The position numbers were made by a program, and so were the translations under genes. A stretch of 32,000 nucleotides of DNA from Fibrobacter succinogenes subsp. succinogenes S85. GTDB taxonomy: Bacteria > Fibrobacterota > Fibrobacteria > Fibrobacterales > Fibrobacteraceae. Every line of letters begins with the position of its first letter. Within the stretch, counting starts at the first letter, position 1. This document shows positions 1 through 32,000 of the stretch, piece by piece. The notes under the pieces are model-generated. The model saw nothing but the letters and a program-made list of their open reading frames with translations, made no database searches and was not told the DNA's origin. The stretch covers positions 3,480,001-3,512,000 of the forward strand of contig NC_017448.1 of the NCBI RefSeq assembly GCF_000146505.1. Reading direction: 5' to 3'.

Positions 1-25
1 ATGCGCGACTTCTGAAACGCGACTT

Positions 26-1444
26 TTACTTGTTCAAGCGTTCCGTTGCTTCGGCGACTGCAAGCAAGTCCGCTTCCTGGAACGGCTTGCCAATCCACTG
101 GAGGCCAACCGGGAGTCCGCCTGCCATACCGCACGGAACGCTCACGCCCGGGAGACCGGCGAGGTTCAAGCTAACGGTGTAGATGTCGGAGAGGTAAACG
201 GCCATCGGATCGGATTCGTTCATGCCGCACTTGAGCGGGAGACCCGGCATCGTCGGGCTTGCAATCACGTCGCAAGTCTTGAATGCTTCGGTGAAGTCGT
301 CCGTGATGAGGCGGCGGACCTTCTGGGCCTGCACGTAGTAAGCGTCATAGAAACCGGCGGAGAGAACGTAGCTTCCGAGGAGGATGCGGCGCTGCACTTC
401 CTTGCCGAAACCTTCACTGCGGGACTTGGCGTAAAGGTCGAAGAGCTTACGAGCTTCGGCACTGCGGTAGCCGTAACGCACACCGTCGTAGCGGCTGAGG
501 TTGGAGCTTGCTTCTGCCGTTGCAATGATGTAGTAGCTGGACACAGCGTAGCTGATGTGCGGGAGGCTCACTTCCTTGATCGTGGCGCCTTCGGCTTCCA
601 TCTTCTTGAGCATGTTTTCGATAGCGGCCTTGCATTCTGCATCGAGGCCTTCGCCAAAGTATTCCTTCGGAACGCCGATGACCTTGCCCTTAACGCCTGT
701 GCCGAGCTTTGCGGTAAAGTCTTCGGTCGGGCGAGTGCTCGTGGTGTTGTCGTGCGGGTCAATGCCGCAAATTGCACCGAGGAGCGTTGCGCAGTCACGA
801 ACGGTTGCACCGAACGGACCAATCTGGTCAAGAGAGCTTGCGTAGGCGAGAAGGCCGTAACGGGATACGCGACCGTAAGTCGGCTTTAAACCGACGACAC
901 CCGTGCAGGCAGCCGGCTGGCGGATGGATCCACCCGTGTCGGAACCGAGAGCGCAAGGAACCGTGCCAGAGGCGACGGCGACTGCGGAACCACCCGAGGA
1001 TCCACCTGGAACGCGGGATTCGTCGAGCGGATTCTTGACCGGGCCGTAGTAAGAGGTTTCGTTGCTGGAACCCATGGCGAATTCGTCCATGTTCGTCTTG
1101 CCGACGATGATGGCGCCTGCGGCTTCGAGCTTTTCAAGAGCCGTTGCTGTGTACGGGGCAACAAAGTTGTCGAGAATCTTGGAGGCTGCCGTGGTGCGTG
1201 TGCCGGTCAAGCACATGTTGTCCTTCACGGCGACCGGGATGCCATCGAGGGCGCCCAGAGACTTGCCTTCGGCGCGGCGCTTGTCGCTTTCCTTAGCGCG
1301 TTCGAGAGCGCGGTCGTTCAGCACCGAGATATAGGCGTTCAAATTCTTTGTAGATTCAATTTTTTCGAGGGAGGCCTGTGCGAGCTTTTCGGCAGTGGTG
1401 CTGCCGTTTGCAAGTTGAGCCTGAAGTTCCTGAATAGTCTGCAT
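26..1444 (-). CDS. gatA: Glutamyl-tRNA(Gln)/aspartyl-tRNA(Asn) amidotransferase subunit A
   Basis: Amidase-signature motifs 'GGSSGGSAVAVA' and 'GSDTGGSIRQPA', with GatA-like length and N-terminus. I prefer the ATG at 1444 (MQTIQELQ...) because GGAG lies upstream and it overlaps the preceding ORF's stop as TAATG. The track start at 1462 is a 6-codon-longer alternative. Confidence 0.93.
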   Translation of the reverse strand: MQTIQELQAQLANGSTTAEKLAQASLEKIESTKNLNAYISVLNDRALERAKESDKRRAEGKSLGALDGIPVAVKDNMCLTGTRTTAASKILDNFVAPYTATALEKLEAAGAIIVGKTNMDEFAMGSSNETSYYGPVKNPLDESRVPGGSSGGSAVAVASGTVPCALGSDTGGSIRQPAACTGVVGLKPTYGRVSRYGLLAYASSLDQIGPFGATVRDCATLLGAICGIDPHDNTTSTRPTEDFTAKLGTGVKGKVIGVPKEYFGEGLDAECKAAIENMLKKMEAEGATIKEVSLPHISYAVSSYYIIATAEASSNLSRYDGVRYGYRSAEARKLFDLYAKSRSEGFGKEVQRRILLGSYVLSAGFYDAYYVQAQKVRRLITDDFTEAFKTCDVIASPTMPGLPLKCGMNESDPMAVYLSDIYTVSLNLAGLPGVSVPCGMAGGLPVGLQWIGKPFQEADLLAVAEATERLNK

Positions 1445-1770
1445 TATCTTTCTCCGGACCATTTCATGATGTAAATAGCTAAAACCATGCCAACAAGGCC
1501 TAAGACGTTCCCTTTGAAGCCTAAACCAAGTGCAAATTTGACAAAGTACAAATCAATGACGACGGGTTGCGGTGTATCGCCAGAAAAACCGATACTGAAA
1601 TCGGGACCCGCTGTAAAGAAGTGGTGTACGCTATTATCGTAGCCACCTGCGTTCAAGAGTACTCCGAGTTCGCCAAATAAAGCTCCGACAGCTTCGCTCA
1701 AGATGCCGCCTAAAATAAGGCCGACAAAGATGAATAATAAGAGACGTCCTAGTGAGTTCTTGTGAGTCAT
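1444..1770 (-). CDS. Small two-TM membrane protein, DUF4321-like
   Basis: 108 aa with an N-terminal hydrophobic helix (LLLFIFVGLILGGILSEAVG), a C-terminal helix (VLGLVGMVLAIYI) and a Gly-rich middle. The architecture resembles DUF4321 as I remember it. Its stop overlaps the gatA start. Confidence 0.6.
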   Translation of the reverse strand: MTHKNSLGRLLLFIFVGLILGGILSEAVGALFGELGVLLNAGGYDNSVHHFFTAGPDFSIGFSGDTPQPVVIDLYFVKFALGLGFKGNVLGLVGMVLAIYIMKWSGER

Positions 1771-1775
1771 GCCCG

Positions 1776-1783
1776 CAAATATA
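1776..1783 (-). promoter_or_regulatory. TATATTTG box (Bacteroidetes-type -7-like element) 5 nt upstream of the ATG at 1770
   Basis: The minus strand reads ...CTATATTTGCGGGCATG. The same octamer class recurs at 13855, 15598, 22264(-) and 22477. Confidence 0.45.
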
Positions 1784-1788
1784 GTATT

Positions 1789-1814
1789 TCTCTCGTCTCT
1801 CGTCTCTCGTCTAT
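1789..1814. repeat. Tandem heptamer (TCTCGTC)x3 ending in CGTCTCTCGTCTAT
   Basis: Direct reading: tc-tctcgtc-tctcgtc-tctcgtc-tat. It lies between the CDF stop (1822) and the DUF4321 start (1770). The terminal 14-mer is repeated exactly at 3054-3067. Confidence 0.8.
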
Positions 1815-1821
1815 AATCTCA

Positions 1822-2943
1822 TTAACCCAAATCGATATCGGGTGAAACCTGTATCGTGAAGTCGGGGTAAAGCTCAGCTGCTTCGCTCTTGATGGTTTCG
1901 AGGGCTTCCTGGGCGTTTGCACCGAATTTGATGACCACGTCAAAGCGCATTTCCTTGGCTTCGATGTCCACGTAAAAACCGTGCATCTGGAGCGCCCAAT
2001 CGTGTGACTTGACTTTGTCTAAAATCGTGTCGCGGATTTTGGCGGATTCGTCGTTTTGGGTGTTGTAAGAGTAAACACCGATAGCGGTGAGGATGACGCC
2101 TGTTTCGCGGTAGACTTTCTTTTCGAGTTTGCGGGTGAGGGAATCCAGGTCGGCGACAGTCATGGAGTCGGGGAGTTCCACGTGCACGGAGGCGAGTTTC
2201 TTTTCGGGGCCGTAATCGTTAATGACGAGGTCGTATGCACCGTGGACGCCTTCTTCGCTGCGGATGAGGCTCTTGATTTGCTTGGTGAGTTCGTTGTCAT
2301 TTTTCTTGCCGAGCAAGTCGCTCACGGTGTCCTTCAACATTTCAAAGCCGGCCTTGATAATGAAAATGGAAATCAGAACGCCGACGTATGCTTCGAGCGA
2401 GAGACCCGTGAAAATGAAGATGAGTGCCGAGGCCAAAACGGAAAGGGAGAGGATGGCGTCAAAGAGCGCATCGGAGCCGGAGGCGATGAGTGAACCGGAA
2501 TTCACGCGCTCGCCTTGCGATTTCACGTAACGACCGAGGACGACTTTCACGACGACGGCGATGGCGATGATAACCAGTGAAACTGTGGAGTAATCGGCTT
2601 CTTCGGGGTGGATGATTTTCTTGACGGATTCCACGCAAGAGGTGATGCCCGCGTAAATCACAATGGAGGCGATGACCATGGCGGTCAGGTATTCAATGCG
2701 ACCGTAACCGAGCGGGTGCTTTTCGTTGGGCAATTTTCGCGAGAGCTTGTTGCCGACAATCGTGATGATGGACGAGAGTGCGTCCGAGAGGTTGTTCACG
2801 GCATCGAGAACGACGGCAATGGAGTTTGCCATAAGGCCGATAACCGCCTTGACGCTCGCGAGAATGACGTTGGTGACAATCCCGACAACGCTTGTCTTGA
2901 CGATGACCTTATTGCGGTTTTCTTCGTTGCAGTTCTTTGCCAT
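1822..2943 (-). CDS. Cation diffusion facilitator (CDF) family metal efflux transporter
   Basis: N-terminus 'SVVGIVTNVILASVKAVIGLMANSIAVVLDAVNNLSDALSS' and 'HPLGYGRIEYL' are typical of CDF/FieF-like TM domains. A C-terminal cytoplasmic domain is present. Confidence 0.88.
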   Translation of the reverse strand: MAKNCNEENRNKVIVKTSVVGIVTNVILASVKAVIGLMANSIAVVLDAVNNLSDALSSIITIVGNKLSRKLPNEKHPLGYGRIEYLTAMVIASIVIYAGITSCVESVKKIIHPEEADYSTVSLVIIAIAVVVKVVLGRYVKSQGERVNSGSLIASGSDALFDAILSLSVLASALIFIFTGLSLEAYVGVLISIFIIKAGFEMLKDTVSDLLGKKNDNELTKQIKSLIRSEEGVHGAYDLVINDYGPEKKLASVHVELPDSMTVADLDSLTRKLEKKVYRETGVILTAIGVYSYNTQNDESAKIRDTILDKVKSHDWALQMHGFYVDIEAKEMRFDVVIKFGANAQEALETIKSEAAELYPDFTIQVSPDIDLG

Positions 2944-3053
2944 ATGATTCTCCTACTAATTTTTCTTTGGATTATCGCTTTGCTCTAATCCCAAATGCTA
3001 ACCTCGGTCATGCCAAAACAAGTTTTGTCGCGACTCTCGGCTTTCGCATTTGT

Positions 3054-3067
3054 CGTCTCTCGTCTAT
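3054..3067. repeat. Second copy of the 14-mer CGTCTCTCGTCTAT, overlapping the ung stop codon
   Basis: Exact match to 1801-1814. Both copies lie at or just after the stop codon of a minus-strand gene. Confidence 0.75.
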
Positions 3068-3741
3068 TTTATGCTCCAGTCAATGGGTTCAAGTCCTTTG
3101 CTGACAAGGTAAGCGTTTGCTTTGCTGAAGTGCTTGCAACCGAAGAACCCGCGGTACGCCGAGAGCGGGCTCGGGTGCGGGGCGGTGAGAATCAGGTGAC
3201 CGCGATTGGGCGCGATGAGCACTTGTTTTTTGATGGCGAAGCTGCCCCAGAGCAAAAAGACGAGGTTCTCGCGGACTTGCGAAAGTCGCTGGATAATCGT
3301 GTCCGTGAACTGCTGCCAGCCAATGCCGGCGTGACTTGCCGCCATGTGGGCGCGCACCGTGAGCGAAGCGTTCAAAAGCAAAATTCCCTGGTGAGCCCAA
3401 CCTTCCAGGTTTCCGTGGGGTGGCGGTGTGATGCCGAGATCGTCGTGGAGTTCCTGGAAAATGTTGATGAGGGACGGCGGCGGCTCAATGCCAAATGGCA
3501 CCGAGAAGCAAAGCCCGTGAGCCTGGCCCGGATTGTGGTACGGGTCTTGTCCGATGATGACTGCCTTGACTTTATCGACGGGACAATAGTCGAGTGCTGC
3601 AAAAATCTGTGGTCCAGGAGGATACACCACGTGATGCTCCGCGTGTTCCTGCAAAAGTTTTGCCTTAATTTGCTTAAAATACGGCTGTTCAAACTGGTCG
3701 GCGAGCAGTTTTAGCCAAGATTCTTCAAGTTTGACGGACAT
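3064..3741 (-). CDS. ung: Uracil-DNA glycosylase (family 1)
   Basis: 'VIIGQDPYHNPGQAHGLCFSV' (water-activating loop) and 'HPSPLSA' (Leu-intercalation loop), with canonical ~225 aa length. Confidence 0.95.
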   Translation of the reverse strand: MSVKLEESWLKLLADQFEQPYFKQIKAKLLQEHAEHHVVYPPGPQIFAALDYCPVDKVKAVIIGQDPYHNPGQAHGLCFSVPFGIEPPPSLINIFQELHDDLGITPPPHGNLEGWAHQGILLLNASLTVRAHMAASHAGIGWQQFTDTIIQRLSQVRENLVFLLWGSFAIKKQVLIAPNRGHLILTAPHPSPLSAYRGFFGCKHFSKANAYLVSKGLEPIDWSIK

Positions 3742-3862
3742 AGGGCTATGGGGTTGTGAGGTAATGGGGTATGGGGTTAAAGTATGGCACCGTAGGTGCG
3801 ATTAAATATGCCCAGAGGGAGCCGCGGGCGACCGACCTCAAAGCGAGTGAATGCGAGCGTGC

Positions 3863-5197
3863 TCATAGCTCATTCCTCCTCGTAAGTATCGCGATTTTCT
3901 CGCCGTCGAGGCGTGTGTAGAATAGCGTTGCTGTGTTCTTGCCCTTGGGCTTGAGTCGCTTGATTTCTTGGTCGGGATCGACTTTGACGCCTCGCAGCTT
4001 GAGCGTGAGTTTTCCGATGTCGTGCGATTTGAGCATCGCGCGGACGGCGCCTGTCGAAATCTCGGACGATTCCAAAATCTCGTAGTTGGCGAAAGCGGGG
4101 GCGGGGAGCGGCTTTTCGCTTGTCACGTAAGCGATGCCCGGAGAAATCAGGTGCGTCGTTTCGTCGTGGGCGAGGGCGACCACTCCAAAGAGGTGGCTGC
4201 GGAGCAACACCGGCGCGGGTTCTGCGATGAACTTTGAAATCCCGCCGAGAGGCAAGTCGGATTCGCTGCTCGATGTGCGGTAAATGCGGTCGCGACCTTC
4301 GAGTTCGTAATTGTGGTCGTATTGCGATTGTTCGCTCTCGTTGCGGGCTTCGCGCTTCTCGTCGCGGGCGAACGTCCAGTTGGCAATTTCGTTCCCTGTT
4401 TTGTCGACCATTACAGCGCGGACATGGTCGGGATTCTTGGCGAGTTCGCCGAACAGCACCAAACATTCGCGGCAGTCCGTGCGCGAACCGATGTACAGGA
4501 TTTCTGTGCCACGCGGAATTTCGCAAATAGGGTAGCCGGGCGGAATTTTAGCCATGCCGCCTTTGTAATGCTTTGAAATCTCGATGACTTCTTCGAATGT
4601 AGGCGTAAGGTTGCGCAAGTCGCGCTGGTTCTCGCCTTCGATGGCTCGACGGGCAGGGTCAATCGTGAAATAATCGGCGTGTTGGGCGTCTGATGTTGCG
4701 TTGGAGTGCGCCGCGACTTCGCGGACATCGGCGAGGATGCTGTGTGCGTCGCTGGATTCTGGCGACGCACACAGCATCACGCTGCTGTTGTAGCGGTACA
4801 TCGCAAGGCGGTTTTCGTCAAGGTCCACACCGATGGCGGTCAGTTCCTTCGGCAAAAAGAAGGAATCCCCGCCCATGCCGCAGCAAAGGTCGTGAACGGT
4901 TTTGCCTACGGCTTCGGGTCCACTTGGCCACAAGTTTGCTTTCCAACGCCCGATATCTTGTGCGGTGCTCTGTTCCAACGCTAATTTGTCGCAAAGGAGG
5001 AATTCGGTGTTTTCGATTCCGAATTTTTCGCGAAATTTTGGCACGAGAGCCATATAGTCCATAATGGCGGCTCGTTCTTCGTTGCTGAATTCCTTGGCTA
5101 GCTGCGTCGAAACTTGCAATGCATCCAATTTTTTCTTGGTTGCAAGCTTGATGAAATCCTGAACTTTAGCCGAAGTGAGTAAATCCGCGTTGAACAT
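3863..5197 (-). CDS. Class I SAM-dependent methyltransferase with a THUMP-like C-terminal region
   Basis: SAM motif I-like 'VHDLCCGMGGDSFFL', with 'LEQSTAQDIGRWKANL' upstream as in the THUMP-like-domain methyltransferase family. The substrate is unknown. Confidence 0.6.
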   Translation of the reverse strand: MFNADLLTSAKVQDFIKLATKKKLDALQVSTQLAKEFSNEERAAIMDYMALVPKFREKFGIENTEFLLCDKLALEQSTAQDIGRWKANLWPSGPEAVGKTVHDLCCGMGGDSFFLPKELTAIGVDLDENRLAMYRYNSSVMLCASPESSDAHSILADVREVAAHSNATSDAQHADYFTIDPARRAIEGENQRDLRNLTPTFEEVIEISKHYKGGMAKIPPGYPICEIPRGTEILYIGSRTDCRECLVLFGELAKNPDHVRAVMVDKTGNEIANWTFARDEKREARNESEQSQYDHNYELEGRDRIYRTSSSESDLPLGGISKFIAEPAPVLLRSHLFGVVALAHDETTHLISPGIAYVTSEKPLPAPAFANYEILESSEISTGAVRAMLKSHDIGKLTLKLRGVKVDPDQEIKRLKPKGKNTATLFYTRLDGEKIAILTRRNEL

Positions 5198-5325
5198 GCT
5201 AGAAATTTAATTTTTATGCGGGAATTTTACAATTTAAAATTTTGAGGATTAGCGATTAAGATGTATTTTTATGTATGTCATTCCCGCCTCTGAGCGGAAA
5301 TCTCCTTTAATAGGATTGGGTTGGT

Positions 5326-6834
5326 ATGAAGTTTTTGAAAAATCTTGCGGCGTGCGTGTCTTGCGCTTCTGTTGCTTTGCTAATGCAATCTTGTGGTGAC
5401 GATACGGCTTTGTCGCCTGTTTATGCTTTAAGTTCTTCGTCTGCGCAGGAGTCGCTTGAATCATCATCGAGTGTGCAGGAGTCCTCGGCTCAGGAATCCT
5501 CGTCATCTGTTGAAAATTTATCGTCTTCTTGCCAAGATGGTGACTCCTCGTCTTCAGAAACATCTTTGTCGGCAGGGACTGAATCGTCTTCATCCGTGGC
5601 GACATCGTCTGAAATAGAACCGACGTCGTCTGAAACGTTGCAGAATTCTTCATCGTCCGAAGCTCAGTCATCGGTGGCTGAAGCATCGTCGTCTTCTAAT
5701 GCGTCGCAACCCTCCTCTGCAATAGAATCCTCGTCATCGCAAGCGCCCAGTTCATCTTCTGAAACTCCGAGTTCTTCTTCGGCCCAACCCATAAAAATAG
5801 ACTTCTACAACGGCGCCGACATCTCTGAAGTCCAGGAATACGAACGAAATAATACGAAGTTCTACGATGTCGATGGCAAAGAAAGCGATATCTTCACAAT
5901 CCTGAAAAATCACGGATTTAACTCCATTCGCTTGCGCACGTTTGTTTCGCCCAAGGCAAAGTACGGCTATGCGGCGAGCGGTTGCGGTCATGATTCCGAA
6001 GCGTATGGTGACAAAGACCACGTTGTTGCTTTTGCCAAGATAGTCAAAGCGGCGGGCATGGGGCTTCTCGTTGATATCCATTACAGCGATGTCTGGGCGG
6101 ATCCTGGCAAGCAGATTATCCCCGAACGCTGGCGTAACGTGAATAATGCCAATGCGATGGCGGATTCCGTGTACGCATACACCAAGGATTTGATGATTGC
6201 ACTTAAGAATGCCGGTGCAACGCCAGACATGGTGCAAGTTGGCAATGAAACGACTCCTGGCATCTTGATCCACAAGCCAAACAGCAAAACAGACTGTTGG
6301 GGAAATGGTGTCGATAAGGCTGCGACTTCTGTCAATGGCGATATGGGAACATCGGCGGGCAAGGCAAATGCCGCCAAGTATTTCAATGCAGGCATCAAGG
6401 CCGTCAAGGAAGTTTCGCCATCAACGAAAACAGTGCTCCACATCGAAAGTATCCGCAAAGAAGAAACAGTTAAATGGTGGATGGGCGTCATCTTTGATGA
6501 CTATAAAATCCCTGCTGACGTGATGGGCTTCTCCGCTTACACGGCATACGGCGACGGCACACCCGATAAGTGGAAGAATTTGTTCAATACGATTACGACA
6601 AAGTATTCAAAATTGGAATTTATCGTTGCGGAATACAACGGCGGCGATTCCGATAACCACTACAATTTTGATAAGTCCCGCCAAAAGACTCGTGAATCCG
6701 TCCGCGAAATGAACCGCTGGATCGGCTCGTTCTTCTGGGAACCGACAATCGGCGGTGCGTGGGGCTCGGGACTTTTTGACTGGCGTGGTAAAGATGTTTA
6801 CGCCAACGCCAAGGCTTTCGAAGAATTTTACTAA
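5326..6834 (+). CDS. Lipoprotein arabinogalactan endo-beta-1,4-galactanase (GH53) with a long Ser-rich linker
   Basis: Lipobox 'LLMQSC', ~130 aa of Ser-rich linker, then 'GADISEVQEYE...FNSIRLRTFV', 'VQVGNETTPG' (acid/base Glu) and 'FIVAEYN' (nucleophile Glu), all typical of GH53. Confidence 0.85.
   Translation: MKFLKNLAACVSCASVALLMQSCGDDTALSPVYALSSSSAQESLESSSSVQESSAQESSSSVENLSSSCQDGDSSSSETSLSAGTESSSSVATSSEIEPTSSETLQNSSSSEAQSSVAEASSSSNASQPSSAIESSSSQAPSSSSETPSSSSAQPIKIDFYNGADISEVQEYERNNTKFYDVDGKESDIFTILKNHGFNSIRLRTFVSPKAKYGYAASGCGHDSEAYGDKDHVVAFAKIVKAAGMGLLVDIHYSDVWADPGKQIIPERWRNVNNANAMADSVYAYTKDLMIALKNAGATPDMVQVGNETTPGILIHKPNSKTDCWGNGVDKAATSVNGDMGTSAGKANAAKYFNAGIKAVKEVSPSTKTVLHIESIRKEETVKWWMGVIFDDYKIPADVMGFSAYTAYGDGTPDKWKNLFNTITTKYSKLEFIVAEYNGGDSDNHYNFDKSRQKTRESVREMNRWIGSFFWEPTIGGAWGSGLFDWRGKDVYANAKAFEEFY
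6797..6834 (+). repeat. Direct repeat, left copy. This is the functional 3' end of the GH53 gene (VYANAKAFEEFY*)
   Basis: 33/38 nt identical to 9013-9050 by hand alignment. Confidence 0.9.
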
Positions 6835-6853
6835 AGCGAAGATTTACAAAACA

Positions 6854-6886
6854 AGCCTCTCCGAATTGGAGAGGCTGCATTTTTTA
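6854..6886 (+). terminator. Rho-independent terminator after the GH53 gene
   Basis: Stem agcctctcc / ggagaggct with loop gaatt, followed by gcatttttta. Confidence 0.75.
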
Positions 6887-7188
6887 TATCACAAATCAGA
6901 CTTTTCTCAATCAAGCAAACGCTCTTTCGTCAAGGTTTTTATTGAAGTTGAAAAACTACAAAATCGGCTATTGGCGTTTATTTTGCTTGGAATACAATAA
7001 GTCCTTCATTCGTTATCCGTACTATTTTCTATGATGTCTCTATCAAGTAGTTCAACAACTAGTTGGTATGTCATAACTTTTGCAATCTATGCAGATTGCA
7101 TTATCAATTACAAAGAATCTGTGTGAGTTTTTCTACAGTGCAGAATTTATCTATAACGATTCAAAATTAATTTATATATTCTGGCTGC

Positions 7189-8157
7189 CTATCCCTTTAT
7201 CTTTGGTGGTGTAATTAGTTCTTCTATCCATTTTATCGTTTTATTTGTTGCTTCTGTATCATGCTTAAACACATAGTAATATAGTGTACCTATTGCTAAC
7301 GCTGCGTCTCCGTGATTTAAGCTTCCTGCCATTTGGTGACCGATGATCGAACAAATTTTACCAAGAGCTTTGTCATCTAGTTCTGTGGTTGGAATTGATG
7401 AAACTTCATGAATTTTGGAATTCACTTCTGAACGGAACTTTTCGGTGGATTTATTCAATTCGTACAATATCGGAGTTAAAAGTCGGCGTGATGCTTTTCG
7501 GTTGTCATTTATGTAGTTATCACTAAATGATGGTCTACCGCGTTTTCGTGTTCCTTGCCATATTTCCGAAATGGTTTCACATAAATCATCTATAGTCAGC
7601 ATCCAGCATCCTCCTGTAGAGACCAAACGCTTCAAGTCTGTAATGCAAGCAGATATGGTTATATCATCATTCAGGATTATAGCGATAAATAAATCGCGTG
7701 TTCGTTCAGGGAGCGTTCCTAATTCTGGTTCGAGTAATGCCTGAACAGTGTCTTTATACTTGCTGCCAAATGATGTTTTGGATACCAAAGGGATTCCTGG
7801 ATTTTGTTTGTTTATTGTGAGGCGAATATTGTCTTTTTCCTTTGGGTTGAAATCGTTGCCATGATCCCAGCGCTTTAATAATTCTGTGCATATCAATTGT
7901 AGGGTTTCTATGGATAGTGTTTCTACTGGATCTGGTGTAATTTTTTGTATTTCTTTCAGCAATGCAGTTCTGTATGCTGATTTGTCTTTTTGTATTGCTT
8001 CAATGGCGTGTTCTATTAAAATTCTATCGCCAGAATGTTTCCAAAATACGAGTTTGCCAGTGCTAAAAATTAATGTTTTATACGCACTCCATGCTAGAAA
8101 ATATCCTATTGGTTTTATTACACACCAATCAAGAATAACCTTGAAATCTATATCCAT
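7189..8157 (-). CDS. Hypothetical protein (322 aa), hydrophobic N-terminus, no family recognised
   Basis: Long uninterrupted ORF in AT-rich DNA, where stops are frequent, 64 nt downstream of the 211-aa ORF on the same strand. Confidence 0.6.
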   Translation of the reverse strand: MDIDFKVILDWCVIKPIGYFLAWSAYKTLIFSTGKLVFWKHSGDRILIEHAIEAIQKDKSAYRTALLKEIQKITPDPVETLSIETLQLICTELLKRWDHGNDFNPKEKDNIRLTINKQNPGIPLVSKTSFGSKYKDTVQALLEPELGTLPERTRDLFIAIILNDDITISACITDLKRLVSTGGCWMLTIDDLCETISEIWQGTRKRGRPSFSDNYINDNRKASRRLLTPILYELNKSTEKFRSEVNSKIHEVSSIPTTELDDKALGKICSIIGHQMAGSLNHGDAALAIGTLYYYVFKHDTEATNKTIKWIEELITPPKIKG

Positions 8158-8221
8158 AGAATCAACACCTTTGTTGTAATTTTTTATGGAAATGTAACAA
8201 ACAATTAAAGGACTCTAACTC

Positions 8222-8857
8222 TTACATTTTATTATCTGCATCTTGAATAATATCCAATATACATTTGGTTACATTGTTGTTGGGTGGAAGTTTGCTGTTT
8301 CTGTATAAAAAATTGCATGTTTTTGTAGATTTCCCGCTTAATCTGTGCGGAAAATTGAGAACCGTATTATAAACTCGGTTGAAACACTTTGGCAAATGTT
8401 TATATCTCCATGGTCGCCCATTTATACCCCACATAATAACCTCAATCAGCAAGTTGTTCATCTCATAGGGTGTATACACTTCAATAGCTGGTTCCATTTG
8501 CTTGGATTTATAATCATTGAACCAAGACTTTGCTTCGTTAATGAAATCTGTATCATTTGGAAATGCATCCTTGCCTGTGGTGCCGTTCCATACAAGATGT
8601 AGTTCAAATAAGCACCATATATAATGTTCGCTAGTTAAAGTCGCCAAACTCAATGTGCTGCTTGATTGTCCGTTTGATATATGGAATCGTTCATTTAAAT
8701 TATACAGGGCCATTCTACATGCTTTCAATCGTTTTCGCTCTAATCTGGCTTCTTTACCAAAATACGCAAATATTTTAGTAAATGTGGCATATACAATTGA
8801 TGCGAGAAAACCACCAACGATACCGGTTACCCACGGGTCATTCCAATAATCAGTCAT
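8222..8857 (-). CDS. Hypothetical membrane-anchored protein (211 aa), no family recognised
   Basis: ATG preceded by ACGGAGTAAAAC (SD-like). One clear N-terminal TM helix (VTGIVGGFLASIVYATFTKIFAYF) followed by a Trp/Asn-rich soluble part. Confidence 0.6.
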   Translation of the reverse strand: MTDYWNDPWVTGIVGGFLASIVYATFTKIFAYFGKEARLERKRLKACRMALYNLNERFHISNGQSSSTLSLATLTSEHYIWCLFELHLVWNGTTGKDAFPNDTDFINEAKSWFNDYKSKQMEPAIEVYTPYEMNNLLIEVIMWGINGRPWRYKHLPKCFNRVYNTVLNFPHRLSGKSTKTCNFLYRNSKLPPNNNVTKCILDIIQDADNKM

Positions 8858-9012
8858 GTTTTACTCCGTCATTGCTTTGGGTTGTGTTAAATCAATATAA
8901 TCATAATCAAAAAATAGACAAAAAGATTGAGTTGCTTAATGAGATGAGGAGTGTCTTACATACATTAGATATTGATAATGTAGATTGGCTAAATTAAACT
9001 ATTGTAACGACC

Positions 9013-9050
9013 TTTACGCAAACGCCAAAGCCTTCGAAGAATTTTTCTAG
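9013..9050 (+). pseudogene. Displaced remnant of a GH53 gene 3' end (LYANAKAFEEFF*); right copy of the direct repeat
   Basis: In-frame translation gives ...DLYANAKAFEEFF-stop against ...DVYANAKAFEEFY-stop in the live gene. No ORF lies upstream of it. It ends 3 nt from the convergent kinase stop. Confidence 0.8.
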
Positions 9051-9053
9051 GAA

Positions 9054-9959
9054 CTAAACTTTCGCCGCCATTATGTCGGCAACATTTTCCAAAGAGATTC
9101 CCTTGAGGTTTTTTCGAAGCATGACATTTAAAATGAGATACTTTATGGGGCCTGGTGCAGGGATCATGTGGTATTTTATAGTCACAGCCATGGCTAAGTG
9201 AAGCCGAATCTTTTTCCCGAACATTTCGTCTGGTTGAATTGATCTGCCAAAATATGCGGCTGTAAATTCCACCCAGTAAGCGCGCAACTGTTGTTCTGTC
9301 ATGTGAAATATTTGTTGCACGCTCTTTTTGGTACAAAGAATGTTGGTAAACATGTACAGAAGGGCTATATCAAAAAGGTAATGCCCATAGCCGAAATCGC
9401 CCATGTCTATCCAGTAATTTTCACCGGTCTTGTTTGAATGTACGATATTGCCAGGCTGGAAATCGTACTGTAGGCAACCATGACTGTCAGGAACTAGCTC
9501 TATAGCGGCCTTCAAGATATCTTTGTACTTCTTGAATGTGAATAGCTTTGGAATGGCCTTGCGTATGGTTTCTTTATAGCACAAGAATTGGGTTGGGTCG
9601 CAGTTTATGCCATGAAATTTTTTCGCTTCTTCGGCGTGGATTTTTGCGATGCGGGGCAGGTCACTTGGATTGTCGTGAATCATCCTTGTGAACGAAATTT
9701 TTTCTTGCACTTTCTCATAGATTATGCCAAGGCGTCCCGATTGACTTTCTTCAACCAGTTCGATTGCTGCAGGAGTTTTAAAGCCGACGGAAGCAATCTT
9801 TCTAGAGTTTTCAAACTCTGCGATAATGTCTTCCTTGCGCCCCTCAGGTTTCATGAGCTTGAGCATAATGCTCGAATCTGTTTTTGAAAAGTAGCTTTCT
9901 CCGAAAGCCCCTTCCCCTTGCAATTCCCAGTCATTTAAATTAATCTGTTTGTAATTCAT
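9054..9959 (-). CDS. Aminoglycoside/choline-kinase-like phosphotransferase (APH family fold)
   Basis: Gly-rich loop 'GEGAFGESY', catalytic-loop-like 'LQYDFQPGNIV' and 'WIDMGDFGYG' (DxG metal-binding). The ATG at 9959 is preferred over the TTG at 9977. Confidence 0.7.
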   Translation of the reverse strand: MNYKQINLNDWELQGEGAFGESYFSKTDSSIMLKLMKPEGRKEDIIAEFENSRKIASVGFKTPAAIELVEESQSGRLGIIYEKVQEKISFTRMIHDNPSDLPRIAKIHAEEAKKFHGINCDPTQFLCYKETIRKAIPKLFTFKKYKDILKAAIELVPDSHGCLQYDFQPGNIVHSNKTGENYWIDMGDFGYGHYLFDIALLYMFTNILCTKKSVQQIFHMTEQQLRAYWVEFTAAYFGRSIQPDEMFGKKIRLHLAMAVTIKYHMIPAPGPIKYLILNVMLRKNLKGISLENVADIMAAKV

Positions 9960-9985
9960 AATTACGAATATAAACAAAAAATTGG

Positions 9986-11242
9986 CTATGGTTCCACTCT
10001 AAATTCAAATCGGTTCTTCCAGCAACTTTCGCGTTCACCATTTTGTACGCTTTTTCCGAGGGCATCCACGCGCTTTGTTTGCGCATTCTGCATTTGCGAA
10101 GCGTCATGCCGAGAGTTTGCCGCGCGTTTTTTGTGAATGTCGCGGATTCCTGTAGTTCCTTCGCGCAAAGCAACAGCGATGCTATCTAGAATCGGATTTC
10201 CGACGCCTTCGATGTAGTCGTGCGAAACTTCCCAGACCATGATGCCTGCGTAACCGTTTTCTTTGACCCAACGCGATTTGACGGCGGAAGAATGCGGGTC
10301 TTCGAAGGTCACGTATCCGGTTGAAGATACGCCGTAGGGCTCTACAGCGACGCTGTCATAGAAGTATTTCCAGTCGGTGTTTGTGACGATATCTTTGTAT
10401 GCGATTTGCTTGGCGGTACCTTTGGTAAAGTCGGAGCCCGGTCCTGTTGCTCCTTGAAATTGAAACCCGAATGACGGAATTCCGAAGACCATCTTTTCTG
10501 TCGGGACGCCGCGCTTTTTCCAATAGTCGCGTGTTTCTTCCCACGACCATGTGGTGTATCCATCGTGCGGGTATAGCGGCGAATCGAACATGGCTTTGTC
10601 ATCCCAGTCGCCGGTGATATCGTAAGTCATAAAGCCGAGCCAGTCCAAGTTTTTCACGAGGACTTCGGCTGTGAACCATTTCCCGTAATAGGGCGAGCAG
10701 GGGAGCGCTGCGGAAAGACTTTTGTCTTTTGGGAGGGCTTCGCGAAGTTCTGTGAGCAATTTACTGTAGGCGATAGTGTCTGCTTCGGGGACGGGATTGT
10801 ATTCCCATTCCCAGTCCATGTCAAGCCCGTCAAGATTGTGGTCTGCGACGTATTTGACGAGGTTTGCTACGAATTTTTGACGGAGTGCATCGTTTGACGC
10901 AACGGGCACGAAGTTGTCGCTTTGTCCGCCACCGCCGAGCGAGACGATGACTTTTGTGCCGGCTGCATGGGCGAGCGTTACCATTTCGTCGAGTGCGCTT
11001 GGATCCTCTGCGGCGTCTCCGCGCAATGAACCATCCGTGTTTGGCGTGATGAAACTCCACAGCACGTGCGTTAATTTGTTGTACGGAACTTTGTCTACAG
11101 TGTAGGCTGGCTTGTGCCATTTGCCCCAATCCGGGTAATATCCGATAAACAAAGGTGCTGCCCACGCGGAGCAAATTCCGCCGAGTGTGAAAAGAGAACT
11201 AGCGACGAATGTTGCAAAAATATGTGAAATTCTATTCTTCAT
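9986..11242 (-). CDS. Secreted GH18 glycoside hydrolase (chitinase-like) with a basic C-terminal tail
   Basis: Signal peptide, then 'FIGYYPDWGKW' and the GH18 catalytic motif 'LDGLDMDWEWE' (DxxDxDxE). The last ~65 aa are Arg/Lys-rich. AGGAG lies upstream of the ATG. Confidence 0.85.
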   Translation of the reverse strand: MKNRISHIFATFVASSLFTLGGICSAWAAPLFIGYYPDWGKWHKPAYTVDKVPYNKLTHVLWSFITPNTDGSLRGDAAEDPSALDEMVTLAHAAGTKVIVSLGGGGQSDNFVPVASNDALRQKFVANLVKYVADHNLDGLDMDWEWEYNPVPEADTIAYSKLLTELREALPKDKSLSAALPCSPYYGKWFTAEVLVKNLDWLGFMTYDITGDWDDKAMFDSPLYPHDGYTTWSWEETRDYWKKRGVPTEKMVFGIPSFGFQFQGATGPGSDFTKGTAKQIAYKDIVTNTDWKYFYDSVAVEPYGVSSTGYVTFEDPHSSAVKSRWVKENGYAGIMVWEVSHDYIEGVGNPILDSIAVALREGTTGIRDIHKKRAANSRHDASQMQNAQTKRVDALGKSVQNGERESCWKNRFEFRVEP

Positions 11243-11266
11243 CTTTAAACTCCTAATTAACGACTC

Positions 11267-13789
11267 CTAGCCTCTCTTCAATTCGACCACATAATCCGCG
11301 GCGTCGACGAAGTCTTGTGCATGTTCAATAGCAATGACGGTGTGGCCGGCATTGCAAAGTCCGTGAATGAGCCCGAGCAACTGCTGGATATCCTTTTGAT
11401 GGAGACCGCGGGCGGGTTCGTCAAAGAGGAACAATGTGTTCGGGGCTTTGGCTCGCGCGAGTGTAATGGAGAGGCGGAGTCGAGCGCGTTCGCCACCGGA
11501 GAGGTGTGCTGTCGTTTGACCGAGACGCAAATAGTCAAGGCCTGTATCTACGAGCGGTTTGAGCTTTTCGGCGAACGGCTTCATGTTCGTGAATAGCTTG
11601 TATGCACTGCCGATTTCCATGTCCAAAATGTCGGCGATGGAAAGCGACTTGAATCGGATTTCCAAAACTTCATCACGGAAGCGCTTGCCGAGGCACACGG
11701 GGCATTCGGATTCTTCGTAGCCGAGCGGATCGTAAATGACGCCTTCTCCTTTGCAGTTCTCGCAACGGCCACCGGGGGCGTGCATGCTGAATTTGGAGGC
11801 GGTGTAGCCGCGCACTTTGCTTTCGGGGAGCTTCGCAAACAAGTCTCGCAATAGCGTGGTGAGGCCGATGGCACTCAAGACTGTGCTGCGCTTACTCCCG
11901 TGAAAATCTCCGGTCGTGAGAATCGAAAGAGCGTCGATGCCGAGCTTTTTGAATTCTTCGGCTTTGGCACGTTTGGCGATGTTTTCGAAAAGGAGTGTCG
12001 ATTTTCCGCTGCCGCTTTGGCCTGTAATCACGCTGAATTTGTTGATGGGGAAGGCGGCGTTCACCGGCGCCATGTCGAACTTCGCGAAGTTCTTGACGAG
12101 GATTGCTTGGCTTTTCTCCTCGCAATGGCATTCTACATTCCTTCCTACTTCCGACTTCCTACTTCCTACTGCTTTTATCCACATTCCCGTGGGCGATTCA
12201 GGATTCTCAAGTACTTCGTCACGAGTGCCTTGGAATAAAATTTCGCCACCTTTTTCGCCTGCGCCCGGCCCCATTTCAATAATGTAGTCTGCTCGCTTAA
12301 TGATTTGCGGATTGTGCTCAATGAGCACGAGCGTGTTGCCACGCTTGCGGATTTTTTCGAGGACTTTCCAAAGTGCAGAGACGTCACTAGCATGGAGACC
12401 GCTAGCGGGTTCGTCAAGGGCTATCAAAAGACCGTTCAAATGCCCTGTACTGAGGCTGGCGAGTTTAAGTCTTTGCAATTCGCCGCCCGAAAGCGTTTGT
12501 CCTGCGCGTCCTGGCGTGAGGTAACCAATGCCCAAATCGTTGATGGCTTCAATACGGTCGAGGAGCGAATTGAATGTCGCCTTTAAATTTTGCCCGATTT
12601 TGTTATCGAAAATTTTGTGCAAAAGCTCCGGCAATTCCGCAAATTCCGTCGTGAGAATTTGCTTGTAACTGACGTCATCTACGGTGGCGTTCAAGTATGT
12701 TTTCTTGAGGCGGAGCCCGTGACAGTGCGGGCATTCTGCGTTTTCGTCCTCGTCACTTTCTACATTGGATTCGGCGCGACCTTTGCCGCCTCCTTTCTCG
12801 TTGATTTTTGCTGGGGCAGCTTCTTGAATGATTCCCGTGCCGTAGCAATATTCGCAGACACTGGTGCGGCTGTATGGCGAGAACGCGCGTGCGTCCAGGC
12901 TGGCGACGGTTTCGTTTGACTTTTGCGATTGATGCTGCTCATCGCTTGCATTTGGGCAGCACGGCTTTGTGCTGTAGAACTTGCGTTCGCCCGCGATGTC
13001 AAGCGTGATTGCGGAATGCGTAAGCTTTAATGTGCCATCAACGGCTTCTGCGATTCGTGTGCGTGTGTTTTCACGAACGATGATTCTATCAACGATGATG
13101 AAAAATTCTTTGGGCGTCAAAACCTTTTCGCCAGGGAGCAAGTCTGCAAGCGAATACATGGTGCCATCGGCAATCGCACGTGTAAAACCCTGCGCCAAAA
13201 ATACGGCCGACAGTTTATCCAACGTCGTGCGACTCTTACTCTGCGCTTTCTTTTTGTCATTCCTGTCTGCATTGATGTCGCCCCGCACTTGTTGCGGGGT
13301 CGCCATTTCCGCATTTCCCGTTTCAATTTTCGCCAAGAACTGTAGCTTTGTCCCGATGGGCATTCCTGCGGTTTCGCGGATGATCTCTTCGCGGCTCTGG
13401 CTCACCATCGGGGCTCCGCAAATGGGGCAGGCGGGCTTTGCAAACGCAGCGAACAATGTGCGTAATGCGTTGTCACATTCGGCAATCGAAAGTGCAGATG
13501 CTTTCGCGGGAGCTTCTCCGCGCGTGGCGGCAATCGCTAAACTTGCGGGGAGTCCTTCGGCGCTGTCGAGCGGAATGCTTCGCTTGCCTCCGAGCAAATC
13601 TGCCGCAAAAGGCGAGAGCGTCTCGAGGTAGCGGCGTTTGCTTTCGCCGTGGAGCGTGTCCATCACGAGTGTCGATTTTCCGCAACCCGACGGTCCGCAT
13701 ACAACCGTAATTTTCCCCAGCGGAAACTGGGCGTCGACATTTTTTAAATTATGGAGTCTGCAACCGCGAATCGAAATGTAATCAAGCAT
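11267..13789 (-). CDS. uvrA: Excinuclease ABC subunit A-like protein (divergent, 840 aa)
   Basis: Two ABC modules with Walker A 'GPSGCGKSTL' and 'GQSGSGKSTL', signatures 'LSGGELQRL' and 'LSGGERARL', and Cys-cluster zinc modules (CPICG, CEYCYGTG, CPHCHG, CENCKGEG...CPVC). About 100 aa shorter than canonical UvrA. Confidence 0.85.
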   Translation of the reverse strand: MLDYISIRGCRLHNLKNVDAQFPLGKITVVCGPSGCGKSTLVMDTLHGESKRRYLETLSPFAADLLGGKRSIPLDSAEGLPASLAIAATRGEAPAKASALSIAECDNALRTLFAAFAKPACPICGAPMVSQSREEIIRETAGMPIGTKLQFLAKIETGNAEMATPQQVRGDINADRNDKKKAQSKSRTTLDKLSAVFLAQGFTRAIADGTMYSLADLLPGEKVLTPKEFFIIVDRIIVRENTRTRIAEAVDGTLKLTHSAITLDIAGERKFYSTKPCCPNASDEQHQSQKSNETVASLDARAFSPYSRTSVCEYCYGTGIIQEAAPAKINEKGGGKGRAESNVESDEDENAECPHCHGLRLKKTYLNATVDDVSYKQILTTEFAELPELLHKIFDNKIGQNLKATFNSLLDRIEAINDLGIGYLTPGRAGQTLSGGELQRLKLASLSTGHLNGLLIALDEPASGLHASDVSALWKVLEKIRKRGNTLVLIEHNPQIIKRADYIIEMGPGAGEKGGEILFQGTRDEVLENPESPTGMWIKAVGSRKSEVGRNVECHCEEKSQAILVKNFAKFDMAPVNAAFPINKFSVITGQSGSGKSTLLFENIAKRAKAEEFKKLGIDALSILTTGDFHGSKRSTVLSAIGLTTLLRDLFAKLPESKVRGYTASKFSMHAPGGRCENCKGEGVIYDPLGYEESECPVCLGKRFRDEVLEIRFKSLSIADILDMEIGSAYKLFTNMKPFAEKLKPLVDTGLDYLRLGQTTAHLSGGERARLRLSITLARAKAPNTLFLFDEPARGLHQKDIQQLLGLIHGLCNAGHTVIAIEHAQDFVDAADYVVELKRG

Positions 13790-13907
13790 CGTTTAAAAGA
13801 TAATTAATATGGTCGCTCAAAGCAAATTTTAGAGGTTCGTGAGTGTGAAAAAGCTATATTTAGAATAAAGAAAATCCTTCTAAACCATTTGATGATTGGT
13901 GCCTGTC

Positions 13908-14525
13908 ATGAAATTGCTTATTCCTTTTTTGCTCTCGTTATTCCTTCTCGCTTGCGGCAGCGATTCGTCAACTTCGGCGAATGATTCGGATGACGAACGA
14001 ATCACATATATAACGGACTCTCGCGATGGTCAAAAATACAAGACGGTAACTATCGGCTCGCAGACATGGATGGCGCAGAACCTGAACTACGAAACAGAAA
14101 ATAGCTATTGCTATGGCGATGATCCGGCAAATTGTTCCAAGTATGGTCGCTTGTACACTTGGGCTGCTGCGATGGAATCTTGTCCTACGGGTTGGCATTT
14201 GCCGACATTGGATGAGTTTCAAGTTTTGATTGATGCCGTTGGCGGAAAAAATATTGCGGGTAAAATGCTAAAGGCCACAAATGGCTGGGTTAAGGATGGC
14301 AACGGTACGGATGCATTCTTGTTCTCGGCTTTGCCTGCTGGTTTTGCGATTGGCAGGGGAAAATATGAGCGTGAAGGAGAATTTGCGGAATTCTGGAGCG
14401 CTACTAAATATGAACGCACTGACCCAGATTCGTATGATATCTTTTTAAGTCATTTTTCAGATGGTGCTGGTTGGGACTACTCCTCCAGACGCGATGTGTT
14501 TTCTGTCCGTTGTTTAAAGGACTAG
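13908..14525 (+). CDS. Lipoprotein with a Fibrobacter succinogenes major paralogous domain (TIGR02145-type)
   Basis: Lipobox 'LLACG', then 'TDSRDGQKYKTVTIGSQTWMAQNLNY', 'GRLYTWAAA', 'GWHLPT' and a C-terminal 'SVRCLKD'. The ATG at 13908 is preferred over the TTG at 13896. Confidence 0.85.
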   Translation: MKLLIPFLLSLFLLACGSDSSTSANDSDDERITYITDSRDGQKYKTVTIGSQTWMAQNLNYETENSYCYGDDPANCSKYGRLYTWAAAMESCPTGWHLPTLDEFQVLIDAVGGKNIAGKMLKATNGWVKDGNGTDAFLFSALPAGFAIGRGKYEREGEFAEFWSATKYERTDPDSYDIFLSHFSDGAGWDYSSRRDVFSVRCLKD

Positions 14526-14555
14526 CTTTAAGATTTCGCAGGAAGCCTCTAGTTT

Positions 14556-14966
14556 TCAGTGATTGCTAATATCGCCGAAGCTGGCTTCTATGAAGAAAAT
14601 GTGAAATACTTGTTGTTCCTGTAATCCTACTAAAACGCGATTATCCCCGCTTGAACGGAGAATGTGCAAATCTTTTACGTCAGGTGTTAGACATTCGGCT
14701 TTTGCGGTATGTTTAATCTGACCAACAGGCATTTTTTCCATGCCCCATTGATGTCGCCCTGAAGCGCGGATTCCTTGCCAACCTATTGTCGAATATTTTT
14801 TGAAACGTCCAAGTAAATCGGTAAAAAATTTTGAGTTGCTGCACTTATTGTATGATTCTTCAACCAAATATTTGAATGAAAAAAGAACGTCGTTGCTGGA
14901 TACTGCTGTTCTAGAAACACTTGCGACGCCTTGTATTGGCGGAATAATTTTGAATTTATGTGTCAT
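14556..14966 (-). CDS. Candidate toxin partner (PanT-like position) of the Panacea antitoxin; family not recognised
   Basis: 136-aa ORF starting at an ATG 5 nt after the PanA-like stop, on the same strand. The longer track ORF (start 15053) would overlap the antitoxin by 82 nt. The function is inferred only from its position. Confidence 0.45.
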   Translation of the reverse strand: MTHKFKIIPPIQGVASVSRTAVSSNDVLFSFKYLVEESYNKCSNSKFFTDLLGRFKKYSTIGWQGIRASGRHQWGMEKMPVGQIKHTAKAECLTPDVKDLHILRSSGDNRVLVGLQEQQVFHIFFIEASFGDISNH

Positions 14967-14971
14967 TTCTT

Positions 14972-15409
14972 TTAGGCGAGTCTTGTTAAGAAGAATTTCT
15001 TCATTGATTCTTGGCTGATAATGTTGCCTTTGCCTGGAGATACTGAATTCCATGGCGGCTCGCTATGTGTCATTTCTACTAGTTTTACGGCTGAATACTG
15101 GTTGTATACATCAAAGACGTTGTTGAACAAAGTTGTTTCTTCTTCGTTTAGTTTGATGTCTATTTGGGTAGGAGGTTCAATTCCCTTTGCATCATATTTT
15201 GCATATTTTTCATAGACTTCAGGAACTACAGGACCGAACATCCATGCTTCGATATTTTCGTCAAATAAAGGAGTGTCAAATGCGGCCAAATGGAAACCCT
15301 GCTCGTAGTAAAGCATTTTTTGCAGCTTGAGATTGGACATCAATTCTTGATTTCTTTCTGCAGCTTTTGATAAAAGCAATTGAGCTATTTGTAACGCCTT
15401 GTATGCCAT
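14972..15409 (-). CDS. Panacea/DUF4065 domain protein (SocA/PanA-type antitoxin)
   Basis: 'NLKLQKMLYYEQGFHLAAFDTPLFDENIEAWMFGPVVPEVYEKY' closely matches the DUF4065 core (LKLQKLLYY.QGW.L...PLF.E.IEAW.YGPV.P.VY). Confidence 0.85.
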   Translation of the reverse strand: MAYKALQIAQLLLSKAAERNQELMSNLKLQKMLYYEQGFHLAAFDTPLFDENIEAWMFGPVVPEVYEKYAKYDAKGIEPPTQIDIKLNEEETTLFNNVFDVYNQYSAVKLVEMTHSEPPWNSVSPGKGNIISQESMKKFFLTRLA

Positions 15410-15429
15410 TTATGTGCCTTTTGCCTCTA

Positions 15430-15458
15430 AAAATAAGTTTTGCAAAATCAGATGTCAA
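15430..15458 (-). promoter_or_regulatory. Sigma70-like promoter for the PanA operon (TTGACA-17 nt-TATTTT)
   Basis: The minus strand reads TTGACAtctgattttgcaaaactTATTTT, about 20 nt upstream of the ATG at 15409. Confidence 0.4.
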
Positions 15459-15597
15459 TGATTCGTATTTTTCTTGACATTTTGCAGTTTTTGCGGTTTG
15501 TGGTAAATCTACAAACGAAAATCACGAAAAACGGAAAAACACTAAATTTTGCAATCAACCGTTAGCAAGAATGTTGGAAATTTCTTTTTACAAAAAT

Positions 15598-15605
15598 TAT
15601 ATTTG
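15598..15605 (+). promoter_or_regulatory. TATATTTG box 5 nt upstream of the ATG at 15611
   Basis: Reads ...AAATTATATTTGAAATTATG. The spacing (5 nt) is the same as at 1776-1783(-). Confidence 0.45.
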
Positions 15606-15610
15606 AAATT

Positions 15611-16567
15611 ATGAAAAATCTATTGATTTCTTTGTTGATTTTATTGCTTTCAACAGACATTTTCGCGGCGTATGTGGCCGTTTTGGAAACGGGAGCTGAT
15701 GGTAATGCAAGGGAAATTGTTTCTCTTACCGACCGTCAATATCTTACGAATGTTTTGCGTGAAGAAGCTGTGACGCAATTGCCTGCGACGCAAAACTACA
15801 CGATTATGACCCGCGAAAACATTATGCAGATGCTCCCTCCAGGGAAAGCAATTGAAGATTGCGAAGGCAGTTGCCTTGTTGAAACAGGCAAGAACATCGC
15901 TGCGGATTACGTTTGCCAAGCACGTGTGGGTAGCTTTGGTGGCGACCTGACTTTGTCTGCGGAACTTTACGAAACGGCGGGAAATAAGCTCATCGCAAGT
16001 TTCAACGGTCAAGGATCTGACGTGAAGGATCTCCTAGCTCTTGTTCGCGAAAAGTCGGCTGAATTTTTTGGCGTTGTGAAAAATATGACTCAACCAGTAT
16101 CCGAACCCGTTGTTGCTGAAGTTAATGAGATGGCTCCGGTTCCTGCAGAAAACGTTGCTGATGAACAAAAAACTGAAATGCCTATTGTGAATCCTAAAGC
16201 ATCTGATTCGGTGCGTGTGCTTGCAAATGATGCCTATAATGAAGTGGATGGTAAAACAACACCGCAAGTGGGCGAGAGCATCCCTGCAAATGTAGGTGGC
16301 GATTCTGCTGAAAATGCTTCTGCTGAAAACGTTGCTAAAAAGAGCGGGCCTCGTTGGGTTGTACTTGGCATTGGTGCTGCGGTAACGGTGACTGGCGTTG
16401 TACTCGCTGTGGTTGGGAACAGCAAGGCTAAGGATGCTGCTGAAAGGAATAGCGTCGACTTGCACCGGGATTTGGATGATGCAAAAACGGGTCAGACGCT
16501 TCGTGGTGTTGGTATTGGTGTTGCTATTGCTGGTGCAATTGGTATTGGTCTCAGTTTTGTGTTTTAG
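15611..16567 (+). CDS. Secreted/tail-anchored protein with an LpoB/CsgG-like N-domain, an acidic linker and two C-terminal TM helices
   Basis: Signal peptide, then 'VAVLE...GKNIAADYVCQARVGSFGGDLTLSAELYETAGNKLIAS', a pattern seen in LpoB/CsgG/TolB-N-like domains. C-terminal helices are 'WVVLGIGAAVTVTGVVLAVVG' and 'GVGIGVAIAGAIGIGLSFVF'. Confidence 0.65.
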   Translation: MKNLLISLLILLLSTDIFAAYVAVLETGADGNAREIVSLTDRQYLTNVLREEAVTQLPATQNYTIMTRENIMQMLPPGKAIEDCEGSCLVETGKNIAADYVCQARVGSFGGDLTLSAELYETAGNKLIASFNGQGSDVKDLLALVREKSAEFFGVVKNMTQPVSEPVVAEVNEMAPVPAENVADEQKTEMPIVNPKASDSVRVLANDAYNEVDGKTTPQVGESIPANVGGDSAENASAENVAKKSGPRWVVLGIGAAVTVTGVVLAVVGNSKAKDAAERNSVDLHRDLDDAKTGQTLRGVGIGVAIAGAIGIGLSFVF

Positions 16568-16576
16568 GAAGATGCT

Positions 16577-17923
16577 ATGAAGTGGCTTGTAATATCTTGT
16601 ATTTTTCTACTTTCCGCTTGTACTGATTATGTGGCGCAAATAGAAGATAAAATAGAAGAACAAGAACGGACGTCCTTTGTTGAGTCGTCTGATAATTCCA
16701 GGCTCAAGTCTTCATCTTCTGTCGCTAAGTCGAATAGCAGTGTAAAGTCTGACAGTTCAGATAATGAAAACGCGTATAGTAGTTCTGTAAAAGAGGAAAT
16801 ATCTTCATCATCTAAAATAAAAGCTCTTGAATGTGCTGAGTTTCCGTCTGTACAGGATCGGAATGATTCTACTCAAATTATAATTCGGTTTATGCCTTCA
16901 TGGACAAATACAAGCGCTATTATGTCTATTGATGGTAATGAATCTGTCATGACTGCTGTAAAAAACTTCTGTGGTTGGTTCGAGGCCAAGGCAAAATTAC
17001 CAACGGTTGGACTTAAGGTCTATTTTAAGCAGACTGTTGGTTCAAAAAATACTGCGAAAATTTCCCTTGATAGTGTAGCGGCTTTGAGTGATACTCTGTG
17101 GGTTATTGAAAACTCGAACAATGAACTAGATGCATATGTGTGCTACCCGGGCATTCTTGGTAATTGCCCTGTCAAAACTCTCTCGGTAACGATGTTTGAT
17201 TGGCTTCACGGCACCAATGGTGACGGTGATGGTGAAGGCCAAAACGGTGACCCCGCTAATGGCGTTAGCGCAGACTTCGGTTCTGGCGGATGTCTTGCTC
17301 ACGTGAAAGGCATGGTTGAACAGATCTTGGGTGCTAATGGAGTTCCTGTACCTGTAGCGAACTTTCCTGAAAACTGTAAAAATACAACACATCTCGACAA
17401 GTGGTTCCTACCTGAAGTTGTTGTTGAAAAAGACGATGAACAGTACACCAATGCCACCTGCCGTTTTATCGAATTGCAACTCCAAGATGATGGTCTTTGG
17501 CTCGCGCAAAAAGACGACACCAGCCCAGAAGGCGGATTTTTCTTGCTCGATGACTTCCAATATCTTGATGCTGAACAGACTGTTTTGAACCCTTATTTTG
17601 ACAATATCCGCGGTCTTAACAAGAAACATAATTTTGGCTTCACCATGAAAATCCAGGCAGCGTTCGAATATGTTCCGGGCCAATACTTCGAGTTTTTTGG
17701 TGATGATGATGTTTGGGTGTTTATAAACAATCATCTCGTTGTGGATCTTGGCGGTGTGCATACGCAGATTTTGGGCGCAGTGGATTTAGATACTCTCGGA
17801 CTTATCGAAGGCGAAAACTACCCGTTCCACATCTTCTATGCGGAACGTCATACATCCCAGTCCAATTTCATGATGAAAACATCTATAGATTTGAATTCTG
17901 ATGGCGATGGACGTTGCCACTAA
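16577..17923 (+). CDS. Lipoprotein with a C-terminal fibro-slime (PA14-like, TIGR02148-type) domain
   Basis: Lipobox 'LLSAC', a Ser-rich linker, then 'HNFGFTMKIQAAFEYVPGQYFEFFGDDDVWVFINNHLVVDLGGVH...FHIFYAERHTSQSNF'. It starts 10 nt after the previous stop. Confidence 0.85.
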   Translation: MKWLVISCIFLLSACTDYVAQIEDKIEEQERTSFVESSDNSRLKSSSSVAKSNSSVKSDSSDNENAYSSSVKEEISSSSKIKALECAEFPSVQDRNDSTQIIIRFMPSWTNTSAIMSIDGNESVMTAVKNFCGWFEAKAKLPTVGLKVYFKQTVGSKNTAKISLDSVAALSDTLWVIENSNNELDAYVCYPGILGNCPVKTLSVTMFDWLHGTNGDGDGEGQNGDPANGVSADFGSGGCLAHVKGMVEQILGANGVPVPVANFPENCKNTTHLDKWFLPEVVVEKDDEQYTNATCRFIELQLQDDGLWLAQKDDTSPEGGFFLLDDFQYLDAEQTVLNPYFDNIRGLNKKHNFGFTMKIQAAFEYVPGQYFEFFGDDDVWVFINNHLVVDLGGVHTQILGAVDLDTLGLIEGENYPFHIFYAERHTSQSNFMMKTSIDLNSDGDGRCH

Positions 17924-17945
17924 GTATTTTTAGAGGGGAAAATGT

Positions 17946-19415
17946 ATGCGTGTAAATTATATGTTTTGGATTTTGCTTGTTGGAATCTTGCATTCCTCCT
18001 GTACTGATTACGTAGCGCAAGTTGAAGATAAAATTGAGGAACAAGAGCAGAACTCTACTGTTGATCAATCGTCCTCCTCAGGGGGCGCCTACAGTTCCTC
18101 AAGTTCGGTTGTGAAATCTAGCGACAGTGTTTCCCGTAGTTCAGAATCTTCGTCCGGGATTAATTCCTTCGAAGGAATTTTAACAGATTCTCGCGATGGT
18201 CAAATCTATAAAACTGTGAAAATTGGTGACCAGATATGGATGGCCGAAAACTTGAACTACGAAACGGCAGATAGCTATTGTTATAAAGATTCGACTAGCA
18301 ATTGTTCCAAGTACGGTCGCCTTTACATTTGGGCTGCTGCGAAATCTGTCTGCCCTGCAGACTGGCATTTGCCAAGTGAAACAGAATGGGAAACTTTGTT
18401 TAATTCTGTTGGTGGTCAATTAACTGCAGGCAAGGTTCTTAAATCCAAATCAGATTGGGCAGGCAATGGTGATGGTTCTGATTCTTTTTCTTTCTCATCG
18501 TTGCCTGCTGGCTACAGAAATAGTGATGGATATTACCGCAACGAGGGCAACCTCACATATTTCTGGAGTTCTACAGATTACGATAGCGATAATGCGTACG
18601 ACGTGTACTTGTTCTACGGCTACGATTTTGCTAGTCTGAACTACCACAATAAGGTGTTCTGGTACTCTGTTCGTTGTCTAAAGGATGATAAATCAGAACA
18701 GACGCAGAAGTCTTCGTCTTCCGCAAAATCTTCATCAAGCTCTGTGGCAAAATCGAGTAGTAGTGTCAAGGCTTCATCGTCGTCTAAAGTTGTTGGTACG
18801 TGTGGTCCAGACAACTTTACTGTAAATGAAGAGTATCAAATTTCATGGAAATTTACTCGAAATGGAAGTTTGAGTGCTACGGAACTGTTGAGTGCTTCGT
18901 TTTATTGGACCTTTGAAGGCGGAACTCCTGATAGTGCTTCTGTGCTAGGTATTGGTGGTTTATCTCAGAAAGTGACTTATGCAACTACGGGTGATTATGG
19001 AGCCTCGCTTGTGATTGACGTTGCTGGCGACACGTATCGTGTGACTTGTTCCCCGGTTCATGTGCCAATACAAACAGTAGAATCCTCGCCATCCGTAAAA
19101 TCTTCATCGTCTTCTGAGAACGTAGCAATGGGTTCCATGACTGATTCCCGTGATGGTCAAAAGTACAAAACTGTGAAAATTGGCACTCAGACTTGGATGG
19201 CTGAAAACTTGAACTACGAAACAGAAAATAGTTATTGTTACAATGATACAGCAAGTTATTGTGATAAATATGGCCGCCTTTACGAGTGGTCAGCTGCTAT
19301 GGACAGCGCGGGCACATGGAGCATGAACGGCAAGGGCTGCGGCTATAACAAGACATGCTCGCCGACTTATCCTGTTCGTGGCGTATGCCCCCAAGGTTGG
19401 CGCCTGCTTACATGA
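17946..19415 (+). CDS. Lipoprotein with one complete Fib_succ_major domain, an Ig/PKD-like middle domain and a second Fib_succ_major domain cut by an in-frame TGA
   Basis: Lipobox 'LHSSC'. Domain 1 runs from 'TDSRDGQIYKTVKIGDQIWMAENLNY' to 'SVRCLKD'. Domain 2 starts 'TDSRDGQKYKTVKIGTQTWMAENLNY' and stops at 'GWRLLT*'. Confidence 0.8.
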   Translation: MRVNYMFWILLVGILHSSCTDYVAQVEDKIEEQEQNSTVDQSSSSGGAYSSSSSVVKSSDSVSRSSESSSGINSFEGILTDSRDGQIYKTVKIGDQIWMAENLNYETADSYCYKDSTSNCSKYGRLYIWAAAKSVCPADWHLPSETEWETLFNSVGGQLTAGKVLKSKSDWAGNGDGSDSFSFSSLPAGYRNSDGYYRNEGNLTYFWSSTDYDSDNAYDVYLFYGYDFASLNYHNKVFWYSVRCLKDDKSEQTQKSSSSAKSSSSSVAKSSSSVKASSSSKVVGTCGPDNFTVNEEYQISWKFTRNGSLSATELLSASFYWTFEGGTPDSASVLGIGGLSQKVTYATTGDYGASLVIDVAGDTYRVTCSPVHVPIQTVESSPSVKSSSSSENVAMGSMTDSRDGQKYKTVKIGTQTWMAENLNYETENSYCYNDTASYCDKYGRLYEWSAAMDSAGTWSMNGKGCGYNKTCSPTYPVRGVCPQGWRLLT

Positions 19416-19685
19416 GCTGAGTTCGAAGCTTTGTTTACCGCAGTGGGTGGTCAATCTACTGCGGGTCAGAAACTCAAGTCGGCAACAGGCTGGACTGCAT
19501 ATAGTGGCATCACCAACGGGGACGCCTTCGCCTTCTCGGCGCTCCCTGCCGGCTTCTGGGGCCTCAATGGGGATTACGACAACAAGGGCAACAACGCGTA
19601 CTTTTGGAGTTCTACCGAGGACGATAGCGACTTCGCGTACTACATGCGCTTGAACTACAGCCTCGGCAGCTCGTTCCTGGACTAA
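19416..19685 (+). pseudogene. Same-frame continuation of the second Fib_succ_major domain after the TGA; lacks the usual VRCLKD end
   Basis: 19431 minus 17946 is a multiple of 3, so the frame is unchanged. The translation 'AEFEALFTAVGGQSTAGQKLKSATGW...FSALPAG...AYFWSST' continues the domain. G+C is visibly higher than in the 5' part of the gene. Confidence 0.7.
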
Positions 19686-19803
19686 CGTGGTGGCTGTTAA
19701 CGGGCGAACGGAATATCAAATAATGATTTTTTTTGCCCTATTCTGTTACGTTTCGTAAAATTAAATTATAGATTTCTTACAAAATGCTTATCGTGGAGGT
19801 TCT

Positions 19804-20553
19804 ATGAAATACCTGAAACATTTGCAACTTTGGAGCCGCGTAGTGGCTGTAGGATCCCTGGCACTCCTTGCTGCTTGCGGTGGCGTCAGCGATTCTAGTA
19901 AGGTCACTGAGCCTGCCGATGTGACTAACGGAAATCTTACCGACAGCCGCGATGGTAAAACGTACAAGACCGTGACAATCGGTTCCCAGACCTGGATGGC
20001 CGAAAACCTTAACTACGCCGACAGTGTCAATACCCCGAGCCTCAAGGGGAAGAGCTGGTGCTACAATGATTCGGTCGCAAATTGCGAAGCGGCAGGTCGC
20101 CTTTACACCTGGGCGGCAGCCATCGACTCGGTGAAACTTGCAAACGATGCCTCGAATCCGTTGGACTGTGGTTTTGGCAAAACCTGCGGTCTTTCTGGCA
20201 AGGTGCAGGGGATTTGTCCTAGCGGTTGGCACCTGCCCAGTCCGGCAGAATGGAAAACGTTGTTCGCGGCAGTGGGTGGCCAGGACAATGCGGGCAAGGT
20301 TCTTAAGTCCCAGAGTGGTTGGGACGAAAATGGAAACGGTACGGATGCTTACGGCTTTTCTGCACGGCCCGTTGGCTACAGGGAAGGGGATGGCTATTTC
20401 TACGATGGTGGCAAATACGCGTACTTTTGGTGTGCTACGGAGTTCACTAGCGGCTATGCCAACAACATGTACCTGCGCTACTACTATGGAGACGGGTATC
20501 TGTACGACTTCAGCAAGAACAATGCCTTCCCGGTTCGTTGCCTAAAGGACTAA
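19804..20553 (+). CDS. Lipoprotein with a Fib_succ_major domain (TIGR02145-type)
   Basis: GGAGG lies 4 nt upstream of the ATG. Lipobox 'LLAACG', then 'TDSRDGKTYKTVTIGSQTWMAENLNY', 'GWHLPS' and a terminal 'VRCLKD'. Confidence 0.88.
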   Translation: MKYLKHLQLWSRVVAVGSLALLAACGGVSDSSKVTEPADVTNGNLTDSRDGKTYKTVTIGSQTWMAENLNYADSVNTPSLKGKSWCYNDSVANCEAAGRLYTWAAAIDSVKLANDASNPLDCGFGKTCGLSGKVQGICPSGWHLPSPAEWKTLFAAVGGQDNAGKVLKSQSGWDENGNGTDAYGFSARPVGYREGDGYFYDGGKYAYFWCATEFTSGYANNMYLRYYYGDGYLYDFSKNNAFPVRCLKD

Positions 20554-20615
20554 CAACAAGGGACTCTGCAGAAGTTCCGTAGAAAATGGACAGCTTTGGA
20601 CTGTCCGAAATTTGC

Positions 20616-20660
20616 AAAAAAAAAGCCCGCGCAGTTCACATACTGCCGGGCCTTCTTTCA
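20616..20660. terminator. Bidirectional Rho-independent terminator between convergent genes
   Basis: aaaaaaaaa-gcccgcgcag-ttcacata-ctgccgggc-cttcttt. An A-run upstream and a T-rich tract downstream flank a GC-rich stem. Confidence 0.7.
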
Positions 20661-20693
20661 GTCTACTTTCTGCCGTCAACTGCGGCTTCGCCG

Positions 20694-21293
20694 CTATTCC
20701 TTAAACGTGAATCTCAGTTCGCCAAACGGGGTGCGGAAATCCTTGTTCTTCAAGTTGTTTTCTTCGATGCCTGCGAACAGCCTGTAACCGCCACCGATAG
20801 AAACTTCAAGGAGCTTTGTGACGCGGAAGTTGAACTGTGCCGAAAAGTCAGAAGTGAAGAATGCGTCGTCAGACTTGAATCCGTCTTCGTCGCCCTTGTT
20901 CAAGAAGTTCACGCTGCCGCCACCAATGCTAACCGGGAGCGAAATCGAGAACAATCCGCTACGGAAAACGACCGGTTCGGCGAAAAAGCCGTATGAATGG
21001 TAGTCGAGCATTTGCGGGTGCCGAACTTTTGGGTTTTTCACGTCACTGAGGATGGTCGAAAAATAAGCGCCAAAGCTGATGTGCGGGTTCAATACAATAC
21101 CGACGCGGAGGTTCATAAAGATCGTTCCGTCGCGGGCGATAAGGGAGTTACCACCGCTAACGCCCAAAAGTGCGCTCCAATCGGAAGATTCGACTTTACC
21201 CGGTTCATAATCTTGTGAACCCTGGAGTTCGGCGTGGGAGCTTACGGCGAGCGAGAGCGCCATGAGGAGAGATGTCAAAAGTTTTGTTTTCAT
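20694..21293 (-). CDS. Small outer-membrane beta-barrel protein (199 aa)
   Basis: Signal peptide 'MKTKLLTSLLMALSLAVSSHA', then alternating hydrophobic beta-strand patterning and an aromatic-rich C-terminus. The ATG at 21293 overlaps the yihY stop as ATGA. The track's 275-aa version is an unlikely extension into yihY. Confidence 0.7.
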   Translation of the reverse strand: MKTKLLTSLLMALSLAVSSHAELQGSQDYEPGKVESSDWSALLGVSGGNSLIARDGTIFMNLRVGIVLNPHISFGAYFSTILSDVKNPKVRHPQMLDYHSYGFFAEPVVFRSGLFSISLPVSIGGGSVNFLNKGDEDGFKSDDAFFTSDFSAQFNFRVTKLLEVSIGGGYRLFAGIEENNLKNKDFRTPFGELRFTFKE

Positions 21294-22255
21294 AGTCCGT
21301 CCGTGTTTCCTTCCCATCTCCAGTTCTTTGCGCTGACCGCGGGCCAGTGGCAAATCGTCCACACGAGACTGTTGCCGCACAAAATGATGGACCAGACGCC
21401 AAAGAGCAGGAAGAGGAATAGTGGAATAAAAGCTAGTGATCCGTAGAAAATGGACATGCGCGTGACCATTGCCGTCTGGATGAGCATCAGAATCTTCACG
21501 TAGATGTTGATGGCAAGCCAAGAAAGCAAAGTCGAGAGCATCGACGCTAAGAACAGCTTACGGCGGGTGTAGGGCTTGTGGCCTGCCGGGCGCGCTGGGA
21601 GCGCATAAAGCATAATGAAAATCACGAGGAGAGCCGCGATGTGGAATGCCGAGTACCAGAATACGGTGATGAGCGCCTTGATGACTTCCGGCGAAAAGTG
21701 GAATCCGTCAACAATGATGACTTTGAGCACGTTCTGCACATGGTTCACGAAACCTGCGAACATGCCGACTACGGCAGCCCCGATGAGGAGGAATGGTGTG
21801 TAAATCTTAATCTGGCGAATCAAAGTTCTGGAAGTCTTGTTTTCCCAGACCACGTTGAAATTCGTTTCGAGGCTTCCGAATGCGAGGATAAACGTGACAA
21901 AAAGACCGCCTGCACCGATAAATCCGAGCTTTTTGATGGGGATGTGCTCGGCATTTTCGACGATGTCCATGATTTGCTCGGTCGGCCAGTCCAGATTGAG
22001 CATGTCAATCACGATGGGGAGGTAGTCCGAAATGAAGTTACCGAACCCGACGGCGAGCGTGATGGAAGTGAGCATGATGAGGAGTGGGACGACTGCCACG
22101 AGCGTCGTGTAGGTCAAAGATGCGGCACGGGTCATTCCGTGATAGTACAGGAATGATTTTCCGGTGACAACCATGATTTTGACGAACGTCGGAGAACGGG
22201 CTGCGATATGATCGAACAGCCATTCCCACGAAAAATTTTTCCACCAATGCGGCAT
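21290..22255 (-). CDS. YihY/BrkB (virulence factor BrkB / 'ribonuclease BN-like') family inner-membrane protein
   Basis: 'GMTRAASLTYTTLVAVVPLLIML' matches the YihY N-terminal signature. Multiple TM helices, ~320 aa. Confidence 0.8.
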   Translation of the reverse strand: MPHWWKNFSWEWLFDHIAARSPTFVKIMVVTGKSFLYYHGMTRAASLTYTTLVAVVPLLIMLTSITLAVGFGNFISDYLPIVIDMLNLDWPTEQIMDIVENAEHIPIKKLGFIGAGGLFVTFILAFGSLETNFNVVWENKTSRTLIRQIKIYTPFLLIGAAVVGMFAGFVNHVQNVLKVIIVDGFHFSPEVIKALITVFWYSAFHIAALLVIFIMLYALPARPAGHKPYTRRKLFLASMLSTLLSWLAINIYVKILMLIQTAMVTRMSIFYGSLAFIPLFLFLLFGVWSIILCGNSLVWTICHWPAVSAKNWRWEGNTDGL

Positions 22256-22398
22256 ACTCGTGTTAAATATAGTTAAAGGAACGACTTACGAGAACTTTTG
22301 GCGCGTTTCGTTTCGTTTTTTTACGAAAAACTGTACTTTTTGTGGTCGAAATTTCCTAAAAACAGGTTTACTAATGTAGACAAATAATAAATTCCTTT

Positions 22399-22484
22399 TG
22401 TGGACTTTTTCTAGCAAATTATTGTTTGAAAGTTAAAAGTATAATAAAAAATGTGGACTTTTTATTGAAAAGAGATTATATTTG
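22399..22484 (+). promoter_or_regulatory. Candidate promoter/operator of the PL11-CE12 genes: two exact TGTGGACTTTTT boxes plus a TATATTTG box
   Basis: TGTGGACTTTTT occurs at 22399-22410 and 22452-22463, 53 bp apart. Variants TGTGGTC (22341) and TGTAGAC (22375) lie upstream. TATATTTG at 22477-22484 lies 18 nt after the proximal box. Confidence 0.45.
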
Positions 22485-22527
22485 AAAGAAACAAGAGTTT
22501 GGTTTTACACCGTTAGGAGCGTTGTAT

Positions 22528-25161
22528 ATGGGATATAATCATAATTTTAAGGCTATTTTGGCAAGTTCGCTGTTGGCTGCGGGCTTGGCTGTTCCGTCTT
22601 TTGCTGCGCCGCGTCAAATGGAAAACTTGACACGCGGCCTTGTGGCGTCAAATGTGGGCAAGGGAATGCTTGTCAGTTGGCGCTTGTTGGGAACCGACGA
22701 CCCGGCGACGGAATTTGTCCTCTATCGTGATGGCAAGAAACTTGCCTCGATTGGCAAGTCTGCCGGCACGAGCTACCTTGATGCTGCTGGCACAGCTACC
22801 TCCAAGTACACGGTGGCTGCCGTTGTCGATGGCAAGGAGCAATCTCAGGTTGGTTTGTCGCTCGTTTTAGATAAAACGGTCTCCAATAGCGGAAAATCTT
22901 TCCCATATAAGACTTTTAAAGTGGAGCCGCCTGCAGCACAGACTATGCCGAACGGTGAAACGTGCACTTACGTTCCGAACGATATGAGCACGGCTGACCT
23001 CGATGGTGACGGCGAATATGAATTGGTTCTCAAATGGGATCCGTCTAACGCTCACGATAACTCGCAAACGGGTTATACGGGTACCGTGTTTATTGATGCC
23101 TACAAGCTGAATGGCAAGCGCCTTTGGCGCATTGACCTCGGCAAGAATATCCGCGCAGGTGCGCACTACACGCAGTTCCAGGTATTTGACTACGACGGCG
23201 ATGGCAAAGCCGAAATGATTGTGAAGACTGCCGACGGAACGATTGATGGTACGGGCAAGGCTGTGGGCGACAAGTCCAAGGATTATCGTGACGGTAGCGG
23301 CCTTGTGCTTAAGGGGCCGGAATACTTGACCGTTTTCCGCGGTGCTGATGGCGCTGCGGTTTCGACGGTTGATTTTGTGCCGAGTCGAGACATCAACCAG
23401 CATGTGAAGGGCAAGGATGGCAAGGGCTACTGGGGCGACAACTACGGTAACCGTTGCGAACGCTACCTGGCTGCGACTGGCTACTTGGATGGCGTCCATC
23501 CGAGTGCAATTTTTGCACGTGGTTATTACACGTCTGCTTATGTGGTTGCGTATGATTTTGATGGCAAAACATTGAAGCAACGCTGGTACCACAAGTCTGA
23601 AGACCCGGGCAAGGGTCTCTATGGCGAAGGAAACCACAGTCTTCAGGCGGCTGACCTCGATGGCGATGGTTATGATGAAGTGTTTTTCGGTGCTGCAGCC
23701 TTGAATCACGATGGCACCCTGCGTTACCGCACTGGCCTTGGTCATGGCGATGCCCACCATATTGCCGATATGGATCCGGACCGTCCGGGGCTTGAATCCT
23801 GGGATGTGCATGAACACAAGGATGCCAAATATACCGATGAACTTCGTGCAAACGATGGCACGATTATCTGGGGAACGCCTCAGCCGAATCCTGGCGTAGA
23901 CAACGGCCGTGGCATGGCTGCTGACGTAGATTCTACCCATCGCGGTTACGAAATGTGGTCTGCGAAGGGCGGTGGAATGTTTACTGTAAAGCACGAAAGA
24001 ATCGGTTCTCCGGCTGTTTCGCAGAATTTCCGCATTTATTTTGACGGTGACCTGCAGGATGAACTCTTGGATGGCGCCTACGTGACCAAGTTCAATTCTA
24101 AGGATATCAAGGCAGAAGTTTACTTTGATGGCCCGACGGCGCTTGGTGTAACGGGTTGCAATGGCACCAAGAATACGCCGAGCCTCGTGGCAGATCTCTT
24201 CGGCGACTGGCGCGAAGAACTGGTGGTGCGTAGCGAAAAGGACCCGACCACGATGTACATTGTCTCGACTCCGGTGACATCTCCGTATCGTCTTTACACG
24301 CTGATGCACGACGCCACCTACCGCACGGCAGTCGCTTCCGAAAATACAGCTTACAACCAACCACCGCATCCGGGATACTTCTTGCCCGATATGGCGAAAT
24401 CTCTCAAGCAGCCGGATATTTACGTGGTCGGTGAAAATGTCGTAGTGCCGGTCGATACGACTCCGGTTGTGAACGACGGTTTGTCTATGCTCGATGCTTC
24501 TACGCCGAAGGATGGTGTGGGGTGGACCGAAAAAACAAACGAAGGGTTCCTCAAGAACGGTTACTTCAATTTTGATAACACACTTTCTAGCTATGGTGTT
24601 TGGGAAATCTTCTCGAAGACCGAGGCTAAGACGACTTTGACAATCCGTTACGCCAATGGTGGAAATGCTGATCGTAGCATGGCTGTTAGCGTGAATGGCA
24701 AGTCGGCAGGTACGGTTAGTTTCCCGGCTACAGGATGGACAACGTATAAAGAGGCCTCTGTAGATGTGAAGCTGAAGGCTGGCGTCAATACGCTCAAGCT
24801 GACGTCGATGACAAGTGACGGTGGCCCGAATGTTGATATGTTCACGTTCGGAATTGACGGCGTAGAACTTTACGATGGAACGCAGGTTGTTGACAAGCCG
24901 GTATCGATTGCGCCTCAGTCGTTCAGGCCGAATGTTTATAATCCGGTAACGGGAATCCTCCATACAAATGAAGCAGGCCTTGCTGAAATCTATGCCTTTG
25001 ATGTGACAGGTAAGCTCGTTGGCGGAATCTCCCGCAATGTGACTGCCGGAACGTCTAAGGTGATGTTTGACCGCGAAATGCTCCCGCGTGGTGCTTACAT
25101 GATGGTTGTGAAATTGAACGGTCGCGTGATTTCGAAGAGCTTGCGTAAGGCCGCAAAATAA
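22528..25161 (+). CDS. Rhamnogalacturonan lyase (PL11, YesW-like beta-propeller) with a CBM35/6-like module and a T9SS-type C-terminal domain
   Basis: 'ADLDGDGEYELVLKWDPSNAHDNSQTGYTG...IDAYKLNGKRLWRIDLGKNIRAGAHYTQFQVFDYDGDGKAEM' is YesW/YesX-like. CBM region: 'GWTEKTNEGF..GYFNFDN...RYANGG...SDGGPNVDMFTF'. Tail: 'IYAFDVTGKLV...GAYMMVVKLNGRVISK'. AGGAG lies 8 nt before the ATG at 22528 (the track start at 22522 is TTG). Confidence 0.85.
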   Translation: MGYNHNFKAILASSLLAAGLAVPSFAAPRQMENLTRGLVASNVGKGMLVSWRLLGTDDPATEFVLYRDGKKLASIGKSAGTSYLDAAGTATSKYTVAAVVDGKEQSQVGLSLVLDKTVSNSGKSFPYKTFKVEPPAAQTMPNGETCTYVPNDMSTADLDGDGEYELVLKWDPSNAHDNSQTGYTGTVFIDAYKLNGKRLWRIDLGKNIRAGAHYTQFQVFDYDGDGKAEMIVKTADGTIDGTGKAVGDKSKDYRDGSGLVLKGPEYLTVFRGADGAAVSTVDFVPSRDINQHVKGKDGKGYWGDNYGNRCERYLAATGYLDGVHPSAIFARGYYTSAYVVAYDFDGKTLKQRWYHKSEDPGKGLYGEGNHSLQAADLDGDGYDEVFFGAAALNHDGTLRYRTGLGHGDAHHIADMDPDRPGLESWDVHEHKDAKYTDELRANDGTIIWGTPQPNPGVDNGRGMAADVDSTHRGYEMWSAKGGGMFTVKHERIGSPAVSQNFRIYFDGDLQDELLDGAYVTKFNSKDIKAEVYFDGPTALGVTGCNGTKNTPSLVADLFGDWREELVVRSEKDPTTMYIVSTPVTSPYRLYTLMHDATYRTAVASENTAYNQPPHPGYFLPDMAKSLKQPDIYVVGENVVVPVDTTPVVNDGLSMLDASTPKDGVGWTEKTNEGFLKNGYFNFDNTLSSYGVWEIFSKTEAKTTLTIRYANGGNADRSMAVSVNGKSAGTVSFPATGWTTYKEASVDVKLKAGVNTLKLTSMTSDGGPNVDMFTFGIDGVELYDGTQVVDKPVSIAPQSFRPNVYNPVTGILHTNEAGLAEIYAFDVTGKLVGGISRNVTAGTSKVMFDREMLPRGAYMMVVKLNGRVISKSLRKAAK

Positions 25162-25168
25162 CTTGTGT

Positions 25169-25207
25169 GCTTCCGGGAGTTGCTCTCGGAAGCTTTTGGG
25201 ATTTTTT
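25169..25207 (+). terminator. Hairpin plus T-tract between the PL11 and CE12 genes (terminator or attenuator)
   Basis: gcttccgggag-ttg-ctctcggaagc followed by ttttgggatttttt. Confidence 0.65.
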
Positions 25208-25220
25208 AAGAGGTTTTCAA

Positions 25221-27080
25221 ATGGGTATGTTTTCTAAGTTTTGGCAGGGCGTTGTTGCGACTTCGATGATTGCGGCTCCACTTGCAATGGCTAAGGTTAC
25301 AATTTATATGCTTGGCGATTCCACCATGCAGGACTGGGCTGATGGTTATTATCCCAAACAGGGCCAGGGCCAGGATTTTCATTACTGGTTCGATGTAAAC
25401 AAGGCGGCAGTGGTGAACCGTGGACAGGGCGGCATGTCGCTTGGTGGCGGCGGTAAGGACAAAAAGGGTAACACCGCGGTCGGCTATTACGACATGTTCT
25501 TTAAAAAGGGCTGCTCCAATGGTGGTTGCATTGCGGACAAGTTGCAGGCTGGCGACTATGTCGTTGTCCAGTTCGGAATTAACGACGTGAACTACAGCAC
25601 GGAAGACTTCTTTGCCTCCAACATGAAAAAGCTTGTGAGCGATGTCAGGGCGAAAGGCGCTTATCCGATTATCATGAGCCCGATTCGTCGCTTGTACTAT
25701 GATTCTCCAACGCAGATCCATAACAGCTATCGTGGCTACCCGGCTCTTAACCAGAGCCTTGCAACGGAATTGAACGTTCCGTTTATCGATATGAGCGAAA
25801 TGGTCGCGAACTACATGATTTCTGTGGGCGAACGCTATTCGGCACAGTTTATCTTCAACTATGCTACAAAATCTGAATATAGCAACTTGGGCAGTGACCA
25901 GACGGACCAGGTGCATTTACAGATGAATGGTGCGAATGCCTTTGGACGTATCATTACAGAACAGATGCGCGCCCACAAGGATCCGATTGTGAAAAAACTT
26001 GGCGACTACATGGCGCCTATGTACCAGGTAGATGTCAAGGTGAGCCCGGAAGGCGCTGCCGAAGCGACTTCTCTTAGCGCTTACTACCCGAAGGGCATGA
26101 CGGTTATGCTCAAGACCATTCCGAAGTCCGGCAAAAAGTTCTTGGGCTGGTATGACGGTAACGGCAACAAGGTCGGCGCCCCGAGCCGCTCCAATGTAAA
26201 GTCTCCGTACATCCACACGTTTGTCATGGGTTCTGCATCGACGCAGTTCACTGCAGTGTATGAAGGCGGTACCGCTCAGAAGTACACGGGCGATGGCAAG
26301 GCTTTGACTGCATTCCCGACAACGACCCCGAAGAGCCTTGACGATGTGACGTTTGAACCGTTCACGCCGATTGATGGCAGTCAGGAGACAGAAACCAAGG
26401 TGGATAAGGATATCAAGAAATTCTTTGACGCAAGTAAGCCGGATACTGCAGGAATTGGCTGGACCCAAACGGAATGGACTGGCTATATTGGCGATGGCTA
26501 TTTCAACTTGGATAACACGAACGTGTCGTTTGCAAGTTACAAGGTGAAGTTCCCCGGTGCAGGCTACGTGACGCTTGCTGTGCGTTACGCCAATGGCGGT
26601 TCTACAGACCGTATGTTCAATGCCTACCTTGACCACGACTACTATTTGAGCGCCCCTCCGACAGGTGGCTGGGACAAGTGGGATACTGCTTACGTTGTGA
26701 TGGATGCGCCGCAGGGCGAAGCCGAACTCAAGTTTATGTCGGTGACTTCTGATGGTGCTCCGAACCTTGATGCGTTTGGCTTTAACCTAGATGGTGTCTG
26801 CCGTGTTGGTGTGGATTGCAAGGATGCTAAGGATTCAATTCCGACATCGCTGCAAGGTATCAAGATGGCGGCTAGAGCAAAGCTCCTTGGCGATAAGCTT
26901 TTGCTTCCGGAACGTGCTGACATAAGCGTGTTCGATATGAGCGGAAGTCTTGTCGTGCGTAAGGCTGTTTTGGCGGGCGAGGTGGATATGTCTTCTCTCG
27001 TGCGTACAAACGGAGTTTACCGCGTTGTTGTTCGCCTGGGTCGTGAAAAGCTTGTTGCGACTTGGGCAAAGGTGAAATAG
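25221..27080 (+). CDS. Rhamnogalacturonan acetylesterase (CE12, SGNH hydrolase) with a Listeria-Bacteroides-repeat-like domain, a CBM35/6-like module and a T9SS-type CTD
   Basis: SGNH blocks 'IYMLGDSTMQDW', 'VVQFGINDV' and 'DQVHL'. CBM region: 'GWTQTEWTGYIGDGYFNLDN...RYANGG...SDGAPNLDAFGF'. Tail: 'ISVFDMSGSLV...GVYRVVVRLGREKL'. The ATG at 25221 follows AAGAGG. Confidence 0.8.
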   Translation: MGMFSKFWQGVVATSMIAAPLAMAKVTIYMLGDSTMQDWADGYYPKQGQGQDFHYWFDVNKAAVVNRGQGGMSLGGGGKDKKGNTAVGYYDMFFKKGCSNGGCIADKLQAGDYVVVQFGINDVNYSTEDFFASNMKKLVSDVRAKGAYPIIMSPIRRLYYDSPTQIHNSYRGYPALNQSLATELNVPFIDMSEMVANYMISVGERYSAQFIFNYATKSEYSNLGSDQTDQVHLQMNGANAFGRIITEQMRAHKDPIVKKLGDYMAPMYQVDVKVSPEGAAEATSLSAYYPKGMTVMLKTIPKSGKKFLGWYDGNGNKVGAPSRSNVKSPYIHTFVMGSASTQFTAVYEGGTAQKYTGDGKALTAFPTTTPKSLDDVTFEPFTPIDGSQETETKVDKDIKKFFDASKPDTAGIGWTQTEWTGYIGDGYFNLDNTNVSFASYKVKFPGAGYVTLAVRYANGGSTDRMFNAYLDHDYYLSAPPTGGWDKWDTAYVVMDAPQGEAELKFMSVTSDGAPNLDAFGFNLDGVCRVGVDCKDAKDSIPTSLQGIKMAARAKLLGDKLLLPERADISVFDMSGSLVVRKAVLAGEVDMSSLVRTNGVYRVVVRLGREKLVATWAKVK

Positions 27081-27193
27081 AATTTAGAACTTAGAATTTA
27101 GAAGTTTCTAGTTCAGAGTTACAAGTTACTAGAATGTATTAAGAATAAATTCACTATTAACTAATAACTAATAACTATTAACTATTAACTAAG
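27081..27193. repeat. Low-complexity, stop-codon-saturated spacer (TAGAA words, then TTAAC/TAATAAC words)
   Basis: aatTTAGAAcTTAGAAtTTAGAAg..., then ctaTTAACTAATAACTAATAACTATTAACTATTAACTAAg. TAG occurs in all three plus-strand frames within 27085-27111. Confidence 0.8.
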
Positions 27194-27217
27194 TTCTGTC
27201 AACTGGTGCTTACTACT

Positions 27218-28966
27218 ATGAAACGAGTATTCAAATATCTTCTTGCTGCCGCTGTTTTCACAGGTGTCGCTGTAAGCGATTCCACCAGTTTTTCGATTTA
27301 CGTGGTGGGCGATTCGACCGTGCAGACGTATAAGGATAACGTCTATCCGCAAACGGGCTGGGGCCAGGTGCTTGGGCATTTCTTTGACGCCTCCCGTGTG
27401 AAAGTCCTTAACTATGCAATCGGTGGCCGTAGCTCTAGAACGTTCATCGAAGAAGGCCGCTTGGACGAGGTCAAGGGAAAGCTCCAAAAGGGCGACTACC
27501 TCTTTGTGCAATTTGGCCATAATGACCGCGACTATTCAAAGGCCGCACGTTATGTGGAACCGTCGAAGTTCTCTGGATTCATCCAACAGTATGTCGATGC
27601 TGGCAAGGGCAAGGGCGCCAATGTCGTCCTCGTCTCTCCGATGAACTTGAACGGTAGCCGCAACGTGTTCTCGACGGGCTCTAACAACTACGATGCCCGC
27701 GGCATGATGCAGACGGTTGCCAAGAACAACAAGATTCCGTTTGTCGATTTGAACATGAAGTCGTACAACACGTATAACAATACGTACAAAGGTATGGGCG
27801 ATTATGTGACCCGCTATCTCTACAAAAAGCTGGAAAAGGGTGAATACCCGAATTTCCCTGATGGTGTGAACGATGGTACGACGCACTTCCAGGAAATGGG
27901 CTCGATGGGCCACGCCCAGATGATTTGCGAAGAGCTTGCAGATAATCTCAAGTCCAACACGAACCTCTCTGCCGATGCAAAGGCTGCGCTTACGACGCTT
28001 GTGTCTGCAATTAAGAAGCGTTATACCATCAAGGTCAAGACGAACCTCTCGAATTACAACGGCCTCATTACGCAGACGCAGTATTTCCCGGCGGGTTCCC
28101 CGATGACGCTCCGCGTGACGCCGAATGGCCAGACGTTTGAAAAGTGGGTCGATGATGACTGCAACGAGCTCTCGAAGAACATGATTTATTACGGCTTCAA
28201 GACGAAGGCCCGTGACATCACATACACGGCGATGTTCAAGGGCGGTGCCGCTTGCACGCCGATTTCTCATGCTTCGGAAGATTCTTACGAAGAAGGTCCT
28301 GGTGGCGGTTCGAGCAGTTCAAGCGGTGAAGTGGAAGTCAAGGAACTTGACGAAGCTCTGTGCTCGCTCAAGGCTGGTACGGATGCTTGGCCGTCAGTGA
28401 TTGACATGGCGGAACCTGAATTTGGAGATGGCTGGACTGAAAAGAATCATGAAGGCTATACTGGCGGCGGTTTCTTCAATCTTGATAATTCTGCCTACAG
28501 CAAGGCCACGTACATGGTGACTTCGGACCAGTCTGCTGAAAAGGCCCGTGTGATGATCCGCTATTCGTTTTCGGGAAGCGCTAATCGCGATATGAAGGTT
28601 ACGGTAGATAATGGCACCTACGATGTGACATTCAAGTCCACCGGAAGCTGGGACAAGTGGGATACGGTCTATATCGACAACGTCTGGGTGGATGCCTTGG
28701 ACTTCAAAGTGATTTTACAGTCGGCGACGGCAGATGGCGGCCCGAATATCGACATGATTGCGTTTGATATGAAGGATGTTTATCGTACTGGTTGCAAGGC
28801 CGCTCGCGAAAATCAGCAGGGACCTGTTTCGATTGTTCCGACAAAACTTGCGACAAAGCCGCGAGCCAAAGGCATCACGGTCAATGCGCTTGGCCAAAAA
28901 GTGCAAAATGTTCGCAATCAGTCGGATTTGCGAAACCTCCCCAAAGGCAACTACTTCCGCTATTAA
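27218..28966 (+). CDS. Rhamnogalacturonan acetylesterase (CE12, RhgT/YesT-like) with a repeat domain, a CBM35/6-like module and a short CTD-like tail
   Basis: 'IYVVGDSTVQTY...YPQTGWGQ', 'NYAIGGRSSRTF', 'LFVQFGHNDR' and 'DGTTHF' match the CE12 blocks. CBM region: 'GWTEKNHEGYTGGGFFNLDN...ADGGPNIDMIAF'. The ATG at 27218 is preferred over the GTG at 27206. Confidence 0.85.
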   Translation: MKRVFKYLLAAAVFTGVAVSDSTSFSIYVVGDSTVQTYKDNVYPQTGWGQVLGHFFDASRVKVLNYAIGGRSSRTFIEEGRLDEVKGKLQKGDYLFVQFGHNDRDYSKAARYVEPSKFSGFIQQYVDAGKGKGANVVLVSPMNLNGSRNVFSTGSNNYDARGMMQTVAKNNKIPFVDLNMKSYNTYNNTYKGMGDYVTRYLYKKLEKGEYPNFPDGVNDGTTHFQEMGSMGHAQMICEELADNLKSNTNLSADAKAALTTLVSAIKKRYTIKVKTNLSNYNGLITQTQYFPAGSPMTLRVTPNGQTFEKWVDDDCNELSKNMIYYGFKTKARDITYTAMFKGGAACTPISHASEDSYEEGPGGGSSSSSGEVEVKELDEALCSLKAGTDAWPSVIDMAEPEFGDGWTEKNHEGYTGGGFFNLDNSAYSKATYMVTSDQSAEKARVMIRYSFSGSANRDMKVTVDNGTYDVTFKSTGSWDKWDTVYIDNVWVDALDFKVILQSATADGGPNIDMIAFDMKDVYRTGCKAARENQQGPVSIVPTKLATKPRAKGITVNALGQKVQNVRNQSDLRNLPKGNYFRY

Positions 28967-28994
28967 AAACGAAAATTCCATTTTTCGTTGGATA

Positions 28995-29034
28995 TTACGT
29001 GAATATCTTCAAAATAAGCTTGATATTCACGTAA
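28995..29034. repeat. Perfect 13-bp inverted repeat TTACGTGAATATC / GATATTCACGTAA (14-nt spacer)
   Basis: Read directly. The left arm sits inside a near-palindrome, GATATTACGTGAATATC (28991-29007). Confidence 0.85.
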
Positions 29035-29056
29035 AATTTTGATGTTGTATGTAGTT

Positions 29057-29086
29057 AAAATCCGCTTGAATGCGGATTTTTGCTTT
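29057..29086 (+). terminator. Rho-independent terminator downstream of the second CE12 gene
   Basis: aaaatccgc-ttgaat-gcggatttt followed by tgcttt. Confidence 0.6.
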
Positions 29087-29180
29087 AAAATGAAAAATTT
29101 TGAGCTTTTAAAGCTTAAAACACTGTCTAAAAGGTGGCGAAAGATACTTTTTGCTGAATTTTTAATAAGTTTGTCTGAAT

Positions 29181-29224
29181 TTTTACGTGAGAAAATCTGA
29201 TAATTCGATATTTTTCACGTAAAA
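29181..29224. repeat. Second inverted repeat with the same core: TTTTACGTGAGAAAAT / ATTTTTCACGTAAAA
   Basis: 15 of 16 positions are complementary, with a 12-nt spacer. It shares the TTACGTGA/TCACGTAA core with 28995-29034. Confidence 0.8.
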
Positions 29225-29277
29225 AATGAACTTTTTTAGATTTTTCAAAAAAAATAACACATTTTTTATAACATAAT

Positions 29278-29321
29278 GTGGACATAAAATTTGCAAAACT
29301 GTGGACAATAATGTATATTAC
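29278..29321 (+). promoter_or_regulatory. Two TGTGGACA boxes (22 bp apart) followed by a TATATTA box, upstream of the TIGR02147-PL1 genes
   Basis: aaTGTGGACAtaaaatttgcaaaacTGTGGACAataatgTATATTAc. Same heptamer as upstream of the PL11 gene. Confidence 0.4.
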
Positions 29322-29429
29322 TATTAGTAACTCTTTCTAATAAAAGGAGATGTCCGATTAAATCGGGCATGACAATCACAAGTTCAGACCTCAAAGGGGC
29401 GAACCCCCGACCTCATAGTTTATAGCCTA

Positions 29430-30371
29430 ATGATCAATATTTTTGAATATCTGAATTACCGCGAATTTTTGAAAGACGCCTACGAAGAGCGCCATGCAAG
29501 CGATTGGCGTTTTAGCCATCGTTTTATTGCCGAAAAAGCGGGCTTCGATTCATCGATGTTCAATAAGATCTTGCAGGGCAAGCGAAACCTGACCGACCGC
29601 ATTGTCGATGTTTTTGCGTCTATCTTTTGCAGTGACGAACGCGAAAAAGCGTACTTTGCAAACATGGTCGCTTTTAACCAGGCGAAAACGCATACTGAAA
29701 GTCGCCAGTTCTTGGAAAAGCTTGTCGCGTCCAAGGAATGCAAGGTGGAAAACTTGGCGAAGGACCAGTTTGAATATTTTGACCATTGGTACCATGCGGT
29801 TGTCCGTGAACTTGTGACTTTTTACCCGTATGTGGGTGACGATGCCGCCTTGGGCCTTATGGTGCGCCCGCCGATTTCTGCAAGCCAGGTCAAGTCTTCG
29901 ATTGCGCTTTTGGAACGCTTGTCGATGATCAAGAAAAACGAGCAAACAGGATTTTATGAACAAACGCAAGGTCTTGTTTCGAGTGGCTTTGAATCGTACA
30001 ATACGGCGGTGAACGCTTACATCCAACAGAATCTGGACGTGGCGCAAACGGCGATGGACCGCTTTGATCGCGGTGAACGCAATCTTTCGACGCTTGCGTT
30101 TGGCTGTGACGAAGCGACTTATAAAGAACTTGTGGAAATGGTGCGCCGCTTCCGTCGCGAAGTGCTTGCTAAAGTAGGTGCGTGTCAAAAGCCGAATCGC
30201 GTTTTCCAGCTCGGCATGCAGCTTTTTCCGCTTTCGGACCCGTATCCGCCACCGCAGAGGCGTGGGCGCAAACGCCGCATTCGCGGTGCCGAAATACAGA
30301 ATGCTTCTCGTGAAATCACGGATGAATCTCGCGAACCTGCCGAAGTTCAAGGGGGCAATCATGAAAACTAG
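29430..30371 (+). CDS. TIGR02147/DUF4423 family protein (Fibrobacter paralogous family; HTH-like N-terminus)
   Basis: 'YREFLKDAYEERHASDWRFSHRFIAEKAGFDSSMFNKILQGKRNLT' matches the family N-terminus as remembered. 313 aa with a basic C-terminal tail. Confidence 0.75.
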   Translation: MINIFEYLNYREFLKDAYEERHASDWRFSHRFIAEKAGFDSSMFNKILQGKRNLTDRIVDVFASIFCSDEREKAYFANMVAFNQAKTHTESRQFLEKLVASKECKVENLAKDQFEYFDHWYHAVVRELVTFYPYVGDDAALGLMVRPPISASQVKSSIALLERLSMIKKNEQTGFYEQTQGLVSSGFESYNTAVNAYIQQNLDVAQTAMDRFDRGERNLSTLAFGCDEATYKELVEMVRRFRREVLAKVGACQKPNRVFQLGMQLFPLSDPYPPPQRRGRKRRIRGAEIQNASREITDESREPAEVQGGNHEN

Positions 30372-32000
30372 TTGGATGACGGTTGCTCAAATGCGCTTGT
30401 TGGCTTTGCTTGGCGTGATTTCTTTTGGCCTTGTGGCTTGTGGCGATGATGGCAAAGTGGCTGGTGGCACCGAAGCCGAATCGACTATTGCTTTGTATGT
30501 TCAAATGGCTGATGGAACGCCTGCGTCTACGGCGCGTGTTCGCATTTTGCCGGACGATTACCTTTCTAGCGGCCCTGCGGAAAATGCTTGGAACGAAACA
30601 GATGAGGATGGGCAAGTCTCGTTTGAAGTCCGTAACGGCCGCTATACCATTGAAGCACGTAACGTGAATAAGTCTGAGGCTTCGGGTGCTGTGCATTCAG
30701 TAGCTCTTGCCAAATCGGATTCCAAAGTTGATACCATCAAGCTTGGCGAGCTTTCGTCTATCGAAGGCTTTGTGCTGCTTGGGGCATCGCCTGTCGTTCG
30801 CGTGGCGGGCATTGATCGCTACGTTGTTCCTGATAGTACGGGCCATTTTGTGATTGATTCGCTTCCGCAGGGGAGTTTTGATGTGCAAATTGGTGAACCT
30901 GAAGAAGTCCATTCAACAGTGGTGCAATCCAATGCGGGGGACACTTTGTTTGTGGATGGTTCCGACACTTCATCGACTATTAAAGTGGTGAAGTCAAAAA
31001 CATCGACGGCAACGGAATATCCCGAAAGCGACTGGAGCGTACACGATGCTTTGCTAAAACAGCTCCAAGGCTATGCCACAGGGACGCTCGGAGCTTCTGG
31101 CCGTACCGATAGCACGGGGAAAATTGAAAAGGCCGAAGGCGAAATTTGCATTGTTACGACAACGGATGATTTGATTGACGTGGTGGATTCTTCAAAAGTG
31201 GATTCGTTGGGAAATTACGGAACTAAGGTCGCCTTGTCCCAGGGCTCTTTCCGTGAATGCGCCGAGAAGGATACTCCAGTCTGGATTCTCTTTGAAAAAA
31301 ATGGAACGTACAATTTGCGTTCGCCATTGCGCATAAAGTCTGATAAAACTGTGGATGGCCGTGGCCGCGATGTGCGCATTACGGGCATGGGCATTTTGAC
31401 TCAGGAATCCTCAAATCTCATTTTCGAGAATTTGACCTTTACCGCACCAGCAATTACGGCACGGGATACGACGAGCCGTCGTGCTCTCTCGATCCACAAC
31501 CGCACGCATCACGTTTGGGTGGATCATTGCACGTTCGAAGAATACCCGCTCATCGAGGTGGATATCAAGCGCAGTTCGTATGCGGTGACGCTCTCGTGGA
31601 ATCGTTTTGAAAATGCGCAGACCGGCATTCTGTTTGGTCTTGAACCGGATATCTTTGTGGATACTGCTCAGACGCTTACGATGCACCACAACTACTTTGC
31701 GAACATGGAAGCTCGCGGTGTGCTTGCACGTCATGGCAAATTGCATGCGTACAACAATTTCTTTTACGATGTAAAACAGGCCGGAATTGAGTGCACCGAT
31801 TCTGCGTCCTGCTACATCTCAAACAATGCGTTCAACATCGAAACGCCGGTTGCTGTGTACCGCCTTGAAAACGAAGACGGTACGCCGGACGAATCAACGC
31901 TTGGCTTTGTTAAAATGGACGGGAATATGTTTGGCCTTGGAGGCGAGGAACTCGCTGGCGATGCCAATGGCTATGAATTGGATTATACAGTGTTAGTGGA
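30361..32000 (+). CDS. Lipoprotein pectate lyase (PL1) with an N-terminal CarboxypepD_reg-like domain; partial, continues past the window end
   Basis: Not in the supplied track. I translated it by hand from the ATG at 30361 to 32000 with no stop. Lipobox 'GLVACG'; 'RVRILPDD...DGQVSFEVRNGRYTIEARN'; PL1 blocks 'KTVDGRGRDVRITG', 'HVWVDHC', 'VTLSWNRF', 'HHNYF' and 'RHGKLHAYNN'. It overlaps the upstream stop by 11 nt. Confidence 0.85.
   Translation, partial: MKTSWMTVAQMRLLALLGVISFGLVACGDDGKVAGGTEAESTIALYVQMADGTPASTARVRILPDDYLSSGPAENAWNETDEDGQVSFEVRNGRYTIEARNVNKSEASGAVHSVALAKSDSKVDTIKLGELSSIEGFVLLGASPVVRVAGIDRYVVPDSTGHFVIDSLPQGSFDVQIGEPEEVHSTVVQSNAGDTLFVDGSDTSSTIKVVKSKTSTATEYPESDWSVHDALLKQLQGYATGTLGASGRTDSTGKIEKAEGEICIVTTTDDLIDVVDSSKVDSLGNYGTKVALSQGSFRECAEKDTPVWILFEKNGTYNLRSPLRIKSDKTVDGRGRDVRITGMGILTQESSNLIFENLTFTAPAITARDTTSRRALSIHNRTHHVWVDHCTFEEYPLIEVDIKRSSYAVTLSWNRFENAQTGILFGLEPDIFVDTAQTLTMHHNYFANMEARGVLARHGKLHAYNNFFYDVKQAGIECTDSASCYISNNAFNIETPVAVYRLENEDGTPDESTLGFVKMDGNMFGLGGEELAGDANGYELDYTVLV

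Follow-up and report, generated by a model that had tools for sequence, protein, structure and literature searches.

The GH53 gene end and the cassette behind it

The window, a 32,000-nucleotide stretch of the chromosome of Fibrobacter succinogenes subsp. succinogenes S85 (NC_017448.1, positions 3,480,001 to 3,512,000), contains an intact GH53 gene and a convergent kinase gene, with an AT-rich two-gene segment and a second copy of the end of the GH53 gene lying between them. In window coordinates, the features are as follows.

5326..6834, plus strand: intact GH53 (galactanase-type) gene, a 502-aa ORF matching Pfam Glyco_hydro_53 (E 2.1e-63)
6788..6833, plus strand: left repeat copy, the functional last 15 codons of GH53, EEFY-TAA allele type
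6854..6876, no strand assigned: bidirectional intrinsic terminator hairpin, AGCCTCTCC-GAATT-GGAGAGGCT, terminator-like on both strands
6911..6955, minus strand: stub of a CobW/COG0523 GTPase gene, 14 codons and a stop, FFNFNKNLDERAFA-stop (...NLDERAFA-stop), with an upstream stop at 6956-6958
6970..9003, minus strand: foreign cassette of 2.03 kb, GC 0.35, consisting of a 219-nt non-coding stretch, two minus-strand genes and a 146-nt upstream region
7189..8157, minus strand: ORF322 (FSU_3027), with a hydrophobic N-terminus and an all-helical predicted fold
8222..8857, minus strand: ORF211 (FSU_3028), with a hydrophobic N-terminus
9004..9050, plus strand: right repeat copy, the orphaned former GH53 3' end (…NDLYANAKAFEEFF-TAG) of the kinase-abutting allele type
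9054..9959, minus strand: convergent APH-like kinase gene (Pfam APH, 1.1e-06; NCBIfam TIGR02172, a paralogous family, 1.3e-103)

A repeat search of the window delimited a 46-nt repeat (6788-6833 versus 9004-9049) in which 39 of the 46 positions (85%) are identical. The next best gapless match to the left 46-mer anywhere in the window reached 26/46, and the best score in 200 shuffles of the window did not exceed 29/46; as the real score lies well above this shuffle maximum, the repeat is not a chance resemblance. The two S85 copies agree without interruption over at most 13 nt (TTCGAAGAATTTT), and both encode (V/L)YANAKAFEEF(Y/F) of the GH53 enzyme. The GH53 gene of S85 ends in ...VYANAKAFEEFY-TAA, and this EEFY-TAA allele type is joined to the same terminator in a cassette-free genome (L016). 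The right copy is preceded by an in-frame stop at 8976-8978, and the DNA before 9004 resembles GH53 neither in tblastn (best E = 8) nor in blastn, where only chance matches of 10-19 nt appeared. Its TAG (9048-9050) lies 3 nt from the stop of the convergent APH-like gene (9054-9056). Across strains, variation in the right copy consists of synonymous changes or of V/L, F/Y and TAA/TAG variants of functional alleles, the exception being a deletion scar in contig L035. An initial annotation of this DNA had described a 38-nt version of the pair (6797-6834 and 9013-9050) with 33/38 identity and five differences, a right copy with no upstream ORF ending 3 nt from the kinase stop, and divergence of a coding type; all of these details, including each of the five differences, were reproduced, the last with the exception of the L035 scar. 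Sequence comparison supports the view that the right copy is a displaced GH53 end that was once functional, and it now looks like an orphan without function.

The GC content of 6970-9003 is 0.351, compared to 0.48 for the window, and the two cassette ORFs have GC3 values of 0.30 and 0.34, compared to 0.56-0.66 in the flanking core genes. The tetranucleotide distance of the cassette is 0.489, versus 0.27 +/- 0.056 over all 2-kb windows, making it the most deviant of these. The AT-rich appearance remarked on in the initial annotation is upheld by all three calculations, and the cassette DNA is compositionally foreign. ORF322 had no match in Pfam, PADLOC or NCBIfam and nothing significant in PHROGs, and only seven relatives at E <= 1e-3 were recovered among 1.84 billion representatives; its AF2 model is all alpha (pLDDT 77.7, pTM 0.77) and had no match in the PDB by Foldseek at E <= 0.001. 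ORF211 likewise had no significant family match in Pfam, PADLOC, PHROGs or NCBIfam, its AF2 model is poor (pLDDT 55.5), and three homologue clusters were found among 5.8 billion proteins; a relative with 71% identity occurs in an unrelated context, adjoining BrnT/BrnA. Homologues of the two genes occur apart from each other elsewhere, and neither gene matched a toxin or immunity family. Recombinase genes of any kind, integrases and transposases included, were absent from the cassette in the same family searches (Pfam, PADLOC, PHROGs, NCBIfam) and from the annotation of the flanks (~7 kb to the left and ~9 kb to the right). There is also no tRNA in the window, in agreement with the earlier remark that integrase, transposase and tRNA are missing. 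No dif-like 28-bp sites were found, and the sole inverted end motif, TTGGCG-N16-TACAAT at 6971-6998 and 9001-9028, is not conserved in the right copies of L030-32 and consists in one half of GH53 coding sequence.

The locus in related genomes and in other carriers

We compared the locus to 15 related Fibrobacter genomes (MAGs), in which GH53 orthologues have 76-97% identity. A THUMP-like gene and GH53 on one side and GH18 and a UvrA-like gene on the other were found in 10 of the 15, while the remaining five keep only the THUMP-like gene and GH53, plus the UvrA-like gene in two. The interval between GH53 and GH18 has at least five different contents: CobW and Fur (L012-16, L019, L020), a kinase with a CobW fragment and Fur (L011), nothing (L017, L018, L022), or other DNA (an extra ORF in L015; also L013 and L021). 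None of these genomes carries two GH53 genes at the locus. Between S85 and L011, identical tracts (6472-6621 and ~9300-9800) alternate with tracts that are ~10% diverged. On these comparisons, the stretch between the convergent GH53 and GH18 genes is a probable recombination hotspot of the F. succinogenes clade, most commonly occupied by a CobW/COG0523 GTPase gene and a Fur-family gene.

The sequence immediately following GH53 in S85 has clear counterparts in this clade. A CobW/COG0523 gene adjoins GH53 in most relatives, and the stub aligns to the 3' end of an intact 385-aa gene in L016, L019, L012 and others (...LEKCLDERAFA-stop); the intact counterpart in L035 has cobW and CobW_C Pfam matches, and no further CobW or Fur remnants were found elsewhere in the window. 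In the cassette-free L016 and L015, the aligned counterpart of positions 6835-6955 is the terminator together with the 3' end of CobW. The hairpin at 6854-6876 folds at -19.6 kcal/mol (z = -5.3); its sequence, AGCCTCTCCGAATTGGAGAGGC, is identical in L016, L015 and the second copies of L030-32 and L035-37, and differences between strains are confined to the final base of the stem and to bases flanking the hairpin. The terminator is native to the convergent GH53/CobW pair and not foreign. The initial annotation had proposed that a mobile element brought in a replacement gene end and terminator, and this part of its interpretation does not hold, as the EEFY-TAA end, the hairpin and the 14 codons are ordinary sequence of cassette-free relatives (L016, L015 and others). 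Because this left block leads into an intact CobW gene in cassette-free relatives, the true foreign unit is approximately 6970-9003 rather than 6835-9012. Among other carriers of the cassette the left block differs at ~10-20% of sites and the cassette at ~1%, which would be unexpected if the gene end had travelled within one element.

The unoccupied site predicted by the initial annotation, with GH53 and the kinase lying tail to tail in the ancestral state, is present in L011 (MAG RUG13674). Here GH53 ends in ...EEFF-TAG, followed after 3 nt by the kinase stop (...TTTTTCTAG gaa cta...), and window positions 9004-9980 are colinear with this genome at 95.6% identity, the alignment beginning exactly at the repeat. 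L011 is the only one of the 15 relatives with the kinase gene, which there separates the GH53 stop from a 155-aa CobW fragment; the kinase is an accessory gene of the hotspot in its own right.

The cassette itself was found in eight metagenome contigs, where it is 97-99% identical to that of S85 and has the same junctions. It had no match in the 15 related genomes, nor in plasmids, phages, viral contigs or JGI metagenomes. None of the collections searched yielded the cassette at another locus, or a donor arrangement with the cassette beside the neighbour that it first had on its right. The right junction (...TTAAACTATTG/TAACGAC, the slash marking the boundary) is identical in S85 and all eight contigs, and the left edge is the same as in S85 in the contigs that reach it (L030-32 and L036-38; counted as seven). 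One shared junction set points to a single origin of the insertion. Three or four distinct right-hand backgrounds are nevertheless present among the carriers: the right copy is followed by the kinase in S85 and L038 (L039 has the same copy type, the contig ending inside the copy), by a terminator, intact CobW and Fur in L035 and also L030-32, and by a different terminator variant and CobW in L036 and L037. In L030-32 and L035, a ~165-nt duplication around the cassette leaves both resident genes intact. Approximately 45 sites vary among carriers in 2030 nt of cassette (~1% diversity), compared to ~36 in 156 nt on the left (6786-6941) and 8-9 in 46 nt on the right (18-23%), and the 8 nt that open the right copy (GTAACGAC) are invariant. 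The flanks are mosaic: that of L036 on the left is L016-like to 6892 and S85-like afterwards (switch at 6892/6897). L030-32 differ from S85 in the CobW stub region at five clustered sites (6897/98, 6935/40/41), possibly reflecting two or three events.

Comparison with known systems and the history of the locus

The cassette can be compared to several known systems. The cryptic prophage e14 inserts within the 3' end of icd, where a substitute end at its border keeps the gene intact (PMC13626634), and the S85 cassette resembles e14 and phage 21 (E. coli icd, with the orphan icdC) in lying within the 3' end of a coding gene that stays intact through a substitute end. In contrast to e14, which has its own integrase and excises on SOS induction, the S85 cassette is only ~2 kb and has no recombinase, and its 'substitute' end and terminator are an ordinary allele in sister lineages and not element-specific DNA. 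Direct repeats of the target 3' end and an unoccupied site are thus found at this locus, as for integrase-borne elements of the e14/phage 21 type and tRNA-targeting islands, but an own recombinase and a co-conserved replacement end are not. The initial annotation had recognized the classic footprint of an element integrating into a gene's 3' end; the footprint does mimic e14 in icd, but there is no integrase and the replacement end is native. A second parallel is the displacement of effector C-termini in Rhs, CDI and T6SS systems, for which homology-facilitated illegitimate recombination (HFIR) has been proposed: an incoming block shares upstream coding sequence and the resident 3' end is pushed downstream, and homologous recombination afterwards carries the arrays so formed from strain to strain, with no integrase (PMC5361080). 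The former GH53 3' end is similarly orphaned downstream of an incoming block that shares upstream coding sequence. In those systems, however, the tips are different toxins with immunity genes and the orphans are of selective value, whereas both S85 ends encode the same 12-15 GH53 residues and the cargo is two unrelated genes.

Where DNA integrates at a chromosomal hotspot flanked by conserved core genes, the insert does not usually duplicate a gene end. All three features expected of exchange at such a hotspot are found at this locus, namely conserved flanks (THUMP-like, GH53 ... GH18, UvrA-like) with variable content, mosaic flanks, and foreign composition in the form of a low-GC insert. Unlike the usual inserts, this one has a history that can be read from the sequence, as its founding event produced a 46-nt orphan or, where the background is of the CobW type, a 165-nt duplication. 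Integrase-less modules moved by host recombinases are also known, including IMEX elements at dif and the pdif modules of Acinetobacter plasmids. The S85 cassette shares their small cargo, sharp constant ends, lack of an own recombinase and occurrence in several backgrounds, but not their dif-like 28-bp sites.

We consider it reasonably probable that the cassette was inserted once at the hotspot and then spread and was re-flanked by homologous recombination, S85 being a recombinant. We infer the following order of events. A 2.03-kb AT-rich two-gene cassette of outside origin would have entered the site a single time, with fixed junctions that lie 46 nt ahead of the stop codon of GH53 and ~14 codons ahead of that of CobW, so that the 165-nt 'GH53 end - terminator - CobW end' segment flanks it on both sides and both resident genes are left intact. 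The founding event may have been of the HFIR type, with a homologous anchor in GH53 and, at -46, an illegitimate join for which very short microhomology between donor and recipient would be expected, or a circle bearing the 165-nt segment may have integrated by a single crossover. The cassette would then have spread among lineages, its flanks being repeatedly swapped with cassette-free alleles through ordinary homologous recombination. In S85, a left part made up of GH53 with EEFY-TAA, the native terminator, the CobW stub and the cassette would have been joined, by a short-homology crossover inside the 46-nt copy, to an allele in which GH53 (EEFF-TAG) abuts the kinase. If S85 is such a recombinant with a kinase-type allele, the right copy is the orphaned native end and an element-encoded recombinase is unnecessary. 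The data fit allele recombination at a hotspot better than self-integration. The former last 15 codons of GH53, stranded 2.2 kb downstream, are a real insertion scar left by an ordinary kind of genome change.

Several observations speak against this account, and some of them point to an alternative in which the cassette is a non-autonomous integrative unit whose att site would extend across the convergent terminator and supply GH53 and CobW with spare 3' ends, with a recombinase acting in trans from the genome or a helper element, independent integrations and possible excision. Diversity falls sharply at both cassette edges. The stub differences between L030-32 and S85 are unexplained by plain flank replacement, because the distal part of the stub has no counterpart in cassette-free donors. 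The invariant first 8 nt of the right copy would also be expected with a site-specific crossover just to their right, and the S85 join requires a crossover in no more than 46 nt of homology, a length over which RecA-type recombination works inefficiently. A recombinase in trans would fit these sharp steps and invariant bases, as well as the same junctions in three or four right-hand backgrounds, a duplication that spares both resident genes in L030-32 and L035, and the overall likeness to e14 between icd and icdC (PMC13626634), and the 13-nt identical run could act as a core. We nevertheless regard this alternative as doubtful: neither the cassette nor the ~7-9 kb of annotated DNA on each side contains a recombinase, the ORF322 fold matches no solved structure, the supposed arm (6786-6941) varies between carriers and in the same type is the normal allele of the cassette-free L016, the cassette did not turn up at a second locus or on any plasmid, phage or viral contig searched, and its two genes occur separately elsewhere. 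More doubtful still is the fuller proposal that the cassette is a tiny integrase-less mobile unit, inserted in trans, that entered several F. succinogenes backgrounds independently with its near-orphan membrane-anchored proteins as the selected payload, for example a new defence or exclusion pair; insertion would then be harmless to both genes because the att site straddles a bidirectional terminator with spare 3' ends.

The polarity of the comparison with L011 could also be reversed, the occupied state being older in the kinase-type lineage and the 'empty' site a later deletion between the 46-nt direct repeats. Direct repeats around 2.2 kb are a standard deletion substrate, the expected product, a GH53-hybrid end-kinase arrangement, is exactly that of L011, and deletion between the copies at e14, upon excision, yields such a chimeric, functional gene (PMC13626634). 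This order is improbable in our view, since L011 retains the 155-aa CobW fragment and Fur to the right of the kinase, both lost in S85, and so looks less derived, and since the junction of TAG, 3 nt and a stop, together with the coding-type polymorphism of the right copy, implies a former working GH53 end beside the kinase. That the right copy is instead all that remains of a second GH53 gene, a paralogue that has decayed, with no insertion at all, is scarcely credible. Its only point is the presence at 9004-9050 of a gene fragment with no upstream ORF, and it is effectively refuted by the lack of protein or DNA similarity to GH53 before 9004; the homology starts abruptly at one junction common to all carriers, the fragment and right flank are colinear with the single-copy GH53 end of L011, and a pair of GH53 genes is seen here in no related genome.

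What the locus means

Under recombination at a hotspot, which we prefer, the locus shows a foreign gene pair slotted into the tail of a working gene that stays undamaged, without a recombinase of its own, with both the unoccupied site and intermediates available. A duplicated gene end together with low GC is not proof of a mobile element, because this scar looks just like that of an integrase-borne one, and methods of finding islands that rely on this combination should be used with caution. The locus would represent a new class of mechanism only if trans-mobilisation is true. The analysis also flags FSU_3027 and FSU_3028 as a rare, recently spreading gene pair, and it places a recombination hotspot between GH53 and GH18 in a species that is one of the major cellulose degraders of the rumen.

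Two copies of the GH53 end and the unoccupied site

Repeat finding in the window recovered a 46-nt repeat, 39/46 identical, whose left copy (6788-6833) is the working 3' end of the GH53 gene and whose right copy (9004-9049) is an orphaned GH53 end. The next-best match of the left 46-mer within the window is 26/46, and 200 shuffles gave a maximum of 29/46. The initial annotation had described a 38-nt repeat, and its identity of 33/38 and all of the differences it listed were reproduced. It had also stated that the right copy has no ORF upstream and ends 3 nt from the kinase stop, which holds: an in-frame stop lies nine codons upstream of where homology begins, and the TAG of the right copy is separated from the stop of the kinase gene by 3 nt. 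No trace of GH53 similarity was found upstream of 9004 at the protein or DNA level, and we therefore rejected the possibility that the right copy is a decayed GH53 paralogue.

Features of the S85 locus (window coordinates)
3863-5197, minus strand: THUMP-like gene
5326-6834, plus strand: GH53 gene
6854-6876, both strands (predicted): terminator, fold -19.6 kcal/mol, z = -5.3
6911-6955, minus strand: CobW stub, FFNFNKNLDERAFA-stop, closed upstream by a stop
7189-8157, minus strand: ORF322 (FSU_3027), 322 aa
8222-8857, minus strand: ORF211 (FSU_3028)
9054-9959, minus strand: APH-like kinase of the Fibrobacter paralogous family TIGR02172
9986-11242, minus strand: GH18 gene
11267-13789, minus strand: UvrA-like ATPase gene

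The interval between the copies has a GC content of 0.351 against 0.48 for the window, GC3 is 0.56-0.66 in the core genes that flank it but 0.30 and 0.34 in the two cassette ORFs, and the tetranucleotide deviation of the interval (0.489 against 0.27 +/- 0.056) is the largest among 2-kb stretches of the window; formal calculation thus agrees with the earlier description of this segment as AT-rich. A search of the window detected no tRNA, and no recombinase is encoded in the cassette or in the annotated DNA extending ~7-9 kb to its left and right, in keeping with the earlier reading that integrase, transposase and tRNA are all missing. Other short low-GC patches occur within otherwise ~50% GC sequence at 22200-22600 and 28800-29600 (0.34 and 0.28-0.37, respectively), and a 35-39% GC patch at 14556-15409 (minus strand) contains a 145-aa ORF with a SocA_Panacea domain overlapping a 165-aa ORF, which looks like a Panacea-type toxin-antitoxin pair.

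A one-genome-per-species scan with the GH53 catalytic domain yielded 15 related Fibrobacter loci, taken with at most 10 kb of flanking sequence per side. In one of these, the MAG RUG13674 (L011), the GH53 end ...CTTTACGCTAATGCCAAAGCCTTCGAAGAATTTTTCTAG is followed by gaa and then by the stop of the same kinase gene, which is the empty site that had been predicted. Window positions 9004-9980 align to L011 at 95.6%, and the alignment opens precisely with base 1 of the right copy; given this colinearity from the start of the repeat, the right copy would be the former working GH53 end of a GH53-kinase allele, and we judge the proposed ancestral state, with GH53 and kinase tail-to-tail, to be correct. 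That the L011-type site instead arose by secondary deletion between the two copies appears quite improbable, as L011 retains a CobW fragment and Fur, both of which are missing from S85.

The sequence to the left of the cassette is native. Downstream of GH53 most relatives have a hairpin terminator, an opposite-strand 385-aa CobW/COG0523-type GTPase ending in ...LEKCLDERAFA-stop, a 138-aa Fur-family gene, and GH18, and window positions 6835-6955 correspond to the terminator and final 14 codons of the CobW gene (stub-specific sequence, GAAGTTGAAAAACTAYAAAATCGGC); the foreign unit is therefore only ~6970-9003. Cassette-free genomes, L016 among them, likewise pair this terminator with the EEFY-TAA allele type seen at the end of the left copy. 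The initial proposal of an integrating element that carries a replacement gene end and terminator thus stands in part: the foreign interval, the repeat and the empty site are present, but the end and the terminator are native. S85 has lost the CobW/COG0523 GTPase and Fur-family pair of most relatives (9960-9985, compared with 7813-9486 in L016 and 315-1988 in the cassette-bearing metagenome contig L035); their families suggest a pair acting in zinc homeostasis. The 14-codon stub is their sole remainder, and no additional CobW or Fur remnants were found in the window, island included.

The cassette in other genetic backgrounds

The cassette had no match in any of the 15 related genomes, was absent from plasmids, phages, and viral contigs, and was not found in JGI metagenomes searched by protein and by a stub-specific 25-mer. 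Through close relatives of the cassette proteins we reached eight metagenome contigs, none of them from S85, that carry it. The cassette is 97-99% identical to that of S85 in all eight, and the GH53 genes of these carriers differ from that of S85 at ~6.7% of sites, mostly third codon positions. The right junction, ...TTAAACTATTG directly followed by TAACGAC, is identical in 8/8 contigs (junction sequence, TTAAACTATTGTAACGAC), and the left cassette edge is the same as in S85 in all seven that extend that far.

What follows the right copy varies. It is the kinase in L038, as in S85, and L039 ends inside a right copy of the same type; a terminator and then CobW follow in L030-32, and a terminator, intact CobW, Fur, and GH18 in L035, while L036 and L037 have a right copy with an EEFF-TAA end, an extra hairpin, a terminator, and an L014-like CobW. 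In the CobW-type carriers a ~165-nt segment comprising GH53 end, terminator, and CobW end flanks the cassette on both sides, and both convergent genes are consequently intact. Chimeric metagenome assembly is an unlikely source of these alternative right flanks, given seven contigs, separate assemblies (ENA, Logan), and a CobW-type join in three variants; across the junction these contigs share at most 16 nt with an S85-type strain.

Among the nine sequences, ~45 of 2030 nt vary in the cassette, compared with ~36 in the 156 nt to its left and 8-9 of 46 nt in the right copy. The deletion scar of L035 excepted, right copies vary only at synonymous third positions or as V/L, F/Y, and TAA/TAG alternatives that also occur in functional GH53 ends; they therefore derive from working alleles, which upholds the earlier argument for divergence under coding constraint rather than decay in place. 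The cassette flanks are clearly recombinant. The left flank of L036 resembles L016 as far as 6892 and S85 from there on, and between S85 and L011 identical tracts (6472-6621, ~9300-9800) alternate with tracts of ~10% divergence; we sought a single left crossover within GH53 from this comparison and abandoned it, as the entire region is mosaic. Variation at site 8950, which lies 54 nt into the cassette, follows the kinase-type right flank, and that at more distant cassette sites does not, a pattern that would be expected from linkage decaying through recombination.

Cassette cargo and the GH53-GH18 interval

Neither ORF322 nor ORF211 matched a family in Pfam, PADLOC, or NCBIfam, all PHROGs matches were non-significant, and an Rfam search gave no match. 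The proteins are near-orphan, with 2-3 homologue clusters among 5.8 billion clusters and only seven relatives at E <= 1e-3 among 1.84 billion representatives. The ORF322 model is confident and all-helical (pLDDT 77.7), and its predicted fold matched no solved structure; the ORF211 model was too poor for a fold search. In L027 (1297-3368) a 71%-identical ORF211 relative has a 213-aa ORF on one side and a BrnT/BrnA toxin-antitoxin pair on the other, with an Smr gene nearby and no ORF322 relative; this locus shares only the ORF211-type ORF with S85 (77% nt identity). A 43%-identical ORF322 relative, P0007, is found on metagenome contigs of 42-105 kb (L042/L043, 10001-12020; L044, 1688-3707), where its gene is convergent with an IS1595-type DDE transposase gene (26-nt overlap) among glycosyltransferase-like genes and a weak terminase match. 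The 215-aa gene upstream of it in L042 is unconvincing as an ORF211 homologue (E 0.017). Deletions occur in some cassette copies: L030 lacks 41 nt near the ORF211 start (window-equivalent 8784-8824; 163-aa product), L038 lacks 32 nt of ORF322 (7343-7374; 286-aa product), and the orphan of L035 lacks 14 nt including the stop (9042-9052). These losses suggest that selection on the cargo is not uniformly strong.

Judged by gene content, the GH53-GH18 site is a hotspot, and the kinase itself is one of its accessory genes. CobW and Fur lie between GH53 and GH18 in L012-16, L019, and L020, nothing lies there in L017, L018, and L022 (gap ~20 nt), and unrelated DNA follows GH53 in L013, L021, and L023-25. 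Among the 15 related genomes the TIGR02172/APH-like kinase occurs only in L011 (11039-12417; window 9054-9959), where it has the GH53 stop on one side and, on the other, a 155-aa C-terminal CobW fragment that is accompanied by Fur. The L015 insert (5653-6727) encodes a minus-strand 303-aa ORF with a signal-peptide-like N-terminus, placed after the GH53 stop and ahead of the same hairpin of the terminator; lacking a duplicated gene end, it represents a second, independent insertion at the hotspot.

Proposed history and comparison with known systems

We consider it fairly probable that there was one founding insertion, after which the cassette spread and its flanks were replaced by homologous recombination. 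The founding event would have occurred once, placing the cassette between GH53 position -46 and the CobW stub, most simply through recombination with a donor chromosome that already carried the cassette in place of the CobW body. If one join was homologous and fell within GH53 while the other was illegitimate and fell at -46, the duplicated segment would result automatically. The mechanism may be homology-facilitated illegitimate recombination, the route suggested for the displacement of effector ends at T6SS and Rhs loci (PMC5361080); a circle bearing the 165-nt segment could give the same product by inserting through a single crossover. Cassette-free alleles would later have replaced the flanks up to the heterology edge by ordinary homologous recombination as the cassette spread, and S85, with L038 and L039, would be a recombinant joined to a kinase-type allele within the 46-nt copy. 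A simple one-step Campbell model with a 165-nt attachment site and two backgrounds is contradicted by the arm comparisons: S85 and L030-32 share neither the left nor the right arm as a single crossover point demands.

Several observations do not fit neatly with a founding insertion followed by flank replacement. Diversity falls abruptly at both cassette edges, and the right copy is invariant over its initial 8 nt. Cassette-free donors contain nothing equivalent to the distal part of the CobW stub, yet L030-32 and S85 disagree there at five sites, although these are clustered and perhaps reflect only 2-3 events. Such features would also suit a small non-autonomous cassette moved by a site-specific recombinase acting in trans, which we nevertheless regard as unlikely, given the lack of a recombinase in the cassette or annotated surroundings, an ORF322 model resembling no solved fold, a supposed element arm that varies between carriers, the absence of the cassette from plasmids, phages, viral contigs, and JGI metagenomes, and the occurrence of relatives of the two genes apart, in contexts as unrelated as a BrnT/BrnA pair and an IS1595-type transposase gene. 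The motif TTGGCG-N16-TACAAT, also readable as TTGGCGTTT-N13-TACAAT, is inverted at both S85 cassette ends (6971-6998, plus; 9001-9028, minus), and the window contains two matches where 0.18 would be expected. The right motif spans the cassette/orphan junction, scores as a promoter-like site reading into ORF211, and contains an internal 6-nt repeat; as it is partly GH53 coding sequence and the L030-32 right copies do not preserve it, its resemblance to a terminal inverted repeat or dif-like site is probably fortuitous.

Prophage e14 in E. coli icd, which leaves icd on one side and an orphan icdC fragment on the other (PMC13626634), resembles the locus most closely. S85 has the repeat and empty site of that class but neither an integrase nor an element-borne replacement end, and we therefore do not assign it there. 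C-terminal displacement in Rhs, CDI, and T6SS loci works alike; however, both S85 ends encode the same glycoside hydrolase residues without toxin/immunity logic, so the locus does not belong to that class either. It does have the features tested for an accessory cassette at a recombination hotspot flanked by core genes. The S85 locus is thus a new and unusually well-resolved example of an already known kind of event.

Follow-up and report, generated by a model that had tools for sequence, protein, structure and literature searches.

In Fibrobacter succinogenes S85, an AT-rich, strain-specific islet (~6941-9003 of the window, the 32,000-nucleotide stretch of DNA analysed here) lies downstream of a GH53 galactanase gene and raises the question of whether the two orphan genes that it carries form one system or are independent of each other. 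Its GC content is 0.33-0.38 over 7001-9000 and 0.50-0.59 in the flanks, and the only ORFs of at least 100 aa inside it are gene A (8222..8857, minus strand; 211 aa; FSU_3028 / Fisuc_2463) and gene B (7189..8157, minus strand; 322 aa; FSU_3027 / Fisuc_2462), both starting with ATG and both backed by an ORF call, homologs and RNA-seq. The genes are separated by 64 nt (8158..8221, minus strand), where a terminator scan detected no terminator, and GGAG and AAGGTG sit 6-9 nt upstream of the two starts, AAGGTG being that of B. An earlier sequence-only reading had described the AT-rich islet and two co-oriented ORFs 64 nt apart, each preceded by an SD-like sequence, and in this it was correct. The neighbours in S85 are GH53, APH and GH18 and include no defence genes, and we found no tRNA gene in the window and no Rfam family in 6500-9500.

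A and B are real genes. At the composition of the islet, stops have a frequency of 0.071 per codon, and a frame would stay open over 211 codons with a probability of 1.7e-7 and over 322 codons with one of 4.7e-11; in 2000 shuffles the longest stop-free run had a median of 82 codons and a maximum of 214, compared to an observed 341. Chance ORFs are excluded, since these probabilities are tiny and the shuffled runs never reach the observed length. Conservation and expression bear out what had been called probable from the sequence: A has a dN/dS of 0.115 relative to its homolog in L005 (71% identity), which indicates that it is under purifying selection; B has full-length homologs at 41-44% identity that share the conserved motifs ELLKRWDH, NPGIP, GGxWxxTxDD and AGSL; and both genes are listed in the RNA-seq differential-expression table of Wu 2017, with log2 fold changes of 1.305 for A (adjusted P 2.2e-6) and 1.345 for B (adjusted P 7.4e-11). 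A decayed transposase adjoins the genes, A is broken in one strain and both families are tiny, as would be expected if A and B were decaying, functionless remains of mobile DNA. However, the selection on A, the conserved motifs of B, ORF lengths far above chance and transcripts that are both detected and regulated already largely refute this explanation, and we consider it very improbable. The similar fold changes and the lack of a terminator between the genes would fit an operon that functions in S85, in which A and B would be co-transcribed from a promoter upstream of A, with the transcript ending at a hairpin at 6854-6876.

Neither protein belongs to a known family, as had been noted before. 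Searches of Pfam, NCBIfam, PADLOC and PHROGs returned only chance-level matches for A and B, as did Pfam for every member of both families, and no family in PADLOC-DB 2.0 matched either protein at E<=1. In profile searches of PDB no match fell below E 0.04, and when the AF2 models were compared with PDB and BFVD by Foldseek none fell below E 0.07; both models are poor and were built on three-sequence alignments (pLDDT 55 for A and 57 for B). Thus, the profile, structure and PADLOC checks proposed with the sequence-only reading identified no family, fold or system. The A and B families are also unrelated to each other (hhalign probability 0.2%).

Homologs of A fall into 13 clusters, with a family size of ~170-230 aa. 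A Kyte-Doolittle scan located a single N-terminal hydrophobic helix in A (residues 13-31, KD19 1.65), and one TM helix is kept in A and all 11 homologs scanned, in agreement with the single TM helix described earlier. This signal-anchor helix is flanked by acidic residues on its N side and basic residues on its C side (charges of -2 and +4, respectively), and a helical domain that contains the motif SWGxNGRPW comes after it; with low certainty, A may be anchored in the inner membrane by this helix, the helical domain then lying in the cytoplasm. The family of B has seven representatives among 1.84 billion, and B itself is predicted to be all-helical. The hydrophobic N-terminus noted previously is present in B; however, that B is a membrane protein is not established, because by the Kyte-Doolittle scale the stretch falls below the usual TM threshold and is broken by an invariant lysine (Lys27). 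The basic patch GTRKRGRPSF is not conserved among the homologs of B.

The distribution of the two families bears directly on whether A and B are a linked pair. The pair occurs only in S85 and in strains 96-98% identical to it, at the same locus. Across about eight independent contexts for A and five for B, several of them on short contigs, no B homolog was found beside the A homolog in L005-8, L019, L020-25, L045 or L049, and no A homolog upstream of the B homolog in L001, L026/27, L046-48 or L051; B is thus present without A in L001, L026 and L046. A 215-aa gene ahead of the B homolog in L046 was considered as a cryptic A homolog and rejected, as it encodes a GT34-like transferase. In the S85-like contig L002, A carries a frameshifting 40-nt deletion and B is intact. 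The earlier proposal of a two-gene cassette acting as a defence or addiction module, for which co-occurrence across genomes had been suggested as a check, therefore fails, because A and B homologs never co-occur outside S85-like strains and their diverged homologs are never adjacent there. Judged by this distribution, A and B appear to be two independent orphan genes and not a conserved two-gene defence cassette.

A coupled system for anti-phage defence or addiction, consisting of a membrane component and a partner, would account for the co-orientation of the genes across a short spacer lacking a terminator, for their near-identical fold changes in the same RNA-seq contrast (flanking genes are absent among the rows listed) and for the A homologs located within defence islands. 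Yet the restriction of the pair to one locus in near-identical strains, the occurrence of every diverged homolog of A or B without the other, the frameshift of A beside an intact B in L002 and the absence of PADLOC matches at E<=1 make such a system quite improbable. Among specific systems, Kiwa (KwaA + KwaB/DUF4868) resembles the locus in that a small membrane protein gene is followed by a larger gene, with roughly similar sizes. However, A has one TM helix and KwaA has four, KwaA gave no PADLOC match at E<=1, neither B nor its six homologs matched DUF4868/KwaB in Pfam or PADLOC, B is predicted to be all-helical, and A and B are not conserved as a pair; we therefore reject Kiwa, and the earlier decision not to assign it was sound. 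A type II toxin-antitoxin or addiction module was likewise rejected, as the genes occur singly, A is frameshifted in L002 with B intact, and no recognisable toxin or antitoxin domain was found in either protein with Pfam, NCBIfam or PADLOC.

How the islet came to its present site can be read in part from its edges. The GH53 gene (5326..6834) ends in the left copy of a 46-nt imperfect direct repeat (6788..6833, plus strand; …GKDVYANAKAFEEFY*). The right copy (9004..9049, plus strand; …GNDLYANAKAFEEFF*) appears to be the ancestral 3' end of GH53, now orphaned, and lies directly against the stop codon of an APH-like gene (9054..9977) that is convergent with it. The copies are 85% identical over 46 nt; where they differ, the changes read in the GH53 frame are synonymous or conservative. 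In the empty site of L028, GH53 is directly convergent with APH, and the native GH53 end and APH junction (…KDLYANAKAFEEFF* GAACTAAAC…) matches the right copy, this junction being the same as 9004-9058 of the window. The islet with A and B is missing from all 16 GH53 loci in other genomes labelled Fibrobacter and, as this absence shows, was acquired horizontally, as previously proposed. Most other GH53 loci contain GH53, CobW, Fur and GH18, and in L032 a different AT-rich orphan occupies the same site.

Between the GH53 gene and the islet lies a module (6834-6940) common to other Fibrobacter loci. It contains a bidirectional intrinsic-terminator hairpin (6854..6876; scanned on both strands) and the residual 3' end of a gene for a CobW-like GTPase (6911..6940, minus strand; …LDERAFA*), which was recognised from sequence matches in other Fibrobacter loci. 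In other Fibrobacter genomes, that gene usually lies beside GH53. The stretch 6709-6940 aligns to L033 and 6846-6935 to L032, 30-nt matches to the remnant occur in L028, L031 and L035, and in L002/L003 the sequence runs on into a complete gene (…KCLDERAYA*). In L002-L004 the repeat is ~150 bp long and continues into this complete CobW gene. The insertion duplicated, in diverged form, the 3' end of GH53 (~150 bp in the sister strains).

The flanking repeat is a diverged copy of host sequence and not a short identical duplication, and neither A nor B matched a recombinase family in Pfam or NCBIfam, so that the islet has no integrase. With no recombinase present and with repeats that are diverged host sequence, site-specific integration was rejected. 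Homologous or homology-facilitated recombination fits better, because in sister strains the repeat also covers the terminator between the genes and the 3' end of CobW; the islet fragment would then have been integrated by one of these routes. Integration that duplicates a diverged target 3' end is known for e14 and phage 21 at icd of E. coli. As in that type, the functional GH53 3' end would have come with the insert, leaving the orphaned, diverged original at the far side, and the differences between copies are mostly synonymous or conservative. In contrast to it, the S85 islet has no integrase or recombinase, and in sister strains the repeat reaches the terminator and CobW beyond the GH53 gene.

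A and B are not the sole cargo of the islet, as had been thought, since it also contains the 3' part, now a pseudogene, of an IS1595-family DDE transposase gene (7006..7214, plus strand), identified by blastn and tblastn. The fragment covers codons ~286-351, roughly 70 codons interrupted by in-frame stops and a frameshift, and lies convergent to B, whose last 26 nt it overlaps. By blastn, the IS of L046 matches 7036-7236 of the window (66.7% over 201 nt, E 9e-9); by tblastn, transposase residues 286-320 align to 7006-7116 and residues 326-346 to 7134-7196, with the tail ending in …WLPIPLSLVV* versus …RPPIPLPLVA*. The IS of L045 independently matches 7027-7077, and the intact transposase homolog of L046 carries PF12762. 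The same 1220-bp IS is located directly after A in L045 and directly after B in L046, and excludes both A and B.

Some subgroups of the IS1595 family (Pfam DDE_Tnp_IS1595) carry passenger genes (ISfinder). Here, the 3' part of a transposase adjoins B and intact copies adjoin the A or B homologs of L045 and L046; however, the S85 copy is a pseudogene fragment, and the intact element leaves A and B outside. The 26-nt tail-to-tail overlap of B and the transposase gene is alike in S85 and phage-like L046, even though their B proteins are only ~42% identical, IS1595 transposase tails directly follow A homologs in L045 and L008, and the gene for a distant B-like protein, P0019, is lodged between IS607-type TnpA and TnpB (GC 0.38 compared to 0.50 around it). 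These arrangements could mean that insertion sequences carry B, and perhaps A, as an accessory or passenger gene with a function related to transposition, or that the 3' end of B is a preferred target of IS1595. Against this, no transposase lies near the B homologs of L001 and L026/27, the IS copy common to L045/L046 leaves out A and B, and no inverted repeats were found enclosing B, just as no terminal inverted repeats or target-site duplication were found around the S85 islet. Moreover, AT-rich moron regions are generic landing sites for insertion sequences, and we regard the passenger explanation as unlikely.

The wider contexts of the homologs point to phages and, for A, to defence. L019, with an A homolog, and L046, a 105-kb contig with a B homolog, encode terminase-like proteins (phrog_5989, E 2.5e-14 and 1.4e-4) with tblastn matches to large-phage terminases, matches that are weak to moderate and on contigs of a type that, like L045, stems from gut and rumen metagenomes. 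The A homologs of L019 and L045 and the B homologs of L046-48 are located in glycosyltransferase/IS regions of contigs with terminase-like genes, and L019, L045 and L046 have glycosyltransferase-like genes in common beside A or B; the A-homolog context L049 had no PHROG matches. The label 'phage' rests on these metagenomic contigs, because neither family was matched in GenBank phages, PLSDB plasmids or IMG/VR, the last also searched for the B-like protein; JGI metagenomes gave no match for B. Where A homologs lie on Fibrobacter chromosomes, the proteins encoded around them cluster with proteins of Fibrobacter sp. Each family is tiny and circulates between Fibrobacter chromosomes and large phage-like contigs of gut and rumen metagenomes.

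In three Fibrobacter contexts, A homologs have PD-T4-4_A (4e-42), PDC-S15 (2e-73), PDC-M29A/B (4e-139 and 4e-47) and BrnT/BrnA as neighbours. Defence-island neighbours had been suggested as a check; they are seen for A homologs in these contexts but not at the S85 locus or for B, and by guilt by association an anti-phage role is possible for A. Other neighbours might instead point to a role of A and B in the cell envelope or in glycan synthesis, perhaps as membrane-associated helpers of phage-encoded glycosyltransferases in surface modification or seroconversion: in each of the three related phage-like contigs, A or B borders a cluster of glycosyltransferase, acetyltransferase or Stealth genes, and the chromosomal A homologs of L020 and L023 lie 4-6 kb from GalE, L023 also with Wzc. 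However, there is no glycosyltransferase near A or B in S85, L005, L001 or L026, neither protein resembles a glycan-pathway family, and moron regions often pool unrelated genes, so that an envelope function has, in our view, little chance of being correct.

Taken together, we give about an even chance to the explanation that the islet is phage-related mobile DNA with two functionally independent accessory ('moron') genes and a decayed IS1595 tail that landed in a recombination hot spot. B and the IS tail would have been acquired from a phage-like source. Both A and B would probably act in phage-host conflict, a putative role in which A may work alone as a moron of the superinfection-exclusion or abortive-infection type and B may be a soluble or peripherally membrane-associated helical moron that travels next to transposase genes, both with low certainty.

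Lactococcal Sie2009-type proteins, T4 Sp and HK97 gp15 are examples of phage morons and superinfection-exclusion proteins that are held in the membrane by one N-terminal anchor. The A family resembles these in being small, with one N-terminal TM helix, and A and B resemble morons in general in being AT-rich relative to the host, in residing in phage accessory regions and bacterial variable islets, and in occurring as single-gene units with variable neighbours. In contrast, A and B share no sequence or fold similarity with the Sie2009, Sp and gp15 types, the predicted topology of A puts its domain in the cytoplasm, and the S85 genes are not surrounded by prophage. More speculatively, and on balance doubtfully, A and B could found two new single-gene effector families (for exclusion, abortive infection or anti-defence) traded between Fibrobacter and undescribed large Fibrobacter phages, with a functional or targeting link of the B family to transposons, as hinted by the IS1595 overlap and the IS607 lodging.

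For S85, a model rumen cellulose degrader, the islet would, on the moron explanation, be phage-related mobile DNA that bears an IS scar; it would be neither a defence operon nor a component of the carbohydrate-active gene cluster around it. For the mining of genomic islands, it illustrates that two genes lying side by side in a single genome do not make a cassette, as the co-occurrence test clearly indicates that A and B are independent. Furthermore, the locus points to gene flow between Fibrobacter chromosomes and barely sampled large phage-like genomes, and it provides two compact, expressed and conserved orphan proteins that can be screened singly for phage exclusion.

Genes A (8857..8222, minus strand, 211 aa; FSU_3028/Fisuc_2463) and B (8157..7189, minus strand, 322 aa; FSU_3027/Fisuc_2462) are genuine genes, and the sequence-only reading, which had taken them for two real open reading frames in AT-rich DNA, was right in this respect. 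The Fibrobacter succinogenes S85 protein FSU_3028 is identical to the A protein over 211 aa, and the window was placed at ~3.03-3.05 Mb of CP001792.1. The GC content at 7001-9000 is 0.33-0.38, compared to 0.50-0.59 across most of the window. At the base composition of the islet the probability of an open frame is 1.7e-7 for 211 codons and 4.7e-11 for 322 codons, and the longest stop-free run observed there spans 341 codons, compared to at most 214 in any islet shuffle. A comparison of A with a 71%-identity homolog (L005) gave a dN of 0.158, a dS of 1.37 and a dN/dS of 0.115, and B shares the invariant blocks ELLKRWDH, NPGIP, GGxWxxTxDD, KFR and AGSL with three full-length homologs of 41-44% identity. 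Furthermore, both genes are listed by Wu et al. 2017 (PMC5442110; Supplementary Dataset 1, sheet 'pH5.65 DE gene list'): Fisuc_2462 (B; 3041239..3040271) with a log2FC of 1.345 (adjusted P 7.4e-11) and Fisuc_2463 (A; 3041939..3041304) with a log2FC of 1.305 (adjusted P 2.2e-6). Thus, A and B are transcribed and shift in parallel. The genes are separated by 64 nt, a terminator scan found no terminator-like site between them, and the closest terminator on their strand is a hairpin at 6876-6854; A and B are probably co-transcribed in S85. We regard it as very improbable that the two genes are junk.

Neither protein could be placed in a known family, in line with the sequence-only reading, which had recognised none. 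Sequence matches were absent from Pfam, NCBIfam, PADLOC, PHROGs and PDB sequences, and the AF2 models, all-helical but of low confidence for both proteins, had no fold match in Foldseek searches of PDB and BFVD. No known TA or PADLOC family fits A or B. All members of the A family carry a single N-terminal hydrophobic helix (KD19 1.6-2.65), the N side of which is acidic (-2) and the C side basic (+4, …KEARLERKRLK…); these flank charges, read with the positive-inside rule, predict a cytoplasmic location for the helical C-terminal domain. Among the invariant positions of A are R41, C47, R57, E85, N91, W112, E139 and G147, together with the motif SWGxNGRPW. The single helix claimed for A was present, and so was the hydrophobic N-terminus of B, but the latter is under the usual TM threshold, includes the invariant Lys27, and may be amphipathic rather than membrane-spanning.

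A and B were found at none of the galactanase (GH53) loci of 16 other Fibrobacter-labelled genomes (0/16; mostly MAGs). The usual neighbour of GH53 is a CobW-like gene, and most of the 16 genomes have the order GH53, CobW, Fur-like, GH18, UvrA-like. At locus L028, GH53 ends in …KDLYANAKAFEEFF* and is directly followed by a convergent APH-like phosphotransferase gene. Window positions 9004-9058 are the same DNA as this junction, and the 46-nt copy at 9004-9049 is consequently the ancestral GH53 3' end, cut off from its gene. The 3' end in use (6788-6833, …KDVYANAKAFEEFY*) arrived with the insertion; the two copies are 85% identical, with changes that are synonymous or conservative. It is followed at 6834-6940 by a terminator module and the final codons (…LDERAFA*) of a gene for a CobW-like GTPase. 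Three metagenomic contigs (L002-L004) contain the islet at 96-98% identity to S85, with a ~150-bp flank on each side (GH53 3' end, terminator and CobW 3' end) at 85% identity, and their far flank copy runs on into an intact CobW gene. Because its right junction is L028-like, with the APH-like gene, S85 is a further recombinant. No integrase, tRNA or short identical target duplication was found at the islet. The simplest reading is that the islet entered by recombination through a diverged copy of the intergenic region, which would have been Campbell-type or homology-facilitated. The arrangement resembles e14 at icd in its duplicated, diverged target-gene 3' end, but differs in that the islet has no integrase. 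The site is variable in the genus: GH53 adjoins GH18 in L034, L036 and L039, and a Fibrobacter MAG (L032) has a different AT-rich orphan right after GH53 (5647-6564, minus strand), 305 aa long with a GC of 0.29 and a hydrophobic N-terminus. Foreign genes have thus landed repeatedly at the GH53 3' flank.

The APH-like gene adjoining the islet (9054-9977) is also variable, occurring at 1/16 other GH53 loci (L028 only), in the usual place of CobW. In another Fibrobacter MAG (L043, 2467-4972), AT-rich genes of 525, 131 and 183 aa (GC 0.38-0.41) lie between the Fur-like and UvrA-like genes. A second AT-rich patch of the window (14556-15409, minus strand, GC 0.37-0.39) contains a 145-aa SocA_Panacea-domain protein (14972..15409, minus strand) and an overlapping 165-aa ORF with no Pfam match (14556..15053, minus strand), which look like a Panacea-type toxin-antitoxin pair. 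The GC minimum of the window (0.306 at 29001-29500) is immediately upstream of an ORF at 29430..30371.

A and B had been described as the sole cargo of the islet. They are its only intact genes but not its sole cargo, because blastn and tblastn detected the degraded 3' part of a DDE transposase gene of the IS1595 family at 7006-7214 (plus strand), in part of the 350 nt separating the CobW remnant from B. The IS of L046 (from a 105-kb contig) aligned by blastn to 7036-7236 (66.7% over 201 nt, E 9e-9), and by tblastn transposase residues 286-320 and 326-346 aligned to the window with stops and a frameshift. The frame ends in …WLPIPLSLVV* in the S85 remnant, compared to …RPPIPLPLVA* in the intact transposase. 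The remnant and the last 26 nt of B overlap tail to tail (7189-7214), and the same 26-nt antisense overlap is present in L046 (8965-8990), the B proteins of S85 and L046 being only ~42% identical. The overlap codes on both strands, for the last eight transposase codons (PIPLPLVA*) and for the end of B (PPKAKE* in L046, PPKIKG* in S85). The IS copies of contigs L045 and L046 have six differences in their last 25 nt, all synonymous for the transposase, and on the opposite strand those six changes in L046 spell the conserved B C-terminus PPKAKE*. The overlap may be the trace of two long-associated genes, or of an IS with a preference for targets resembling its own end. The L045 copy, which has no B adjoining, also matches the window (7027-7077). 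We consider it unlikely that the function of B is tied to the IS.

The A family comprises 13 clusters (5.8 billion proteins searched) and the B family 7 representatives, 3 of them full-length (1.84 billion proteins searched). A homologs lie between an unrelated 213-aa anchored protein and BrnT/BrnA (L005-7), before an IS1595 tail (L008), on a phage-like contig (L019), after a 401-aa ORF and adjoining PD-T4-4_A (L020-22), adjoining PDC-S15 and PDC-M29A/B (L023-25), between glycosyltransferase-like genes and an IS1595 element (L045), and among unknown genes (L049). B homologs have no A-like sequence within 136-200 nt upstream (L001, L026/27), or are preceded by a GT34-like transferase and overlap an intact IS1595 tnp (L046-48), and the distant homolog P0019 is flanked by an IS607-type serine recombinase and TnpB (L051/52). 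In none of the listed contexts does an A family member adjoin a B family member, and hhalign found no relationship between the A and B profiles (probability 0.2%). Furthermore, the anchor-coding region of A in L002 has lost 40 nt (~372-405) and its frame is shifted, possibly by an assembly error, and B is intact there. Thus, the sequence-only proposal of a two-gene anti-phage or addiction cassette did not hold: A and B never adjoin in diverged contexts, within the data now available the two genes do not co-occur elsewhere, the outcome that the sequence-only reading had itself named as refuting, and a coupled cassette appears quite unlikely. Leaving Kiwa unassigned proved correct, all three of its defining features (a four-TM KwaA, a DUF4868 KwaB and a conserved pair) being absent. 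The AT-rich B-like gene of L051, a phage-like contig, has a GC of 0.38 and lies between the tnpA (serine recombinase) and tnpB of an IS607-type element (7311-10493); a second tnpB, 68% identical, is found 1.5 kb beyond the first.

Neighbours of chromosomal A homologs (GalE, Smr, Wzc and BrnT) share 90%-identity clusters with Fibrobacter sp. proteins. Terminase-like genes in L019 and L046 matched phrog_5989 (E 2.5e-14 and 1.4e-4) and, by tblastn, large-phage terminases at ~25% identity. Glycosyltransferase-like proteins beside A or B are common to L019, L045 and L046, L045 and L046 share a 1220-bp IS at 94% identity, and the transposase cluster of this IS includes a Fibrobacter MAG member. These contexts indicate that the A and B families exchange between Fibrobacter chromosomes and apparent large Fibrobacter phages; searches of GenBank phages, PLSDB plasmids and IMG/VR gave no match to either family. 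L019, L045 and L046 are related large phage-like metagenomic contigs with almost no PHROG matches, and may be an undescribed Fibrobacter phage group; their gene clusters encode glycosyltransferase-like, acetyltransferase and Stealth proteins, some with a GC of only 0.30-0.33. The glycosyltransferase neighbourhoods hint at an envelope or glycan role for A and B, which we nevertheless hold to be improbable.

Altogether, A and B are two independent, conserved and expressed orphan genes of phage-linked families, accompanied by an IS1595 scar at a recombination hot spot. They would be accessory 'moron'-type genes, each working alone. Because the A family recurs in defence islands and phage accessory regions, A may act in phage-host conflict as a membrane-anchored protein with a cytoplasmic domain, through exclusion or abortive infection. 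We give this overall picture an even chance, and the specific activity a much smaller one. The nearest analogy is to single-anchor phage exclusion proteins, in function and without homology. The islet is a fresh instance of a familiar kind, mobile-element-derived orphan genes, and its significance is modest: it points to gene flow between Fibrobacter and its phages, and provides two testable single-gene candidates.

Follow-up and report, generated by a model that had tools for sequence, protein, structure and literature searches.

Two short genes lie side by side on the reverse strand of the chromosome of Fibrobacter succinogenes S85, and the question raised by this locus is what kind of protein the second one encodes. 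A preliminary description had presented the pair as a Panacea (DUF4065) antitoxin-like gene with an unrecognised downstream partner. From the analysis given here, we consider it probable that the locus represents a PanA-PanT module, a chromosomal toxin-antitoxin system of type II, namely the catalogued T1 pair of S85, with a RelE-like probable RNase as the toxin. The window is the whole stretch of 32,000 nucleotides that was analysed, and both open reading frames were found in it where they had been placed:

14972–15409, minus strand: panA, 145 aa, a standalone Panacea-domain antitoxin-type protein without an extra N-terminal domain.
14556–14966, minus strand: panT, 136 aa, a member of PanT cluster T1, a probable toxin with a predicted RelE/YoeB-like fold.

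The spacing of 5 nt (AAGAA) between the stop codon of panA and the ATG of panT was confirmed. The GC content was 0.345–0.42 across 14401–15600 compared with ∼0.45–0.56 in the flanks, so the description of the surrounding DNA as AT-rich was also correct. The left neighbour of the pair is a Fib_succ_major lipoprotein gene and the right neighbours encode a 318-aa protein and a PA14 protein. A short uvrA-like gene was observed farther to the left of the lipoprotein gene. A 165-aa reading of panT, starting from an ATG at 15053, was considered and dropped. The 136-aa start was preferred because the homologues align from it and because, in one related genome (G195), the open frame of panT starts only 3 codons upstream of it.

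Two upstream elements were located:

15430–15458, minus strand: promoter-like TTGACA-17-TATTTT, 20 nt upstream of the panA ATG, agreeing with the consensus at 10 of 12 positions.
15546–15562, plus strand: conserved 17-mer ATTTTGCAATCAACCGT, on the upstream side of the promoter and retained in the diverged module L001, where the adjacent bases differ.

The first of these is the sigma70-like promoter that had been proposed for the pair, reading from 15458 to 15430. The consensus scan was weak when taken alone, with 7 promoter-like sites in the region against 3.9 ± 1.9 in shuffled sequences. TTGAC and TATTTT were retained in all nine of the aligned upstream regions, including those of the diverged modules L001 and L006. 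The 5-nt spacing together with the conserved sigma70-like promoter suggests that panA and panT would be expressed as one bicistronic transcript. The 17-mer is possibly an operator or the end of the module. The sequence ATTTTGCA was not enriched over the whole window (5 copies, 3.3 expected), and only its local clustering, with 4 of the 5 copies in 15196–15553, is worth noting.

The panT family was found in 18 of the 296 genomes of the phylum and, not counting the genome of the window itself, in 9 of the 100 genomes of the genus. PanA was encoded directly upstream of panT in 18 of the 19 phylum loci, by which chance adjacency of the two genes was ruled out. Besides the window, 17 further genomes of the phylum have the pair, as do metagenome-assembled genomes (MAGs) with different flanking genes, where panT lies beside EamA and Phd/YefM genes or beside a reverse transcriptase, and where PanA was upstream wherever the upstream region was on the contig. 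The same order was seen in three of four distant representatives; the exception, P0117, overlaps a MaoC-dehydratase gene. The preliminary description had called for the conservation of the pair to be checked, and had named homologues that mostly lack a Panacea neighbour as evidence against it; it was found instead that the homologues stand nearly always beside a Panacea gene.

The extent of the unit was obtained by comparing related genomes with positions 13300–16900 of the window:

14553–15568, no strand assigned: minimal shared mobile unit of ∼1 kb, comprising panT, panA and the upstream region, from the G195 and G179 comparison.

The genome G195 contains exactly window positions 14553–15568 (1254–2269 of the query) at 89% identity, where the unit abuts the uvrA-like upstream region and no lipoprotein gene is present. 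The genome G179 represents an empty site, in which 7 nt connect window position 13809 with 15592, and neither the lipoprotein gene nor the panAT pair is found. A third genome, G167, has the left flank in common with the window and not the right one. These three comparisons indicated that the unit measures ∼1 kb and occupies a variable site. No terminal repeats, direct or inverted, were found to bound the module. Judged from the comparison of genomes, the ∼1-kb AT-rich panAT cassette is a horizontally acquired one. The data support the view of the two genes as a PanA-PanT-type module that is conserved, autonomous, AT-rich and horizontally mobile and has conserved promoter elements of its own. 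The occurrence of this ∼1-kb module in differing contexts, with an empty site in one relative, is new here.

For the first gene, a formal profile search bore out the DUF4065/Panacea core that had been recognised in it. PanA matched PF13274 (SocA_Panacea) with an E-value of 2.7e-20 and 73.8 bits, well above the cut-off of 25.7, over residues 29–120, and the match spanned positions 1–112 of the 113 in the profile. It also matched the NCBIfam model SocA_antitoxin (NF047745) with an E-value of 4.8e-20, and its 72 bits were under the SocA equivalog cut-off of 190 bits. A further match was obtained to phrog_1281 (E 2.8e-46). The dN/dS of intact panA genes against relatives was 0.03–0.06. By its profile matches, the first gene is one for a Panacea-domain antitoxin-type protein.

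The partner had been regarded as unrecognised, and this did not hold. Kurata et al. 2022 (PNAS 119:e2102212119, PMC8832971) had already entered three PanA-PanT pairs of F. succinogenes S85 (GCF_000146505.1) in their Dataset S1:

PanA WP_014547082.1 and PanT WP_015732312.1: cluster T1, order A|T, gap 5, reciprocity 5|5.
PanA WP_014547295.1 and PanT WP_014547296.1: cluster T5, order A|T, gap 2, reciprocity 2|2.
PanA WP_015732385.1 and PanT WP_014547293.1: cluster T5, order A|T, gap -1, reciprocity 5|5.

The S85 genome (one contig of 3,843,004 bp) contains exactly three PF13274 loci, with partner gaps of 5 (the pair studied here), 2 and -1. Because these gaps map one-to-one onto the rows of Dataset S1, the pair was identified as its T1 row. 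The PanA of this pair is entered there as 'noNTD', that is, as a standalone Panacea protein. The assignment was also reached by profile comparison with a tested T1 member, orf161 of Salmonella phage Emek. In this phage, orf149, which carries PF13274, and orf161 overlap by 62 nt, agreeing with the gap of -62 in Dataset S1, and orf161 matched an alignment of 110 PanT-family members (A2) with an hhalign probability of 99.9% and an E-value of 1.3e-34 over 116 columns. By these profile data panT is a member of cluster T1. The accessions of S85 and T1 were also looked for in the NetFlax supplements (PMC10440598) and were not found there. The pair is already known, having been catalogued in 2022, and as a find it is ordinary.

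Cluster T1 is the largest PanT cluster, with 217 of the 1,268 predicted PanAT pairs (PMC8832971), counted as occurrences of the term pT1 in Dataset S1, one per row. The tested T1 members are labelled 'mRNase' in Table S1, and Dataset S1 gives the cluster no domain assignment, its domain field reading 'NoTest'. In E. coli, toxicity was seen with the C. cadaveris member, which its cognate PanA failed to neutralise, and not with those from E. coli MOD1 and phage Emek (PMC8832971). T1 is a recognised family, predicted to be an mRNase, without a validated pair in Kurata et al.

All sequence motifs noted earlier in the 136-aa protein (FSFKYL, GRHQWGME and RVLVGL...VFHIFFIEASFGD) are present in PanT. 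It had no match in Pfam or PADLOC, only sub-threshold, chance-level matches in NCBIfam (PSM alpha-3 and lambda Bet), and none at E ≤ 10 among PDB sequences by phmmer and profile search. No phage or plasmid record matched PanT in a tblastn search, and the homologue in phage Emek, missed by tblastn, was seen by profile only. PanT did match phrog_8366, a family of unknown function, with an E-value of 2e-12. An exhaustive HMMER search gave a family of 158 representatives at 50% identity, all of ∼130–150 aa; those with a source name came from Bacteroidales, Porphyromonas and Fibrobacter, and every one of them was called 'hypothetical'. In A2, with residues numbered as in S85, G75 and E77 were invariant (E77 100%), and F29, F31, W63, R104 (98%), G114 and H136 (96%) were nearly so. 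Y134 (90%), H72 (86%) and R116 (73%) were well conserved. The dN/dS of intact panT genes was ∼0.08, out to a dS of ∼2. By this measure panT of the S85 clade is under strong purifying selection, which points to a protein that is functional in some sense.

The AlphaFold2 model made from A2 had a pLDDT of 90.3 and a pTM of 0.79. It comprised a strand at 28–30, a helix at 45–68 and strands at 77–80, 99–104, 111–117 and 120–126, so that one strand at the N-terminus is followed by a long helix and a sheet of four strands; the last two strands agree with the hairpin-like C-terminal end that had been suggested. When this model was searched against the PDB with Foldseek, ranks 1–18 were all RelE-superfamily toxins, as were most of the top 50, and the matches included YoeB, RelK, YafQ, archaeal RelE, HigB, HP0894 and ParE. 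The best match was YoeB (7v5y_E), with an E-value of 0.095, a probability of 0.85 and a TM-score of 0.58 on the target. A replicate model was obtained from P0100, a family member with 26% identity (pLDDT 88.9). Its top 22 matches in the PDB were all of RelE type, BrnT and the RelE-like Cami1 also appeared, and the best match, again YoeB (7v6w_F), had a probability of 0.97, a TM-score of 0.69 on the target and an rmsd of 3.3 Å. Because the individual E-values were weak in both searches (0.07–0.1), the fold argument rests on the exclusivity and reproducibility of the matches. A fold search of BFVD with PanT gave nothing meaningful.

Profile comparison with the RelE superfamily was negative. None of the 110 members of A2 matched the Pfam models of RelE, ParE, YoeB, HigB or YafQ, including YoeB PF06769 and ParE/RelE PF05016, at E ≤ 0.1. 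An hhalign probability of 0.1% was obtained between A2 and self-built alignments of YoeB (28) and ParE/RelE (29), which were drawn from the same phylum and reached 93.8% against each other as a control. Membership of PanT in the RelE superfamily is for this reason argued from structure. The earlier failure to place the protein in RelE/ParE is borne out at the sequence level, where no profile detects the relationship; on predicted structure, however, it can be placed there, as two AlphaFold models retrieved RelE, YoeB, YafQ and HigB almost exclusively. On both models, PanT has a RelE/YoeB-like predicted fold.

The conserved residues were then considered in the model. Glu77 lies on the first strand of the sheet, Arg104 on the next, and the Tyr-x-His at the extreme C-terminus. 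The catalytic set of YoeB is Glu46/Arg65/His83/Tyr84, and the conserved Glu, Arg and C-terminal His/Tyr of PanT are reminiscent of this set as a candidate active site. Such a pattern is typical of the RNase members of the superfamily (YoeB and RelE) and is not known from ParE. From these positions in the predicted structure, we infer that the conserved residues of PanT would form an RNase-type active site in a RelE-like fold.

With the locus read as a type II toxin-antitoxin module, PanT would cleave mRNA as a ribosome-dependent endonuclease and so arrest translation. Glu77, Arg104 and the C-terminal His136 would make up its active site, aided by Arg71/His72 and, in most relatives, by Tyr134 and Arg116. 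PanA would keep PanT inactive by direct binding to it. Direct binding is proposed because PanA has no extra neutralising domain, and standalone Panacea antitoxins were reported to neutralise their toxins in this way (Ernits et al. 2023). The module probably persists by addiction, and it may serve as a phage-triggered growth-arrest device.

It was observed that panT was broken beside an intact panA in five Fibrobacteraceae genomes (G181, G184, G197, G199 and G208), and that the reverse, a broken panA beside an intact panT, did not occur among the loci found in the phylum. Three of these genomes (G181, G184 and G197) share one truncation, in which the homology ends at window position 14749, ∼74 native residues of PanT are left and the protein from Glu77 onward is lost; G197 has an additional stop codon. 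In G199, a frameshifting deletion of ∼80 bp (window 14673–14753) is combined with a change of Met1 to Lys, and in G208 only the last ∼40 residues remain. In the decayed loci the identity of the intact PanA was 95–99% for the four genomes of Fibrobacter and fell to 50% for G208. Among themselves, the orphan panA genes with the shared truncation had a pN/pS of 0.05–0.10, calculated from small counts. This asymmetric pattern of decay is apparently new. It fits with a harmful PanT, and the persistence of the orphan panA under such constraint suggests that PanA may have a role beyond neutralising PanT.

The same observations bear on whether the pair is a classical toxin-antitoxin system at all. PanT might instead be a non-toxic or conditionally active RelE-fold protein, either a phage-sensing abortive-infection effector with Panacea as the sensor or a housekeeping RNase modulated by PanA. 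Two of the three T1 members tested in E. coli were not toxic and the toxic one was not neutralised (PMC8832971), a sensory role for Panacea was proposed (Ernits et al. 2023), and the orphan panA is still under purifying selection. In addition, a RelE-like gene adjoining a DUF4065 gene was quasi-essential in a minimised Mycoplasma, in which the DUF4065 gene was dispensable (PMC13621843), a case likened to the present one by description. However, panT was broken five times beside an intact panA and the reverse never, as expected of a harmful partner; one T1 member was toxic (PMC8832971); and the architecture and the linkage are those usually seen in type II systems. We therefore regard a non-classical system as unlikely. 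A wider version of this idea, about which we are equally doubtful, is that T1 as a whole is not a classical toxin family: its members would be RelE-fold RNases that carry a longer N-terminus and whose activity would vary with the host or need a trigger, and Panacea would itself be under selection for its own function, as a sensor or as a general anti-toxin or anti-addiction factor. Three observations would then be accounted for: the lack of a validated T1 pair in E. coli, the survival of the orphan panA under purifying selection once panT is truncated, and the tolerance of Fibrobacter for the loss of Tyr134 and Arg116.

This loss itself is the second point to be weighed. In PanT of S85 and its Fibrobacter clade, Tyr134 and Arg116 are replaced by Ser134 and Gln116 (Y134S and R116Q), which is new here; E77, R104, H72 and H136 are kept. 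Because two conserved positions are changed, the toxin of the S85 clade may be attenuated or altered in specificity. It could further be supposed that PanT of S85 is a decayed or attenuated toxin carried only as a passenger, given that the replaced residues are conserved in 90% and 73% of the family and that panT is visibly decaying in several related genomes. Against this supposition, the Ser134 form is common to the whole Fibrobacter clade, purifying selection extends over the range of dS given above, and the four other residues are intact, so that a mere passenger appears quite improbable.

Finally, it is most improbable that T1 toxins use the RelE/ParE fold as ParE-type poisons of DNA gyrase and not as RNases: RelE and ParE do have one fold in common and the ParE structures 5czf, 5cw7 and 8c26 were among the Foldseek matches, but ParE ranked under YoeB, RelE, YafQ and HigB in both searches, the PanT family keeps the invariant Glu and the near-invariant Arg and C-terminal His/Tyr, and T1 was labelled 'mRNase' by Kurata et al. 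(PMC8832971).

With the type II module as the preferred reading, two 'hypothetical proteins' of a model cellulolytic bacterium can be described as PanA and PanT of a T1 module, the toxin of which is probably a RelE-like RNase. For its 217 pairs T1 has no Pfam family, no fold stated in the catalogue and no validated member, and the RelE/YoeB-like fold, the Glu/Arg/His set and the toxin-first decay provide concrete targets for its validation. The picture of the field is unchanged by these results, whose contribution is supporting detail: the fold, the candidate active-site residues, the limits of the module and the pattern of decay.

Among known systems, the closest are the catalogued PanAT pairs of cluster T1 (Kurata et al. 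2022), whose architecture is shared by the S85 pair, with its gene for a standalone Panacea antitoxin first and its toxin gene 5 nt downstream. The S85 pair differs from them in nothing of kind; its clade departs from most of T1 at Tyr134 and Arg116. The antitoxin of SocA-SocB, a type VI system of Caulobacter with a Panacea-domain adaptor, has the same Panacea domain as PanA. In contrast, SocB is unrelated to PanT, and the score of PanA is far under the SocA equivalog cut-off. Kurata et al. (2022, PMC8832971) found that PanAT pairs behave as type II systems, and PanA is for this reason not expected to work as a ClpXP adaptor. In JCVI-syn3.0 of Mycoplasma mycoides, the small protein adjoining DUF4065 in MMSYN1_0416/0417 was judged a distant RelE-like interferase by structure comparison only (mSphere 2026, PMC13621843). 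As in panAT, a DUF4065 gene stands there beside a RelE-like protein with a conserved C-terminal His, a likeness by which T1 membership is not implied. The difference from panAT is that there the DUF4065 gene can be dispensed with and its toxin-like neighbour is quasi-essential. With the mRNA interferases YoeB, RelE, YafQ and HigB, PanT agrees in the predicted fold and in the order of the secondary-structure elements, and as in their systems it is encoded second in a two-gene operon. It differs from them in several respects: there is no detectable sequence or profile similarity; PanT is ∼50 residues longer than YoeB-type toxins, with a disordered basic N-terminus of ∼26 residues and an inter-strand loop of ∼18 residues (81–98); the model has one long helix where two would be expected from these toxins; and PanT is paired with Panacea, whereas YoeB-type toxins are paired with YefM, RelB, DinJ or HigA antitoxins.

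A variable spot among relatives was observed at window 13809-15592, the intergenic DNA that separates the uvrA-like gene from the surface-protein operon. The uvrA-like gene side and the operon were directly joined in one relative (G179), and in other relatives the spot held the lipoprotein gene, the PanAT module or paralogous lipoprotein genes in differing combinations. Further features of the window are:
11267-13789, minus strand: uvrA-like gene, 840 aa, short for UvrA
15546-15562, plus strand: 17-mer ATTTTGCAATCAACCGT, ∼90 nt upstream of the -35 box of the panA promoter-like sequence

Two ABC halves and a UvrA interaction domain were present in the uvrA-like product, which may be a UvrA of class II or a paralogous one. 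The 17-mer was kept in the diverged module L001, and four of the five window copies of ATTTTGCA were found to fall within a 360-bp stretch (15196-15553). The 17-mer could represent an operator or a module end.

It was found that one identical truncation of PanT, the probable toxin, was common to three species (L097-L099, in genomes G184, G181 and G197). Despite the truncation, comparison of the N-terminal PanT remnants of L097 and L098 gave 0 non-synonymous and 4 synonymous changes. The adjoining PanA in these three loci was intact and under purifying selection.

Related loci were also observed outside the window:
L006 1513-4357 (also L007-L009): reverse transcriptase-PanA neighbourhood, Fibrobacter MAG contigs
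L107 1674-2887: P0117, T1 homologue of PanT, 128 aa, 69-kb metagenome contig
G000 (the window's own genome) 3,782,506-3,784,925: two more PanA pairs in tandem, L013 (1402-2468) and L011 (1402-2354)

In L006-L009, PanA was preceded, 28 nt upstream, by a 366-aa reverse transcriptase, which gave a PADLOC generic RT match (4e-31) and weak group-II, DRT and retron matches. A divergent 268-aa protein with a faint match to the DGR protein Avd was located near it, and a large Fib_succ_major protein was encoded downstream. A diversity-generating retroelement may adjoin the PanA-PanT module in these contigs, where PanT was a 118-aa form without the C-terminal strand and His.

For P0117, a Panacea neighbour was absent, and a 4-nt overlap was seen between its start and the end of a MaoC-dehydratase gene; this member of the T1 family is either solo or re-partnered.

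The tandem PanA pairs of the window's own genome were spaced by ∼1.5 kb. Their partners in L013 and L011 were of 163 and 135 aa, with gaps of -1 and 2 nt, respectively, and showed only weak Pfam matches to PemK/MazF (E 0.02-0.05). These pairs corresponded to the two S85 rows of the T5 toxin cluster in Dataset S1 of Kurata et al. (2022; PMC8832971).
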